Below, one piece after another: positions 1-42,496 of a DNA stretch of 42,496 nucleotides. Within the stretch, counting starts at the first letter, position 1. The number at the start of each line of letters is the position of its first letter. A model generated the notes under the pieces. The model did not search any database, was not told the DNA's origin, and saw only the letters and a list, made by a program, of their open reading frames with translations. Where the stretch lies: positions 1 through 42,496 of the forward strand of contig JBBTPY010000002.1 of NCBI GenBank assembly GCA_038065955.1, written 5' to 3'. The position numbers and the translations under genes were made by a program. The stretch comes from Patescibacteria group bacterium. GTDB taxonomy: Bacteria; Patescibacteriota; Minisyncoccia; UBA6257; UBA9933.

Positions 1-1
1 C

Positions 2-370
2 ATTGGGCCTGTTACTGGCGGCGGCGATGCTCAAGCGCCTTCCGTTCCCGCTGGACTTTCTGGCCAGGCCATTAGCAGTAGCCAGATAAATCTTTCTTGG
101 ACAGTTTCCACGGACAATGTCGGAGTAGCAGGATACAGAATATACCGCTGTACCGGTTCAGGCTGTATTCCAACAACCCAAATCGCCACTTCTGCCACTA
201 ATTCATATTCCAATATCGGTTTGACCGCCTCCACGGTCTACACCTACCGAGTGGCGGCTTATGATGCGGCAGGAAATGTTTCCGGCCAATCAAGTTCTGT
301 TACGGCTACTACCCAGGCGATTGCCGATACCACTCCTCCCGCCAGTCCGACAGGGTTGACGGTGATGTAG
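2..370 (+). CDS. C-terminal fragment of a surface protein with a fibronectin type III-like domain (5' end lies outside the window)
   Basis: The frame is open from the window edge to TAG at 368-370. My translation reads ..SGQAISSSQINLSWTVSTDNVGVAGYRIYRCTGSGC..TVYTYRVAAYDAAGNVSGQS.., the typical bacterial FN3 pattern. It is absent from the ORF track because no start lies in the window. It is visibly GC-richer than its neighbours. Confidence 0.75.
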   Translation: MGPVTGGGDAQAPSVPAGLSGQAISSSQINLSWTVSTDNVGVAGYRIYRCTGSGCIPTTQIATSATNSYSNIGLTASTVYTYRVAAYDAAGNVSGQSSSVTATTQAIADTTPPASPTGLTVM

Positions 371-385
371 CATAAAAATAAAATA

Positions 386-412
386 AACCCGCTAATCAGC
401 GGGGTTATTTAT
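386..412. terminator. Hairpin terminator between convergent genes
   Basis: Stem CCCGCT (388-393), loop AATC, stem AGCGGG (398-403), followed by a T-rich tract. It sits between the FN3 stop and the stop of the minus-strand gene at 417. Confidence 0.6.
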
Positions 413-416
413 AAAA

Positions 417-896
417 TTAAAGAATTTCTATTTTTGCCGTTTGTTTGCCGAATTTAAGCGCTTCTTTCTCATCGGTAAACCAGATATCAACGCGGTCGCC
501 GTAGCGCGAATGCATCCGGTCTTCAATTACAAAGACGCGGTTTCCAAAAAGTTTTGGTATTCTGAATTTAGTTCCGAAAGGCAAAAAATTTGAAGCTGCC
601 ACGCCGTTTCGGACATAACTGCCAGAGGCCGTGATAAATGGCGTTTCATCCGTCTGCTCCGGCGTGCTGGAATAGGCCGTAGTTATGGCGGTCAATGTTT
701 GTCGCTGTTTTTTCGTTTGTTTTTCGAAAGTTAAAACAGGACTATTCGCGACAACCGCGTCGCCGAAATAACCGGAATAATCGCCATACTTATCGGCAGG
801 CAGATTGGGAAAACCCGCTTTTTCTTTAAAATCAACGGTTAACGGCTGATTGGCGCTTAAAGCAATCAATAAAATGGTTAGATATTTGTATGTCAT
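417..896 (-). CDS. Secreted 3D (RlpA-like double-psi beta-barrel) domain protein, probably cell-wall-active
   Basis: 159 aa with a signal-like N-terminus (MTYKYLTILLIALSA). The C-terminal half, TAYSSTPEQTDETPFITASG..VAASNFLPFGTKFRIP..VFVIEDRMHSRYGDRVDIWF, matches the 3D domain pattern. Confidence 0.7.
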   Translation of the reverse strand: MTYKYLTILLIALSANQPLTVDFKEKAGFPNLPADKYGDYSGYFGDAVVANSPVLTFEKQTKKQRQTLTAITTAYSSTPEQTDETPFITASGSYVRNGVAASNFLPFGTKFRIPKLFGNRVFVIEDRMHSRYGDRVDIWFTDEKEALKFGKQTAKIEIL

Positions 897-1084
897 ATAA
901 AAAACCCCTTTCGGGGCATATCTAATTTAATCTCTTAATTTTGGATTATAGTAGCAGATTAATATTTACTTGTCAAGGATAGCGGCAGAAATTCAAATTT
1001 TTTGAATTTCATTACCAAACGTAGTTTCGTAGCGAACGAAAGTTCTGCTACGGAGGCAATTTTGTATTAGACGGACATATTAGC

Positions 1085-1131
1085 AAAAAATAAAATCCCT
1101 CGCATTCGCATAGTTAGCGCGCGCGAGGGAT
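1085..1131 (-). terminator. Rho-independent terminator of the 1146..1742 gene
   Basis: Stem ATCCCTCGC (1095-1103) pairs with GCGAGGGAT (1123-1131). On the minus strand the hairpin is followed by TTTTATTTTTT. Confidence 0.7.
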
Positions 1132-1145
1132 TAAGAGCTGTAGAG

Positions 1146-1742
1146 TTAAAAGTGCAAGAGAATTCCTGCCTTTACAACATTCATGTTTTGCCTGTTATCA
1201 AATATCTCTTGGATATCAGTGCCATGGCTTTTTGCGTGCATGTATTCCAACGATATCCCTATGTTTTTTACCTTCTTTTTCATTATGGGGATAAGGTATT
1301 CAATGCCGACTTTTCCCGCTAATGCGTGATTGTAATCTACGTAATCTGGTATTTTTTTGTCGGCAAATAAAATTGTTTGGGTGAATTGTGATCCAAATCC
1401 GATTCCTCCGTAGACATTCAGGTTTATCGCTTTTACCGTTATCGGAGCGCGCAGCATGCCGAAAATATAAAGACTATCGCTAATTTCACCTGCATTATGG
1501 TTTATCAAAGTGGCATTCATATATTCCATTTGGATTCCAGGTTGGATCTTGGTTTTTTTTATGCCGGTGTGATAGATTGTTCCGTTAATTCCCCATGCGC
1601 CGGTTACGACATTTTCTCTTAACTCGTCATAACTGCCAAAATACATACCATGAACAAATTCCACGTCCGCGGCATTGGTTGCTATTGGCTTCCATAATAA
1701 TATCATCAATACCGCCGTCATAAATAACAATATCTTTTTCAT
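1146..1742 (-). CDS. Secreted protein with outer-membrane beta-barrel-like features
   Basis: 198 aa with a signal peptide (MKKILLFMTAVLMILLWKPIATNA). Amphipathic strands alternate (NLNVYGGIGFGSQF, KVGIEYLI, NIGISLEYMHA). The C-terminus ..VKAGILLHF ends in Phe like an OMP beta-signal. Confidence 0.5.
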   Translation of the reverse strand: MKKILLFMTAVLMILLWKPIATNAADVEFVHGMYFGSYDELRENVVTGAWGINGTIYHTGIKKTKIQPGIQMEYMNATLINHNAGEISDSLYIFGMLRAPITVKAINLNVYGGIGFGSQFTQTILFADKKIPDYVDYNHALAGKVGIEYLIPIMKKKVKNIGISLEYMHAKSHGTDIQEIFDNRQNMNVVKAGILLHF

Positions 1743-1940
1743 TTCTTTTCTCCTTTATTAAATTGTTAATATTAATAATGCGCATTATCGCGCCTTTCCC
1801 CTAAAAATCCGCCAAATCACCTCCTTTCTGAATTTTCTAACTAAATAAAATTTAACATACAACATTTTTTTTGTCAAGTTTTTGTACTGGAAGGGCGCAT
1901 CATATTGCCCATTCGGGTAAATTCTTGTAAAATTTTTACT

Positions 1941-2276
1941 ATGAACATCAACGAGTATAAACAATCGGCAAAACTCATACGAGATAATGAAATTTATAAA
2001 GTTTACGACTTATCCGTTCTTGGTCATTTGACGGTTTCTTTAACCGAGCTTTACCCGCAAAAAGCGACGAACGGCCATTCTCACGACGGCGCCGACGAAG
2101 TCTATGTTTTTATTGACGGTAGCGGTTTTATGGAAGCGGCTGAACGTAAATTTTCCGTTAAGGCCGGAGACGTTGTTCTTGTGCCGGCCGGCGATTTTCA
2201 TAAAGTTTACAATAATGGAGAAAAAAATCTCAGCTTTTGGGCCATTTTTGAAAAATACGGCGGCAGAGGAAAATAA
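1941..2276 (+). CDS. Cupin-domain protein
   Basis: Two cupin motifs are present: GHSHDGADEVYVFIDG and KAGDVVLVPAGDFHKVYNNG. The ORF track starts at TTG 1905, but I prefer ATG 1941 (MNINEYK). Confidence 0.7.
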   Translation: MNINEYKQSAKLIRDNEIYKVYDLSVLGHLTVSLTELYPQKATNGHSHDGADEVYVFIDGSGFMEAAERKFSVKAGDVVLVPAGDFHKVYNNGEKNLSFWAIFEKYGGRGK

Positions 2277-2283
2277 TATCGTG

Positions 2284-2354
2284 AGCGAGTAAGGGGAGTC
2301 GAACCCCTGTCAACAGGTTGGAAACCTGTGGTAATGCCGTTATACGATACTCGC
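2284..2354 (-). tRNA. tRNA-Gly (anticodon UCC), no encoded CCA
   Basis: The reverse complement folds as a cloverleaf. Acceptor GCGAGTA pairs with TACTCGC. The anticodon arm is ACAGG-TTTCCAA-CCTGT. The T arm is AGGGG-TTCGACT-CCCCT. The discriminator is U. Confidence 0.85.
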
Positions 2355-2431
2355 TTTATGGCATCTCTTGTATAAATATAATCCTTGGCCTTGATTTTTT
2401 CAAGGAAATTGAGATATTATAAGTCAGTGAA

Positions 2432-3040
2432 ATGATTAGCGATTTTTATTTTAAAATTCCGCGGCGAGTAAAAATTACGATTATTTTCTTATTGATTGTT
2501 TCAGCTGTTTATTTGCTGGCGCGTTTTTTTACGCCTGAAATTAAAAATGTGCCGGAAGAATTTTTAAGAGCCCGTCAAGAGGCCTCATTGATTGCCAAAG
2601 ATATTATTGATTTTTCCGGCCAGACCGCCGGCAATATCGCCGTTATTTCGGAGCTTGACAGAGAGGCGAAATACGGCGACGCTTTAAATTTAATTTCTCA
2701 GGAATTGGAACGCAATCGCCAGGCGCGCGAAAAAGCCATTGAATTGTCAAAACAATTGGAGTCAATGATTAAAAATATTCCGGAGATTTCACCGGCTTCG
2801 GCCGGTCAGGCGGCTTTAGAGGCGTTAACTTCGGAAACGGCTTTAATTAGCCGGTTGATAAGCTATAATGATTATCTGGTTCAGTTGATGGATATTTTGA
2901 AGAAAAAATTTTTATTTCAAGAAAAAAATGGCAATGGCCGGGTTTTGGAGCTAATCAATAAAATAAATGAAGAAGCGCGGATGATTAACGAATTGGATAA
3001 AAATTTCAACAAATTAATGGACAAATTTGATAATAAATAA
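2432..3040 (+). CDS. Hypothetical membrane-anchored coiled-coil protein
   Basis: 202-aa ORF with one N-terminal TM segment (ITIIFLLIVSAVYLLARFF) followed by a charged helical region. No motif was recognised. Confidence 0.5.
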   Translation: MISDFYFKIPRRVKITIIFLLIVSAVYLLARFFTPEIKNVPEEFLRARQEASLIAKDIIDFSGQTAGNIAVISELDREAKYGDALNLISQELERNRQAREKAIELSKQLESMIKNIPEISPASAGQAALEALTSETALISRLISYNDYLVQLMDILKKKFLFQEKNGNGRVLELINKINEEARMINELDKNFNKLMDKFDNK

Positions 3041-3043
3041 ATT

Positions 3044-4291
3044 ATGAAGAATTTAATAATTTTACTGATAGTCGTTATTATTTTGACAATAGCCGCCGGA
3101 TTATTCGTTTATCCGCTGTTTTCCGCGCCATTTGATTTTTTGGCAAAATATTCTCCTTGGCGGCTTGGTTTAGATTTGATAGGCGGCACTCATCTGATTT
3201 ATGAAGTTGATTTGAGTTCTATTGATCAAAGCGATCGCGATTCAGCGATGGAAGGATTAAGGGATGTAATGGAGCGCCGAGTTAATATATTCGGCGTTTC
3301 CGAACCGCAAGTCGCCATTGCTAAAGAAGGCGGTTTTTATCGCCTTGTGATTGAATTGGCCGGCGTTAAGAATCCGCAAGAGGCGATAAATCAAATCGGT
3401 CGGACCGCTTTTTTGGAATTTCGAGAGACCATGGAAATTCCCGCGGGCGAGAATAAAGAAGCGCAAGTCGCGTATGTTCAAACGGAACTTACCGGACGTT
3501 ATTTGATAAAAGCAGAAGCCATAATAGGTCAATCGCTGAATCAGCCGCAAATAGCTTTAACTTTTAACGCCGAGGGCGCCAAGATGTTTGAAGAAATCAC
3601 CGGCCGGAATGTCGGTAAACAGTTGGCGATTTTTATTGACAGTGAGCCGATTTCGGCGCCGCGGGTTAATGAAAAAATTATCGGCGGCAAAGCGGTAATT
3701 ACCGGAGTTTCGTCCGAAGAAGCGAAGAATTTGGCGAATTTACTTAACGCCGGAGCTTTGCCGGCGCCGATAAAACTTGTAAGCCAACAGTTAATAGGTC
3801 CGAGCTTGGGTGAAGAATCGTTGAAAAAAGCGATTTTTGCCGGCGCTATCGGCGTTTTATCGGTAATGGCGTTTATGATTGTTTATTATCGTTTGTTTGG
3901 ATTTTTCGCTTCATTGGCGCTTTTAATTTATACTGTTTTAACGCTGGCGATTTTTAAATTAACTTCAATGACGATGACTCTTTCGGGTATTGCCGGATTT
4001 ATTCTTTCAATCGGCATGGCGGTTGACGCCAATATTTTGATTTTTGAAAGGACTAAAGAAGAAATTAAAAAAGGAGTTTCAAAAATATCGGCCATTGAAG
4101 AAGGGTTTCGTCGGGCTTGGCCGTCAATTCGCGATTCCAATGTTTCAACGATTATTACGGCCGTTATTCTTTATAAATTCACTTCCAGTTTTGTTCAGGG
4201 TTTTGCCTTGACGCTTTTAATCGGCGTTTTGATTTCAATGTTTTCGGCGATAATGATTACAAGGACAATATTAAGAATATTTATTAAATGA
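3044..4291 (+). CDS. secD: Protein translocase subunit SecD
   Basis: 415 aa with an N-terminal TM segment, a periplasmic domain (LGLDLIGGTHLIYEVD) and a C-terminal multi-TM block (GIAGFILSIGMAVDANILIFER). Its stop overlaps the secF start (ATGA). Confidence 0.92.
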   Translation: MKNLIILLIVVIILTIAAGLFVYPLFSAPFDFLAKYSPWRLGLDLIGGTHLIYEVDLSSIDQSDRDSAMEGLRDVMERRVNIFGVSEPQVAIAKEGGFYRLVIELAGVKNPQEAINQIGRTAFLEFRETMEIPAGENKEAQVAYVQTELTGRYLIKAEAIIGQSLNQPQIALTFNAEGAKMFEEITGRNVGKQLAIFIDSEPISAPRVNEKIIGGKAVITGVSSEEAKNLANLLNAGALPAPIKLVSQQLIGPSLGEESLKKAIFAGAIGVLSVMAFMIVYYRLFGFFASLALLIYTVLTLAIFKLTSMTMTLSGIAGFILSIGMAVDANILIFERTKEEIKKGVSKISAIEEGFRRAWPSIRDSNVSTIITAVILYKFTSSFVQGFALTLLIGVLISMFSAIMITRTILRIFIK

Positions 4292-5181
4292 ATATAATAA
4301 AATATCGTTACATATTTTTATCAATTTCCGGAATTTTTATTTTAGCCGGGATTTTCGCTGTTGCCGTTTTTGGATTGAAAATTGGCGTTGATTTTGTCGG
4401 CGGCACTTTATGGCAAATAAAATTAACAAATGGAGATCAGTCAATAACCGTCGGTGAAATTAGGGATTTTTTTGAAAAAGATTTAGAAGTTAAAAATGCC
4501 GCTGTTTTTCCGGCGGAGAATCAAAGTTTTTTAATTCGGCTGGGCCATATTTCAGAAGAAGAGCATCAGCTTTTTCGCGATAAATTAAAAGATAAATTGG
4601 GCGAGGCGGAGGAATTGCGTTATGAAGCTGTCGGACCGACCATTGGCCGCGAATTGAGAAATAAAGCGGTCTTGGCGGTAATTTTCGTGCTTTTGGGAAT
4701 TTCTATTTATGTGGCGTACGCTTTCCGCAAGGTTTCTTATCCGGTTAAATCATGGAAATACGGAGCGATTACCTTAATTACTCTTTTTCACGATGTTATT
4801 ATCCCCACCGGTTTTTTGGCGGTTTTGGGTTGGCGTTACGGCGTTGAATTTGACACGAAATTCGTGGTCGCTCTCTTGGTTATTATGGGTTTTTCGGTTC
4901 ATGATACAATCGTGGTTTTTGACCGAATTAGGGAAAATCTTTTATTAAACCGCGGCCGCGCCGAATTGTCGGCAATCGTCAATGACAGCATCGTTCAAAC
5001 AATAGGCCGTTCAATCAATACTTCGTTAACTTTGGTTTTGACGCTGATGGCATTATTCTTATTCGGACCCGCCTCTTTGAAATATTTTGTTTTAACCATT
5101 ATAATTGGCACGATTGTCGGAATTTATTCGTCAATTTTTGTCGCCAGCCCGCTTTTAATTTTAAAAACAGAAAAAAAATGA
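4288..5181 (+). CDS. secF: Protein translocase subunit SecF
   Basis: 297 aa with GVDFVGGT near the N-terminus, GFSVHDTIVVFDRIREN and six TM-like segments. It is translationally coupled to secD. Confidence 0.92.
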   Translation: MNIIKYRYIFLSISGIFILAGIFAVAVFGLKIGVDFVGGTLWQIKLTNGDQSITVGEIRDFFEKDLEVKNAAVFPAENQSFLIRLGHISEEEHQLFRDKLKDKLGEAEELRYEAVGPTIGRELRNKAVLAVIFVLLGISIYVAYAFRKVSYPVKSWKYGAITLITLFHDVIIPTGFLAVLGWRYGVEFDTKFVVALLVIMGFSVHDTIVVFDRIRENLLLNRGRAELSAIVNDSIVQTIGRSINTSLTLVLTLMALFLFGPASLKYFVLTIIIGTIVGIYSSIFVASPLLILKTEKK

Positions 5182-5191
5182 GACGGTTTGT

Positions 5192-5220
5192 TTGACATTT
5201 TAATAAAACCTTGTTAGATT
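5192..5220 (+). promoter_or_regulatory. Sigma70-like promoter with a very short or absent leader before ATG 5230
   Basis: TTGACA (5192-5197), a 17-nt spacer, then TAGATT (5215-5220). The ATG lies 9 nt downstream and there is no SD. Confidence 0.45.
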
Positions 5221-5229
5221 TAATTTATT

Positions 5230-6255
5230 ATGACAATTAACGCGATTATTAACGATTTAATAAAAAATTTGGATCGACGCCAAAAGGACGTTATTGAGGC
5301 GAGATTCGGATTATTAAGGGGGACAAAGCAAACTTTGGCCGCCATCGGCAGAAAATATAATCTTACGAGAGAAAGAATTAGGCAGATAGAGGCCGCCTCT
5401 TTGAATATTGTCAGAAAGAAATTCGACGATTTGCCGGCTAAAAAAATTTCAGAAGCGGCTTTTGGAGAATTAAAAAAATTCGGCGGCGTAAGGAAAGAAG
5501 ACGATTTTATCAAGGATTTAATAATTTTGTTAAAAGACAATAATATTAACGGGCGCGATTTAAAATTTATTTTTGAAGTTGCCCGAAAGCCGGAATTTTA
5601 TCGCGGAGACAATAATTATTATGATTTTTGGTATTTGGATAAAGAAGTTTTTAAAAAAGTCGCCGGTTTTATCAATAATTTGGCGGAAGCCATTAAAAAT
5701 AAAAAAAAGGAGATAGTCGTTCATAAAAAATTTAACGTGTTTTTTAATGAAGTTCTTAAGGCGCGCGGCGTTGACGACAAAACCGCTTTTAATTATCTCG
5801 CCATTTCAAAGAAATTTAAAACTAGTCCTTTTGGCGATTTTGGCTTAAGTCATTGGGAAGAAATCAATCCAAAAACTTTTAGGTCTAAAATTTATGTGAT
5901 TCTTAAGCGCCACGGCAAACCTTTGTATTTTCGAGAAATCGCCGACAGGATTAATAAAGTCGGTTTTAGCGGCCCTATCGCGCGGCACCGGACGATACAT
6001 AATGAACTGATTAAAGACCCGCGTTTTGTTTTGGTTGGCCGGGGAATGTACGGGCTTACCGAGTTCGGTCTTGAACCGGGCGCGGCCAAAGACGTCATTA
6101 AGCGCGTTTTAAAAAATAAAGGCCCTTTGCCCAGGGAAGAAGTCATAAATTTAGTGCTTCAGGAAAGATTTTTAAAACCCAATACGATTTTGCTGAATCT
6201 CCAAAATAAAAAGCATTTCAAAAAACTGCCGGACGGCAGATATCGTTTGGCGTAA
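5230..6255 (+). CDS. Sigma-70 region-4-like HTH fused to a HARE-HTH (RNAP delta-like) domain protein
   Basis: The N-terminus RQKDVIEARFGLL..QTLAAIGRKYNLTRERIRQIEAASL matches the sigma region 4 pattern. The C-terminus YFREIADRI....HRTIHNELIKDPRFVLVGRGMYGLTEFG matches the HARE-HTH pattern. Confidence 0.7.
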   Translation: MTINAIINDLIKNLDRRQKDVIEARFGLLRGTKQTLAAIGRKYNLTRERIRQIEAASLNIVRKKFDDLPAKKISEAAFGELKKFGGVRKEDDFIKDLIILLKDNNINGRDLKFIFEVARKPEFYRGDNNYYDFWYLDKEVFKKVAGFINNLAEAIKNKKKEIVVHKKFNVFFNEVLKARGVDDKTAFNYLAISKKFKTSPFGDFGLSHWEEINPKTFRSKIYVILKRHGKPLYFREIADRINKVGFSGPIARHRTIHNELIKDPRFVLVGRGMYGLTEFGLEPGAAKDVIKRVLKNKGPLPREEVINLVLQERFLKPNTILLNLQNKKHFKKLPDGRYRLA

Positions 6256-6269
6256 TTTATAGACTTTTA

Positions 6270-7568
6270 ATGTTGGACATTTTATTCGGCGCTTTAAAAA
6301 CCATCGAACAAGTTTTTCTTTCCGTTTGGTGGGCAATTGTGCCTTTAGCCCTCTTTTTTATTTTTCGCGATTTTTGGTTATTTTATGTCCGAACAAAATT
6401 CGTTGATAAAATTAAATGGAAGCTTTTTGAAATTAAGGTTCCCAAAGAAATTTTAAAGTCGGCGAAATCAATGGAACAAATTTTCGCTGGAATGTATTCA
6501 ATGTATTCTTACGGCATTAACGATTTTTTGCCGAAATATGTTGACGGCAAAGTGGATTCCTGGTCTTCGTGGGAGATGGTCGGTTACGCCGGCGGAGTTT
6601 ATTTTTATGTTTACGCGCCGGCTGATAAGCAAAGCTTGGTAGAGACCGTCGTTTACGCCCAATATCCGGAGGCGGAAATTTCCGAAGTTGAGGATTATAC
6701 TAATATTTTACCTTCAGTTTTGCCGAGCGAAACATATGATGTTTGGGGAATGGAGTTGGCGCTGGCTAAAGAAAATTATCTGCCGATTAAAACCTATCCG
6801 TTTTTTGAAAGTGATATTGAAGAAAAGACGATTGACCCGATTGCGGCCATTTCCGAGGCGATGTCAAAACTTAAAGAAGGAGAAACAATTTGGATTCAGA
6901 TTTTAATCAGTCCGACAGGCGCCGTCACCGGCAATAATTGGAAAAAAGAAGGCGAGGAAAAAATTGATGAAATCGTTGGGAGGGGCAAAAAAGGAAAAGA
7001 AAAAGGTTGGTTTTACGAGGTTAATTTATTTGCGAGAAATTTAATATTGGCGCCGACAGAATATCCTATTTGGAACGGCGAGAAAAAATCCGAAGAAAAA
7101 ACGAAGATTTTATCTCCGGATGAGCAGGAGCTCGTTAAGGCGATTTATGGCAAAATTTCCAAACAGGGATTTGAAACAATTATCCGTTTTGTTTATATTG
7201 ACCGCCGCGACAGTTTTACGGCCGCCAATATCGCGGCGGTGAACGGATCTTTTCATCAGTTTAATACTCAAAATTTTAACGCTTTTAAGCCGAATTACAT
7301 GATTACGATTTTTGATTCTTATTTGGCGAGACTAATTTCAAGATATAAGCAATTTAGGGTGAATTATAAAAAAAGAAGAATTTTTGATTATTATAAACAA
7401 AGACGGTTCGGCAGATATAACAAAACGAGAGAAGAAAAATTTTCAGTTTTCAATATTGAAGAATTAGCGACGATTTATCATTTCCCGGCGGCGCCGGTGA
7501 AAGCGCCGAGATTGCGGCAGGTGGAAGCTAAAAAAGGTGGACCGCCGGCCGGATTACCGATAGAATAA
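6270..7568 (+). CDS. Membrane-anchored hypothetical protein, partner of the downstream VirD4/TraD-like ATPase
   Basis: 432-aa ORF with an N-terminal TM segment (VWWAIVPLALFFIFRDFWLFYV). It ends 6 nt before the ATPase gene. No catalytic motif was recognised. Confidence 0.55.
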   Translation: MLDILFGALKTIEQVFLSVWWAIVPLALFFIFRDFWLFYVRTKFVDKIKWKLFEIKVPKEILKSAKSMEQIFAGMYSMYSYGINDFLPKYVDGKVDSWSSWEMVGYAGGVYFYVYAPADKQSLVETVVYAQYPEAEISEVEDYTNILPSVLPSETYDVWGMELALAKENYLPIKTYPFFESDIEEKTIDPIAAISEAMSKLKEGETIWIQILISPTGAVTGNNWKKEGEEKIDEIVGRGKKGKEKGWFYEVNLFARNLILAPTEYPIWNGEKKSEEKTKILSPDEQELVKAIYGKISKQGFETIIRFVYIDRRDSFTAANIAAVNGSFHQFNTQNFNAFKPNYMITIFDSYLARLISRYKQFRVNYKKRRIFDYYKQRRFGRYNKTREEKFSVFNIEELATIYHFPAAPVKAPRLRQVEAKKGGPPAGLPIE

Positions 7569-7574
7569 AAATCT

Positions 7575-9044
7575 ATGAATGAAATAAATTTTTTTGGTAA
7601 AACTAATTTTCGCAATCAGCAGGTTAAATTCGGCATTAAAATCGATGACCGGCGCCGGCATATGTATGTTGTCGGCAAAACCGGCACCGGTAAAACCAAT
7701 CTTTTGGAAAATATGGCGATTGCCGATATTCAAGCCGGCCGGGGCGTGGCCGTTGTGGACCCGCACGGCGAATTTGCCGAAAAAATGCTGGATTTCGTTC
7801 CGGAAAATCGCATTGACGACGTGATTTATCTTAATCCGGCCGACATTGATTATCCGATTGCTTTTAATCCTTTGGAGCAGGTGAGCCTTGAATATCGTCA
7901 TCTCGTCGCTTCCGGCATAATGGGAGTTTTTAAAAAAATTTGGCCCGATGTTTGGTCCGCGCGGATGGAATATATTCTTAATAATGCGCTTTTGGCGCTT
8001 TTGGAATATCCCGGCTCAACGCTTTTGGGAATAATGAGGATGCTGGCGGAGAAAGAATATCGGAAGCAAATAGTTGATAATCTGAAAGACCCGGTTATTA
8101 AAGCTTTTTGGGTCAATGAATTCGCCCGTTATACTCAGCGTTTGGAAACCGAGGCGGTCGCCGCCATCCAGAATAAAGTAGGCCAATTTATCGCCAATCC
8201 TTTAATAAGAAACATTATGGGACAGTCGCATTCGGCGATTAATATGAGAAAAGCGATGGACGAAGGAAAGATTTTAATAATCAATCTTTCCAAGGGCAGA
8301 ATCGGAGAAGATAATTCGGCTCTTTTGGGCGCGATGATTATCACCAAGCTTCAGCTGGCGGCGATGTCGCGCGTTGACATTCCTATGGAACGCCGGAAAG
8401 ATTTTTATCTTTACGTTGACGAATTTCAGAATTTTTCCACGGAATCTTTCGCCAATATTCTTTCCGAAGCCAGAAAATACCGTTTAAATTTGATTTTAGC
8501 CCATCAATATATCAGCCAGTTGACCAGCGACCAGAATACCAAAGTCAGGGACGCGGTTTTCGGCAATGTCGGTACGATTGTTTGTTTTCGGGTCGGCGCC
8601 GAAGATTCGGAATTTTTGGAAAAGGAATTTTTGCCGGAATTCAACGCCAATGATTTGGTAAATTTGGCTAAGTACAATATTTACGTGAAACTGATGATTG
8701 ACGGCGTCGCTTCAAAGGCTTTTTCGGCGGAAACTTTGACGCCTTACGAGGCGCCGGTCAACAGTTTTAAAGACGTGATTATTGAAAATTCAAGAAATAA
8801 ATACGGCACTCCGCGTTCAGTGGTTGACGATAAAATCAGCAAAGAATGGATGGCGGAAGCCGGAATTGTTGAAGAAAAAATTCGGCGGCGTGAAGAACAG
8901 CCGCTGGAAAAAACTCTGGTCCGGCCGGAACCGTTCAGGCGGCCGATTGTTCAGCGCGAGAAAAAAATTATTGACATTGAAGAATTAAAAAAAACAATCC
9001 AAAAATCATTGGGGAAAATAGGAGAAGGAGAAACAAAAAAATAA
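7575..9044 (+). CDS. Type IV secretion coupling-protein-like (VirD4/TraD/TraG family) P-loop ATPase
   Basis: Walker A is VVGKTGTGKT and Walker B-like is FYLYVDEFQNF. The segment RKYRLNLILAHQYISQL resembles the TraD/TraG C-terminal domain. Confidence 0.75.
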   Translation: MNEINFFGKTNFRNQQVKFGIKIDDRRRHMYVVGKTGTGKTNLLENMAIADIQAGRGVAVVDPHGEFAEKMLDFVPENRIDDVIYLNPADIDYPIAFNPLEQVSLEYRHLVASGIMGVFKKIWPDVWSARMEYILNNALLALLEYPGSTLLGIMRMLAEKEYRKQIVDNLKDPVIKAFWVNEFARYTQRLETEAVAAIQNKVGQFIANPLIRNIMGQSHSAINMRKAMDEGKILIINLSKGRIGEDNSALLGAMIITKLQLAAMSRVDIPMERRKDFYLYVDEFQNFSTESFANILSEARKYRLNLILAHQYISQLTSDQNTKVRDAVFGNVGTIVCFRVGAEDSEFLEKEFLPEFNANDLVNLAKYNIYVKLMIDGVASKAFSAETLTPYEAPVNSFKDVIIENSRNKYGTPRSVVDDKISKEWMAEAGIVEEKIRRREEQPLEKTLVRPEPFRRPIVQREKKIIDIEELKKTIQKSLGKIGEGETKK

Positions 9045-9090
9045 TAACGGGGTTGACGAAATCCGGAGAGAAATTTATTATGAGGCAATT

Positions 9091-9165
9091 GCTCCCATCG
9101 TCTAGTGGTTAGGACATCAGGTTTTCATCCTGGCAACAGGGGTTCGATTCCCCTTGGGAGCACCA
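9091..9165 (+). tRNA. tRNA-Glu (anticodon UUC), CCA encoded
   Basis: Acceptor GCTCCCA pairs with TGGGAGC. The anticodon arm is TCAGG-TTTTCAT-CCTGG. The T arm is AGGGG-TTCGATT-CCCCT. It ends in ACCA and is 75 nt long. Confidence 0.9.
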
Positions 9166-9350
9166 TCGTAGAATTTTGAGTATTAATTAGCTGTTAATGC
9201 ACTTTATGAGCTGGTGGTATCCAGATTTGGCTACCCTTTGTTGATATTTGAAATGTACAGTAGTTTTGAGCTCTCTTCCAGCAGGCTTTTCCGATATGAG
9301 ACACTTTTGTATCATTACTGAAAAGCCATACATTATCCACATTTTGGGTT

Positions 9351-9400
9351 TGTTTACATTACTTGACCTGATGTAAACAAATAAGTATACTTTGTTTACA
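9351..9400 (+). promoter_or_regulatory. Promoter of the fic gene overlapped by nested inverted repeats (operator-like)
   Basis: TTGACC (9363-9368), a 17-nt spacer, then TATACT (9386-9391). TGTTTACAT (9351-9359) pairs with ATGTAAACA (9371-9379). TGTAAACAAA (9372-9381) pairs with TTTGTTTACA (9391-9400). A further GTAAACA lies at the start codon. Confidence 0.55.
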
Positions 9401-9423
9401 TTGATAAAAAGATGTAAGTAAAC

Positions 9424-10578
9424 ATGCAAAAGATAAAAACTGCAATAGATATTGGCCAGCTAAAAGATCAAAAAGAAGGCTTCAAAGCTTTCGTTCCCAG
9501 TCCCTTTCCTCCAAATGGCGGTTTTGAGTTTGATTCTAAAATTCTCAAGAAAAGCGACGAGGCAACGCGCCTGCTCGGAAAGCTCGACGGTATTACAAAA
9601 CTTCTTCCTGATGTCGATTTTTTCTTGAGTATGTATCTGCGCAAAGACGCCGCTTCATCGAGCCAAATTGAAGGAACGATGGCCACGATGATTGATGCCA
9701 TCGAAGCTGAAGTGCAAGCAAGCGCAAATATTCCGGAAGATGTTGATGACATTTTGCACTATATTAAGGCGCTGAACTATGGAATGAAGCGTGTACAGCA
9801 GGACAACTTTCCCATGTCGCTTCGCTTCGTCCGAGAGCTTCATAAGCAATTAATGGATAAGGCTCGAACGACTCATTATTCCGATCCTGGAGAATTCAGA
9901 AAGTCTCAGAACTGGATAGGCGGTACTCGTCCGGACAATGCGCGTTTCGTTCCTCCTCCTGTCGAAGAAATGCAGGTTGCTCTTAACGATCTTGAAAAAT
10001 TTATGTATTCGAGCGATGACATGCTTACGCTAATTAAGGCGGCGCTTATACACGCGCAATTCGAGACAATCCACCCGTTTCTTGATGGTAACGGCAGAAC
10101 CGGTCGTATGCTGATAACTTTCTACCTTTGGAAAGAGGGCTACTTGGAAAAGCCAGTACTGTTTTTGTCCTCTTACTTCAAGAAGCATCAAAAAGTCTAC
10201 TACGAAAGATTGTTTGGTTATCACTTTGGAAGTGTTTCTGACTGGGTAAATTTCTTTCTCGACGGCGTTATCGAAATTGCCGGCGAGGCTATTGATATTG
10301 TTGGAAATATCACGACCTTACGAGAAAAAGACATGCTAAAAATTCAGACTCTCGGCAAACGCTCCTCGGAGAGCGCGGCTTTGGTATTGCCAAAACTCTA
10401 CGAACAGCCGATTGTTAATGTTGCCACGATCCAAAAATGGACAGGTTTTTCTCGTGTTGGTTCACAGTCCGTAATCAACCGTTTTATTGAAATGGGCATT
10501 CTTACACCAAAAGATAAAGATAAGAAATACGGGCAGTTATATATCTATAAAAAATATATAGATATGTTTGCTGAATAA
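9424..10578 (+). CDS. fic: Fic-family protein (AMPylase type) with an N-terminal inhibitory-helix motif and a C-terminal wHTH
   Basis: The Fic motif HPFLDGNGRTGR is present. An upstream SSQIEG matches the [ST]xxxE[GN] autoinhibition motif. The C-terminal WTGFSRVGSQSVINRFIEMGIL looks like a wHTH. Confidence 0.88.
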   Translation: MQKIKTAIDIGQLKDQKEGFKAFVPSPFPPNGGFEFDSKILKKSDEATRLLGKLDGITKLLPDVDFFLSMYLRKDAASSSQIEGTMATMIDAIEAEVQASANIPEDVDDILHYIKALNYGMKRVQQDNFPMSLRFVRELHKQLMDKARTTHYSDPGEFRKSQNWIGGTRPDNARFVPPPVEEMQVALNDLEKFMYSSDDMLTLIKAALIHAQFETIHPFLDGNGRTGRMLITFYLWKEGYLEKPVLFLSSYFKKHQKVYYERLFGYHFGSVSDWVNFFLDGVIEIAGEAIDIVGNITTLREKDMLKIQTLGKRSSESAALVLPKLYEQPIVNVATIQKWTGFSRVGSQSVINRFIEMGILTPKDKDKKYGQLYIYKKYIDMFAE

Positions 10579-10640
10579 ATTTATGCCAAAGGAAATCGCC
10601 ATGAAAAAGAAAAAAAGAAGTAAGCGCCATAAATTAGATT

Positions 10641-10672
10641 GCCGGCTACCTTCAAAGCCGGCTTTTTATTTT
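10641..10672 (+). terminator. Rho-independent terminator after fic
   Basis: Stem GCCGGCT (10641-10647) pairs with AGCCGGC (10656-10662), followed by TTTTTATTTT. Confidence 0.75.
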
Positions 10673-10682
10673 GTATTTGAAT

Positions 10683-10710
10683 TTGACATTTTCTGAAATG
10701 TTTATATACT
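10683..10710 (+). promoter_or_regulatory. Sigma70-like promoter for the 10781 gene
   Basis: TTGACA (10683-10688), a 16-nt spacer, then TATACT (10705-10710). Confidence 0.45.
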
Positions 10711-10780
10711 TATAAAAGTTTCTTTGATAACAAAATAATAAGAGGAATTCAGAAAAATAAAAATCAAAAGGAGGTATATT

Positions 10781-11194
10781 ATGCAAAAAATGAATAGATG
10801 GCAAAGAATAATGGCTAAGCTTAACGATCCAACAAGAGAAGATAGAAGTATTTCCTACTGGTTAATTCTTTATATCATTTTTAAGAACCGAAAAATAACT
10901 TTTGATGCGATTGAAAATGAAGTAAAGAAATTATGGGGAAAAAGATGGAAGAAGGAAAAGAATTTTTATCTTGATTTTGGGGGATACAGCGATGGATATA
11001 ATTATAATCCTCACAGATTAAGCGATGCGCTATTAAAATGCGAAGAAGACGGTTATATTTTAGAAGTAGAAGATGATGGCATATATTATTATCATATTAC
11101 GGACAAAGGAGCACATGTTATTTTAAAAAGCATTATTTCAGAAAATAAGAGTGTAAAGAATATTATTCTGCCATTAATATTTAATAAGAAGTGA
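10781..11194 (+). CDS. Hypothetical small protein, possibly wHTH
   Basis: 137-aa ORF behind AAAGGAGGT. The tail LSDALLKCEEDGYILEVEDDGIYYYHITDKG resembles a winged-helix wing. The region is very AT-rich. Confidence 0.5.
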   Translation: MQKMNRWQRIMAKLNDPTREDRSISYWLILYIIFKNRKITFDAIENEVKKLWGKRWKKEKNFYLDFGGYSDGYNYNPHRLSDALLKCEEDGYILEVEDDGIYYYHITDKGAHVILKSIISENKSVKNIILPLIFNKK

Positions 11195-11217
11195 AAAGAA
11201 AGAAAGAAAGAAAGAAA
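11193..11217 (+). repeat. (GAAA)n tetranucleotide microsatellite just upstream of an SD
   Basis: The sequence is GAAAA followed by five GAAA units. It abuts the GGAGGTG SD of the 11232 ORF. Confidence 0.9.
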
Positions 11218-11231
11218 GGAGGTGATTAATA

Positions 11232-11438
11232 ATGATTAAACTTTTTAGAATGATTAAAAAGTTTTTTAGTAAGATAATCATAATTAAAGCGCGAAAAGTT
11301 AGGGTAGAAGATATATTAAAAATGGATGGAGGAAAAATTGTAAGTGATATAATTCGAAGGGTTGAAAGAGAAAAAGAAATAAAAGAAAATGATTCGTGGT
11401 CAGATTACGACGCCTGGAATAATTGGGATAAAGTGTAG
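11232..11438 (+). CDS. Hypothetical small protein
   Basis: 68-aa ORF with a strong SD (AAGGAGGTG) 7 nt upstream. No motif was recognised. Confidence 0.4.
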   Translation: MIKLFRMIKKFFSKIIIIKARKVRVEDILKMDGGKIVSDIIRRVEREKEIKENDSWSDYDAWNNWDKV

Positions 11439-11462
11439 ATAATAAAGGTCATTAAACAATTT

Positions 11463-11490
11463 AAAAGAGCCTGACCAGCTCTTTTTTTTT
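11463..11490. terminator. Bidirectional terminator between the 11232 ORF and thiI
   Basis: Stem AAAAGAGC pairs with GCTCTTTT around loop CTGACCA. A T-run lies on the plus strand and an A-run on the other side. Confidence 0.65.
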
Positions 11491-12725
11491 TATACTTCTT
11501 TAATTTCAATATTTTTGACGGCCGTTGAAATTAATTTTTTAATATCAAGATTTTTCTCGGCGAGTTTGACGCTTTTTATGTCGGCTTTTGTTTCCGGATG
11601 AAGGGGCGCGAATAAAGAGCAAGTGTCGTCGCAGGGGAGGATTGAAGTTTCATAAGTGCCGATTCGTCTGGCAACAGATATAATTTCTTCTTTATCAAAG
11701 CCGGCGAGCGGCCTTATAACGGGAATTTTCACCGCTTCTTCAACGGCTTTTATGTTGTCCAAAGTTTGCGAAGCCACCTGGCCGATTGATTCGCCGGTAA
11801 TTAAAACTTTCGCCATTTCTTTTTCGGCGATTTTTTCGGCGATTCTAAACATAAACCGGCGATAAAGGACAACTCTTAATTTTTCGGGAATTTTTTTAGA
11901 AGAAACGATTTCTTGCTGGATTTTCGCGAAAGGAACGAGAATAAGTTTTGATTTTTGCTGAAATTTATTCAAAATGCCGATTAATTCTTCCACCCTTTTA
12001 ACGGAATTTTTTGAAGTATAAGGATAAGAATGAAAATGGAGATAAATAGTTTCAACGCCTCTTTTTTGGGAGAAATAAGCGGCAATTGGCGAGTCAATGC
12101 CGCCGGAAATTAAAACAATTCCTTTGCCGCTTGAACCGGCCGGCAAGCCACCCGGCCCTTTGATTTTTTCCAGATATAAAAAAGAGGATTTATCGGCCCA
12201 CGCACCAGAGCGAAGCTCGATGCGGGACTTCGCCTTATCGCATTGAGTGCGATAAGGCTCCGCGATTTCAATAAAAACGGCAATATCCGGGTTTTCCAAA
12301 TCAACCCGTATTTTCTTTTTCAAATTTTTTAAAACAAACTCGCCGACTTTTTCATTGATTTGTTGGGAATTTAAGGGGAAATTTTTTTCCGCTCTTTTGG
12401 CGTGTATTTTGAAAGTTTCAAATTTTTTATCTTTAATAAGTTCAAGCGCCGCGTTTTCAATGGCGTCTATTTTTTGTTCGGTTTCAATCGCAAAAGCAAA
12501 ATAGGCGAGACCGAAGATATTTTTTAACACATCCGATGGCTGGCTGTTCCCCTTTAATTTAATTAAAATTCTTCCGGAAATTTTTTTAACAAACTCAAAA
12601 CTGTCCGGCGCCTGATTTTGGAGCGCCGTTTTAATATTGTCAACAAGTTTTTTTTCGAAAAATCCGCGATTTCCTTTTTTCAGGGCGATTTCCGCATAAT
12701 GGCAAATGACATAATTAAGATTCAT
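11490..12725 (-). CDS. thiI: tRNA 4-thiouridine synthase ThiI (THUMP + PP-loop) carrying an atypical insert
   Basis: 411 aa with a THUMP-like N-terminal half, GGLPAGSSGKGIVLISGGIDSPIAAY (SGGxDS PP-loop) and no rhodanese domain. An extra GC-rich segment encodes AEPYRTQCDKAKSRIELRSGAWADKS. Confidence 0.88.
   Translation of the reverse strand: MNLNYVICHYAEIALKKGNRGFFEKKLVDNIKTALQNQAPDSFEFVKKISGRILIKLKGNSQPSDVLKNIFGLAYFAFAIETEQKIDAIENAALELIKDKKFETFKIHAKRAEKNFPLNSQQINEKVGEFVLKNLKKKIRVDLENPDIAVFIEIAEPYRTQCDKAKSRIELRSGAWADKSSFLYLEKIKGPGGLPAGSSGKGIVLISGGIDSPIAAYFSQKRGVETIYLHFHSYPYTSKNSVKRVEELIGILNKFQQKSKLILVPFAKIQQEIVSSKKIPEKLRVVLYRRFMFRIAEKIAEKEMAKVLITGESIGQVASQTLDNIKAVEEAVKIPVIRPLAGFDKEEIISVARRIGTYETSILPCDDTCSLFAPLHPETKADIKSVKLAEKNLDIKKLISTAVKNIEIKEV
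12196..12265. repeat. GC-rich double-palindrome element inserted in-frame within thiI
   Basis: GCCTTATCGCA (12232-12242) pairs with TGCGATAAGGC (12248-12258), a perfect 11-bp inverted repeat. GCGAAG (12210-12215) pairs with CTTCGC (12228-12233). The composition contrasts clearly with the flanking AT-rich coding sequence. Confidence 0.6.
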
Positions 12726-12803
12726 TTTTAAATTTTAACGCAATAATTTTTTATGAGCAAATAATTTGCGAAAATTAAAAAAAAGGTTAAAATTTATTTA
12801 TTG

Positions 12804-13367
12804 ATGATTAGTTATATAGCGTTTGTTAAATCATTTTTGATGAACCCGTTGCGAGTCGGAGCATTAGTTCCGAGTTCTCCTTATTTGGCCGAAAAGATGG
12901 CCGACTTGGCGGATTTTTCCGGCGCCAAATGCGTTGTTGAATTCGGCAGCGGCACCGGCTCTGTCACTAAAAAAATTCTCCGGCGTTTGCCGGAAGATTG
13001 CGTTTTATTGTCTTTTGAAATAGAAAAGTCATTTGCCGAGCGATTGAAAAAATCTTTTAACGATAAGCGCCTGATTGTCATAAACGACAGCGCCGAGCAG
13101 TTGGCGAAATACTTAAAAAAATACGGTTATAAACGAGCAGATTGCGTTATTTCGTGTTTGCCATTGGCTTCTTTGCCGAACGGCACGACTAAGCGGATTT
13201 TGGAAGCGGCGAAAGAATTTTTAAAAAACGGCGGTTATTATATCCAAATACAATATTCTTTGAACGATTTCAATAATTTAAAAAAAGTTTTTTCTAATGT
13301 CCGTCTGGGTTTTGAAATTCGCAATTTCCCGCCGGCTTTTATTTATATTTGCGAAAAAAATATTTAA
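12804..13367 (+). CDS. Class I SAM-dependent methyltransferase
   Basis: Motif I is VVEFGSGTGSVTKKIL, followed by an acidic residue after beta-2 (LLSFEIE). I prefer ATG 12804 over TTG 12801. Confidence 0.65.
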   Translation: MISYIAFVKSFLMNPLRVGALVPSSPYLAEKMADLADFSGAKCVVEFGSGTGSVTKKILRRLPEDCVLLSFEIEKSFAERLKKSFNDKRLIVINDSAEQLAKYLKKYGYKRADCVISCLPLASLPNGTTKRILEAAKEFLKNGGYYIQIQYSLNDFNNLKKVFSNVRLGFEIRNFPPAFIYICEKNI

Positions 13368-13395
13368 TGATTATAATATAATTATTACAGACCTT

Positions 13396-14187
13396 ATGAA
13401 CGAAAGAATAAAAAATTATTTGGGCGGCGCGATTATTGTTGTTTTATTTATTTTCGCTTACGCGGCGTTCGTTTATGTTGATTCTTATTCCAAATCAATT
13501 GAGCCGTCGTCTTTCCGCAGTTTTTCGGCAAGCGCCGAAGGCAAGGTAACGGCTATTCCCGATGTGGCGAGTTTCAGTTTTAGCGTGATTACGCAGGGAG
13601 GGAAAGATATCGCCAAAATCCAAAAAGAAAATACCGGAAAAGTCAACAAAATAATTGAGCTTGTAAAGTCCGAAAGCGTGGAAAACAAAGACATTAAAAC
13701 GCAAAGTTATAATTTAGAGCCGCGTTATCAGTATTTTAATTGTTATCAGCCGTTGAGCGGATCGGGCAGTGAATCAAAACCGTGTCCGCCTCCGGAAATC
13801 GTCGGTTATACGATAACTCAGGCGGTTTCTGTTAAAATCAGGAATTTTGAGAAAATCGGCGGCATTCTTTCGGGCGTTGTGGAAAAAGGCGCTAATTCGG
13901 TTTCCCAGCTTTCTTTTGTTATTGACAAGCCGGATAAAATTAAAGAACAGGCAAGGGAAGAGGCGATTAAAAAAGCCAAGGAAAATGCCAAAAGCATTGC
14001 CAGGGCCGGAGGTTTCAATGTCGGCAAGTTGCTTTCAATTGAAGAGGGAGGGGATTATCAGATGCCGATTTACAGAACAATGGGGATGGCTTCGGTTTCA
14101 GATGAAAAGGGATTGCCGTCTCCGACTATTGAACCGGGCTCGCAGGAAATAACCGTTAATATTATTTTAAGATACGAAATAGATTAA
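13396..14187 (+). CDS. SIMPL-domain (DUF541-like) exported protein
   Basis: The start is set at ATG 13396 (MNERIKNYLGGAIIVVLFIF, a TM/signal segment). The body GKVTAIPDVASFSFSV..NLEPRYQY..GYTITQAVSVKIRNF matches the SIMPL pattern. The track's 13297 start overlaps the methyltransferase. Confidence 0.65.
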   Translation: MNERIKNYLGGAIIVVLFIFAYAAFVYVDSYSKSIEPSSFRSFSASAEGKVTAIPDVASFSFSVITQGGKDIAKIQKENTGKVNKIIELVKSESVENKDIKTQSYNLEPRYQYFNCYQPLSGSGSESKPCPPPEIVGYTITQAVSVKIRNFEKIGGILSGVVEKGANSVSQLSFVIDKPDKIKEQAREEAIKKAKENAKSIARAGGFNVGKLLSIEEGGDYQMPIYRTMGMASVSDEKGLPSPTIEPGSQEITVNIILRYEID

Positions 14188-14189
14188 TA

Positions 14190-14219
14190 AAAATTCCGTC
14201 TTAAGACGGAATTTTATTT
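14190..14219 (+). terminator. Rho-independent terminator after the SIMPL gene
   Basis: AAATTCCGTC, TTAA, GACGGAATTT forms a perfect palindrome and is followed by TATTTT. Confidence 0.7.
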
Positions 14220-14303
14220 TGGTGCCCGGGGAGAGAGTCGAACTCTCATGCCTTGCGGCACACGATTTTGAGTCGTGCGTGTCTGCCATTCCACCACCCG
14301 GGC
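14220..14303 (-). tRNA. tRNA-Leu (anticodon CAA), CCA encoded
   Basis: The 84-nt reverse complement has acceptor GCCCGGG pairing with CCCGGGC. The anticodon arm is CACGA-CTCAAAA-TCGTG. There is a long variable arm (GCCGCAAGGC). The T arm is GAGAG-TTCGACT-CTCTC. Confidence 0.9.
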
Positions 14304-14354
14304 AAATTTTTTTGCGGGCTTGTTAAAAAATTTATTATACCATAAAATATCATT

Positions 14355-15470
14355 ATGGCAGACGAAAATCAAGATATTTCTTCGCAAAATTTAGGCGCTC
14401 AACTTAGTGATTCTTCGGCTCAAATGCCGCCGATTCAAGCGCCGCTTGTTCAGGCACCGATGAAAGTTGAGCAAGAACAGCCGCCGATGATTATTGAAAA
14501 GCCGGAGGCGTTAATTGAGCAAAATCAGCCGAAAGAAGAAATAATTAAAGAAGCGACCTATGAAGAACCGTCCAAATTGCCGGAACCGCGGGAGTCGGGA
14601 ACCGCAGGGTTTCAAGGGCGGAGCGGCGCTTATCATCATCGCCACAAAGCGCTTGAAAACGACGCGGTTTTTCAGATAGAAGTTGATAAAATAAAGCCTA
14701 ATCCTTATCAGCCGCGAAAGGATTTCAGCGAGGAATCATTGAAAGAGCTGGCTTCTTCAATCAGAGAATTCGGCATTATTCAGCCGTTGGTGGTTTCAAA
14801 AATAGAAAAAGAAACGGAAAACGGCACTGCGGTTGAATATCAATTAATTGCCGGAGAAAGACGCTGGCGGGCGGCTAAATTGGTCGGACTGGAAAGAGTG
14901 CCAGTTATTATTCGTAGAGTTTCCCGCGACCAGGAACTGATGGAGCTTGCGATTGTGGAAAATATCCAAAGAGCGGATCTTAATCCGATTGAAACCGCCA
15001 GGGCTTACGCCCGTCTTTCCGACGAGTTTCGTTTGACTCAGAGAGAAATCGCGGCTCGCGTCGGCAAAAGCCGTGAGACTATTGCCAATAATTTAAGGAT
15101 TTTAAATTTGCCGACCGATATTCAGAACGCGGTGGCGGAAAATAAAATCAGTGAAAGCCAGGCGCGATTGCTTTTAATGATTGATGATTCAATTCAGCAA
15201 AATGCGTTTTTTCAGGATTTGCTGAATAAAAATTTAAGCGTTCGCGAATTACGAAATCGCATTCGTAAAACTAATCAACAGCCAATAACCGATGTTCAAC
15301 GGCAAAAAATCGTTGACCCGGAGGTTTATCAATTTGAGGAACAGTTGTCCAATTATTTTGGCGCGCCAGTAAAGATTGAAAAATCCGGCGAGCAGGGAAA
15401 AATTATAATCTCATTTTATTCTCCCGAGGAGATTAAAGGAATTATCCAGAAACTAAAAACTAACGACTAA
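14355..15470 (+). CDS. parB: ParB/Spo0J partition protein with a long low-complexity N-terminal extension
   Basis: IKPNPYQPRKDFSEESLKELASSIREFGIIQPLVV and GERRWRAAKLVGLERVPVII are ParB boxes, followed by an HTH (LTQREIAARVGKSRETIANNLR). The first ~100 aa are Q/P/E-rich. No parA is adjacent. Confidence 0.88.
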   Translation: MADENQDISSQNLGAQLSDSSAQMPPIQAPLVQAPMKVEQEQPPMIIEKPEALIEQNQPKEEIIKEATYEEPSKLPEPRESGTAGFQGRSGAYHHRHKALENDAVFQIEVDKIKPNPYQPRKDFSEESLKELASSIREFGIIQPLVVSKIEKETENGTAVEYQLIAGERRWRAAKLVGLERVPVIIRRVSRDQELMELAIVENIQRADLNPIETARAYARLSDEFRLTQREIAARVGKSRETIANNLRILNLPTDIQNAVAENKISESQARLLLMIDDSIQQNAFFQDLLNKNLSVRELRNRIRKTNQQPITDVQRQKIVDPEVYQFEEQLSNYFGAPVKIEKSGEQGKIIISFYSPEEIKGIIQKLKTND

Positions 15471-15475
15471 CGACT
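15459..15475. repeat. Copy of the dispersed ACGACTA heptamer repeat
   Basis: ACTAACGACTAACGACT supplies the last codons and stop of parB (..KTND*). It lies in the 5-nt gap to the convergent rel stop. Confidence 0.8.
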
Positions 15476-17182
15476 TTAGACTAATTTATAATTTATTTCT
15501 TTCACTCCTTTAACTTCTTTTAATTTTAAAATTAATTTCTCAATTTTTTCTTTGTCGCTGACGGCGCAGCGGATTTTAAGGACAGGAAGCCGGTCTGTTT
15601 TCGGAATATCGGCCCTGAGAATGTTTATATGAGAGCGGGAAATGACCAAAGACAGGTCTTTAAGGAGGCCGATTCGGTCGCTGGCAATGATTTTAAATTC
15701 GGTTTCCGCGATTTGCCGAATAGAAGAGCGTTTATGAACGGCTGATTTGATTTTTCGCCGCGCCGAAGCAGTTTTAATGAATTTCAGCCAGGACTCCGAC
15801 GGTTTTTTGCTTTTTTGAATCATAATCTCCACTAAATCGCCGGATTGCAATTGATGGTCAAGCGGCGCTATTTTGCCGTTTATTTTCGCGCCGATCGTCT
15901 GGTCGCCGATTTGACTGTGAATGGCGTAAGCGAAATCTACCGGTGTGGAACCGGCCGGCAGGTCTAAGACTTCGCCTTTCGGAGTAATGACGAAAATTCT
16001 GTCTTTCAGAAAATCAATTTTAAAAGAATGGATAAATTCTTCGGAATTCGGAATTTCTTTCTGCCATTCTTTCAGTTGTTTTATCCAGGCCGCTTCTTTT
16101 TTATCGGCGAAAATGGTTTTTCCTCTTTGATAGCGCTTGCCGGTTTTTGATTCGGCGTAAGCCCAATAAGCGGCGATGCCGTTTTCGGCTTCTTCGTGCA
16201 TTTCTTGGGTCCGGATTTGAAATTCCGTCGGTTTATTATCTATACATAAGACCGTGGTATGCAAAGAGCGATAACCGTTTGGTTTCGGTAGGGCGATATA
16301 GTCTTTGATTTTGCCGGGCAAGGGCGGCCAGAATTGATGGATTATCCCCATTGTCGCGTAGCATTCTTCAATTGTTTTGACGATAATTCTTAAAGCCACC
16401 AGGTCGTAGATTTGGTCAAGATTCATATCGCAGCGAAAAAGTTTTTTATACAAACTGCTCCAGCGCTTGGCGCGGGCGTCTATTTTGAGCGGCAAAATGC
16501 CGTTTTCTTTGAACTTATCTTTAATCGCGATTTTAACTTTTTCCAAATATTTTTGGCGCTTATCGTATTTTTCTTTAATGTTTTCAATCAGCCATTTATG
16601 TTCTTGCGGATGGATGTAAGAAAACGCCAAATCTTCCAGTTCGCCGGATAAATTTACCATTCCCAGGCGATACGCCAAAGGCGCGTAAATTTCCGAAGTT
16701 TCTAGAGCGATTCTTTTTTGTTTTTGAGGAGGAATAGCCGAAAGCGTTTTCATATTGTGCAGGCGGTCGGCCAGCTTAATTAATATCACTCGCAGGTCTT
16801 CGCTTAAAGCCAGAATCATTTTGCGCAGATTTTCCGCTTGAGCGCTTTCGCGATATTTTATCCGGCTTATTTTAGTGACGCCGTCAACCAAAAAGGCGAT
16901 TTCTTCGCCAAATTCTTTTTTAATGTCTTCAAGCGTAAAAGAAGTGTCTTCCGCGACATCGTGAAGCAGGGCGGCGGCGACGGTTTCGGCGTCAAGCCGC
17001 CATTCGGCGGTTTTCAAAGCCGTTTCATAACAATGATTAAAATACGGCTCGCCGGATTTTCTTTTTTGGCCGCGATGGGCGTTTTCGGCGAACTTAAATG
17101 ATTTTTCAATAAGGTTTATTTCGGTTTCCGCGAGCGGCCTGTTTTTTCGCGCTTCCGCGAGAAGTTTCTTGACATCAGTCAT
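15476..17182 (-). CDS. rel: Bifunctional (p)ppGpp synthetase/hydrolase (RelA/SpoT homologue), compact form
   Basis: The HD hydrolase motif is AALLHDVAEDT. The synthetase region contains NGYRSLHTTV. The TGS domain contains ITPKGEVLDLPAGSTPVDFAYAIHSQIG. An ACT-like domain lies at the C-terminus. 568 aa. Confidence 0.92.
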   Translation of the reverse strand: MTDVKKLLAEARKNRPLAETEINLIEKSFKFAENAHRGQKRKSGEPYFNHCYETALKTAEWRLDAETVAAALLHDVAEDTSFTLEDIKKEFGEEIAFLVDGVTKISRIKYRESAQAENLRKMILALSEDLRVILIKLADRLHNMKTLSAIPPQKQKRIALETSEIYAPLAYRLGMVNLSGELEDLAFSYIHPQEHKWLIENIKEKYDKRQKYLEKVKIAIKDKFKENGILPLKIDARAKRWSSLYKKLFRCDMNLDQIYDLVALRIIVKTIEECYATMGIIHQFWPPLPGKIKDYIALPKPNGYRSLHTTVLCIDNKPTEFQIRTQEMHEEAENGIAAYWAYAESKTGKRYQRGKTIFADKKEAAWIKQLKEWQKEIPNSEEFIHSFKIDFLKDRIFVITPKGEVLDLPAGSTPVDFAYAIHSQIGDQTIGAKINGKIAPLDHQLQSGDLVEIMIQKSKKPSESWLKFIKTASARRKIKSAVHKRSSIRQIAETEFKIIASDRIGLLKDLSLVISRSHINILRADIPKTDRLPVLKIRCAVSDKEKIEKLILKLKEVKGVKEINYKLV

Positions 17183-17230
17183 GATTAAAGTTTATTATTA
17201 TTTTAGTTGTTTTCCAAGGCTATCGTTTAT

Positions 17231-17309
17231 CGGGGCGCGTCCTTTCCTTTGCGGAAAACGGATAAGTCGGATTAGGTCCATAAGACCTTAAAAAACCGAC
17301 GGCGCCTCG
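17231..17309. other. GC-rich structured intergenic element (candidate cis-regulatory or small RNA, class unknown)
   Basis: The closing helix pairs 17231-17238 with 17302-17309 (8 bp, one G.U). Inner hairpins are TTTCC/GGAAA and GTCGG..AGGTC-CATAA-GACCT..CCGAC. It sits in an otherwise AT-rich spacer between rel and the 17352 gene. Confidence 0.35.
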
Positions 17310-17351
17310 ACCAAATTATAAACCAAATTACAAGAAAGGAGGAGAAGGAAT

Positions 17352-17675
17352 ATGAAAAAGAGGAAAGGATTAGGATTTTCAAGAATGGAAAACGAAAATT
17401 TTCCGTTTGATAAAGATTTAGATTTTCAGGAGAAAGGAAGAGTGAAAATAGAGGAGCGAAAAAAAGAAGAAAAGTATGAAAGATATGAATGCAGAGTGTG
17501 CGGTAATATAATAGAAACGGATCCGTTGAAAGTCCCTGGGGTTTGTAATGAATGTAACGCTCTTGATTATCCGTTTCAAAAGAAACAGAAACGTTCTTAT
17601 CATTATAGTAAATATGGAGAAAGGGAGTTTTGGATATCGTTATCTATGGCTCGACATCAGCCTGATGAAATTTGA
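17352..17675 (+). CDS. Small zinc-ribbon protein (hypothetical)
   Basis: 107 aa behind AAGGAGGAG. It carries a CxxC..CxxC pair (CRVCGN...GVCNECN). Confidence 0.5.
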   Translation: MKKRKGLGFSRMENENFPFDKDLDFQEKGRVKIEERKKEEKYERYECRVCGNIIETDPLKVPGVCNECNALDYPFQKKQKRSYHYSKYGEREFWISLSMARHQPDEI

Positions 17676-17715
17676 CCCGCGTTATTATGGGCGCTTATCG
17701 CAAGCGCCCTTTTTT

Positions 17716-19971
17716 TTATGTCTGTAATTTATGCGGATTGTGGTTTTTACAATTTTTATTAGAACATCTTTCTGGTATGGTTTTTGTTCCTTGCATCATC
17801 AGCGAGCCGCAGAATTCGCAAATTTTTCCGGTTGGTTTTGCTTTGATGGCGAATTTACATTTTGGATAATTGGAACAAGAATAAAATAGGCCGAATCGGC
17901 CTCGGCGTTCCACGATTTCGCCAATTCCGCGTTTTTCTGCGTCCGTTCCGCGTTGTTCTGCGCTTTGTCCGCAAAGCGGACAAAGAACGCCGGTTTTTTT
18001 CTTCGCTTCTTCTTCGGGGCTGGTTTTGATGAATTTACATTTTGGATAATTATTACAAGAGATGAATTTGCCGAACCGGCCTTCGCGTTCTATGAGTCTT
18101 CCGCGTTTTTCCGCGTCCATTCCGCGTTGTTCTGCGTTTTGTCCGCATTGCGGACAAAAATCGCCGGTTTCTTTCGGACCTTCCATTATTGAGCCGTCAA
18201 TTTTTCGCGCGCCTTGGCATTCCGGGAATTTCTTACAGCTTAAGAATTTTCCGTTTCGCGAGAGCTTAATAACCATTAAACCGCCGCAAACGGGACATTT
18301 ATGTTCTTCGCCGGCTTCGCCGAGATTGGTAATTTTTTCCGCCGATTTTTCTTTTTCTTTTATTTCTTTAGAGAACGGCTTGTAAAAATCTTCCAACATT
18401 TTTTCATATTGTCTTTTGCCTTCGGCTATTTCGTCGAGTTTATTTTCCATTTCCGCGGTGAAAGAGTCGCTGATATAAGACGAGAAATTTTTTTCAAGAA
18501 AAGAGCTAACCACATCGCCTGTGTCGGTGGGTTTTAATGTTTTACCTTCTTTAATTACATAACCGCGGTCTTGAATTGTTTTAATAATGGAAGCGTAAGT
18601 GCTGGGTCTTCCGATTTCGCGTTTTTCCAATTCTTTTACCAGTCCCGCTTCAGTATATCTTCCGGGCGGTTCCGTTTGTTTACCTTGGCTTTCAATGTTT
18701 AATAATTCCAATGATTCTCCTTTCGATAGTTTCGGTATTTGGACTTCTTCGCCTTGAGCTTCTTTATCCGCCGCGAGCCAGCCTAAAAAAACAGTCATAC
18801 TCCCGATGACGGAGAAGTCGGGGATTGTCGTTTGTCGTTGGCTAATAATATTCGCTGAAGCTTTTGTTTTGAATATTTTGGCGTCTGCCATTTGAGAAGC
18901 GATAGTTCTTTCCCAAATCAATTTGTAAAGTTTATTTTGTTCTTCATTCGCTCCCGCGCTTTTTTGTCCGATTTTTGTCGGGCGGATAGCTTCATGCGCT
19001 TCCTGGGCGCTTTTACTTTTTGTTTTATACAGCCGCGGTTCAAGATATTCTTTCCCGTAAGTTTTTTCTATTTCTTTATAAATTTCGGGCAGGGCTTCTT
19101 TGCTGATAGTCATACTGTCGGTTCTCATATATGTGATAAGCCCTTGTTCGTAAAGTTTTTGTGCGATAGACATTGCGCGGGAAGGAGAATATCCGAGCCG
19201 GGAGCTTGCCGTTTGCTGGAGCGTGGAAGTGGTAAATGGCGGCCGGGGAGAACGTTTTATTTCGCTTTGTTTTATTCCCGTAACGCGCCACGGATTCAGC
19301 CGGGCGGCTTCCAAAATGCGGTTTGTTTCTTTTTCATCGCGCGGTTTTTCTTCGCAAATCAAGATTATTTTATCTCTTTTTTCGGTTTGAAATTCTCCTT
19401 CTATTACCCAGTAATTTTCCGGAACAAAAACTCTGATTTCCCGTTCTCGCTCCATAATAATGCGAAGCGCCGGCGATTGAACGCGTCCGGCGGACAGGCC
19501 GTAGCGGACTTTTTTCCAGATAAGGCCGCTTAAATCATAACCGACAAGCCTGTCTAAAACGCGGCGGGCTTCCTGGGCTTTGCGCAGATTTTCGTCAATA
19601 TCGTGAGGATGTTTTATGGCGTCTTTAATGGCGTTTTCGGTGATTTCATGAAAAACAATGCGTTTTGGATTTTTAAGTCCGCAAGTTTCTTTAATATGCC
19701 AGGCAATAGCTTCGCCTTCGCGATCAGGGTCGGTCGCAAGTAATACTTCATCCGCTTTTTTAGCGAGCTTTTTAATTTCGGCCACAACTTTTTCTTTTCC
19801 TTTGGAGATTTCATAATAAGGGACAAATCCTTCTTTAATATTAATTGCCTTTTTGTTATTTTTCGGCAAGTCGCGAATATGGCCGTAAGAAGATTCTATT
19901 TTATAATTTCCCCCCAAAAAACCGCTTAAAGTGCGCGCTTTGGTCGGGGATTCAACGATTATTAAATTCAT
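17716..19971 (-). CDS. topA: DNA topoisomerase I with four C-terminal zinc ribbons
   Basis: The TOPRIM N-terminus is MNLIIVESPTKA..ATDPDREGEAI. The active-site region is ITYMRTDS. The C-terminal CxxC ribbons end in the (S/N)CxNYPxCKF pattern. Two ribbons carry an extra AEQRG(T/M)DAEKRG insert. Confidence 0.95.
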   Translation of the reverse strand: MNLIIVESPTKARTLSGFLGGNYKIESSYGHIRDLPKNNKKAINIKEGFVPYYEISKGKEKVVAEIKKLAKKADEVLLATDPDREGEAIAWHIKETCGLKNPKRIVFHEITENAIKDAIKHPHDIDENLRKAQEARRVLDRLVGYDLSGLIWKKVRYGLSAGRVQSPALRIIMEREREIRVFVPENYWVIEGEFQTEKRDKIILICEEKPRDEKETNRILEAARLNPWRVTGIKQSEIKRSPRPPFTTSTLQQTASSRLGYSPSRAMSIAQKLYEQGLITYMRTDSMTISKEALPEIYKEIEKTYGKEYLEPRLYKTKSKSAQEAHEAIRPTKIGQKSAGANEEQNKLYKLIWERTIASQMADAKIFKTKASANIISQRQTTIPDFSVIGSMTVFLGWLAADKEAQGEEVQIPKLSKGESLELLNIESQGKQTEPPGRYTEAGLVKELEKREIGRPSTYASIIKTIQDRGYVIKEGKTLKPTDTGDVVSSFLEKNFSSYISDSFTAEMENKLDEIAEGKRQYEKMLEDFYKPFSKEIKEKEKSAEKITNLGEAGEEHKCPVCGGLMVIKLSRNGKFLSCKKFPECQGARKIDGSIMEGPKETGDFCPQCGQNAEQRGMDAEKRGRLIEREGRFGKFISCNNYPKCKFIKTSPEEEAKKKTGVLCPLCGQSAEQRGTDAEKRGIGEIVERRGRFGLFYSCSNYPKCKFAIKAKPTGKICEFCGSLMMQGTKTIPERCSNKNCKNHNPHKLQT

Positions 19972-20001
19972 AAATTTAAGTTAGAAGTTTAAAATTTTAT
20001 T

Positions 20002-20910
20002 TTATAAACTATAGCCATGTTTTGTTTCTTTAATTATTTCTTGGATTGTTAAAAGGGCAACCGTCTGATTGACTATTTGCGGTTCAAGTTTAGTGAGTTC
20101 AATAATTTTGTCAATATTAAGCGGACGGCCGGTTTCCTGGATAATTTTTAAAATTAATAATTGATTTTTGTCGGCGATTTTTTCCAGATTGAGTTTTTGT
20201 TGTTTTGGTCCAACCGATTTTTTAGGAAAAATTTCGGCAGGCAAATCTTCTAAAATATCTTCAATGGAAGAAACAAGCCGCGCGCCGTCTCTTATCAGTT
20301 TATGGGAGCCGCGGTAATTTGGATGATTTATCGGACCGGGGAAAACAAAAACTTCCCGGCCTTGTTCGGCGGCCAGTCGGGCGGTAACCAGAGCGCCAGA
20401 ATCTATTGGCGCTTCAATTACGATAGTGGCGACGCTTAATCCGCTGACAATTCTGTTTCGTTCCAGAAATTGGTTTGGCAAAGCGGGGGTCCCGACGGGA
20501 TATTCGGAAATAATCGCGCCGTTGGTTTCAATAATTCGTTTGGCCAGATTTTCATTTTGCCGGGGATAAATCGCGTGAAGTCCGCAAGCTAAAACGGCGA
20601 TAGTTTTGCCTTTGTCGGCAAGCGCTCCTTCATGAGCCGCGGCGTCAATACCCATGGCCAGTCCGCTGACAATCACCGCGCCGAGCTCGGCAAATTGTCG
20701 GCTGATTTTTTGAGCGAACGCTTTGCCTTCGGCCGTGGCTTTTCTGGTGCCGACAATGGAGATTTTTGGCGGGGCTCCGCCATTAATGGCGGACGGCAGT
20801 TCCGGCGGCAGTTCGCCCAAAATATAAATTTTTTTTGGCGGGTTAGGAATCTCTTTAAGCAGCGGGGGATATAAACGATGATCAATATTGATTTCACTTA
20901 ATCGTTCCAT
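20002..20910 (-). CDS. dprA: DNA processing protein DprA (Smf)
   Basis: The Rossmann-like core contains ISIVGTRKATAEG and AVIVSGLAMGIDAAAHEGAL. A C-terminal wHTH-like tail follows. I prefer ATG 20910 (MERLSE) over the track's TTG 20940. Confidence 0.88.
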   Translation of the reverse strand: MERLSEINIDHRLYPPLLKEIPNPPKKIYILGELPPELPSAINGGAPPKISIVGTRKATAEGKAFAQKISRQFAELGAVIVSGLAMGIDAAAHEGALADKGKTIAVLACGLHAIYPRQNENLAKRIIETNGAIISEYPVGTPALPNQFLERNRIVSGLSVATIVIEAPIDSGALVTARLAAEQGREVFVFPGPINHPNYRGSHKLIRDGARLVSSIEDILEDLPAEIFPKKSVGPKQQKLNLEKIADKNQLLILKIIQETGRPLNIDKIIELTKLEPQIVNQTVALLTIQEIIKETKHGYSL

Positions 20911-20963
20911 TATTATAAAATTATAGCGAGTGTTCGCCAATAACGCGAATTATAGAAGGTCTT

Positions 20964-21473
20964 ATGAAAAAAAAACTCTTTTTAATAATCGGTGTCGGTT
21001 TGGGCTTGGTTTTAATTTTAACGGCAACCTTCGTTTTTTTAAGTTTTGACATTACTAAAAAAACCGAGCAAATTAAAAATCTTCGGAAGAAGATAGTTTC
21101 TTATTACAGGGCAAATGAAAATTTGGCGATTTTGCGTTCCGATTTAGAGAGTGTCCAGTCGTATTTGCCGGGCATTGACGCTTTTTTACTTAATAGAGAC
21201 CAATTAATCAGTTTTCCGCGCGATATTAAATCTTTGGCCAGCCAGTTTCAGGTTGATGCCGTTTCAAATTTTTTGGAAGCAGGGAAAGGAGAAACCGGCG
21301 ATATTCGTTGGATCGGCGTAAAAGTAATTGCCGAGGGAGAAATGAGTAATTTAACAGAATTTTTAAAGGCGTTGGAAAACAGCCGGTATTCCGTCGGATT
21401 TAACAGTCTTGATTTCAGCAAGGCGGCTAAAGGTTTCAAGGCGACGCTTAACGGCAAAATCTTTTATTTTTAA
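20964..21473 (+). CDS. Hypothetical membrane-anchored protein upstream of PBP2
   Basis: 169-aa ORF with one N-terminal TM segment. Its stop overlaps the start of the next gene. Any PilO or MreC-like assignment would be a guess. Confidence 0.45.
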   Translation: MKKKLFLIIGVGLGLVLILTATFVFLSFDITKKTEQIKNLRKKIVSYYRANENLAILRSDLESVQSYLPGIDAFLLNRDQLISFPRDIKSLASQFQVDAVSNFLEAGKGETGDIRWIGVKVIAEGEMSNLTEFLKALENSRYSVGFNSLDFSKAAKGFKATLNGKIFYF

Positions 21474-23365
21474 TGCGAAAAGACCTTCTCTTAGAAGAAG
21501 CGGTTTTAGACGATTTAGCGGAAGATTTTGATTTATTGGAAGTTCCTCTTTCGGAAAGAGCTTTTAAATTAGTCGTTATTTTGGCGGTCATTATTGTCGT
21601 CGCCGTTTTTTTAAGAGTTATTTTTTTGGGAGCGGTCAGAGGAGATTTTTATAAAAACCGCGCCTTGTTTAACGCCGGCCAAATTATTCCTATTTCAGCC
21701 GAAAGAGGAATAATTTTTGACCGTTTCGGTAAGCCTTTGGTTAAAAACGCGCCGGTTTATCGCGTCAGTCTTCGGCTAGTGGAACTGATGAAAAAAGAAT
21801 GGCGTTTCAAAACTTTAACGGCCGTAAGCGACATTTTGGGAATTCCGGAGAAAGAAACGGAAAAATTAATAAGTTCAATTGATTTAGAAAAACAGGATGT
21901 TTTGACTTTAGCTCCTCAATTAAGCGAGGAACAGGCGGCAATGTTTCAAAAATTAAATCTTAAGCCGGTTATTATTAAAAAAGATTTTGAAAGGGAATAC
22001 CGGGATTCGGAAATTTTTTCGCATATCGTCGGTTATGTCGGTCCGACAACGAAAGAAGATATTGACGGTAATCTTTCTTTAAGCGATATCATCGGCAAAA
22101 GCGGTTTAGAACGGTATTACGATGACCGGCTTCGCGGCGGAGACGGTCAAATTATTTATTACCGCAACGCCAAAGGAGAAATTATCGATGATAAATTTTT
22201 AAGCGATGCCGAATCGGGCGCTGATATTAAAACGACCATCGACGCGGAATTTCAAATTTATTTTTTCAATCAATTAAAGAAAAGATTGGGCGAATTAGGG
22301 AGTCGAAGCGGAGTTGGTATCGCTATTGACCCGGGGAGCGGAGAAATTTTAGCTATGGCAAGTCTTCCATCTTTTGATGGTAATAAAATAACTTCAAAAT
22401 CATTAAATGATTCTGATCGGCCGTTTTTTAATCGGGCGATATCCGGCCTTTACGCGCCCGGTTCAACCATTAAGCCGCTTGTGGCTTTTGCGGCTTTAAA
22501 AGAAGGCGTTATTAAACCGAAAACGGAGATTTTTTCCAAAGGGTATATAGAAATTCCCAATCCTTATTTTCCCGAACAACCAAGCCGGTTTTTAGATTGG
22601 AAATCTCACGGCTGGGTGAATTTGGCTTCGGCTTTAGCCCGTTCAAGTAATGTTTATTTTTACGCTCTTGCCGGCGGTTTGCCCGACAGCGAGTTTGTTT
22701 TATTGAGGGGTTTGTCTAACGCAGACGACTTTGGCGGTTTAGGGATTAAAAGATTAAAAACATATTGGCAAATGTTCGGTTTGGACGAAAAAACCGGCAT
22801 TGATTTGCCATTTGAGGCGAGCGGTTTTTTACCCGACCCGGATTTAAAAAAAGAGCGCGGCAAAGGCCAGTGGCGCATAGGCGATACCTATAACGTGGCG
22901 ATCGGCCAAGGAGATTTATTGGCGACTCCGATGGAAATTATTAATTTTATCGCTGGCATTGCCGAAGGCGGGAAATTTTATCAGCCGTTTATCGCTAAAG
23001 AAATCGTCAATGGAAAAGGCGAGATGATTTATGAAATGGCGCCGCGGATTGCCGGAGATTATTCCGGCGATGCAGATTATTTTAAGGAAGTTCAAAAAGG
23101 AATGATTGACGTAATAGTAAAACCTTACGGCACTGCCAATTATTTAAGCGATTTGCCGTTCCGAGTCGCCGGTAAAACCGGTACGGCTCAGACTAAAAAC
23201 AAAACGCGAATTAACTCTTTTTTTGTCGGTTTCGCTCCGGTTGATAATCCGCGAATTGCTATTTTGGTATTGATTGAAAACGCTGAAGAAGGCAGCTTAA
23301 ATACTTTACCCGTGGCAAAAGAAGTTTTGAGATGGTATTATGAAAATAGGATAAATAGTTTATGA
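21473..23365 (+). CDS. mrdA: Penicillin-binding protein 2 (class B transpeptidase)
   Basis: An N-terminal TM segment and dimerisation domain are followed by the transpeptidase motifs STIK (GSTIKP), SSN (RSSNVY) and KTGT (GKTGTAQ). Confidence 0.9.
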   Translation: MRKDLLLEEAVLDDLAEDFDLLEVPLSERAFKLVVILAVIIVVAVFLRVIFLGAVRGDFYKNRALFNAGQIIPISAERGIIFDRFGKPLVKNAPVYRVSLRLVELMKKEWRFKTLTAVSDILGIPEKETEKLISSIDLEKQDVLTLAPQLSEEQAAMFQKLNLKPVIIKKDFEREYRDSEIFSHIVGYVGPTTKEDIDGNLSLSDIIGKSGLERYYDDRLRGGDGQIIYYRNAKGEIIDDKFLSDAESGADIKTTIDAEFQIYFFNQLKKRLGELGSRSGVGIAIDPGSGEILAMASLPSFDGNKITSKSLNDSDRPFFNRAISGLYAPGSTIKPLVAFAALKEGVIKPKTEIFSKGYIEIPNPYFPEQPSRFLDWKSHGWVNLASALARSSNVYFYALAGGLPDSEFVLLRGLSNADDFGGLGIKRLKTYWQMFGLDEKTGIDLPFEASGFLPDPDLKKERGKGQWRIGDTYNVAIGQGDLLATPMEIINFIAGIAEGGKFYQPFIAKEIVNGKGEMIYEMAPRIAGDYSGDADYFKEVQKGMIDVIVKPYGTANYLSDLPFRVAGKTGTAQTKNKTRINSFFVGFAPVDNPRIAILVLIENAEEGSLNTLPVAKEVLRWYYENRINSL

Positions 23366-24351
23366 ACTTTATAAACTCTCAATTGCGTCAAGACCTTGTT
23401 TCCGGCGATTGGATTGTGATTGCTCCGAAGCGGGCAAAAAAGCCGGAACAATTTATTAAAAAAGAAAAGAGAATCAAAGCGCCGATTAAAGGATGTCCTT
23501 TTGAAAATCCGCAAAAAAGCGAACATGAAGTTTTGAATTTGACGCGGCGGGATGGCGACTGGTCGCTTCAGATTATTAAGAACAAATATCCGGCTTTTAT
23601 TCATAAAGCGATTTGTCCGACGATTAAGAAAAACGGTTCTTATTCAGTAATTGACGGAGTCGGCTATCATAATCTTTTGATTACTCGGGACCATTATAAA
23701 AATTTTCCTCGTCTTAATCCCGCGGAAGCATTTGCGGTTTTTAGAGCCATTCAAGAGCATTATCGCCAGTTGGCCGGAGATAAATGCGTCGCTTATATTT
23801 CAATGTTTCATAATTGGGGGCCAAAAGCCGGCGCTTCAATTTATCATCCTCATTATCAGATTGTCGCCATTCCGGTGGTGCCGTCGGATATCGGCCATTC
23901 GCTCGCCGGTTCCGATAATTATTTCAAGAAAAATAAAAAATGCGTTCATTGCGCGATAATTGAACAAGAGAAAAAAAATAAAAACAGAGTTGTTTTTGAA
24001 AATAAGGGAGCGATTGCTTTCGCGCCTTTTGTTTCCAAGGAACCATTTGAATTAAGGATATTCCCGAAGAAACACCTGCCTTATTTTGAAGACACTTCGG
24101 AGGGTGATTTAAAATTTGTCTCCGAAGTTTTGCAAAAATCTTTGGCAATGATGGAAAAAAAACTTAAAGACCCGGATTATAATTTTTTTATTCACACCTC
24201 TCCTGTTTCAGAAAAAAGAAAACACGGCCATTATCATTGGCACATTGAGATTCAGCCGAAAATCAGCATTTCGGCCGGTTTTGAGTTGGGAACCGGAATT
24301 GAGATTACGGCAGTTGACCCTGATGAGGCGGCAAAGATACTAAAACGATGA
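23362..24351 (+). CDS. galT: Galactose-1-phosphate uridylyltransferase-family (HIT superfamily) nucleotidyltransferase
   Basis: The HxHxQ active site is IYHPHYQIV. The protein has a duplicated half-barrel architecture and a CVHC pair. It overlaps both neighbouring genes by 4 nt. Confidence 0.75.
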   Translation: MNFINSQLRQDLVSGDWIVIAPKRAKKPEQFIKKEKRIKAPIKGCPFENPQKSEHEVLNLTRRDGDWSLQIIKNKYPAFIHKAICPTIKKNGSYSVIDGVGYHNLLITRDHYKNFPRLNPAEAFAVFRAIQEHYRQLAGDKCVAYISMFHNWGPKAGASIYHPHYQIVAIPVVPSDIGHSLAGSDNYFKKNKKCVHCAIIEQEKKNKNRVVFENKGAIAFAPFVSKEPFELRIFPKKHLPYFEDTSEGDLKFVSEVLQKSLAMMEKKLKDPDYNFFIHTSPVSEKRKHGHYHWHIEIQPKISISAGFELGTGIEITAVDPDEAAKILKR

Positions 24352-24992
24352 TTTCAATAATATTGGAAACAATTTCCGTTTATACTTTATTGATTATTGA
24401 AACAACCGGTTATTTCGGCGTTTTTATTTTAATGGTTTTGGAATCGGCCAATATTCCGATTCCTTCGGAAATTATTATGCCGTTTTCCGGTTTTTTGGCT
24501 TCGCCTGCCGGTTCGCCGACTGGCAAGGGAGTTTTCAATTTTTGGTTGGTTATTTTTATCGGCGCCTTTGGGAATCTCATCGGTTCGCTTTTTTCTTACT
24601 GGCTCGGTTATCTGACAAGAAAAGGAGTTTTTCATTGGAATAATCATAAAGTGTCGGCTGAAGTGGAACGCGCAAGGCAATGGCTGGCTCGCTTCGGCGA
24701 TTGGGCGGTTTTTATTTCAAGGATTTTACCGGTTATCCGCACTTTTATATCTTTTCCATTGGGCATTATTAAGGTAAAATCTTTATGGCGATTTTCAATT
24801 TTGACTTTCGCCGGTTCTTTTATTTGGTCGGCGTTTTTGACTTATTTGGGTTTTATATTCGGCAAAAATTGGGAAATTTTATCTGTTTATTTCAGAAAGT
24901 TTGATTATTTGATTTTGGCATTGATTTTAATTACGGCCGGTTGGTGGCTATGGAGACATATTAAAAACAGACGACTTACGACTAACGACTAA
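24348..24992 (+). CDS. dedA: DedA-family membrane protein
   Basis: 214 aa, multi-TM. The SNARE-associated/DedA pattern is GYFGVFILMVLESANIPIPSEII..ISRILPVIRTFISFPLG. Confidence 0.85.
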   Translation: MISIILETISVYTLLIIETTGYFGVFILMVLESANIPIPSEIIMPFSGFLASPAGSPTGKGVFNFWLVIFIGAFGNLIGSLFSYWLGYLTRKGVFHWNNHKVSAEVERARQWLARFGDWAVFISRILPVIRTFISFPLGIIKVKSLWRFSILTFAGSFIWSAFLTYLGFIFGKNWEILSVYFRKFDYLILALILITAGWWLWRHIKNRRLTTND

Positions 24993-24998
24993 CGACTA
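24971..24998. repeat. Four tandem ACGACT(T/A) heptamers forming the dedA 3' end
   Basis: The sequence is ACGACTT ACGACTA ACGACTA ACGACTA. It encodes ..RRLTTND plus the stop of dedA. Positions 24974-24996 are the exact reverse complement of 25487-25509. Confidence 0.9.
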
Positions 24999-25018
24999 AT
25001 AATTTATAATCAGCAATA

Positions 25019-25801
25019 ATGAAAAAACTTATTATTTTTAATTGGAAAATGGCGCCGGATTCGTTGAAAGAAGCGAAACGGTTTTTTAACGCAGTTCTAG
25101 ATTTTAAATCTTATATTATAAATTCTGAAATTGTGATTACGCCGCCGTTTGTTTATTTAAACGAATTTAAAAATAAAAAACTAAAAAATTTAAAACTTGG
25201 CGCGCAAGATGTTTTTTGGGAAAACGCCGGCGCTTATACCGGAGAAATTTCTGCGAAGATGCTCAAAAATTCAGGCGTTGAATATGTGATTGTCGGCCAT
25301 TCGGAAAGGCGAAAATATTTAAACGAAACCGACGAAATAATAAATAAAAAAGTTTTGGCAGGGTTGAAAGCGGGATTAAAAGTGATTTTATGCGTTGGCG
25401 AAGATTTATTAATTCGTCGGCACGGCAAAAAAGCCGCGGAAAATTTTATTAAAAAGCAATTAGAAAAAGATTTGAAAGGAATTAGGTCGTTAGTCGTTAG
25501 TCGTAAGTTATTAGTCCGTAACTTTACGATTGCGTATGAACCGATATGGGCAATCGGCGCCGGCCATTCGGACACCCCACAAGATGCGGTGGAAATAATA
25601 AAATACATCAAAAATCTACTTGCCGCTCGCTACTCGCTAAATTCTATTAGAGTATTGTATGGAGGTTCTGTTGACAGTAAAAATGCCGCAAATTTTCTAA
25701 AACATCCGGAAATCGACGGCGCGCTTGTCGGCCACTCAAGTCTAAAAGCGGAGGAGGTTAAAAAGATGATACTATTGACAAATTCATATTTTACTATATA
25801 A
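25019..25801 (+). CDS. tpiA: Triosephosphate isomerase with a repeat-derived loop insertion
   Basis: The catalytic context is intact: NWKM, GHSERR and AYEPIWAIGAG. The extra segment SLVVSRKLLVRN just before the catalytic Glu strand is encoded by the inverted heptamer repeat. Confidence 0.92.
   Translation: MKKLIIFNWKMAPDSLKEAKRFFNAVLDFKSYIINSEIVITPPFVYLNEFKNKKLKNLKLGAQDVFWENAGAYTGEISAKMLKNSGVEYVIVGHSERRKYLNETDEIINKKVLAGLKAGLKVILCVGEDLLIRRHGKKAAENFIKKQLEKDLKGIRSLVVSRKLLVRNFTIAYEPIWAIGAGHSDTPQDAVEIIKYIKNLLAARYSLNSIRVLYGGSVDSKNAANFLKHPEIDGALVGHSSLKAEEVKKMILLTNSYFTI
25483..25520. repeat. Inverted copy of the heptamer repeat inside tpiA
   Basis: The sequence is TAGGTCGT TAGTCGT TAGTCGT AAGTTAT TAGTCCGT. 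Positions 25487-25509 are the reverse complement of 24974-24996 (23/23 by eye). Confidence 0.85.
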
Positions 25802-25854
25802 TTATAAAAGATTTTTTAAGATAAAATTTAAAATTAAATAAGGAGGGTATAGAA

Positions 25855-26436
25855 ATGAAAAAGTTATTGTTTACGACGTTTATAACTGTTTTTATTGTTT
25901 TGGCAGTCTCGTTGCCGCAAGTCTTTGCCTTTGATTATCTGAAGTTTGCATTAGGGGTGGGAAGCGGTTATGTAATTCACGAGGCAGCGCATCAGGCAGT
26001 TGCAGGGGTGAATGGAACACCATTTAAATGGCAGAATGGATTCGGTAGTACATGGGTAACATCCAATAATACCTCAGACAGCGAAAGATACGAGCTTGCC
26101 TCTGCTGGTCTGGGCTCACAGGTATTATCAACAGAGATAATATTAAACACAAAAGACATACCAAAAGACAGCGAATATGTAATCGGTATACTTACTTTTA
26201 ATGTTGTGAATGCCCTGCTATATGTGGTGAGTGACGGCGTAATGAGCCCTCATGACAATTACGGCGATATAGAGATGATGGACAAGGCAGGTCTTGACAG
26301 GGACTATGTTGGAACATTCTTGGTGGTTCATTCTCTGTATACAATATATAGGGCATATTATAAAACCGATATCCCTGTATATCTTACAATGAACAAGAAT
26401 GAAATAAAGATGGGCGTAACAATATTGAAGTGGTAA
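25855..26436 (+). CDS. Exported/membrane protein with an HExxH motif (putative metalloprotease-like), compositionally atypical
   Basis: 193 aa with a signal/TM N-terminus (LLFTTFITVFIVLAVSLPQVFA) and the motif YVIHEAAHQAV. It has a strong SD. Codon choice is visibly GC-richer than in its neighbours. Confidence 0.55.
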   Translation: MKKLLFTTFITVFIVLAVSLPQVFAFDYLKFALGVGSGYVIHEAAHQAVAGVNGTPFKWQNGFGSTWVTSNNTSDSERYELASAGLGSQVLSTEIILNTKDIPKDSEYVIGILTFNVVNALLYVVSDGVMSPHDNYGDIEMMDKAGLDRDYVGTFLVVHSLYTIYRAYYKTDIPVYLTMNKNEIKMGVTILKW

Positions 26437-26440
26437 TTTG

Positions 26441-26489
26441 GTCTCTGTTTTACTTTATAATTATAAAGTAAAACAGAGACTTTTTATTT
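26441..26489 (+). terminator. Very long perfect-palindrome terminator
   Basis: GTCTCTGTTTTACTTTATAA (26441-26460) pairs with TTATAAAGTAAAACAGAGAC (26461-26480), followed by TTTTTATTT. Confidence 0.8.
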
Positions 26490-26546
26490 GTTAAAATTAA
26501 AGCGATACTTAAAATAAGCAACTATAATAATGTTTTTTAGAAAATT

Positions 26547-28331
26547 ATGTTGAATAAGAATAAGCAAAAATTTTACGATGGCCTAAAAATCGTTTTTCGT
26601 TATTTATCTAATTATAAAAAAGAATTAACAATTATTTCTTTTTTGGGCATAGTTTCGGCCATCGGTAACGGTGTTATTCCTTATTTGGCGGGGCGTCTTT
26701 TTGACGCAATTATACAGCCGTTTAATATTTTTGGCGGCAGTTCGATAGAAATGCCGCTTTGGCTATTATTTATAATTTTATGGATAATTATTCGATTAAT
26801 TACAGATGTGATTGATTGGATAATCAATATCAGGGGCGCCCACATGGAAGAATTTATTCATTCTGATTACATAATTAATAGTTTGAATATACTTTTAGAA
26901 TTGCCGATTTCTTTTCATAAAGATAAAAAAATGGGAGAAGTCGCTGATAAAATCAATCGCGCCGCCAATTGGATTAGCAGAATCTCAAGTGATGTGATTA
27001 TCGGTTTAAGTCCTCAATTTTTAAGCGTTTTTGTGGCTCTGGCAGTATCATTTTATGTTAATTATTTTTTATCCATTATTCTTATCGGAGCGGTTGTGAT
27101 ATATATAATTATTTTAATAAAAATAGCGCCCCCCTTGGCAGTGCTTCAAAGGAAGTCAAATCGAGCCTATGGCAAAGCGTTTGCTGATTCGTATGACGCA
27201 ATTTTTAACGTGGTTTCCGTTAAGCAGGCGGTGGCGGAAAAATACTAACAAAACAAAATTTTTAAGAATTTCCGCTTAAAAGCCGCCAATATTTATGCTC
27301 GAATGATGACTATTTGGCAGGGGATGAATTTTTATCAGCGTTTGATTGTCACATTAACGCAATTTATTATTTATGGAATTTCGTTTTATTTAATTTTGGA
27401 AGGAAGGATGACTATTGGAGAATTGGTAATGTTTAACGGTTATGCCGCTATGCTTTTCGGGCCATTTGTAAAATTGGGACACAATTGGCAAGTTGTCCAA
27501 AATGGTCTGATTGCTTTAGAACGGGCAGAAAAAATTTTAATTTTGCCTAAGGAAATTTATCGGCCGGAAAACGCGCCAGTGCTGTCTGAAATAAAAGGCG
27601 AAGTGGAATTTAAAGACGTTTCTTTTGCTTATAAAAATGGCAAGCCGGTTTTGGAAAATATAAATTTTAAGGTTAAGGCGGGCGAAGTGATTGCTTTGGT
27701 CGGGGAAAGCGGTATGGGCAAAAGCACGCTGATGGATTTGATTTCCGCTTATTATTTCCCAATAGCCGGAAAAGTTTTGATTGACGGACATGATACAAAA
27801 AATTTGGATTTGAAGTTTTTGCGCTCAAAAATTTCTGTTGTGCCCCAAGAAATTGTTTTATTTAATGATACGATTGAAATTAATATAAAATATGGAAGTT
27901 TTGGTGCGTCTTTAAAAAAAATTATGGATGCGGCGCAAAAGGCTCATGCTTTGGAATTTATTGAAAATTTTCCCAAAAAATGGAAACAAATAGTCGGCGA
28001 GAGAGGGGTCAAGCTTTCAGTCGGTCAAAAACAAAGAGTGGCGATTGCTCGGGCGATTTTGAGGAATCCGAAAATTTTGATTTTAGACGAGCCCACTTCG
28101 GCTTTGGACGCAAAATCAGAAAGCATAATTAAAGAGTCTTTGGAGGAATTAATGAAAGGCAGAACAACTTTTATCGTTGCTCATCGTTTAAGCACAGTCA
28201 GAAAAGCTGATAGAATATTAGTATTGGATAAAGGAAAAATTACGGAAAGCGGGACTCATGATGAATTAGTGAAGAAAAAGGGTGGCATTTACCGCCAGCT
28301 TTACGAATTACAAATCGGGCTGCGGAAGTAA
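26547..28331 (+). pseudogene. MsbA-type ABC exporter (TMD+NBD) interrupted by a single in-frame TAA
   Basis: ORFs 26547..27248 and 27303..28331 share one frame (offset 756 nt). Only TAA at 27246-27248 separates them (..VAEKY*QNKIFKNFRLKAANIYARMM..). The NBD has Walker A GESGMGKST, signature LSVGQKQR and Walker B ILILDEPTS. Confidence 0.75.
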
Positions 28332-28362
28332 TTTTTGATTTGTGGTATATTTTGGGTAAATT

Positions 28363-28461
28363 ATGAAAATTAATATATTGGACACTCCTGAAAATATAAA
28401 AATTATTATTGATAACAACTTGAAAGATTATGGAAAAAACTATTCCGGAAAAATTTTTTAA
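28363..28461 (+). CDS. Small leaderless-type ORF overlapping the fadD-like start (possibly a frameshifted N-terminal extension)
   Basis: TGGTATATT at 28343-28351 is an extended -10. The ORF reads MKINILDTPENIKIIIDNNLKDYGKNYSGKIF. Its N-terminus resembles the 35222 ORF (MSTILENIKIIIDNDPKDY). An A6 run lies at 28434-28439 at the overlap. Confidence 0.35.
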   Translation: MKINILDTPENIKIIIDNNLKDYGKNYSGKIF

Positions 28462-30178
28462 AATCGCTGAAAAGTTTTATGGAAGAAACGCATTTCTTTA
28501 TAAAAATAAAAAAAGTCAAATTTACTCTCCTATAACTTATAAAGAATTAGCGGAGATGGTAAAAATTTTTATTAGCAGTCTTCGTAAATTACAAATTAAA
28601 AAAGGCGATAAGGTTGTGATTTTTTCGGAAAATCGACCGGAGTGGGTAATTGCCGATTTAGCCGCGATGTCCATTGGAGCGATTGTTGTCCCCCTCCATA
28701 CAACTTTAAGTTTGGATATTCTCTCTTATATTATTAATCATTGTGAGGCAAAAATTCTTATCGTTTCAAATAATGATTTATTAAATAAAATTATGGCAAT
28801 TAGCGAGAAAATTACGTTTTTGAAAAAAATAATTATTTTAGAAGATTTAGATATTGATTCCAAAGATTTTAAAAATAAAGAAATTTTGCAATGGAATAAA
28901 TTATTTAAGTTAGCAGAAACGGCGGAAAAAAAACCTTTCTTCCTTCCTCGATTAAATACAAATGAAACATGTAGTATTATTTATACTTCAGGAACAACTG
29001 GCTTGCCGAAAGGAGTTGAATTAACTCATCAAAATTTTTTGAGCAATTTTGAGGCGGCGGTTGAGGCAATATCAGTGAGGCCGGACGATATTTTTTTATC
29101 ATTTTTACCGCTCTCTCATGTTTTCGAAAGATTGGCGGGATATTATGTCGCGCTTTTTTCGGGTGCAGTTATCGCTTACGCTGAAAGTATTAAAAAATTA
29201 CCCGATAATTTAAAAGAAATTAGGCCAACAATTTTAATTTCTGTGCCGCGTGTTTTTGAAAAAATTTATGAAACGATTTGGGGAAAAATTAATAATTCAT
29301 TAGTCAAAAAAACTTTTTTCTTTTGGGCATTAAAACAAAAAGACAATGGATTTAAATATAAAATTGCTAATTTTTTAGTTTTCCGGAAAATTAGAGAACA
29401 ATTAGGCGGACGATTGCGTTTAATAATTTCTGGTGGAGCGCCTATGGATAAACAAATAGCTAAATTTTTTTATAAATTCAAGATTTTAATTTTAGAAGGC
29501 TATGGACTTACCGAAACCTCACCAGTTATATCTGTAAATCGCGAATTTGATTTTAAATTCGGCACAGTTGGTAAGCCAATCTATAATATAGAAATTAAAA
29601 TTTCGCCGGAAAAAGAAATTTTAGTCAGAGGATTAAGCGTAATGAAGGGATATTTTAAAAATAATGGATTAACTCATGAAAGTAAGGATACCGAGGGGTG
29701 GTTTCGTACTGGCGATATGGGTTTTTTTGATAAGAGCGGTTTTTTGACTATTATTGGTCGAAAAAAGGAAATAATTATCACATCAACCGGAAAAAATATT
29801 TGGCCGGAAGTTATTGAACAAGAGCTTAATAAAGATTTTTTTATTTCTCAGTCAGTTATAATTGGGCAAAAAAGGAAATTCATTTCAGCCTTAATTGTCC
29901 CTAATTGGAATGTTGTGGAAAATTTTTTTCAAAAACAAAATTTATTTTTTGATTTTTCTGAAAATTTAGTTAATAATTCAGAAATAATAAATTTATTCGA
30001 AAAAATAATTAAAGAAATAAATAAAAAATTTGCTGATTATGAAAAAATTAAAAAATTTAAACTTTTGAAAAATGAATTTAGTCAAAGAGAAAATGAATTA
30101 ACGCCAACTTTAAAGCTTCGTCGTCATATTATAGAAGAACATTATAAAAAAGAGATTAAAGAGATATATTGTAATTGA
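28430..30178 (+). CDS. Long-chain acyl-CoA synthetase-like AMP-forming ligase
   Basis: 582 aa. The AMP-binding motif is IIYTSGTTGLPKGVELTH. Other family segments are EGYGLTETSP, GWFRTGDMG and the C-terminal LTPTLKLRR. No SD precedes ATG 28430. Confidence 0.88.
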   Translation: MEKTIPEKFFKIAEKFYGRNAFLYKNKKSQIYSPITYKELAEMVKIFISSLRKLQIKKGDKVVIFSENRPEWVIADLAAMSIGAIVVPLHTTLSLDILSYIINHCEAKILIVSNNDLLNKIMAISEKITFLKKIIILEDLDIDSKDFKNKEILQWNKLFKLAETAEKKPFFLPRLNTNETCSIIYTSGTTGLPKGVELTHQNFLSNFEAAVEAISVRPDDIFLSFLPLSHVFERLAGYYVALFSGAVIAYAESIKKLPDNLKEIRPTILISVPRVFEKIYETIWGKINNSLVKKTFFFWALKQKDNGFKYKIANFLVFRKIREQLGGRLRLIISGGAPMDKQIAKFFYKFKILILEGYGLTETSPVISVNREFDFKFGTVGKPIYNIEIKISPEKEILVRGLSVMKGYFKNNGLTHESKDTEGWFRTGDMGFFDKSGFLTIIGRKKEIIITSTGKNIWPEVIEQELNKDFFISQSVIIGQKRKFISALIVPNWNVVENFFQKQNLFFDFSENLVNNSEIINLFEKIIKEINKKFADYEKIKKFKLLKNEFSQRENELTPTLKLRRHIIEEHYKKEIKEIYCN

Positions 30179-30240
30179 TTTATAAGATATTAATTCAGAA
30201 AGTTTATGAAAACATCTATTGGATAAATTAAATCTTTATT

Positions 30241-30717
30241 TTATTCAGATAAAATTTGTAATAATTCTAAATTATATCTTTTACCTTCTATCCAGTCCTG
30301 AACGGCAAGATACGCTCTCGTATTTATAAATTCTTCTTTTTTTATCTTCTTTAACTCTTCTTTATTAAAAAATCGCAATTCAGCAATATTTTCCTCTCTT
30401 TGTTTTTGTTCTTTTTTGTCGGAAATTTTCAGAGTTTCTTTTGTAAGAGAAGCTAAAAAATTAAATTGAATAGTCAGTTTATTTTTTCTTTTCAAGAAAA
30501 AGATGTTTAAAATATGATTAATATCGACACAAGCTCCGGCCTCTTCTTCGGATTCTCTTTTAGCGGCCGTAATAATATTTTTGTCTGCCTCCGGCTCAAA
30601 AGTTCCTTTTATAATATTCCAACGATACGCTCTATTTTGGTCATATTTTTCTTTTATCAATAACAGGCTGTCATTTTTTTGAATTAAGACGCCGATTTTA
30701 ATTTGAATTTCTGTCAT
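30241..30717 (-). CDS. NUDIX hydrolase
   Basis: The Nudix box is GTFEPEADKNIITAAKRESEEEAGA (Gx5Ex7REuxEExGu). 158 aa. Confidence 0.85.
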   Translation of the reverse strand: MTEIQIKIGVLIQKNDSLLLIKEKYDQNRAYRWNIIKGTFEPEADKNIITAAKRESEEEAGACVDINHILNIFFLKRKNKLTIQFNFLASLTKETLKISDKKEQKQREENIAELRFFNKEELKKIKKEEFINTRAYLAVQDWIEGKRYNLELLQILSE

Positions 30718-30748
30718 ATTTTTAAATTATATTTTAGAGATTTAATGA

Positions 30749-31468
30749 TTAATGGTCGCGCAATATTTTTTCATGACTGGCTGCGTGGCCTTCTCCATAT
30801 ACAATAAAAAGATCATATCCTTTTTCCCAAACATCTTTAATTCCCTTAATAACAGTTTGGTCGCGATATTTTCCGGAAGCGCGGACAACATCTTTAAACG
30901 GGTTATCTTCTTGCGTTGGGCTTTCTATTTTTTTAAAAAATTCAACATCGTTAAAATCCAATTCTGTTTTAAAAAATTGTTGGTGAATTTTTTTCATATG
31001 TTCAATGGAAAATTCAAAATCGTTCCACCCGCTTGCTTTTTCGTGGCGTTGTAAAAATGGCGATAAATAAGAAATTATATCCGGTTTTTGCTTTAATCGA
31101 TGCCATTGAGAAACAGTGCGGGCAAAATAATAATAAGCAATTTGTTCTTTGGAAAACTGCTGTAGTAGAGCATTCATTTCTTTGCCGCGATCTGGCTCAA
31201 AACAAGAAATAGGAGTATTGGTTTGATGGCAAAGATAAGCCATAAAATCTATCTCTCCTCCTTTTAGTATTGATTCTGTTTCTGTGTTATGGGTTTTCCA
31301 TCCTCGCGATTCCACGACAGCCAATGGCTGTTTAGCTATTTTTAAAAAATCTATCCATTTTTCTTTTATAAAGTTGAATTGTCGGTCAGTTGAATCCCAA
31401 GAATGGCGGACGCCAAGATAAAATAAAGTGGTGTTATTCTTTTTAAGAGAAAAGAAATAAGGAAACAT
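30749..31468 (-). CDS. Hypothetical protein, possibly of the Tiki/TraB/GumN superfamily
   Basis: 239 aa with two GxxH-type motifs at the positions typical of that superfamily (LFYLGVRHS near the N-terminus, IVYGEGHAASH near the C-terminus). The assignment is tentative. Confidence 0.3.
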   Translation of the reverse strand: MFPYFFSLKKNNTTLFYLGVRHSWDSTDRQFNFIKEKWIDFLKIAKQPLAVVESRGWKTHNTETESILKGGEIDFMAYLCHQTNTPISCFEPDRGKEMNALLQQFSKEQIAYYYFARTVSQWHRLKQKPDIISYLSPFLQRHEKASGWNDFEFSIEHMKKIHQQFFKTELDFNDVEFFKKIESPTQEDNPFKDVVRASGKYRDQTVIKGIKDVWEKGYDLFIVYGEGHAASHEKILRDH

Positions 31469-31493
31469 ATTTTTAATTCTACTAATTTTAGTG

Positions 31494-32132
31494 TTATTGG
31501 AGGACGTCTAGAAATTCTTTTTCAAGTTCCGTAAGATTTTTACCAAAAATATTAATTACAATTTTATTAAAACGATAATAAGAATAATAAATTGAAGATG
31601 ATTTTATTAATTGTTTTATTTTTTTAAATCCGTATTTATCAATAATATAGTGCGTGAATAAATAAGCAGTTGGATAAGCGCTTAAATTATTTCTGAATCG
31701 ATTCCAATTATAAAGTGTGTCAAGTTTACCACAAAAATTTGCTTCAAAATATTTAACTTTTGAGTTTTTATATTGCCCGGAAATAACCCCGGCCAATCCT
31801 TCAATTAACCACATAGGAAGAGTTTTGCTGTTTGACAAATGATTTGTGTAAATATGAATAAGTTCATGTTTAATTAAAAAAGGAAATTCTTCGAGTTTAT
31901 GCGATGGCGCTTCTTTTTTCCATCGCGCTGGATCCAGTAATAAAATTGTTTTTTTATTAGAGTTTGCGTTCCCAATTTCCCAATCAGCGGTTTTTCTGCC
32001 TAATAATTTTTCATATTCTGTTCTGTTTTTGGCAACCGTTATTTCAATATTTTCCAAATGAAAACCAAAAAAATCAGCAATTTCTTTGCGGGCGTTTTTA
32101 ATTTCTGTGTCGTATTTTGTGGTTTTGGGCAT
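31494..32132 (-). CDS. Cytoplasmic HExxH gluzincin-like peptidase (MA-clan-like), cassette 1
   Basis: 212 aa. HELIH is followed ~18 residues later by WLIEGLAG (third-ligand Glu pattern). No signal peptide. It is divergent from rSAM cassette 1. Confidence 0.6.
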   Translation of the reverse strand: MPKTTKYDTEIKNARKEIADFFGFHLENIEITVAKNRTEYEKLLGRKTADWEIGNANSNKKTILLLDPARWKKEAPSHKLEEFPFLIKHELIHIYTNHLSNSKTLPMWLIEGLAGVISGQYKNSKVKYFEANFCGKLDTLYNWNRFRNNLSAYPTAYLFTHYIIDKYGFKKIKQLIKSSSIYYSYYRFNKIVINIFGKNLTELEKEFLDVLQ

Positions 32133-32235
32133 AAATTTTCTTTAATTTAATCATACCAAATCTTTTTTATTTCGCCCACTTCTTGCTTAATTTCTCCCTA
32201 GTTAATTTCCTCTTATATTGTAGTATAATCTGGGT

Positions 32236-32304
32236 ATGGAAATATTAGTTACCGGCGCTATTGGCAAGGGCAAAACTTCGCTTTCGGCGTTTTGCTATCA
32301 TTGA
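32236..32304 (+). pseudogene. 22-codon remnant of a P-loop NTPase N-terminus behind a leaderless-type promoter
   Basis: TATAAT at 32224-32229 is followed by 6 nt and ATG 32236. The ORF reads MEILVTGAIGKGKTSLSAFCYH*, and GxxGxGKT(S) is a Walker A loop. It is truncated after 22 codons. Confidence 0.4.
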
Positions 32305-32335
32305 TGATAGCGGGAAATTGCGGATATATCGGCGC

Positions 32336-32465
32336 TTGACAAATTGGTTTGACTTGATATCATAAAACCAGCGTTTGGCTAAAATGGTTTAGTCAAAAGG
32401 ACATTAAAAAATAACGGCGAAGCCGTTTATAAGGGAGAAAATTTAAGAAAAGGAGGTGAAAAAAA
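32336..32465 (+). promoter_or_regulatory. Conserved promoter + two-hairpin 5' leader, cassette 1
   Basis: TTGACA lies at 32336-32341. Hairpin 1 is TTTGGCTAAA-ATGG-TTTAGTCAAA (32374-32397). Hairpin 2 is AACGGC-GAA-GCCGTT (32413-32427). The SD is AAAAGGAGGTG. It is homologous to the elements at 35512, 38160 and 40742. Confidence 0.65.
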
Positions 32466-33920
32466 ATGAAAAAGCAAAAATATCAGCTATCCCCAAATGT
32501 CCGCATCATATTTAATTCTGGAACAGAAACAGCGATGGTTTATCACGCGCTGTATGGCAATCCTCGGATTATCAATAACGAAGGTTTACATTTTTTGAAT
32601 TTATTTAGACAGCCGGTTGGTATGAAAGAAATATCTGAAATTTGCGATGGAGATTCAGAAGATACTATTCAAGAGTTTACTGAAATCTTTTTCCTTGTTA
32701 AACCCGGTTTCGACGAGAAAAAGTTCCTGCGAGAAAAAAAAGAACAGCAACTTATCCAAGTGCAAGAACGGCGGACGGTTGACAGGATGGGTCTCGCAAT
32801 CAGTGATTCGTGCAACTTTGGATGCACACACTGTATTCATTTCCAACCCGCAACCAACTTTGGTCAGGTACTGCTGATTTATCAACAAGCAACTCCACAG
32901 CTCAATATGACTTGGGAAACCGCAAAGCGATGCGTGGATCAGTATATTGCATTGATGAGATATCAAAAAAGGACTCACGGAAAGATACATTTCGGAAACG
33001 CAGAACCATTAGTCAATTGGCCTGTCATTAAGCAGGTGCTTGAATACTGCAGTAAGATGAGTGATCTCTCGTTTGAGTTCGCCATCAATACAAACATGGC
33101 GTTCATGACCAGACAAATTGCCGAGGCACTCAAGAAACATCAAGTTCACATTGCGACTTCACTCGATGGTACCCAGGTAGCCAACGATGCTATCCGTATT
33201 ACAAAGGGTGGGCAAGGAACATTCGTTCACATCCTTAAAAAATTTGATCTTTTAGTAAAGATTGGCTATCCGCTCGACGGATTCAGTATTACTATTACAA
33301 GAAGAAATTTTGATCTCGTTGATACGGATATTCTTGACTTGGCGATTGAAAGAAAAATGACTTCAATTGCCTTCGATTATGACCTTGTCGGTTTGGTTCA
33401 TATTCCAGTTGAGAAACGAATCACAAAACTCATGCGGCTCAAAAAATACGCCAACGAACACGGCGTCGATTTCTTTGGAACGTGGGATTCTCCGTTTCGT
33501 AATCTAACATCAGAAAGTCTTTTGTTTGGAGATCACGCGTTTTGCGCCGCTGTTCAGGGTAAATCTCTTGAGTTTAACGTGAATGGCAGTATTAAGATTT
33601 GTAGTCATACCACTACGCCGATAGGTCATATAGATAGATTTGATGGAGTGTTTGAAGAAAGGGGCGGTTTAGTGCAAATAGTTGCCAGTCGTTTCCCCGG
33701 AACGAATGAGTACTGTTCCGGCTGTGAGATAGAAGGACCCTGTGGCGGACAATGCCATGTTACCAGAGAGGTTGTTTCATGCTCGGCAAGCGAGAATCGA
33801 CAAAAATTCTTTGTCGATATGTGTGATTTTTATCGTGAAATTACAAAAGCGCTTGCCATAGAGTATCTCCGGTCAAATGGCGATAGCATGGCAAGTAGTC
33901 GCAAACGCTGTACTTTGTGA
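32466..33920 (+). CDS. Radical SAM / SPASM-domain peptide maturase, cassette 1
   Basis: 484 aa. A ~110-aa N-terminal (RRE-like?) region precedes CNFGCTHC (Cx3Cx2C). The C-terminal auxiliary-cluster Cys pattern is CAAV..ICSH..CSGCEIEGPCGGQCHV. Confidence 0.85.
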   Translation: MKKQKYQLSPNVRIIFNSGTETAMVYHALYGNPRIINNEGLHFLNLFRQPVGMKEISEICDGDSEDTIQEFTEIFFLVKPGFDEKKFLREKKEQQLIQVQERRTVDRMGLAISDSCNFGCTHCIHFQPATNFGQVLLIYQQATPQLNMTWETAKRCVDQYIALMRYQKRTHGKIHFGNAEPLVNWPVIKQVLEYCSKMSDLSFEFAINTNMAFMTRQIAEALKKHQVHIATSLDGTQVANDAIRITKGGQGTFVHILKKFDLLVKIGYPLDGFSITITRRNFDLVDTDILDLAIERKMTSIAFDYDLVGLVHIPVEKRITKLMRLKKYANEHGVDFFGTWDSPFRNLTSESLLFGDHAFCAAVQGKSLEFNVNGSIKICSHTTTPIGHIDRFDGVFEERGGLVQIVASRFPGTNEYCSGCEIEGPCGGQCHVTREVVSCSASENRQKFFVDMCDFYREITKALAIEYLRSNGDSMASSRKRCTL

Positions 33921-33936
33921 AAGGAGGTGAATCTAT

Positions 33937-34032
33937 ATGAAAAAAATCAAAATCAAAAAAATCAAAATTACCAAAGTCGTTTCCATGCCTTCGGGAGCAT
34001 TTTTTCCTGGTAAACGAACAGGTTGCAAGTAA
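33937..34032 (+). CDS. Candidate precursor peptide 1 (31 aa, Lys/Ile-rich, single Cys)
   Basis: The SD AAAGGAGGTG lies 7 nt upstream of ATG 33937. The peptide is MKKIKIKKIKITKVVSMPSGAFFPGKRTGCK. It occupies the same position as the mini-ORFs in cassettes 2-4 and is followed by a terminator. It is absent from the ORF track. Confidence 0.5.
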   Translation: MKKIKIKKIKITKVVSMPSGAFFPGKRTGCK

Positions 34033-34043
34033 TTGCAACCAAT

Positions 34044-34080
34044 GGGGTTAAGTACGAAAGTATTTAACCCCGCTTTTTTT
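34044..34080. terminator. Bidirectional terminator after cassette 1, overlapping the kinase 3' end
   Basis: GGGGTTAA (34044-34051) pairs with TTAACCCC (34064-34071), followed by GCTTTTTTT. Confidence 0.65.
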
Positions 34081-35001
34081 ATTCCATTTTACTATGATTT
34101 CATTGATATTTTTCTTTGGACTATTTGAATTTATTGTCCAATAAAGCGCGTTAAGATAAAAAATGGCGCGCACAAATTGATATTTTTTCTGAAATAGTTT
34201 TCTATCTTTTATAAGATTTGATTTTAAAATCGCCGCGATTAATTTATTCATGTAATCAGCTTCAAATATTTCATCAATACCTTGTTCTTGGTAAGCCTTT
34301 GCGCATTCTTGATAATAAAAAATGCGAAAAAGATCGTAGTCAGCATCGCCGAATAATGCCAGTTCCCAATCAATAATTCCGGTTAATTTTTTGCCGTCCG
34401 TAAGTAAGTTATGAATAATAAGATCACCATGAACAAGAGTTATTTCACCGTCGTCGGGAAAGAGATTTTGAGCTTCGGATTTTTCAATAATTAATAATAA
34501 ATCTTTTAAGATTTTATTTGCTTGTTTAAATTTCCTTATCCTGGAAATTTTTAGATTGATGTTGTCAGTGAGATAATCCAGAAAATTATTATATTTTTCA
34601 CCGGTATTAACGGAATAAATATAATCTTTAGTTTGAGTTTTTAAATACTGCAAAAATTTAATAATTTGTTTAACAATATTTGCTTGATTGGTTTTTGATA
34701 GAGTTTTCCAAAGCACGTCCAAAGTCTTTCCGGGAAGTCGATTTTCAACCATGGCGACTGATTTATTAATTTTCCCCGCCCACACGATATTTGGTATTAA
34801 TGAATGATTAAGTTTTTTTAAAAATTTTGTTTCTCTCAATAAAAGTTTTGGATTGTTATCTCGAAAACGGACGATATATTTGTTTGAAATGAAAACTTTA
34901 TGATGAGTACCGTTTGTAGCAGCTACAAAACGTTCTTCTTTGGAAATAGCAAGTTGTTTTTTGATTTTTTTAATTCGCAATAGATAATTTTTCATATTCA
35001 T
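34048..35001 (-). CDS. Aminoglycoside-phosphotransferase/choline-kinase-fold (APH family) kinase
   Basis: 317 aa. The catalytic loop is LVHGDLIIHNLL. The metal-binding segment is GIIDWELALFGDADYDL. An N-terminal Lys region (KVFIS) is present. Confidence 0.75.
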   Translation of the reverse strand: MNMKNYLLRIKKIKKQLAISKEERFVAATNGTHHKVFISNKYIVRFRDNNPKLLLRETKFLKKLNHSLIPNIVWAGKINKSVAMVENRLPGKTLDVLWKTLSKTNQANIVKQIIKFLQYLKTQTKDYIYSVNTGEKYNNFLDYLTDNINLKISRIRKFKQANKILKDLLLIIEKSEAQNLFPDDGEITLVHGDLIIHNLLTDGKKLTGIIDWELALFGDADYDLFRIFYYQECAKAYQEQGIDEIFEADYMNKLIAAILKSNLIKDRKLFQKKYQFVRAIFYLNALYWTINSNSPKKNINEIIVKWNKKSGVKYFRT

Positions 35002-35113
35002 TTCTATTTTCCGCGACTATGATTTCAATATTTTCTAAATGAAAACCAAAAAAATCCGCAATTTCCTTATGAGCGTTTTTAATTTCTATAGTATATTTAT
35101 CAGTTTTTACCAT
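34970..35113 (-). pseudogene. 47-codon N-terminal remnant of a cassette-type HExxH peptidase, overlapping the kinase start
   Basis: MVKTDKYTIEIKNAHKEIADFFGFHLENIEIIVAENRNEYEKLSIAN* aligns with the N-terminus of the 31494..32132 protein (MPKTTKYDTEIKNARKEIADFFGFHLENIEITVAKNRTEYEKL). The HExxH part is absent. Confidence 0.7.
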
Positions 35114-35221
35114 ATTATTTTAATAGATAATAACATTTAAGGTGATTTATTATAACAAGTCAAGTTTTTTGAAACTGCCTTTGTTTGGATTTTTTCCGTT
35201 GATTTGTGGTATAATTTATAA

Positions 35222-35493
35222 ATGTCAACCATTCTTGAAAATATCAAAATCATTATAGACAACGATCCAAAAGATTACGAGGTTAATAGTTTTTTAAGAA
35301 GATCATAATTTCATCAATGAAATCTCTTATTCTTGTCTTCCACGCTTTTAGGGATTTATTAATCAGGCATTTGCCAAATTTAAGAGAAAAAGAAAATTCT
35401 TTCGCGTTTCTAGTGCATCCGAGAGATACAAAAGACGTTTACCGGAAATATCCGTTTGCCGAATATCTGCCGGAAAATATGCTCTATAATTAA
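35222..35493 (+). pseudogene. Remnant of an unidentified gene in two pieces behind a leaderless-type promoter
   Basis: TGGTATAAT lies at 35207-35215, followed by 6 nt and ATG 35222. Piece one is MSTILENIKIIIDNDPKDYEVNSFLRRS* (35222-35308). Piece two is MKSLILVFHAFRDLLIRHLPNLREKENSFAFLVHPRDTKDVYRKYPFAEYLPENMLYN* (35317-35493). Both end abruptly. Confidence 0.5.
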
Positions 35494-35633
35494 CCGTATT
35501 TTGTCGCGCGCTTGACAAATCTGTTTAGTTTACTATTATAAAATCAGCATTTGGCTAAATGGGTTAGCCGAAATAACTTAACAAATAACGGCGAGAGCTG
35601 TTTATAAGGAAAGATTTTAAATGAAAAGGAGGT
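35339..35633 (+). repeat. 295-bp direct repeat, copy 1 (identical by eye to 37987..38281)
   Basis: Comparing the two stretches by eye, base for base, from TCCACGCTTTTAGGG to AAAAGGAGGT found no difference. The repeat covers the remnant ORF, the TTGACA promoter and the structured leader. Confidence 0.85.
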
Positions 35634-35640
35634 GAGAATA
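35512..35640 (+). promoter_or_regulatory. Conserved promoter + two-hairpin 5' leader, cassette 2
   Basis: TTGACA lies at 35512-35517. Hairpin 1 is TTTGGCTAA-ATGGG-TTAGCCGAA (35550-35572). Hairpin 2 is AACGGC-GAGA-GCTGTT (35587-35602). The SD is AAAAGGAGGTG. Confidence 0.65.
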
Positions 35641-36939
35641 ATGAAAAACAAAACATTTCTTGAGAAAGATACATTTATTGTTAGGGATGGAGAAACGTAT
35701 ATTATATATGCTCCATTTCGTGGTTTGATTACTCGGATAAATGAATTTCCAAAGAAAAATTCTCTGTTTTATTATCAATTAATTGATGTGGGATTTTTCC
35801 GCGAACCGCCTAAGTCGATAAAACGAGATGTTGAATGGCGCGATTTCCGTTCGCTTACGCTCTTACTTACGCGCGCGTGTAATATGAGTTGTATATATTG
35901 TTATGCGAAAGCGACGTCAAATGGAGAACGGATGCCTCTTAAAATTGCCCTCGGAACAGTTGAGTGGTTTTTGAAACAATTTATTGGAGAAACCATCAGA
36001 ATTACATTTCATGGCGGCGGAGAACCTACTCTGGAAATTAAAACAATTAAGAGAGTTGTGGAATATATTGAACGACATAAAAGAGATAAAAAAACTACTT
36101 ATCTTATTACCACAAACGGTACTGCGAAGCGGGAAATATGGGATTGGCTTGTAAATTATCAATTTGGCATTTCTATTTCCATGGATGGTCCTCCCGATAT
36201 TCAGAATCGTAATCGTCCTCTTGCGGTTTTAGGACAAAAAAATTCTTCTCAAATTGTTGAACGGAATTTGAAATTCTTAATAACGCGGGAATATCCTTTT
36301 TCCGTGCGACTTACTTTTTCACCAACCGATGATATTACGCGCATTGTTAAATATTTTGGCGAATTAGGAGTTAAGACACTTCATCTTGAACCGCTTTTTC
36401 CCTATGGAAGAGAATATAAATCGGTGGAATTTGGAGGAAAAAGCCGATATAAAATATATTCTCCTCAAGGCGAGGAGTTATTAAAAAATTTTTGGCAGGC
36501 GCTGGAAATGGCGCGAAAATATGGAATGAAGATTCGCAATGGACATATCAGTTATTTTACGAAAGGTATTGGATATTTTTGCGGCGCTGCGAGCGCGCGG
36601 TCTATGATAGTAAATCACGAAGGAAAACTTACTGGGTGTCTCGAGGTGGTAGACTCTTTAGATTTAGATGCTAATATATTTAATTTCGGTTATTATGTAC
36701 CAGAAGAAAAGCGGTTTGAGATTGATTTTAGTAAGGTAAAGATAATGCAAGAACGTCATGCCGACGCGCTTTCAGGGTGTAATTTATGTTATGCGCGATA
36801 TACTTGCGCTGGAGGGTGCGCCGTAAAAGCAGTGCGAGAATCAAATAATTTCTTTGCGCGTGATTTATTATATTGCGCGTTCACAAAAAATCTAATTCCT
36901 TTATTAGTTAAACATATTGTTAATACCACAGGAATTTAA
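35641..36939 (+). CDS. Radical SAM / SPASM-domain peptide maturase, cassette 2
   Basis: CNMSCIYC (Cx3Cx2C) follows an ~80-aa N-terminal region. The C-terminal pattern is CGAAS..LTGC..CNLCYARYTCAGGCAV. I prefer ATG 35641 (SD 7 nt upstream) over the track's GTG 35632. Confidence 0.85.
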   Translation: MKNKTFLEKDTFIVRDGETYIIYAPFRGLITRINEFPKKNSLFYYQLIDVGFFREPPKSIKRDVEWRDFRSLTLLLTRACNMSCIYCYAKATSNGERMPLKIALGTVEWFLKQFIGETIRITFHGGGEPTLEIKTIKRVVEYIERHKRDKKTTYLITTNGTAKREIWDWLVNYQFGISISMDGPPDIQNRNRPLAVLGQKNSSQIVERNLKFLITREYPFSVRLTFSPTDDITRIVKYFGELGVKTLHLEPLFPYGREYKSVEFGGKSRYKIYSPQGEELLKNFWQALEMARKYGMKIRNGHISYFTKGIGYFCGAASARSMIVNHEGKLTGCLEVVDSLDLDANIFNFGYYVPEEKRFEIDFSKVKIMQERHADALSGCNLCYARYTCAGGCAVKAVRESNNFFARDLLYCAFTKNLIPLLVKHIVNTTGI

Positions 36940-36957
36940 GAAAGGAGGTAAATAACG

Positions 36958-37113
36958 ATGAAAACTTTTACAGCTGTTCTTCCCGAAGAGTTAGTTCTTG
37001 GAGTGGATAGCTCTGTTTCTAGTTGTAATGGGCATGAAGGTTGTAGCGGCGATGATTGCAACGCGGATACTGGCGGATGCCCTTCAGATGGAAGTTGTGG
37101 CCAGGATTGTTAA
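36958..37113 (+). CDS. Candidate precursor peptide 2 (51 aa, six Cys in an acidic Gly/Ser-rich core)
   Basis: The SD GAAAGGAGGT precedes ATG 36958. The peptide is MKTFTAVLPEELVLGVDSSVSSCNGHEGCSGDDCNADTGGCPSDGSCGQDC. It is absent from the ORF track and is followed by a terminator. Confidence 0.7.
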   Translation: MKTFTAVLPEELVLGVDSSVSSCNGHEGCSGDDCNADTGGCPSDGSCGQDC

Positions 37114-37137
37114 TAATGGCAATATCTTAAGCTCTTA

Positions 37138-37178
37138 AGCAGTGAATCAGTTTAACTGGTTCACTGCTTTATTTTTTT
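37138..37178. terminator. Bidirectional terminator after cassette 2
   Basis: AGCAGTGAATCAG pairs with CTGGTTCACTGCT (13 bp, one U.G) around loop TTTAA, followed by TTATTTTTTT. It overlaps the stop of the minus-strand peptidase. Confidence 0.75.
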
Positions 37179-37867
37179 AACCACTCTTTCCAATTTTTTT
37201 GTAATTCTTGATATGTCATTTTAAAAATAATAGAACAAAGATATTCGTCATTAATCCCATTATTGCGCATTTCTTTTATAAATTTTAATAATAATTCAAG
37301 GCCGTATTTTTTAACGCAATATTGCGCGATACTGCCGGCCAAAGGATAGAAATCACTTGGCAAGGTTGATCTCCAAAAATCCCATGGAGTGTTTAATATC
37401 TCATTGGAATAATTCATAAAATTAGCGTGTTTTTTCTTATCAGCGTTTGCGCCGTCATAATATACGCATAATGATTCTTCCCATAAGCCGTTTGCCGGAA
37501 GATTTTCCGATGGATTTATACTTCCTAATAAAATATGATTTAATTCATGTCCTGGAGATTGTTTTAAATGCCCGTGAATTTCTTTTTGTTTAAGAAAAGA
37601 AATTGCCGGCGTTATGCCGATATCTTTTACGGAATTGATTGACGGATATACATAAAAATTAACATTTGAGATTGGATTAATGCCGAATATTTTCGCGTTT
37701 TGTAAATAAATATTTACGCGTTCTTGAATCCAGTTTGAAGGGATTTTTAAATTAGGATAAATATGAAAAACAATATATTTTGTTTTTTTAACACTCCAAT
37801 TATTAAAAAATCCTTCCCCTTTGAGTTTTTTTATTTGATTTTTTGTTTTTTCAAACCAATTTATCAT
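37169..37867 (-). CDS. Cytoplasmic HExxH peptidase-like protein, cassette 3
   Basis: 232 aa. HELNH is followed ~19 residues later by LWEESLCVYY. No signal peptide. It is divergent from rSAM cassette 3. Confidence 0.55.
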   Translation of the reverse strand: MINWFEKTKNQIKKLKGEGFFNNWSVKKTKYIVFHIYPNLKIPSNWIQERVNIYLQNAKIFGINPISNVNFYVYPSINSVKDIGITPAISFLKQKEIHGHLKQSPGHELNHILLGSINPSENLPANGLWEESLCVYYDGANADKKKHANFMNYSNEILNTPWDFWRSTLPSDFYPLAGSIAQYCVKKYGLELLLKFIKEMRNNGINDEYLCSIIFKMTYQELQKNWKEWLKK

Positions 37868-37961
37868 ATATTTTAATTTACCAAATTTTCTTTATTTTGG
37901 CTATTTTTGAAACTGTTTTTTTGTTTGGATTTTTTTCGTTGATTTATGGTATAATTTGGGT

Positions 37962-38141
37962 ATGTTTAAAAGTGTTATTTTAATTCTCCACGCTTTTAGG
38001 GATTTATTAATCAGGCATTTGCCAAATTTAAGAGAAAAAGAAAATTCTTTCGCGTTTCTAGTGCATCCGAGAGATACAAAAGACGTTTACCGGAAATATC
38101 CGTTTGCCGAATATCTGCCGGAAAATATGCTCTATAATTAA
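37962..38141 (+). pseudogene. Second copy of the gene remnant (59 codons) behind a leaderless-type promoter
   Basis: TGGTATAAT lies at 37947-37955, followed by 6 nt and ATG 37962. The ORF reads MFKSVILILHAFRDLLIRHLPNLREKENSFAFLVHPRDTKDVYRKYPFAEYLPENMLYN*. It matches 35317..35493 except for the first residues. The track's TTG 37956 start is less likely. Confidence 0.5.
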
Positions 38142-38281
38142 CCGTATTTTGTCGCGCGCTTGACAAATCTGTTTAGTTTACTATTATAAAATCAGCATTT
38201 GGCTAAATGGGTTAGCCGAAATAACTTAACAAATAACGGCGAGAGCTGTTTATAAGGAAAGATTTTAAATGAAAAGGAGGT
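37987..38281 (+). repeat. 295-bp direct repeat, copy 2
   Basis: It lies at a constant offset of 2648 nt from copy 1. No mismatch was seen by eye. Confidence 0.85.
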
Positions 38282-38289
38282 AAAAAGAG
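38160..38289 (+). promoter_or_regulatory. Conserved promoter + two-hairpin 5' leader, cassette 3
   Basis: TTGACA lies at 38160-38165. The hairpins are identical to cassette 2 (38198-38220 and 38235-38250). The SD is AAAAGGAGGT. Confidence 0.65.
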
Positions 38290-39564
38290 ATGAAAAGAGA
38301 AAAATATTTTACTCTGAATAAAAATTGCTTTTTAATTAAAGGAGCAAAACGAGGAGCGATTTATGATTTAGAATCAGGAAATGTATTTTCAGTGAACGAA
38401 GTAAGTGTTAAAATCTTAGAGGAATTAGATTCTTGGAAAGAATTTAAGCAGGTTTTTCAAGAAGACAAAAACATAACAGAGGGGAAATTAGTCATTTATT
38501 TAAATAAACTTAAAAAACTTGGTTTAGGGGAATGGAGCGAAATCTACAGAGAGAAATTAAACGTTATCCCAAAACCAATAGACGTTCTCAAATTTGTTCT
38601 TCATCTTGAATTGACTACTGGTTGCAACTTGTGTTGCGTTCATTGTTATAACGAAAGCGAAATAACCAAATTTAGAAAAAATAATAATCTTTCTCTTAAT
38701 GAATGGAAGAGGATTATAAAAGAAGCTTATGAGATTGGTTGTAGAAGAGTCCAATTTATCGGAGGAGAACCATTTTTGAAAAGGAGATTGTTGTATACTT
38801 CGATTCTGCTTGCTCGGGAAATAGGTTATACTTCAATAGAAGTAAGTACTAATGGAACCTTAATAACAGAAAAAGATTTGGACTTTTTAAAAGAAAATAC
38901 GGTTAGTTTAGCCTTTTCTGTTTATAGTTATAACTCTAATGTGCATGATGCTATTACTGCCAAAAAAGGAAGCCAAAAACAAACATTGCGTACAATTAAA
39001 AGAGCTTTGGAGATGGATATTAATTTTAGAATATCAGTAGTGGCAATGAGGCAAAACGAAAAAGAAATTAAGAAGACAGTTAAGTTTTTAAAATCTCTTG
39101 GAATTCAGCATGTAAAGACAAATACTGTTGAACCAGTGGGTAGAGGCTGTAATGATAATCTTATTACCGCTGATATAGTAGACCAACAGATTTTAGACAG
39201 ACCTTCTTTCTTTAAAATTAATTACAATACATTTTGGAGAAATAAATTAGGGCATAACTGTTTTCTTGAACATATTTGTATTGCGGCAGATGGTAATATT
39301 TATCCTTGTCTTGCGGAACGAGAAATTTCTTACGGAAATATAAAATCAACTCCGTTGAATGAAATTTTTTCATCAGAGATAGCGCAAAACTTTCGCAATT
39401 TAAATAAGGATTATATTGAAGTTTGCCGAGATTGCGAATATCGATATTGTTGCTTTGATTGTCGCGTAAAAGCCAGAGATTCTTTAATTAATAGTTTTTA
39501 CACAAAATCTTGGTGGTGTTTCTATGATCCATATAAGGGTCAGTGGCATAAAAAAATTAATTAA
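38290..39564 (+). CDS. Radical SAM / SPASM-domain peptide maturase, cassette 3
   Basis: CNLCCVHC (Cx3Cx2C) follows a ~105-aa N-terminal region. The C-terminal pattern is CFLEHICIAADGNIYPC..CRDCEYRYCCFDCRV. Confidence 0.85.
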   Translation: MKREKYFTLNKNCFLIKGAKRGAIYDLESGNVFSVNEVSVKILEELDSWKEFKQVFQEDKNITEGKLVIYLNKLKKLGLGEWSEIYREKLNVIPKPIDVLKFVLHLELTTGCNLCCVHCYNESEITKFRKNNNLSLNEWKRIIKEAYEIGCRRVQFIGGEPFLKRRLLYTSILLAREIGYTSIEVSTNGTLITEKDLDFLKENTVSLAFSVYSYNSNVHDAITAKKGSQKQTLRTIKRALEMDINFRISVVAMRQNEKEIKKTVKFLKSLGIQHVKTNTVEPVGRGCNDNLITADIVDQQILDRPSFFKINYNTFWRNKLGHNCFLEHICIAADGNIYPCLAEREISYGNIKSTPLNEIFSSEIAQNFRNLNKDYIEVCRDCEYRYCCFDCRVKARDSLINSFYTKSWWCFYDPYKGQWHKKIN

Positions 39565-39580
39565 AAAGGAGGTGAGAATT

Positions 39581-39709
39581 ATGGCAAAGAATATTGAAAA
39601 ACAAAAAGAAGATGATGGATTGGAAATTCAATTAATAACAAGCGAGTTGGCGACTGATGGTGTTTGTGGCCCCGATACTTGTCCTTGGGTTGGCTGTGAG
39701 GTGAGCTAA
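39581..39709 (+). CDS. Candidate precursor peptide 3 (42 aa, C-x4-C-x4-C core)
   Basis: The SD AAAAGGAGGTG precedes ATG 39581. The peptide is MAKNIEKQKEDDGLEIQLITSELATDGVCGPDTCPWVGCEVS. The track's 39524 start lies inside the rSAM gene and has no SD. Confidence 0.7.
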   Translation: MAKNIEKQKEDDGLEIQLITSELATDGVCGPDTCPWVGCEVS

Positions 39710-39715
39710 ATTTTT

Positions 39716-39760
39716 GGGCTGTTCAAGTTTTTTTAAATCTTGGGCAGCCCTATTTTATTT
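39716..39760. terminator. Terminator after cassette 3
   Basis: GGGCTGTTCAAG (39716-39727) pairs with CTTGGGCAGCCC (39739-39750) over 12 bp with two U.G pairs, followed by TATTTTATTT. It overlaps the 3' end of the minus-strand peptidase. Confidence 0.65.
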
Positions 39761-40536
39761 CTATTTTTAATTAAAAATTCTTTTAACTCTAAAATGTTCT
39801 TTTTTAATTTACCGCCCAAATATTTTCTCCAATATGGGAATAATTTTTTTTCTAATGGCAAAAAGGTAGGAGATTCAGTACAAAATTTTCCTTCTTTGAA
39901 ATATTTTCCTTTTTTATTTAATCTAATTTTTAACTCGTTATCTGCTAACATAATAAGAGCATGGAGGATGTCATAGTTTGGTTGAAAATGATCGAGCCAA
40001 GTCATAATATGCATTAACTCATGACAAAGAAAAATTGTTGAATGATTTTTCCATTTTTCTTCGCGCCCTCGAACAATAGTATTTTTATTAATAGTTTTTG
40101 CATTTTGCGATTTAGGATGCGTAATATAAACAGTAATTTTATGTTTAGGGATTGGCAATCCGGATATTTCTTGAAGAATTTTTAAAGCCTCTTTTTTATT
40201 TCTGTTCCATTGATTTCTAATAAATATAAGATGCTCTTCTGTTTCTTTTAATAATCTCTTACACTCTTTCGTTTTAAAAATTTCTTTGTAAATCTCTTTT
40301 AGTTTTAATAAATGCTTTTTAAAAACTTTTTCAATGTTTCTATCGTCAAAATTTGTTTGTATTTGTTCTAACGCTAAAGAGATATATTTCGAGTTTAAAA
40401 AATAATAAGCAGGCTCATCTCTGTGTTTTTGCCATATTTTTTCTTCCAGTTTTTCCCATGCAGGAAATGGCTTATTTTTTGAAGCCATCGTATAGCCGAC
40501 AAGATAATATTTATTTATTTTAAACTCAAATTTCAT
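39733..40536 (-). CDS. Cytoplasmic HExxH protein (peptidase-like), cassette 4
   Basis: 267 aa with HELMH in FLCHELMHIMTWLDH. No signal peptide. It is divergent from rSAM cassette 4. Confidence 0.5.
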   Translation of the reverse strand: MKFEFKINKYYLVGYTMASKNKPFPAWEKLEEKIWQKHRDEPAYYFLNSKYISLALEQIQTNFDDRNIEKVFKKHLLKLKEIYKEIFKTKECKRLLKETEEHLIFIRNQWNRNKKEALKILQEISGLPIPKHKITVYITHPKSQNAKTINKNTIVRGREEKWKNHSTIFLCHELMHIMTWLDHFQPNYDILHALIMLADNELKIRLNKKGKYFKEGKFCTESPTFLPLEKKLFPYWRKYLGGKLKKNILELKEFLIKNRNKIGLPKI

Positions 40537-40625
40537 ATAATTTATCTTACCAAATTTTATTTATTTTGACCACTTTTTATTACCGATTTTCTTCATTTTT
40601 ATGGCAATTGTGGTATAATTTAAAT

Positions 40626-40745
40626 ATGCTTAAAGATTATCTAAAAAACTTATTATTAGGTGTTGCGGAAAGAAAGCCGAATGCGAAGATTTTTAATCTT
40701 TTCAAAAAAGATTATACCAGAGGCGCGAAATATATACAGGATTGA
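40626..40745 (+). CDS. 39-codon small ORF behind a leaderless-type promoter
   Basis: TGGTATAAT lies at 40611-40619, followed by 6 nt and ATG 40626. The ORF reads MLKDYLKNLLLGVAERKPNAKIFNLFKKDYTRGAKYIQD*. Its TGA overlaps the TTGACA of the cassette promoter. The coding status is uncertain. Confidence 0.3.
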   Translation: MLKDYLKNLLLGVAERKPNAKIFNLFKKDYTRGAKYIQD

Positions 40746-40869
40746 CAAATTGGTTTGACTTACTATACTAAAATCAGTGTTTGGCTAAAATGGGTTTAGC
40801 CAAAAGAACTTTGAAAAACAACGGCAGGGCCGTTTAGATGAAAAAATTAAGAAAAGGAGGGAAAAAGAA
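40742..40869 (+). promoter_or_regulatory. Conserved promoter + two-hairpin 5' leader, cassette 4
   Basis: TTGACA lies at 40742-40747. Hairpin 1 is TTTGGCTAAA-ATGGG-TTTAGCCAAA (40780-40804, perfect 10 bp). Hairpin 2 is AACGGC-AGG-GCCGTT (40820-40834). The SD is AAAAGGAGGG. Confidence 0.65.
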
Positions 40870-42294
40870 ATGGGAAAAGATTATTCTTTTTCAATGGATG
40901 ACATTCCTACTAAAGCGGATTTTATTTATAAGGATCAGATTGACGAGTTAACCTTAATGTGCACGCCATTAGCAATGAACGGTATACACTTATTAAGTGT
41001 GAAGTCTTTATCTGTGTTGAACCAATGTAGTGGTGTTTTCTCAATTGGAGAAATTATTCAATTAACCGGCTGTGAAAAAACATATGTCTTTGGTGTAATC
41101 AACATTCTGTGGCAGAATAGGCTTATCAGAATCAACGGTGAGTTTCCGCCGAATGACAACAGAATTAGTTTATCTAAGCAAATTGATGTTTGGTTTCATA
41201 TCACAAATAACTGTAATCTCCGTTGTCCTTACTGTTACATTCAAAAGACTAATGAGTCAATGAATAAAAGAATGGCGTATCTGGCTGTTGATAATCTAAT
41301 TAATAGTGCATTATCGCATTATATTCCGGAAGTGCGTCTTAAATTCACGGGCGGAGAACCGTTATTGCGTTTTTCTCTTATTAAAGGATTGGTAAATTAC
41401 AGCAAAAGACAAGGCGAAGAAAGAGGAGTAAAATTCAGTTTTCATATTTTAACTAATGGGACTCTTCTTTCAGAAAAAATTGTTAGATATCTCAAGGAAG
41501 AAAATATCACACTTTCACTTTCTCTTGATGGTGTTGAGGAAGAGAATAACCGATTGAGATATTATGCGAATAGCAAGGGCACTTTCAGGCGTATTGAGCA
41601 ATCCATGAAACTCTTAAAAGACTATGGAATTCGTCCATATATCCTTACAACTGTTACGGCTTTGAATCTTGATGGTTTACCAGCTTTCACCCGCTATGTG
41701 ATAAAAAATAAGTTTTCTGTTCGTTTTAGTCTATATCGCGAATTAGGTGTTTCAAAAGAGGCGTTAAAAAATTACACCGATGAAGTGATAAAAATTCTTC
41801 ATAAATGTTACGATATCTATGAAGAAAATTTACCAGAAGAAGATTTTTCTTCTGTACATCAATTGTGCGATATTAAATTGAAAAAAAGCAGAAAACGGGT
41901 TTGCGGAATTGGCACTAAAGGAGTAAGTATTGGTCACCGAGGAGAAATTGCTCTTTGCCAAGCATTGTTCAACAAACCCATAGGGCATATCTCAAAAGAC
42001 GATGCTCTTGCCGCTGTTCGTAATCAAAATCAATTCCCATCTCATAAATATTCCATTAATAATTACGAACATTGCAAAGATTGTAATTGGCGATATTTGT
42101 GCGGCGGCGGATGTCCCGTGTTAACTAAACTGCAATACGGCAGATTCGACACATTTTCTCCTTATTGCGAAGTATTTAGAACTTTAATTCCTAGATTGAT
42201 TAGGATTATGGGACTTCAGATTTTGCGGGCACATAGGAAAACAATGACTGAAATCGAGAAACAAAAAGGAGGTGATTTAGATGCAAATCAATGA
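40870..42294 (+). CDS. Radical SAM / SPASM-domain peptide maturase, cassette 4
   Basis: CNLRCPYC (Cx3Cx2C) follows a ~110-aa N-terminal region. The C-terminal pattern is CGIGTKG..IALC..CKDCNWRYLCGGGCPV. Confidence 0.85.
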   Translation: MGKDYSFSMDDIPTKADFIYKDQIDELTLMCTPLAMNGIHLLSVKSLSVLNQCSGVFSIGEIIQLTGCEKTYVFGVINILWQNRLIRINGEFPPNDNRISLSKQIDVWFHITNNCNLRCPYCYIQKTNESMNKRMAYLAVDNLINSALSHYIPEVRLKFTGGEPLLRFSLIKGLVNYSKRQGEERGVKFSFHILTNGTLLSEKIVRYLKEENITLSLSLDGVEEENNRLRYYANSKGTFRRIEQSMKLLKDYGIRPYILTTVTALNLDGLPAFTRYVIKNKFSVRFSLYRELGVSKEALKNYTDEVIKILHKCYDIYEENLPEEDFSSVHQLCDIKLKKSRKRVCGIGTKGVSIGHRGEIALCQALFNKPIGHISKDDALAAVRNQNQFPSHKYSINNYEHCKDCNWRYLCGGGCPVLTKLQYGRFDTFSPYCEVFRTLIPRLIRIMGLQILRAHRKTMTEIEKQKGGDLDANQ

Positions 42295-42406
42295 AAATTA
42301 CGGCATAATTTCTGGATTTACTGCTGACACATTAATTATTTCGCAGTGCCAGGAGTGCGCTCCCGTAGAAGACTGCGATTGTCATTGTGTTGACGATGAT
42401 GATTAG
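42281..42406 (+). CDS. Candidate precursor peptide 4 (41 aa, five Cys, poly-Asp tail)
   Basis: The SD AAAAGGAGGTG lies inside the rSAM 3' end. ATG 42281 overlaps the rSAM gene by 14 nt. The peptide is MQINENYGIISGFTADTLIISQCQECAPVEDCDCHCVDDDD. It is absent from the ORF track. Confidence 0.7.
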   Translation: MQINENYGIISGFTADTLIISQCQECAPVEDCDCHCVDDDD

Positions 42407-42413
42407 CGGAGTT

Positions 42414-42448
42414 GGGGTTGAATTTGATAAATTCAACCCCATTTTTTA
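42414..42448 (+). terminator. Rho-independent terminator after cassette 4
   Basis: GGGGTTGAATTT (42414-42425) pairs with AAATTCAACCCC (42429-42440), followed by ATTTTTT. Confidence 0.8.
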
Positions 42449-42464
42449 TAATGTATAAATAATA

Positions 42465-42496
42465 ATGAGGCTGAAATTAATTCAAAATATCAAAAA
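42465..42496 (+). CDS. 5' end of a gene running off the window (N-terminus resembles the remnant ORFs)
   Basis: ATG 42465 opens MRLKLIQNIK.. Compare MSTILENIKIII (35222) and ..ENIKIII (28363). TATAAT lies at 42447-42452 upstream. Confidence 0.35.
   Translation, partial: MRLKLIQNIK

Follow-up and report, generated by a model that had tools for sequence, protein, structure and literature searches.

Organization of the locus

Four rSAM/SPASM genes, each followed by an SD-driven mini-ORF and a hairpin terminator, lie in the 42.5-kb window (the whole stretch of DNA that was analyzed), and genes encoding HExxH proteins are interleaved with them (Table 1). The host is a groundwater member of the Patescibacteria (CPR) with a small genome; contig names and samples point to 0.1-µm-filtered groundwater metagenomes. 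Homologs carry the lineage names Patescibacteria, Wolfebacteria, Kuenenbacteria, and Taylorbacteria.

Table 1. Features of the rSAM/SPASM array and its surroundings
Feature	Position	Strand	Description
239-aa protein	30749..31468	-	Function unknown; 26 nt downstream of HEx1 gene, same strand
HEx1	31494..32132	-	212 aa, cytoplasmic; HELIH + Glu111; predicted gluzincin-type metallopeptidase
Promoter 1 + leader	32336..32465	+	-35 at 32336, -10 ends 32363
Leader 1 hairpins	32374-32397, 32413-32427	+	Hairpin 1, hairpin 2
SD of rSAM1	32450-32459	+	AAGGAGGTGA
rSAM1	32466..33920	+	484 aa; Pfam Radical_SAM; N-terminal RRE-like region
pep1	33937..34032	+	31 aa, Lys-rich; MKKIKIKKIKITKVVSMPSGAFFPGKRTGCK
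Terminator	34043..34072	.	Hairpin common to convergent pep1 and kinase genes
APH-family kinase	34048..35001	-	317 aa; Pfam APH, E = 6e-18; convergent to rSAM1-pep1
HEx1-type gene remnant	34970..35113	-	47 codons; 81% aa identity to HEx1 residues 1-43; 79% nucleotide repeat D3
Gene fragments 5' of cassette 2	35222..35493	+	
Promoter 2 + leader	35512..35640	+	
rSAM2	35641..36939	+	432 aa; closest to PapB, nif11, QhpD maturases
pep2	36958..37113	+	51 aa; core CNGHEGCSGDDCNADTGGCPSDGSCGQDC
Terminator	37137..37169	.	15-bp hairpin between pep2 and convergent HEx3 gene
HEx3	37169..37867	-	232 aa; HELNH; Peptidase_MA_2 E = 4e-4, under cut-off
Promoter 3 + leader	38160..38289	+	Nearly identical to cassette 2 counterparts
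rSAM3	38290..39564	+	424 aa; AhbD/NirJ/PqqE/AlbA/SkfB type; Pfam Radical_SAM E = 7e-28, SPASM E = 3e-12
pep3	39581..39709	+	42 aa; ATG at 39581; SD 39566-39575; MAKNIEKQKEDDGLEIQLITSELATDGVCGPDTCPWVGCEVS
Terminator after pep3	39716..39750	.	12-bp hairpin, z = -4.0; overlaps convergent HEx4 gene 3' end
HEx4	39733..40536	-	267 aa; HELMH; uncharacterized family
Promoter 4 + leader	40742..40869	+	Hairpin 1 40780-40804, hairpin 2 40820-40834
rSAM4	40870..42294	+	474 aa; closest to PapB/CteB type
pep4	42281..42406	+	41 aa; core SQCQECAPVEDCDCHCVDDDD; 14-nt overlap with rSAM4 stop
Terminator after pep4	42413..42441	+	Hairpin; window end 55 nt further
p217	L001:11596-12249		217 aa; fifth HExxH gene, just past window end (full contig)

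The four best same-strand matches to TTGACA-16-TATxAT (11/12 each) begin at the four promoter starts in Table 1, and 3' of each lies a conserved leader of ~100 nt. A further 11/12 match is present at 42424, past pep4. With ORFs, motifs, and hairpins located, the four units described in the first-pass annotation are confirmed, as is its claim of a common promoter and leader before every rSAM gene. Compared with shuffled sequence, the predicted fold of the leader is only modestly more stable (z = -1.6 to -2.6). The leader motif also occurs 5' of rSAM genes in other Patescibacteria genomes; in hairpin 2, pairing is kept at 95.5%, and four of the six pairs show compensatory changes. One copy, in locus L009, lies instead 5' of a gene for a secreted protein. 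The sequence AAGGAGGKRA is found 10 times in the window versus 0.26 expected, and eight of these sites coincide exactly with SDs, one for each rSAM gene and each mini-ORF. A GTG at 35632 was rejected as the rSAM2 start, as it falls within the SD; 35641 was taken.

Maturases and candidate precursors

The CxxxCxxC motif and seven SPASM cysteines align in all four enzymes, in agreement with the Cys patterns first read from the sequence. The suggested profile-HMM check came out in full for Radical_SAM, which Pfam finds in all four, and in part for SPASM, which is called for rSAM3 and rSAM4 only. Best NCBIfam matches are PapB, nif11, QhpD, CcpM, and SCIFF maturases, rSAM3 being of the AhbD/PqqE/AlbA/SkfB type, and the N-terminal regions align with the RRE-domain-bearing structures of CteB and TigE (the TigE RRE comprises residues 3-85; PMC10878394). 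These matches uphold the assignment of the enzymes as RiPP-type rSAM/SPASM maturases. The word “paralogous,” originally applied to them, is loose: pairwise identity among the four is only 21-25%, and they belong to different subfamilies. Specifically, the best PDB match is TigE for rSAM1 (8VPO, E = 3e-35, residues 22-432), CteB for rSAM2 (5wgg), and SkfB for rSAM3. For rSAM4, the match of the family profile to CteB (5wgg, E = 3e-37) spans residues 35-421, RRE region included; against the NCBIfam PapB model, rSAM4 scores 174.7 bits (cut-off, 340).

A search of related loci for conserved mini-ORFs, as had been proposed, found relatives of pep1, pep2, and pep4 adjoining related enzymes in other genomes. 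Homologs of pep4 overlap or abut the stop codons of rSAM4 relatives (31-63% identity) in seven loci (L016-L021, L024). The pep1 gene is kept in place in L096, L097, L099, L100, and L101, with the C-terminus G[KR]RTxCK, whereas L098 and L102 have a 37-aa variant; the family is present in seven contexts. In a Wolfebacteria genome (L007), a gene specifying an rSAM2 relative (32% identity) is followed by a 43-aa ORF analogous to pep2. For pep3, no relatives were detected among the comparison loci; gene callers report the 42-aa product on other contigs as well. On comparative sequence grounds, the downstream mini-ORFs are real genes, because the relatives of pep4, pep1, and pep2 are equally placed by related enzymes in other genomes.

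The four cores had been called unrelated, a description that fails for pep2, pep3, and pep4, which have a Cys-Xn-Asp/Glu design in common. These three cores are rich in Cys and Asp/Glu, like ranthipeptide-type cores. Asp or Glu lies at most four residues after five of the six Cys of pep2, and in pep2, pep4, and their relatives, one or the other occurs 0-4 residues after nearly every Cys. The cross-linking enzyme PapB accepts Cys-Xn-Asp/Glu spacings of n = 0-6 (PMC9413430).

Cassette 1

The first-pass annotation regarded the cassettes as four copies of one design and noted an APH kinase in place of a HExxH gene at the junction of cassettes 1 and 2. Judged from sequence comparison, cassette 1 is instead a separate module, highly conserved across Patescibacteria. 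The rSAM1-pep1-kinase module recurs in six unrelated genomic contexts, so the kinase belongs to it as a partner and is no intruder. Kinase orthologs (45-70% identity) are convergent after rSAM1-pep1 in L096, L097, L099, L100, and L101. Homologs of rSAM1 make up >120 Patescibacteria clusters (46-88% identity). The closest characterized enzyme is the cyclopropyl synthase TigE, but rSAM1 carries GTW where the diagnostic motif is GYW; G-T-W is present in 105 of 106 homologs, and all of the SPASM cysteines are invariant.

HExxH proteins

The HExxH proteins fall into two families, one of which models as a gluzincin peptidase fold and the other of which is uncharacterized; none matches a curated peptidase family above threshold. 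HEx1 scores 27.8 bits against Pfam Peptidase_MA_2 (cut-off, 32.4) and contains no hydrophobic segment. Among 17 homologs (63-72% identity), H89, H93, and E111 never vary, and E90 hardly does. Top Foldseek matches of its AF2 model (pLDDT 93) are the collagenase T peptidase domain (TMq 0.61), selecase, lugdulysin, and LTA4H. HEx3 is distantly related to HEx1 (BLASTP E = 1e-4). HEx4, with no Pfam or PDB sequence match, belongs to a family of 297 representative clusters in which W110, H172, E173, and H176 are invariant, and which is homologous to the p217 family (hhalign probability 96%, E = 4.5e-9). Overall, the ligand residues H, H, and E are invariant and the catalytic Glu nearly invariant.

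HExxH genes also lie beside rSAM cassettes in L007, L009, L011, L016, L018, L097, and L098; HEx1 is absent beside rSAM1 in L096, L099, and L100. The claim that each cassette faces a divergent HExxH gene holds insofar as such genes are interspersed with the units. For cassette 4, however, the gene conserved as its partner is the codirectional downstream one, not the divergent upstream one: a p217-type gene follows the rSAM4-type enzyme and peptide, with order kept, in seven loci (27-53% identity). On the full contig, the p217 gene is followed by genes for a methyltransferase and then a HisKA_7TM sensor kinase.

A probable RiPP island

The locus is a real peptide natural-product locus of unusual organization. 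It is probably a RiPP island of four different maturase-precursor units with their own promoter copies, a common leader, and interleaved HExxH genes; that no exporter gene lies inside the array counts against this interpretation. A near-consensus sigma-70 promoter, present in one copy per unit, would drive transcription, which would stop at the hairpin terminator. The two-hairpin leader would leave the very strong SD free, and its presence in all four transcripts most likely serves to co-regulate or stabilize them. Each transcript would specify a maturase with an N-terminal peptide-recognition domain, then its own precursor peptide. In units 2-4, the modifications are most likely thioether cross-links that join a Cys sulfur with carbon atoms of Asp, Glu, or other residues; the cross-link type is a guess because all four maturases score far under every NCBIfam equivalog cut-off. 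Family similarity and core composition suggest that the chemistry of units 2 and 4 is of the ranthipeptide type and that of unit 3 possibly of the sactipeptide type. TigE, nearest to rSAM1, forms a C-C bond, not a thioether, which counts against the overall interpretation, as does the single Cys of pep1. The unit 1 kinase probably functions in peptide modification or producer protection. The small cytoplasmic HExxH proteins are most likely zinc peptidases that remove leaders or otherwise process the peptides.

Could the rSAM enzymes instead mature proteins or cofactors of the sulfatase, heme, or quinoprotein type, with the mini-ORFs being chance ORFs? AnSME and AhbD/NirJ models do appear among the weaker NCBIfam matches. 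However, no sulfatase, heme, or quinohemoprotein genes lie nearby, N-terminal RRE regions are present, the strongest SDs of the window precede the mini-ORFs, and the mini-ORFs are kept between genomes at enzyme identity as low as 31%. That conservation effectively refutes the idea, which we consider extremely improbable. A more serious contender, albeit one we doubt, concerns cassette 1 specifically: it may make a conserved physiological product (e.g., a factor derived from a peptide, or a small basic protein that carries a modification) and merely adjoin the variable cassettes, rather than make a secreted antibiotic-type RiPP. The degree to which rSAM1 is conserved is unusual among RiPP maturases (55-88% identity across named candidate phyla, >120 clusters), the triad sits within unrelated housekeeping neighborhoods, and the pep1 C-terminus is invariant. 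Arguing for a RiPP, the cassette 1 promoter and leader are common to the variable cassettes in the window, and in a sister clade (46-47% identity), an M16 peptidase, two GNAT acetyltransferases, and an ABC exporter flank the enzyme-peptide pair, replacing the kinase, which is the classical layout for an exported RiPP.

With respect to the interleaved genes, HExxH proteins of other rSAM RiPP clusters proved to be alpha-ketoglutarate/iron oxidases whose targets are Asp and His in peptides already cross-linked by the rSAM enzyme (PMC12636437). Given that precedent and the Asp/Glu-rich cores here, the HExxH proteins could hydroxylate (e.g., Asp) or oxidatively cleave the rSAM-modified peptides and not be leader peptidases; the HEx4/p217 family is without a peptidase-family match, and its conserved His and Arg past the motif could bind a co-substrate. 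We consider such a role unlikely: zero of five proteins match the NCBIfam aKG-HExxH model at E <= 0.01 (E <= 5 for the p217 family), and the HEx1 model resembles gluzincin peptidases, with the usual Glu ~18 residues past the motif. Most such Patescibacteria are regarded as anaerobes or fermenters, a lifestyle that would be ill-suited to an O2-dependent enzyme. Less probable still is that the HExxH genes are unrelated neighbors, or encode immunity or housekeeping proteins, and are adjacent through genome compaction. Their order and orientation do differ among genomes, rSAM1 is often without an adjoining HExxH gene, and HEx1 is better conserved than the variable maturases. Nonetheless, in eight different loci rSAM-peptide cassettes have HExxH genes no more than ~1 kb away, at least 12 in all and from two families, and the fixed position of the p217-type gene likewise argues for a functional tie.

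Duplication remnants and side genes

The 239-aa protein encoded next to HEx1 has no HExxH motif, no Pfam or NCBIfam match, and no informative PDB match, and none of the other loci compared encodes a relative. The 47-codon HExxH stub noticed early on at the junction of cassettes 1 and 2 proved to match the HEx1 N-terminus. Among the gene fragments 5' of cassette 2, one of 28 codons corresponds to the N-terminal end of the methyltransferase encoded past the array. Another, a 58-codon ORF, has a second copy at 37968-38138 and is contained in a 300-nt repeat (35320-35619 and 37968-38267) whose copies are 97% identical. The island probably grew as the promoter-leader segment underwent segmental duplication and recombination, leaving such gene fragments behind.

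A four-unit RiPP-type island

We regard this locus as a genuine RiPP-type island, predicted from its sequence, whose kind is known (the rSAM/SPASM RiPPs, ranthipeptide-like) and whose variant is new. Its unusual traits are the placement of precursors downstream of the maturases, a portable promoter-leader shared among units, two families of small HExxH proteins, and an rSAM-peptide-kinase module present across Patescibacteria (CPR). The gene layout bears out the first-pass annotation, which had described rSAM/SPASM genes each with a mini-ORF, a terminator, and a common promoter/leader, and with HExxH genes between units. Specifically, each of four enzyme genes (rSAM1 to rSAM4, in cassettes 1 to 4) is followed by a mini-ORF (pep1 to pep4), and a hairpin terminator stands after each unit. 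The sequence AAGGAGGKRA occurs 10 times in the 42.5-kb window, compared to 0.26 occurrences expected, and eight of these sites are exactly the Shine-Dalgarno (SD) sites of the four rSAM genes and the four mini-ORFs. Thus, the mini-ORFs appear as well equipped for translation as the enzyme genes. The same strong SD, AAGGAGGTGA, otherwise almost limited to the eight array ORFs, also lies ahead of a 68-aa ORF elsewhere in the window (11232-11438, +; region 11216-11438).

Promoter-like sites matching TTGACA-16-TATAAT at 11 of 12 positions lie ~100 nt upstream of each rSAM gene. These four are the best promoter sites on the cassettes' strand, where one more 11/12 match, at 42424, follows pep4. From promoter to start codon, the sequence is conserved across all four copies. 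The three HExxH genes have their own common element, an extended -10 of the form TTTGGTA[AT][GA]AT (32133-32183, 37868-37908, and 40537-40577, read on the - strand). Because it lies only ~9-20 nt before the ATG and no SD is present, the arrangement suggests leaderless or near-leaderless HExxH transcripts, divergent from the rSAM promoters.

Table. Features of the array and its surroundings (window coordinates)
Feature	Coordinates	Strand	Remarks
rSAM1	32466-33920	+	ORF with CxxxCxxC and seven-Cys SPASM pattern
rSAM2	35641-36939	+	ORF with CxxxCxxC and seven-Cys SPASM pattern
rSAM3	38290-39564	+	ORF with CxxxCxxC and seven-Cys SPASM pattern
rSAM4	40870-42294	+	ORF with CxxxCxxC and seven-Cys SPASM pattern
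pep1 mini-ORF	33937-34032		31 aa, after rSAM1
pep2 mini-ORF	36958-37113		51 aa, after rSAM2
pep3 mini-ORF	39581-39709		42 aa, after rSAM3
pep4 mini-ORF	42281-42406		41 aa, overlaps rSAM4 stop codon
HExxH ORF (HEx1)	31494-32132	-	between units, opposite strand to enzymes
HExxH ORF (HEx3)	37169-37867	-	between units, opposite strand to enzymes
HExxH ORF (HEx4)	39733-40536	-	between units, opposite strand to enzymes
HExxH-gene remnant	34970-35113		47 codons
Same remnant, matching the first 43 codons of an HEx1-type gene	within 34970-35113		81% identical
Methyltransferase fragment, 28 codons	within 35222-35493		71% identical to N-terminus of L001:12283-13158 product
58-codon ORF	within 35222-35493		copy at 37968-38138, upstream of cassette 3; copies 95% identical
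Acyl-CoA ligase	28430-30178		between ABC pair and array
NUDIX hydrolase	30241-30717	-	between ABC pair and array
Sigma-70 region 4 + HARE-HTH protein	5230-6255		upstream of array
Type IV secretion coupling-protein-like ATPase	7575-9044		
Fic-domain protein	9424-10578		
tRNA gene	2284-2354	-	
tRNA gene	9091-9162	+	
tRNA gene	14223-14303	-	

Four maturases and their peptides

The four enzymes share only 21-25% identity and are predicted to be four different maturases. Each carries the radical-SAM cluster motif CX3CX2C (CNFGCTHC, CNMSCIYC, CNLCCVHC, and CNLRCPYC, respectively), and the Pfam Radical_SAM model matches all four (E = 3e-10 to 7e-28), as the initial reading had anticipated. Its SPASM assignment held as well: seven SPASM cysteines align in all four enzymes, and the Pfam SPASM model matches rSAM3 and rSAM4 but neither rSAM1 nor rSAM2. 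C360, C379, C417, C420, C426, C430, and C453 of rSAM1 are invariant in 106 homologues. With regard to an N-terminal peptide-recognition domain (RRE), also proposed, the Pfam PqqD model matches none of the enzymes, and the N-terminal regions of rSAM1 and rSAM4 align with RRE-bearing structures. The N-terminal part of rSAM2 comprises only ~70 residues.

Among solved structures, the best match of rSAM4 is CteB (E = 3e-37, residues 35-421), including the CteB recognition domain; rSAM4 aligns to CteB from residue 21. CteB is likewise the best solved relative of rSAM2. For rSAM1, the best match is TigE (PDB 8VPO; E = 3e-35, residues 22-432), including the RRE and SPASM regions. TigE is a methyl-cyclopropylglycine synthase with an RRE at residues 3-85 (PMC10878394). 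Among NCBIfam models, the best for rSAM2 and rSAM4 are those of the PapB (ranthipeptide), nif11, QhpD, CcpM, and SCIFF maturases. All four enzymes nonetheless score far under every curated NCBIfam cut-off; for example, the PapB model NF047865 gives 174.7 (rSAM4), 136.3 (rSAM2), and 85.8 (rSAM1) versus a cut-off of 340, and the SCIFF maturase model gives 121.7 versus 425. A defense-system reading was rejected: the PADLOC models showed only a generic likeness of the rSAM core to viperins, and the matches to RiPP maturases are much stronger.

Homologous loci, which the first-pass annotation had singled out for mini-ORF conservation, do keep pep4-like, pep1-like, and, at one locus, pep2-like ORFs beside related enzymes. 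Specifically, in seven metagenome loci harboring rSAM4 relatives (31-63% identity), a pep4-like mini-ORF overlaps or abuts the enzyme stop codon, and its product has a recognizably homologous leader, G-[ILV]-[IV]-S/T, and a core, SQCxEC...DCDC..C.DDDD. In a Wolfebacteria genome (L007), the ORF after an rSAM2-like gene encodes 43 aa and has the pep2 design (...ELAGISSTCPTHTDDCQCGDDCTCGTDT). No pep3 relative was found by tblastn among the comparison loci, which include no close relatives of rSAM2 or rSAM3. We thus take the mini-ORFs to be real genes, a prediction that, for pep3, derives only from position, SD, and composition. None of pep1-4 matches NCBIfam or Pfam precursor models. Almost every Cys in pep2, pep4, and their relatives has an Asp or Glu within the next 0-4 residues. 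Such Cys-Xn-Asp/Glu motifs number five for six Cys in pep2, five for five in pep4, and two for three in pep3, while pep1 has none. PapB accepts this substrate pattern, Cys plus a nearby Asp/Glu, and forms Cys-to-Asp/Glu thioethers (PMC9413430).

Relation to known systems

Like PapA/PapB (freyrasin) and CteA/CteB (thermocellin, SCIFF), the array features rSAM/SPASM maturases with a putative N-terminal RRE, and, like ranthipeptides, its cores display many Cys-Xn-Asp/Glu motifs (PMC9413430). Both rSAM2 and rSAM4 have PapB as their top NCBIfam model, with scores about half the equivalog cut-off or less. In contrast to the PapB and CteB systems, here each precursor gene follows its maturase gene or overlaps the end of it, the peptides match neither the SCIFF nor any other precursor model, the companions are small HExxH proteins rather than the usual protease/exporter set, and the host is a CPR bacterium.

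QhpD, which makes Cys-to-Asp/Glu thioethers and has its substrate encoded immediately after the rSAM gene, ranks among the top NCBIfam models for rSAM1, rSAM2, and rSAM4. Unlike that system, the array encodes peptides of 31-51 aa and its enzymes score far under the cut-off; no qhpA or qhpB dehydrogenase gene is present nearby. rSAM3 is closest to AhbD, NirJ, PqqE, AlbA, and SkfB-type enzymes by NCBIfam, with AlbA, StsB, and PqqE among the matches, and SkfB, a sactipeptide enzyme, is its best PDB match. However, rSAM3 scores far under these cut-offs, and pep3 matches no known precursor. Literature searches turned up Patescibacteria ranthipeptide clusters only as mentions in surveys, and no account of the present system.

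A shared 5' leader

The leader common to the cassettes folds into two hairpins, and its SD is left unpaired in all three folds, because of which a riboswitch reading is unsupported. Rfam yields no known RNA family, either at the gathering threshold or at a permissive E-value. When the four copies are used as a profile, rSAM genes of other Patescibacteria loci prove to have weaker matches directly ahead of them (L013, L018, L098 twice, and L099), with one additional match ahead of a secreted-protein gene in L009; the same architecture precedes an rSAM1-like gene in L102. These leaders have a core in common: TTTAAMAAAY, a GC-rich hairpin of 6-7 bp, and TATA(A/T)GGAGG, in that order. In a set of 11 leaders, the core hairpin is paired in 95.5% of cells, shows both-sided changes in four of its six pairs, and has G-U pairs on the sense strand. 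A strict search for the pattern gives 19 matches in 1.35 Mb versus ~1.3 in shuffled sequence. We interpret the leader as a cis-element that rSAM peptide cassettes of this Patescibacteria lineage have in common. Most likely, it would act as an mRNA 5' stabilizer or high-expression leader, or as the target of a common regulator.

The HExxH proteins

The small HExxH proteins belong to two families, and none of those in the array has a hydrophobic segment. The first family comprises HEx1 (212 aa) and its distant relative HEx3 (232 aa), for which Pfam Peptidase_MA_2 gives 27.8 and 20.6 bits versus a cut-off of 32.4. Patescibacterial homologues of HEx1 (63-72% identity) have H89, H93, and E111 invariant and E90 nearly so, and a profile search of genome contigs with the HEx1 alignment matched three loci. 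The HEx1 model (pLDDT 93) resembles the collagenase T peptidase domain, selecase, lugdulysin, and LTA4 hydrolase (LTA4H) with a probability of ~1.0, but with E only 9e-3 and TMq at most 0.61. The HEx4 family (HEx4, 267 aa) has 297 representative clusters in which H172, E173, and H176 are invariant and E201 nearly so. It is homologous (profile comparison, probability 96%) to the family of p217, a 217-aa protein encoded after pep4, just past the window end. In the p217 family, H134, E135, H138, and E164 are invariant, with the Glu 26 residues after the motif. Neither the HEx4 nor the p217 family matches Pfam, NCBIfam, or PDB sequences.

Genes of these types adjoin rSAM-peptide cassettes in L007, L009, L011, L016, L018, L097, and L098, in an order and orientation that vary between loci, and the p217 type comes after an rSAM4-type enzyme and peptide in seven loci. 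Judged by gene neighborhood, the association of HExxH proteins with the cassettes is real. In Wolfebacteria L098:4672-11999, three small HExxH proteins (226, 235, and 249 aa) are encoded within 7 kb of an rSAM1-like gene.

We infer that these proteins are peptidases. The gluzincin trait, HExxH plus a downstream Glu as the third zinc ligand, is present in the HEx1, p217, and HEx4 families. The main rival is that they are iron/alpha-ketoglutarate HExxH oxidases of the sort found in rSAM RiPP pathways. ChlBH, BpmH, and PflC (aKG-HExxH; IPR026337/TIGR04267; Fxs-type) act on Asp/His of an rSAM-modified peptide and, like the array proteins, are encoded beside rSAM/SPASM peptide maturases, or else fused to them (PMC12636437). 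The array proteins, however, have no sequence match to that family: at E <= 0.01, HEx1, HEx3, and HEx4 match no NCBIfam model, its own included, except flagellinolysin for HEx1, and p217 and its family match no NCBIfam model, aKG-HExxH included, at E <= 1 to 5. They also differ in being small and stand-alone (210-270 aa), and HEx1 models as a gluzincin peptidase fold.

A conserved rSAM-peptide-kinase module

The rSAM1 family comprises >120 sequence clusters (46-88% identity), all from Patescibacteria where named. An rSAM1-type gene, a 30-31-aa Lys-rich ORF, and a convergent APH-family kinase gene recur in this order in six independent genomic contexts (the window, L096, L097, L099, L100, and L101) whose surrounding genes are unrelated, and the kinases of the other triads are 45-70% identical to the window's. 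Because the triad recurs in this way, the kinase is the conserved partner of the rSAM1-pep1 module. The first-pass annotation had it sitting in place of an HExxH gene; synteny with rSAM1 overturns that claim and rules out the kinase as an intruder. pep1 begins with a K/I alternation (KKIKIKKIKI), and the family aligns as MKKIxIKKIxIxKV.P...G....G[K/R]RTxCK, in which the single-copy C-terminus is the invariant part.

A sister clade (46-47% identity; L098 and L102) encodes a 37-aa peptide variant ending ...KGKDASCT, with an M16 peptidase, two GNAT acetyltransferases, and an ABC exporter as neighbors, a layout that looks like that of an exported RiPP. These neighbors suggest that the kinase and the GNATs do the same job, whether that is tailoring or shielding the producer from a cationic peptide.

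TigE, the closest solved relative of rSAM1 over nearly its full length, belongs with TvgB to the cyclopropyl synthases. Their precursors repeat a short motif that has a conserved Val or Ile, and the repetitive, Ile/Val-rich N-terminal half of pep1 may be a further likeness to that system. A strictly conserved GYW motif defines the TvgB/TigE family, and the essential Tyr within it is a ligand of auxiliary cluster I (PMC10878394). In contrast, the aligned site in rSAM1 reads FGTWDSP, and among 106 homologues the G is present in 106, the T in 105, and the W in 106. Since G-T-W replaces GYW in 105/106 members, rSAM1 represents a sister family of the cyclopropyl synthases. The systems differ further in that conservation within pep1 is highest at its non-repetitive C-terminus, G[KR]RTxCK, and that the partner is an APH kinase.

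In a broader reading, to which we give distinctly less than even chances, the rSAM1-pep1-kinase triad would be an undescribed peptide-modification pathway across Patescibacteria that could perform new radical chemistry and then phosphorylation, and whose product is a core CPR factor, serving host interaction or signaling rather than acting as an accessory antibiotic. In this reading, the TTTAAMAAAY-hairpin-TATA-GGAGG element may mark a CPR-wide regulon or an mRNA-stabilizing leader for rSAM peptide cassettes, and HisKA_7TM kinases nearby might sense the products. Three of the seven contexts (L099:5444-5833, L101:9519-9959, and the window) also have a gene for a NUDIX hydrolase within 2 kb of the triad, which may be a weak association.

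Origin, surroundings, and significance

Three gene remnants lie upstream of cassette 2: parts of a HEx1-type gene and a methyltransferase gene, and a 58-codon ORF, which may resemble the N-terminus of a larger enzyme and whose duplicate sits inside a 300-nt repeat of 97% identity. These remnants and the repeat indicate that the promoter-leader segments spread by segmental duplication and recombination. A comparable multi-cassette island exists in a related genome (L016:1-8766), with three rSAM genes, one of them an rSAM4 relative of 63% identity, at least three Cys-rich mini-ORFs, a PqqD-like 117-aa ORF, and two HExxH proteins.

Patescibacteria have genomes of ~0.7 Mb with very little biosynthetic capacity, and most are thought to be host-attached. 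The array commits ~12 kb, ~1.7% of a 695-kb contig, to four maturation units under one control element, and conservation of one of these units, cassette 1, extends over many CPR lineages. Should the products act as signals, toxins, or host-interaction factors, the locus offers a tractable entry to the dealings of uncultivated CPR bacteria with hosts and competitors. Each unit is a small set of two or three genes expressible in E. coli. New material for enzymology comprises a GTW variant of the cyclopropyl-synthase scaffold and two uncharacterized HExxH families tied to rSAM cassettes, one with ~300 representative clusters.

The same proteins occur on 20 groundwater-metagenome contigs, and homologues are labeled Patescibacteria, Wolfebacteria, Kuenenbacteria, and Taylorbacteria. 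On the longest of these contigs (L002, 695 kb), many genes of the locus are split in pieces, those for rSAM1, the APH kinase, the methyltransferase, and the histidine kinase among them; the breaks look like indel errors of long-read assembly rather than real pseudogenes. The rest of the window carries housekeeping genes (topoisomerase I, DprA, PBP2, triose-phosphate isomerase, RelA/SpoT, ParB, ThiI, and SecDF). A 239-aa protein has no family, PDB, or locus match; our guess is a TraB/Tiki-like fold.

Beyond the array, the full contig (L001) encodes p217 (HELMH), then a methyltransferase (L001:12283-13158) and a HisKA_7TM sensor kinase. Such kinases lie within a few kb of rSAM-peptide cassettes at three loci (L001:13170-14780, L011:10159-11796, and L097:1384-3039), and none was seen to have a response regulator alongside. 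These kinases may sense the peptide products, or their proximity may be coincidental. Finally, ~3 kb upstream of the array (26547-28331, +) lies an ABC exporter-like pair, ABC_membrane (233 aa) followed by ABC_tran (342 aa), which may represent one exporter that has been split or frameshifted, and which could carry the peptides out of the cell.

Follow-up and report, generated by a model that had tools for sequence, protein, structure and literature searches.

Why do four gene cassettes that encode strongly diverged radical SAM (rSAM) proteins begin with much the same ~130 nt of DNA? The window, that is, the whole stretch of 42,496 nt analyzed here, derives from a groundwater Patescibacterium, and identical contigs are present in assemblies from the Hainich aquifer; a viral contig scan gave 0 matches. 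Every rSAM gene of the four cassettes is followed by a small peptide gene, mostly Cys-rich (Table 1). The four rSAM proteins are radical-SAM/SPASM peptide-maturase-like and score under the cut-off of every named NCBIfam family; their pairwise identity is 21–24%, in agreement with the strong divergence described in the initial annotation, versus 76–84% for the independent leaders in front of them. A 7TM histidine kinase is encoded three genes past cassette 4. The initial annotation proposed that the common leader contains a functional RNA structure or a paired protein-binding site, with compensatory changes in its stems; we ask here what the leader is, whether its stems behave as RNA, and what it may do.

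Table 1. Positions of the leaders, the cassettes and their parts in the window.
Feature	Position	Strand	Remarks
Upstream extension of copy 1	32219–32335	+	
Promoter of the extension	32224–32229		-10 only, TATAAT
P-loop fragment	32236–32304		leaderless, 22 codons, MEILVTGAIGKGKTSLSAFCYH and stop
Hairpin of the extension	32294–32311		GCTATCAT/ATGATAGC
Leader copy 1	32336–32465	+	promoter, two hairpins, spacer, SD
Copy 1, -35 box	32336–32341		TTGACA
Copy 1, -10 box	32358–32363		TATCAT
Copy 1, predicted TSS	~32370		
Copy 1, hairpin 1	32374–32397		one G.U
Copy 1, spacer motif	32399–32409		weak boxA-like, GGACATTAAAA
Copy 1, hairpin 2	32413–32427		
Copy 1, SD	32451–32457		AAGGAGG
Cassette 1	32466–34032	+	
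Cassette 1, rSAM gene	32466–33920		SD AAGGAGG
Cassette 1, peptide gene	33937–34032		31 aa; SD AAGGAGG
Leader copy 2	35512–35640	+	MKRR mini-ORF (with stop) and second SD inside
Copy 2, hairpin 1	35550–35572		9 bp, one U.G
Copy 2, hairpin 2	35587–35602		one G.U
Cassette 2	35641–37113	+	rSAM gene and peptide gene
Cassette 2, peptide gene	36958–37113		51 aa, Cys-rich
Leader copy 3	38160–38289	+	
Copy 3, hairpins	38198–38220, 38235–38250		
Cassette 3	38290–39709	+	rSAM/SPASM gene and peptide gene
Cassette 3, peptide gene	39581–39709		42 aa
Leader copy 4	40742–40869	+	
Copy 4, hairpin 1	40780–40804		perfect 10-bp stem
Copy 4, spacer motif	40806–40816		boxA-like, GAACTTTGAAA
Copy 4, hairpin 2	40820–40834		perfect
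Cassette 4	40870–42406	+	rSAM/SPASM gene and peptide gene
Cassette 4, peptide gene	42281–42406		41 aa, Cys-rich
Terminator 3' of cassette 4	42413–42441		

A near-consensus promoter and two hairpins in front of every cassette

All four copies have the same layout: TTGACA is followed after 16 nt by TATCAT, TATTAT or TATACT and then, ~10 nt further on, by hairpin 1, a spacer, hairpin 2 and a strong SD. The arms of hairpin 1 are TTTGGCTAA(A) and (T)TTAGYCRAA, and those of hairpin 2 are AACGGC and GCYGTT; the spacer between the hairpins is A-rich (15–20 nt), and TTTATAAGG or TTTAGATG is located between hairpin 2, which ends 3–25 nt 5' of the SD, and the SD itself. The orientation of the unit and its distance to the start codon are always the same. 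In a promoter scan, the promoters of all four leaders match the consensus at 11/12 positions, the top score; in 10.6 kb there are five such matches, four of which are the leader copies. There are exactly four matches each to the patterns TTTGGCTAA..TTAGYCRAA and AACGGC..GCYGTTTA in 42.5 kb (0.00 expected in shuffled sequence). The common layout and the four positions in the initial annotation are thereby borne out, and the arm sequences, the G.U positions and the hairpin 2 loops (GAA, GAGA and AGG) are as it described them.

The four copies are not equally informative. Copies 2 and 3 do not differ anywhere in the leader and are located within a 97%-identical repeat of 300 nt (35320–35619 and 37968–38267); they are a recent duplicate, so the window provides three independent copies.

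An SD precedes all 8 cassette genes (always AAGGAGG) versus 5/34 of the non-cassette genes; 17 of these 34 have a TAnnnT box 4–17 nt 5' of the ATG and look leaderless. The extended -35 element TTGACAAAT is found again 5' of gene 25855, and a plain TTGACA is found 5' of gene 10781; both of these genes are SD-led. In leaderless genes of the same genome the ATG occurs 6–7 nt after TATAAT; calibrated in this way, the transcript of copy 1 is predicted to start ~7 nt after the -10 box and 3–5 nt before hairpin 1. The rSAM protein of cassette 2, called as 432 aa, most likely starts at the ATG at 35641.

Stem variation favors structure in the RNA

The minimum free energy (MFE) and centroid folds of the leader are the two hairpins, with the SD and the start codon open (the SD is open in all of six folds); the z-scores of the folds are modest (−1.8 to −4.2). 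Two additional pairings were considered and rejected: an anti-SD pairing of CUUU in the spacer with AAGG, which appears in some MFE folds, is not kept in all copies (AAGG is missing from copy 4 and CUUU from copy 1), and the pairing of the right arm of hairpin 1 with TTTGAC in the promoter spacer is seen in copy 1 only.

In an alignment of 17 sequences from several genomes, standard pairs make up 98% of the stem cells. One-sided variation affects 8 of the 16 pairs and proceeds always via G.U and never via A.C; a single pair (1/16) is changed on both sides, from C-G to U-A in one locus (L033). Within the window there is no compensatory substitution from one Watson–Crick pair to another, that is, the copies differ by G.U shifts and one paired A/T deletion only. 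The compensatory stem changes of the initial annotation thus do not hold in the strict sense, and covariation is not demonstrated by a shuffle control in which 30/500 shuffles reach the observed value.

The direction in which stem positions change is informative. On the + strand, each of the 8 types of one-sided variants is a C>T or A>G change, and the mirror image is found 0 times (sign test, ~0.004; Fisher's test of stems versus unpaired columns gives about the same probability). Unpaired columns contain 9 changes in the C>T/A>G direction, 13 in the opposite direction and 20 transversions (24 transitions in all by another count); because the unpaired columns have no directional bias, mutation bias does not explain the pattern in the stems. 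The density of variants per column in the stems is about half of that at unpaired positions. The loops vary in both sequence and length (3–6 nt in hairpin 2, with GAA, GAGA, AGG, AAA, AAAA, GGAA, GAG, TTTT and TTTTAG; 4–5 nt in hairpin 1, the overall span of which is 23–25 nt), so the two half-sites of each inverted repeat shift relative to each other. We conclude from this pattern that purifying selection keeps the hairpins as single-strand structures of the + strand, most simply in the mRNA.

The same observations bear on the possibility that dimeric transcription factors bind the inverted repeats as operators in duplex DNA, for example, with a repressor bound at +4 to +28 that blocks the promoter. 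Palindromes of 10 bp and 6 bp directly 3' of the -10 box are in the classic place for an operator, and the left stem arms are invariant among the window copies; however, this invariance is also expected of RNA hairpins: most single steps that form G.U in these stems fall in the right arms. A dimer treats its half-sites alike, yet all 8 types of one-sided variants run in a single direction (C>T or A>G, + strand); the half-site spacing varies, and no gene for a DNA-binding regulator is linked to the cassettes. We therefore regard operators as very unlikely. Hairpin 2 was also considered as a terminator of the − strand, the only strand on which it is called, and rejected: its G.U variants would be A.C mismatches there.

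The leader is shared by unrelated genes

From species-representative genomes we collected 22 loci with a relative of the cassette 1 rSAM protein (47–80% identity); the 5' region is readable in 20. The leader is found in one of the 20 (L015), and a diverged version is found in L019, where hairpin 2 is nearly intact and the rSAM protein is merely 47% identical. Eight further look-ups of cassette-1-type orthologues identified the leader in one, the closest orthologue of cassette 1 (L024; 88% amino acid identity); the others have poly-G/boxA-type leaders. A metagenome scan that was anchored on the promoter alone, with the hairpins left free, identified 12 loci, nearly all from the same (Hainich) aquifer. 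A covariance model (R1) was then available from 14 distinct leader copies; it retrieved 16 distinct copies at 102–146 bits as well as L019 at 51 bits, and no extra copy in the window, its 10-kb flanks on either side or the other loci examined. About 11 distinct copies are located beyond the window, in related groundwater Patescibacteria.

These leaders are located 5' of at least nine unrelated genes that include several rSAM families, a GNAT acetyltransferase, a thymidylate-kinase-like P-loop protein and a toxin–antitoxin pair (RelE-type, in L025, which seems to have displaced the original gene). The leaders are 76–91% identical, and their likeness is incongruent with the relationships of the genes: the leader of L024, 5' of a cassette 1 orthologue, shares 91% identity with window copy 2 and only 76% with copy 1, and the leader of L025, 5' of an unrelated rSAM gene, is 90% identical to copy 1. 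Because leader similarity is independent of the downstream gene, we describe the leader as a portable promoter/5'UTR module; as judged from these comparisons, it is exchanged between cassettes and is neither rSAM-specific nor inherited with the rSAM genes. The proposal of a common 5' signal for several cassettes is well founded. The putative mobile promoters described previously as cases of promoter reuse (PMC3575422) likewise involve highly similar upstream regions before non-homologous genes, within and between genomes; in contrast, the unit reused here includes a structured 5'UTR that appears to be under selection at the RNA level, and it clusters in the RiPP cassette islands of a single CPR clade.

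In four loci (copy 1, L025, L030 and L033), with four different downstream genes, the shared region reaches ~110 nt further upstream and includes a -10-only promoter and a leaderless P-loop fragment of 22 codons that apparently has no function. The upstream piece is 88–96% identical among these loci, versus 80–87% for the leader itself. The module ends were compared in copies 1 and 4 and have no inverted repeat in common; a MITE/REP-type repeat was rejected because the ends lack terminal inverted repeats. Attenuation by the 22-codon ORF was also rejected: its stop codon precedes hairpin 1 by ~70 nt and also precedes the promoter of the leader itself, and its substitutions are without clear coding constraint. 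Both a MITE and an attenuator are therefore unlikely.

The greater conservation of an apparently functionless fragment raises the question of whether the leader has any function beyond its promoter and SD, that is, whether it is conserved through recent copying and its hairpins are incidental. Copies 2 and 3 are a recent duplicate, and leader similarity ignores the downstream gene, as such copying would predict. The strand-specific, G.U-only stem pattern with its low probability in both the sign and Fisher's tests, the halved density of variants in the stems and the persistence of an almost intact hairpin 2 in L019, despite an rSAM protein of such low identity, all argue against incidental hairpins; we consider them quite unlikely.

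A proposed protective leader of the ompA type

The reading that we prefer, with a probability of roughly 0.4, is that each copy is a portable expression module, composed of a near-consensus sigma-70 promoter and a 95–105-nt 5' untranslated leader that acts in cis as RNA, that is, a protective 5'UTR of the ompA type. Hairpin 1 would be 3–5 nt from the 5' end of the mRNA, where a stem-loop blocks 5'-end-dependent decay; hairpin 2 would lie just 5' of the ribosome-binding region and keep the RBS unstructured; and the A-rich spacer would stay single-stranded between the two. The outcome would be stable, strongly translated mRNAs that are co-expressed from all of the cassettes. The module would sense no metabolite, and recombination or duplication would have carried it through a clade of groundwater Patescibacteria.

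The E. coli ompA 5'UTR is reportedly an mRNA-stabilizing leader. The two are alike in length (~130 nt) and in order (a 5'-terminal hairpin, an A/U-rich single strand, a second hairpin and the RBS), and both would act in cis as RNA with no ligand needed. However, there is no sequence relationship; the leader described here is multi-copy and portable, its single strand is boxA-like, and its 5' end is a predicted one. We do not imply that the RNase E/Hfq/MicA biology of ompA applies to it.

The promoter, the predicted TSS, the stem pattern, the variable loops, the open SD and start codon and the portability described above all fit this reading, and two further observations favor protection. So few non-cassette genes in the window have an SD that a long 5'UTR is unusual here and would need protection. 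In addition, when read by eye, hairpins of unrelated sequence occupy the same promoter-proximal site in L010, L022 and L019 (the last also the 51-bit match to R1), and a different hairpin 2 is present in L031 and L005; these hairpins suggest that position and pairing matter, not sequence. Other observations argue against the ompA-type reading. The stems and spacer are well conserved, and the spacer is boxA-like, whereas a pure stabilizer needs no particular sequence; most of the orthologous cassettes are without either hairpin; the z-scores of the folds are modest; and, given the greater identity of the upstream piece, much of the conservation could reflect recent copying.

A location 5' of SAM-dependent enzymes, together with a structured leader that is absent from Rfam, would also fit a metabolite riboswitch for SAM, 5'-deoxyadenosine, methionine or the peptide product. 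The initial annotation recognized no known riboswitch class, and we agree: Rfam has nothing at the gathering threshold, and at E values up to 10 the sole overlapping match is ylbH (16 bits, E = 9). The leader consists of two simple hairpins with no junction, no conserved loop nucleotides and no pseudoknot partner for the loops; conservation is located in the stems. An alternative fold is lacking, and the SD is free throughout; on the + strand, hairpin 2 (a 6-bp stem followed by UUUAUAA, with only 3 U) is not among the calls of the terminator scan. In addition, the GNAT, kinase-like and toxin–antitoxin genes have the same leader, and orthologous rSAM genes lack it. The small riboswitches (SAM-II/V/VI, SAM/SAH, preQ1-I and guanidine-II) are likewise short leader RNAs 5' of related enzyme genes, and guanidine-II also has two hairpins; however, the leader has no conserved loops, pseudoknot or expression platform, and guanidine-II requires ACGR loops. 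A riboswitch is therefore extremely improbable. Of the RNA function in the initial annotation, the structure itself stands, with 8 G.U versus 0 A.C variants and variable loops; a riboswitch-like version of it is not supported.

Alternatively, a dedicated RNA-binding regulator could act in trans on the hairpins and switch all of the cassettes on or off; it could be either a LoaP/NusG-paralogue antiterminator that recognizes hairpin 1, with hairpin 2 and UUUAUA as a weak terminator, or a translational repressor. The distribution is regulon-like (one island contains four copies, and 20 kb of flanking DNA contains none), the stem sequences are well conserved, and the loop of hairpin 1 is partly conserved (A-U-R-G); the histidine kinase gene past cassette 4 could belong to such a circuit. 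The LoaP-dependent dfn and mln leaders of Bacillus velezensis (PMC12691694) provide a precedent: a small conserved hairpin, common to separate natural-product operons, is followed by a second hairpin that terminates transcription. In those leaders, however, the LoaP hairpin has a UNCG tetraloop and the terminator is a true, NusA-enhanced one; the leader described here has neither, its hairpin 2 is not a terminator by the scan on the + strand, and there is no loaP-like gene nearby. The 62 kb examined contains no candidate RNA-binding protein or NusG paralogue, the loop of hairpin 2 is wholly unconserved, and a pure constraint on pairing predicts the observed stem conservation at this divergence. 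A dedicated regulator is thus unlikely.

A possible boxA-like motif in the spacer

The conserved spacer introduces the main rival to protection. The published boxA consensus is GYTCTTTAANA (PMC5725501); in rrn leaders the order of elements is boxB-boxA-boxC, with boxA as the key element (PMC8632103). The 5' regions of hairpin-less cassette-1-type orthologues are otherwise unalignable, and nearly all have a boxA-like motif at the place of the spacer, which makes this motif more deeply conserved than the hairpins; 12/25 upstream regions of cassette-1-type orthologues match boxA with ≤1 mismatch versus 1.7% of random windows. Other boxA variants are present among further orthologue leaders. When the consensus is relaxed at position 8 (G[CT]TCTTT[AG]ANA), there are 15 matches in ~0.4 Mb, 8 of which are located directly 3' of TTGACAAAATG(G)n promoters; among these 8 are one in L009, at a second RiPP cassette, and one in L014, at a non-RiPP gene.

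We scored the spacers with a weight matrix built solely from the hairpin-less leaders. The consensus of the leader family, GAACTTTGAAA, which is also the sequence of copy 4, scores 10.2 bits (P ~0.002–0.017; ~0.002 in a 20-nt window); copy 1 scores a weak 5.3 bits (P 0.02–0.14), and copies 2 and 3 score 0.8 bits, which is not significant. In the leader family, C4, T6, T7, A9 and A11 of the motif are invariant. One locus (L050) has GAACATTAACA at a TSS-proximal position and bridges the hairpin-type and hairpin-less forms.

These results suggest that the leader could be a nut-like site in which the boxA of the spacer, flanked by a boxB-like hairpin 1 and by hairpin 2, binds NusB/NusE (S10); the complex would let RNA polymerase resist termination or would modulate translation and Rho, as it does in suhB, and all of the cassettes would be under Nus-factor control. 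The enrichment of boxA in the orthologue upstream regions, its recurrence 3' of the TTGACAAAATG(G)n promoters (the second RiPP cassette included), the matrix score and invariant positions of the consensus spacer, and the bridging locus all point in this direction, and the order hairpin 1–spacer–hairpin 2 in all copies is that of the rrn elements (PMC8632103). The likeness to the rrn/lambda nut sites and suhB (PMC5725501, PMC8632103) is a motif of the form G-[A/T/G]-[A/T]-C-[T/A/C]-T-T-[A/G/T]-A-[A/C]-A beside a hairpin in nascent 5' RNA, in the order hairpin–boxA–downstream element; the hairpin-less relatives have exact GYTCTTTAANA matches. In contrast to nut sites, the window copies match the consensus at ≤8/11 positions (8/11 in copy 4 and the family consensus), and the targets are short translated RiPP operons without obvious internal terminators.

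Several points make a nut-like site doubtful, although a real possibility. Copy 1 matches the matrix weakly, and copies 2 and 3 do not match; the spacer is conserved no better than the promoter spacer (0.6 versus 0.67 minor alleles per column); and the motif is A/T-rich in an A/T-rich genome. The consensus is that of the published boxA, and the boxA of Patescibacterial rRNA operons may differ from it; nusB, rpsJ (S10), nusG and rRNA genes are not found in the 0.46 Mb of Patescibacterial DNA examined, and a literature search on CPR RiPP regulation and CPR NusB found nothing relevant. The motif also occurs 5' of non-RiPP genes, so it may be a general feature of 5'UTRs, e.g., an S1 site.

A broader proposal, which we consider speculative and somewhat more doubtful, would unite these observations: a portable nut-like RNA, composed of the boxA-like motif with two flanking hairpins in this clade, would load Nus factors or a specialized RNA-binding elongation factor and thereby co-control unrelated RiPP cassettes. 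Cassettes would be recruited by recombining behind the module, and the poly-G tract in the promoters of the sister lineages would make expression phase-variable.

Implications for Patescibacteria

The element is a clade-restricted portable promoter/5'UTR module and a previously undescribed RNA motif of a familiar kind; the boxA-like element that appears, from the orthologue leaders, to be common to RiPP cassettes across Patescibacteria is the more unusual lead. To our knowledge, gene regulation in Patescibacteria (CPR) is almost unexplored. Most genes in the window appear to have neither a leader nor an SD, and against this background a structured, SD-bearing leader on every RiPP cassette stands out; it shows how reduced genomes express and exchange secondary-metabolite modules. 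Model R1 and the boxA-like matrix provide a handle for finding unannotated peptide cassettes in CPR metagenomes, and for expressing CPR genes in heterologous hosts the leader is a ready-made promoter/5'UTR part. Should the boxA reading prove true, Nus-factor control in a deep bacterial lineage would apply to natural-product cassettes as well as to rRNA.

Modular leaders and a repeat at copies 2 and 3

At two positions in the window, hairpin 2 together with the T-run that complements the spacer is called as an intrinsic terminator on the − strand; the G.U variants speak against a role on this strand. At two loci from related genomes or metagenomes (L031 and L005), hairpin 2 is replaced by an alternative, CAGRGA GAAA TCYCTG, followed by TTRAGATAAGACAG; judged from the sequences, the leader is modular.

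Leader copies 2 and 3 lie within a direct repeat (300 nt, 97% identical) that also takes in a 58–61-codon ORF (..FAFLVHPRD..) for which no family match was found; copy 2 has an additional 92 nt downstream of the upstream promoter. In both leaders a mini-ORF, ATG AAA AGG AGG TGA (MKRR*), comes after the first SD, AAGGAAAG, and has the second SD within it; in the short-form leaders of L027, L029, and L034, the gene starts at the first-SD position.

A −10-only promoter and a leaderless 22-codon P-loop fragment (peptide MEILVTGAIGKGKT(S/P)LSAFCYH*) are located 5' of the leader in the window and in L025, L030, and L033, and the genes downstream differ at all four loci. This upstream piece is more conserved among the four (88–96%) than is the leader (80–87%), and it includes a hairpin, GCTATCAT/ATGATAGC, that spans stop codons.

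In L032, the leader-type promoter and TSS region are followed by a different hairpin, TTGGAT..GTCCAA, in which a C-G pair is changed to A-T, and then by a hairpin and T-run resembling a terminator; this stretch shows no evident ORF and may be a small RNA. L025 contains an orphan leader copy on its reverse strand; downstream of this copy come a truncated start (MEIKN*) and then a RelE-type toxin-antitoxin pair (65 aa/89 aa).

Positions of leader-associated and neighboring features
Feature	Location	Context
− strand terminator call	window 32413-32427 and 40820-40834	hairpin 2
Alternative second hairpin	L031:993-1118 (−); L005:124-248	
Direct repeat	window 35320-35619 / 37968-38267	
First SD + mini-ORF	window 35622-35636 and 38270-38284	leader copies 2 and 3
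P-loop piece	window 32219-32335	5' of leader
Different hairpin	L032:3924-4050	
Orphan leader	L025:3288-2380 (reverse)	
boxA-like element	window 10718-10732	
TTGACAAGT promoter	window 897-930 (−)	5' of gene 417-896
Apparently split ABC exporter	window 26547-28331	just 5' of island
HExxH genes	window 31494-32132, 37169-37867; L037:11596-12249; L009:7088-7741	
Genes after cassette 4	L037:11596-14780	just past window end
Poly-G example	L009:2560-2650	cassette-1-type rSAM orthologue 5' region

Translation signals across the window

AAGGAGG precedes every rSAM and peptide gene in the window; an SD is found for 5 of the 34 non-cassette genes, and approximately half of the latter have a TAnnnT box 4–17 nt 5' of the ATG and look leaderless. 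An SD-led gene (10781-11194; 137 aa, unknown function) has a long 5'UTR that carries the boxA-like GTTTCTTTGATAACA, placed directly 3' of a promoter of the form TTGACA-17-TATACT. The leader of gene 417-896 carries CCCCGAAAGGGG and T6 after its promoter and immediately 5' of the ATG, a predicted terminator-like hairpin.

Genome context and a variable G run

Genes encoding HExxH (Peptidase_MA-like) proteins repeatedly adjoin the cassettes, and an APH-type kinase is always encoded 3' of the cassette-1-type rSAM; both probably serve the peptide pathways as accessory enzymes. Downstream of cassette 4 lie genes for an HExxH peptidase-like protein, a methyltransferase, and a 7TM-HisKA sensor kinase, with no response regulator seen among these genes. 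The ABC exporter near the island is apparently split (233-aa membrane part, 342-aa ATPase part) and may be a disrupted peptide exporter.

In other Patescibacteria, cassette-1-type rSAM orthologues have a 5' run of 5–9 G (L001, L003, L004, L009, L043, L044, L046, L048–L051), usually in the promoter spacer (TTGACAAAATGGGGGGGGGTAGTGATAAG) and, in L044, L048, and L051, elsewhere within the 5' region. The length of the run varies from genome to genome, and one assembly ends at it; from its sequence, this looks like a phase-variable promoter.

Follow-up and report, generated by a model that had tools for sequence, protein, structure and literature searches.

A candidate RiPP precursor family with repeated Cys-x-x-Asp motifs, paired with a radical-SAM/SPASM enzyme in Patescibacteria

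A four-cassette array in a Patescibacteria contig

The window analysed here is a 42,496-nucleotide stretch of a Patescibacteria contig (JBBTPY010000002.1 of GenBank assembly GCA_038065955.1, positions 1 to 42,496). Its last 10 kb comprise four cassettes, each consisting of a promoter, a radical-SAM (rSAM) gene and a small peptide gene (rSAM genes at 32466, 35641, 38290 and 40870; peptides at 33938-34032, 36958-37113, 39582-39709 and 42281-42406). The four encoded enzymes share only 20-30% mutual identity. The promoter and leader are common to all four cassettes, and this region of about 130 nt (promoter plus 5'-UTR) has a mean column identity of 82% across them. It includes a 36-nt motif with four exact copies in the window (versus 0.01 expected), and the 5'-UTR RNA is predicted to fold at -17.1 kcal/mol (z = -2.77). 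No Rfam family matched the shared 5'-UTR, and the UTR and promoter motifs were absent from the 116 loci compared. A Shine-Dalgarno element, AAAGGAGG, lies 5' of all four small ORFs. The upstream 30 kb of the window are ordinary chromosomal context, including SecDF, ThiI, RelA/SpoT, TopA and PBP2.

The second cassette and its convergent neighbor, which are the subject of this analysis, contain the following features:

35512..35539, + strand: sigma-70-like promoter, TTGACA-16-TATTAT (11/12)
35540..35640, + strand: conserved 5'-UTR, with hairpins at 35550-35572 and 35587-35602 and a Shine-Dalgarno site, GGAGG, at 35628-35632
35641..36939, + strand: putative radical-SAM/SPASM peptide maturase, 432 aa (Pfam Radical_SAM and Fer4_12; CX3CX2C; seven SPASM Cys)
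36942-36948, + strand: Shine-Dalgarno site of the peptide gene, AAGGAGG, 9 nt 5' of the ATG
36958..37023, + strand: leader of the putative precursor, residues 1-22, with the motif A-V-L-P-E-E-L-V-L-G (residues 6-15) and a variable linker
37024..37041, + strand: extra unit C-N-G-H-E-G, residues 23-28, lineage-specific, carrying the sixth, non-conserved Cys
37042..37113, + strand: family core C-S-G-D-D-C-N-A-D-T-G-G-C-P-S-D-G-S-C-G-Q-D-C, residues 29-51, with four CxxD motifs and a C-terminal Cys, plus the stop codon
37137..37179, + strand: strong intrinsic terminator with a 15-bp stem, a 3-nt loop and a T-run
37169..37867, - strand: putative zinc metallopeptidase and candidate leader peptidase, 232 aa (HELNH at 37535-37549)

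The terminator extends into the 3' end of the convergent gene and is hence probably bidirectional. The rSAM gene starts at an ATG at 35641 behind AAAGGAGGTGA, which upholds the start used in an earlier note on this DNA, as opposed to the GTG at 35632 of the ORF list, which falls inside that ribosome-binding site.

A short, cysteine-rich gene under selection

The ORF at 36958-37113 (+ strand) begins with an ATG at 36958, ends with a TAA at 37111-37113, and is separated from the rSAM stop codon (36937-36939) by 18 nt. It encodes a 51-aa peptide with six Cys (translation: MKTFTAVLPEELVLGVDSSVSSCNGHEGCSGDDCNADTGGCPSDGSCGQDC). Exact translation confirmed the Cys spacing described in the earlier note (C-x5-C-x4-C-x6-C-x5-C-x3-C), as well as the presence of Asp, Asn or Glu in every inter-Cys segment. 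The window contains 160 ORFs of 40-80 aa across its six reading frames; only this one has six Cys, and no other has more than a single CxxD motif, of which it has four. Its Cys content is 11.8%, compared with 1.0% in the long ORFs of the window.

Small size alone speaks for dismissing such an ORF as a chance non-coding reading frame, a possibility that is excluded in practice by the homologs described below (77 clusters), by conserved synteny, and by the Shine-Dalgarno site and terminator that frame the ORF. Selection is also evident at the DNA level, where seven distinct core sequences gave a pooled pN of 0.16 against a saturated pS of 0.93 (pN/pS 0.175). We therefore assign a negligible probability to a chance frame, and conclude that the ORF is a real gene under selection. 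In addition, public gene callers have called the exact window peptide in several samples, on at least 23 contigs, the longest of 695 kb, with the same cassette each time.

A peptide family with a conserved leader and core

A single-sequence search with the precursor returned nine homologs, and a profile search built on these nine yielded 77 peptide clusters at 90% identity, all of them short stand-alone proteins. A HMMER scan run exhaustively against 1.84 billion representative proteins gave 19 clusters at 50% identity, all 47-82 aa long. The 77 clusters carry either no name or the label "hypothetical protein," and the NCBI homologs are likewise annotated as "hypothetical protein." All named sources are Parcubacteria/Paceibacterota (Candidatus Azambacteria, Parcubacteria group and Candidatus Paceibacterota). 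The earlier note could name no matching peptide, and the searches agreed: no Pfam or NCBIfam family matched the peptide at E ≤0.1, and the literature searched, a scope outside which the founding ranthipeptide genome-mining networks fall, contained no description of the peptide motif or of a CPR ranthipeptide.

Sequences in this family are bipartite, with a conserved leader motif, a variable linker and a separately conserved core. The leader motif, (I/V)-x-V-V-x-A-(V/I)-L-P-E-E-L-V-L-G, or A-[VI]-L-P-x-E-L-x-L in a looser form, recurs in the 77 clusters, and A6, P9, E11 and L14 are invariant in the peptide alignment. The core, C-x-G-D-[DG]-C-N-x-D-x-G-G-C-x(2-3)-D-x-x-C-G-Q-D-C, is near-invariant. 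All five core Cys were present in 78 of 78 peptides, as were the Asn at C2+1 and the Gly-Gln after C4. Asp was found at C1+3 in 78/78, at C2+3 in 75/78, in the C3 loop in 77/78 and at C4+3 in 76/78. Cys, Asp, Asn and Gln are the only invariant core side chains, with Gly also among the invariant residues. The median core charge is -5 (78 peptides), and an aromatic residue occurs in just 2 of 77 cores.

These alignments refine two features that the earlier note had emphasized. Six Cys are indeed present in the window copy; however, the conserved family core has five, and the Cys of the CNGHEG unit is a variable add-on. Canonical five-Cys members without a CNGHEG-like unit make up 42 of 77 and represent the family norm, while an extra N-terminal Cys at variable spacing is found in 21/77 (including the window copy) and an extra Cys in a C-terminal extension in 15/77, typically as S-C-x-x-D(...), for example SCGAD, SCPSD, SCSGD and SCGSD, and in some cases as C-T. 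Similarly, the description of the core as repeat-like stands insofar as a near-invariant Asp follows four Cys, although the unit that repeats is CxxD and not the inter-Cys spacing on which the note had dwelt. Asp is fixed at +3, whereas its distance to the next Cys ranges from 0 to 4. The unit at the third Cys is sometimes C-x3-D and the others are C-x-x-D, so that Asp lies at +3 or +4 of C1-C4 in 75-78 of 78 peptides, a spacing of Cys and acidic acceptor that is in keeping with ranthipeptide cores. Judged from the alignment, the recurrent unit of the family is C-x-x-D. Most members (57/77) end at C5, which consequently has no downstream Asp.

A SPASM enzyme from the PapB/QhpD neighborhood

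The CX3CX2C motif of the 432-aa enzyme (C83/C87/C90, numbered from GTG 35632) is invariant in 55 homologs, as are C317, C336, C383, C386, C392, C396 and C415 (same numbering), which form a SPASM-type pattern of C-x2-C-x5-C-x3-C plus three more Cys. The Pfam SPASM model did not match the window enzyme; nevertheless, its fold matches SPASM enzymes. The highest-scoring NCBIfam models were PapB (136.3 bits, cut-off 340), a nif11-type maturase (125, cut-off 519) and QhpD (123.9, cut-off 453), followed at lower scores by the SCIFF maturase (82.1, cut-off 425) and the sactisynthase RumMC (55, cut-off 720). The PapB, nif11-type and QhpD models also scored best for all 55 homologs, none of which came near a cut-off; even the best PapB-model match among them (E 5.1e-47) was far below it. 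Since the enzyme falls far below every curated cut-off, its reaction cannot be transferred by homology.

Structural comparisons placed the enzyme similarly. A profile search of the PDB returned 5WGG/5WHY at 2e-35, followed by anSME; we take 5WGG to be CteB. The AF2 model (pLDDT 93.6, pTM 0.91) was matched by Foldseek to 5WHY/5WGG (TM 0.71-0.74), then to anSME, TigE and ChlB, with SkfB at TM 0.47, and the alignment to 5WGG spans approximately the full length. Ahead of the TIM barrel, residues 8-53 form a confidently modeled N-terminal domain with four strands and one helix. Pfam gave no PqqD/RRE match in this domain, which has fewer helices than a canonical RRE, and from the model it may be a reduced RiPP-recognition element. 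Taken together, the enzyme is a SPASM rSAM protein from the neighborhood of PapB, QhpD and the SCIFF maturase, with about 100 enzyme clusters above 35% identity.

Enzymes of the rSAM/SPASM group are chemically diverse, and the enzyme could modify the peptide without forming thioethers, for example by converting Cys to formylglycine in the manner of anSME, by epimerization or by other radical tailoring. The second-best match in both sequence and structure is anSME, which carries out a different reaction, and a sulfatase maturase model was matched by 30 of 55 enzyme family members at E ≤1e-20. The core contains no sulfatase-type C/S-x-P-x-R motif, however, and the top three curated neighbors and the top structure belong to peptide Cys cross-linkers or to putative RiPP maturases. 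Moreover, the five invariant Cys with their fixed acidic partners fit donor/acceptor pairs better than single-site tailoring. We consider modification without thioethers improbable.

Conserved pairing with the enzyme and with protease-type genes

The earlier note had proposed that the peptide is the precursor for the adjacent rSAM enzyme, and had named loss or disruption of the ORF beside a retained enzyme as evidence to the contrary. In the enzyme-first sample (at least 45% enzyme identity and downstream DNA present; six distinct loci), a canonical peptide was found in 6/6 loci (L030-32, L034, L036, L117, L119 and L120), 20-130 nt 3' of the enzyme. In L117 and L120 the peptide is present, yet was not called by gene finders. 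Enzyme and peptide are thus co-conserved at this identity, with the ORF kept wherever the enzyme is. In the peptide-first set, apart from the two rearranged loci described below, every locus has an rSAM of 430-460 aa, followed after ~20-30 nt by the peptide and next by a protease-type partner. Overall, co-oriented adjacency of rSAM and peptide was seen in L001-L011, L030-32, L034, L036, L110, L114-117, L119, L120 and L122-129, and one pair has consecutive NCBI locus tags (Athens071426_642/643).

At lower enzyme identity, the peptide diverges instead of vanishing. For example, the two peptides encoded in tandem at L121 (38% enzyme identity) retain the leader logic and end in C-G-[EK]-[DN]-C, with few Asp in their cores, and at L037 (40%) the opposite strand carries a different Cys/Asp-rich ORF. 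Two rearranged loci, in which a ~230-aa gene lies upstream and divergent, depart from the layout: L112 has the peptide without an adjacent rSAM, and L113 has only a truncated rSAM of 253 aa. A metagenome search with the enzyme alignment gave 8 close loci out of 80, the rest being distant SPASM enzymes with unrelated Cys-rich peptides, and a search of genome contigs with the single enzyme sequence returned only distant rSAMs (23-34% identity) and no family members.

The 232-aa protein encoded convergently in the window has syntenic orthologs in L005-L011, L110, L114, L115/116, L120 and L122-129, which share an invariant HGH..QSPGHELxH and E131. Peptidase_MA_2 was matched below threshold by 7/7 orthologs (best 4.2e-6), a profile search of PDB sequences with the protein gave no relative, and a single-sequence structure model reached a pLDDT of 45. 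In other lineages, a Peptidase_S41 gene on the same strand takes the place of the HExxH gene. The alternation of two non-homologous protease types at one position is indirect evidence for a protease step in the pathway. The cassette contains no conserved transporter.

This arrangement also bears on whether the peptide might be an unmodified Cys/Asp-rich metal-binding microprotein (metallothionein-like, or a donor of Fe-S or metal) that simply accompanies the enzyme. Its Cys content of 12% and the median core charge of -5 are compatible with such a role, and the D-C-N-x-D-x-G-G loop presumably bears a loose likeness to acidic Ca2+/metal-binding loops. Against this, conservation is split between leader and core, and the hydrophobic leader motif is unrelated to metal binding. 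Protease genes of two unrelated types occupy the same position across lineages, and the peptide gene lies directly 3' of a RiPP-type SPASM enzyme with an extra N-terminal domain. An unmodified metal-binding peptide is accordingly very improbable in our judgment, and a genuine RiPP precursor-enzyme pair very probable.

Comparison with known Cys-rich rSAM peptides

In its overall working, the system is most like the freyrasin system (PapA/PapB), while the enzyme is structurally most like 5WGG/5WHY. The earlier note had suggested a ranthipeptide-like logic in which Cys is linked to acidic residues; the ranking of a SPASM rSAM enzyme nearest to PapB, nif11-type and QhpD models and the near-invariant Asp at +3/+4 support this suggestion as far as computation can take it. 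As in freyrasin, a precursor with repeated Cys...Asp pairs adjoins a SPASM rSAM gene, and PapB is the top NCBIfam model for the window enzyme and for each of the 55 homologs. PapB links the Cys sulfur to the beta-carbon of Asp or the gamma-carbon of Glu and accepts C-Xn-D with n = 0-6 (PMC9413430), and our analogy to thioether chemistry of this type is based on published work on Cys-Asp/Glu links (PMC9413430, PMC12373016, PMC8172795). The two systems differ in that the precursor here has four C-x-x-D motifs and a terminal Cys, compared with six C-x3-D in PapA, and the enzyme, at 136 bits against a cut-off of 340 (NF047865), is not a PapB equivalog. The short AVLPEELVLG leader, the HExxH or S41 partner and the Parcubacteria/Paceibacterota (CPR) sources are further differences.

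The SCIFF/thermocellin system (CteA/CteB) resembles the cassette in having a ~45-50-aa precursor next to a SPASM rSAM gene, with six Cys in the window copy. Membership in SCIFF was rejected, as the peptide did not match TIGR03973 and the enzyme scored 82.1 bits on TIGR03974 (cut-off 425); the five-Cys norm of the family also differs. SCIFF peptides, which are now classed as ranthipeptides, are found in Clostridia, and thermocellin uses Thr as the acceptor instead of Asp (PMC8172795).

The QhpC/QhpD pair is comparable in that QhpD is the third-best curated model and is matched by all 55 homologs. QhpD makes intrapeptide Cys-Asp and Cys-Glu thioethers, and its substrate QhpC is a larger subunit of an enzyme and bears a Trp-derived quinone. 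QhpD has been described as a SPASM rSAM enzyme homologous to PapB (PMC8172795). The window enzyme was rejected as a QhpD (123.9 bits, cut-off 453, TIGR03906), none of the compared loci contained dehydrogenase subunit genes, and the leader peptide and protease partner set the present system apart.

Other families also combine a SPASM rSAM enzyme with a short Cys-repeat precursor, including CcpM/Cys-rich peptide, CefB "Cys-every-fifth," CXXX-repeat and nif11-type systems, but scores here are far below their cut-offs and no precursor model matches the peptide. For the nif11-type, which is the second-best model (125 bits), the leader here is ~20 aa and not a Nif11 domain. The enzyme likewise falls outside the sactisynthase families, given that RumMC scored 55 bits (cut-off 720), that the PapB and QhpD models far outrank those for sactisynthases, and that the TM-score to SkfB is 0.47. 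A cyclophane or another C-C cross-link was rejected because aromatic residues occur in only 2/77 cores.

Proposed pathway and alternative cross-links

On balance, the ORF is probably a RiPP precursor within a three-gene cassette, together with the rSAM/SPASM enzyme and the convergent HExxH protein, and gives rise to a product with CxxD thioethers. Support from the enzyme class comes from the invariant CX3CX2C and seven-Cys SPASM pattern, the PapB/nif11-type/QhpD ranking and the match to 5WGG/5WHY, and the tolerance of PapB for C-Xn-D (n = 0-6) makes CxxD-ring chemistry plausible. By analogy with these systems, thioether cross-links in the product are likely, whereas the chance that they take the form of in-line Cys(i)-Asp(i+3) S-C-beta rings is about even. 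By the same analogy, the peptides would most likely represent a ranthipeptide-like family, restricted to CPR bacteria, with four CxxD Cys-Asp thioether motifs.

In the pathway that we propose, the enzyme and peptide genes would be co-transcribed from the promoter at 35512 to the terminator at 37137, as their co-orientation, the 18-nt gap and the terminator suggest. The leader (AVLPEELVLG) would dock on the N-terminal beta-sheet domain of the enzyme. As in PapB and QhpD, the [4Fe-4S] cluster on CX3CX2C would cleave SAM to a 5'-deoxyadenosyl radical, which may take a hydrogen from the carbon adjoining the carboxylate of the Asp side chain; a Cys thiolate positioned at the SPASM auxiliary cluster would then form the S-C thioether. 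Repetition at the four C-x-x-D motifs, and at the C-x3-E unit (CNGHE) in the window copy, would give a string of small in-line rings, strongly anionic and ~23-29 residues long, with the C-terminal Cys left over. The leader would be removed by the HExxH peptidase or, in other lineages, by the S41 peptidase.

The peptide could also be the substrate of an enzyme with different cross-link chemistry or topology. Options include sactionines (S-C-alpha), links to Asn, Gln or Gly, nested or hairpin connectivity, and a pairing of each Asp with the following Cys that would use C2-C5 and leave C1 free. As C5 has no downstream Asp, a scheme of one CxxD for one ring leaves an invariant residue unexplained; with D-x(0-4)-C pairing, by comparison, each of C2-C5 has an upstream Asp, which is pertinent in the 57 of 77 members where the invariant C5 lacks a downstream one. 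The Asn at C2+1 and the Gln at C4+2 (78/78) are conserved as strongly as Asp and could be the true acceptors. Also in favor of different chemistry are the absence of the enzyme from any curated equivalog, the extra C-V-G-T unit in the L034 peptide, the Asp-poor cores in L121, and the ability of PapB to link Cys to the backbone carbon of the C-terminal residue in engineered substrates (PMC12373016). On the other hand, sactisynthase models score far lower than PapB and QhpD (RumMC, 55 bits), the variants with C-terminal extensions typically add C-x-x-D and not D-x-C, and Asp is fixed at +3 while the distance to the next Cys varies from 0 to 4. We regard different chemistry or topology as fairly unlikely.

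Implications for Patescibacteria

Uncharacterized rSAM-RiPP families are common. The general kind here, a probable rSAM thioether RiPP, is known; we rate as new the precursor family, its motif spacing and the taxon, and the protease partner also differs. Secondary metabolism is generally considered scarce in CPR/Patescibacteria, whose genomes are tiny. In one survey, the Patescibacteria MAGs yielded no biosynthetic gene clusters at all (PMC11613949). If the product is a multi-thioether ranthipeptide, it would extend the class to a new phylum-level group and supply a naturally occurring substrate-enzyme pair with CxxD (four-residue) rings, complementing the engineered PapB work. The near-invariant acidic core suggests a specific target or ligand, and could bear on episymbiont-host or metal interactions.

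A further reading, which goes beyond the probable CxxD-thioether precursor and which we regard as quite unlikely, is that the peptides form the first defined RiPP family of CPR/Patescibacteria episymbionts. The product would then be poly-anionic, with four very small Cys-x-x-Asp rings around the invariant D-C-N-x-D-x-G-G loop and a free C-terminal Cys, and would serve as a Ca2+/metal-binding or host-directed signal instead of a conventional bacteriocin; alternatively, it would carry an undescribed type of cross-link (e.g., to the invariant Asn/Gln or the C-terminal residue). If so, a four-cassette RiPP array under a shared promoter and leader would imply a dedicated regulon.

The system is small, with three genes in ~2.4 kb, and is open to heterologous expression. 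In this lineage, four rSAM-peptide cassettes with a common regulatory leader take up about 10 kb, and one of them belongs to a well-conserved family seen repeatedly in Parcubacteria (77 peptide clusters, and ~100 enzyme clusters at >35% identity).

Shared promoter and 5'-UTR of the four cassettes

Each of the four rSAM cassettes is preceded by a common promoter and 5'-UTR region:

32324-32465, before the rSAM gene of cassette 1
35500-35640, before the rSAM gene of cassette 2, which encodes the target 51-aa peptide
38148-38289, before the rSAM gene of cassette 3
40730-40869, before the rSAM gene of cassette 4

The promoter (TTGACAAAT...-16-TATxxT) is nearly identical in all four cassettes and is followed by a common 5'-UTR of about 100 nt, which contains two hairpins (TTTGGCTAAA/TTTAGCCAAA and AACGGC....GCCGTT) as well as a AAAGGAGG site. 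Mean column identity across these regions was 82%, whereas the four enzymes are only 20%–30% identical to one another, and a 36-nt motif from the shared region occurs exactly four times in the window versus 0.01 occurrences expected. The 5'-UTR had no match in Rfam, and the shared promoter/UTR was not found among the 116 fetched loci examined. This region may be a common operator, attenuator or riboregulator of a RiPP regulon.

Gene content of cassettes 1, 3 and 4

The cassettes other than that of the target peptide comprise the following features:

32466-33920, cassette 1 rSAM
33938-34032, cassette 1 31-aa ORF
34048-35001, minus strand, cassette 1 APH-family kinase-like gene
38290-39564, cassette 3 rSAM
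39582-39709, cassette 3 42-aa peptide
40870-42294, cassette 4 rSAM
42281-42406, cassette 4 41-aa peptide
42413-42441, cassette 4 terminator

The cassette 4 enzyme is the most PapB-like (ranthipeptide maturase) in the window, although its score (174.7 bits, E = 2.9e-51) is below the model cut-off of 340 bits. Its peptide (MQINENYGIISGFTADTLIISQCQECAPVEDCDCHCVDDDD) has a high content of Cys, Asp and Glu and a C-terminal DDDD, and cassette 4 probably encodes a second, distinct thioether RiPP. The cassette 3 rSAM has a clear SPASM and a weak PqqD match in Pfam, with AhbD/NirJ2-type enzymes as the nearest curated models, and is followed by the peptide MAKNIEKQKEDDGLEIQLITSELATDGVCGPDTCPWVGCEVS. In some strain variants with an identical target peptide (loci L125 and L127), cassette 2 is intact, but this enzyme is either shortened to 317 aa or present as two pieces (230 + 183 aa). 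For the cassette 1 rSAM, the nearest models are RumMC (sactisynthase) and PapB. It is followed by a Lys-rich ORF with a single Cys (MKKIKIKKIKITKVVSMPSGAFFPGKRTGCK) and then by the convergent kinase-like gene (Pfam APH, 6e-18); the substrate here differs in kind, possibly with involvement of phosphorylation.

Repeats and remnants between cassettes

Duplicated sequence was noted at these positions:

35320-35619 and 37968-38267, 300-nt direct repeat upstream of cassettes 2 and 3
34970-35113, minus strand, 47-aa fragment, compared with 32003-32133

The repeat copies are 97% identical, indicating recent duplication or recombination between cassettes 2 and 3, and contain a 58/61-aa ORF remnant (...HAFRDLLIRHLPNLREKENSFAFLVHPRDTKDVYRKYPFAEYLPENMLYN). 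At the DNA level, the 47-aa fragment matches the N-terminus of the HExxH protein at 31494-32132 with 79% identity and resembles the remains of a protease pseudogene located between cassettes 1 and 2.

Candidate protease partners and a possible accessory protein

Two further HExxH proteins, which flank the other cassettes, and a possible accessory protein are encoded at:

30749-31468, minus strand, 239-aa protein
31494-32132, minus strand, HExxH protein
39733-40536, minus strand, HExxH protein

The HExxH protein at 31494 is distantly paralogous to the cassette 2 protein at 37169 (E = 6e-6, catalytic region) and has a flagellinolysin-like NCBIfam match (2.5e-9). For the protein at 39733, the HExxH motif is all that is shared. 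Across lineages (L001-L004, L117 and L119 compared with L005-L011, L110, L114-116 and L120), the gene after the precursor is either a same-strand Peptidase_S41 or a convergent HExxH protein, the presumed leader protease having been exchanged for a non-homologous one. The 239-aa protein had no Pfam or NCBIfam match. Its homologue in L037, a related contig (270 aa, 4304-5116, minus strand; E = 3e-19, 26% identity), adjoins an rSAM with 40% identity, and the protein is possibly an additional accessory component that is conserved.

Occurrence of the target peptide and peptides at related loci

At least 23 contigs, drawn from several samples (including L122-L129; records Hain_H52/H51/H32...), carry the exact 51-aa peptide, with assembly coverage of up to ~383x in one sample. 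The longest of these contigs (695 kb) is consistent with a small CPR genome, and record names alone suggest groundwater-well metagenomes. More distant enzyme relatives are paired with different Cys-rich peptides, which show precursor diversification at the family edges:

L037, 5167-5334, minus strand, Cys-rich peptide (...SCMANSCDDDCSCNSTCSCDGECSCDGDCGCD...)
L121, 4508-4630 and 4641-4796, a tandem pair of peptides with the endings ...HCKPHTCGKNC and ...NCANNDGTGYGCPAQAGCGEDC

On related CPR contigs, additional rSAM/SPASM genes adjoin Trp-rich small ORFs, suggesting that the same organisms also have cyclophane-type RiPPs:

L114, 7842-8033, minus strand, Trp-rich small ORF (...NWDNNWSDWDNSGGHNEWEDWNPSPPGG)
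L002, 3214-3396, Trp-rich small ORF (...IWDKGPWDKGPWDKGHWANRK)
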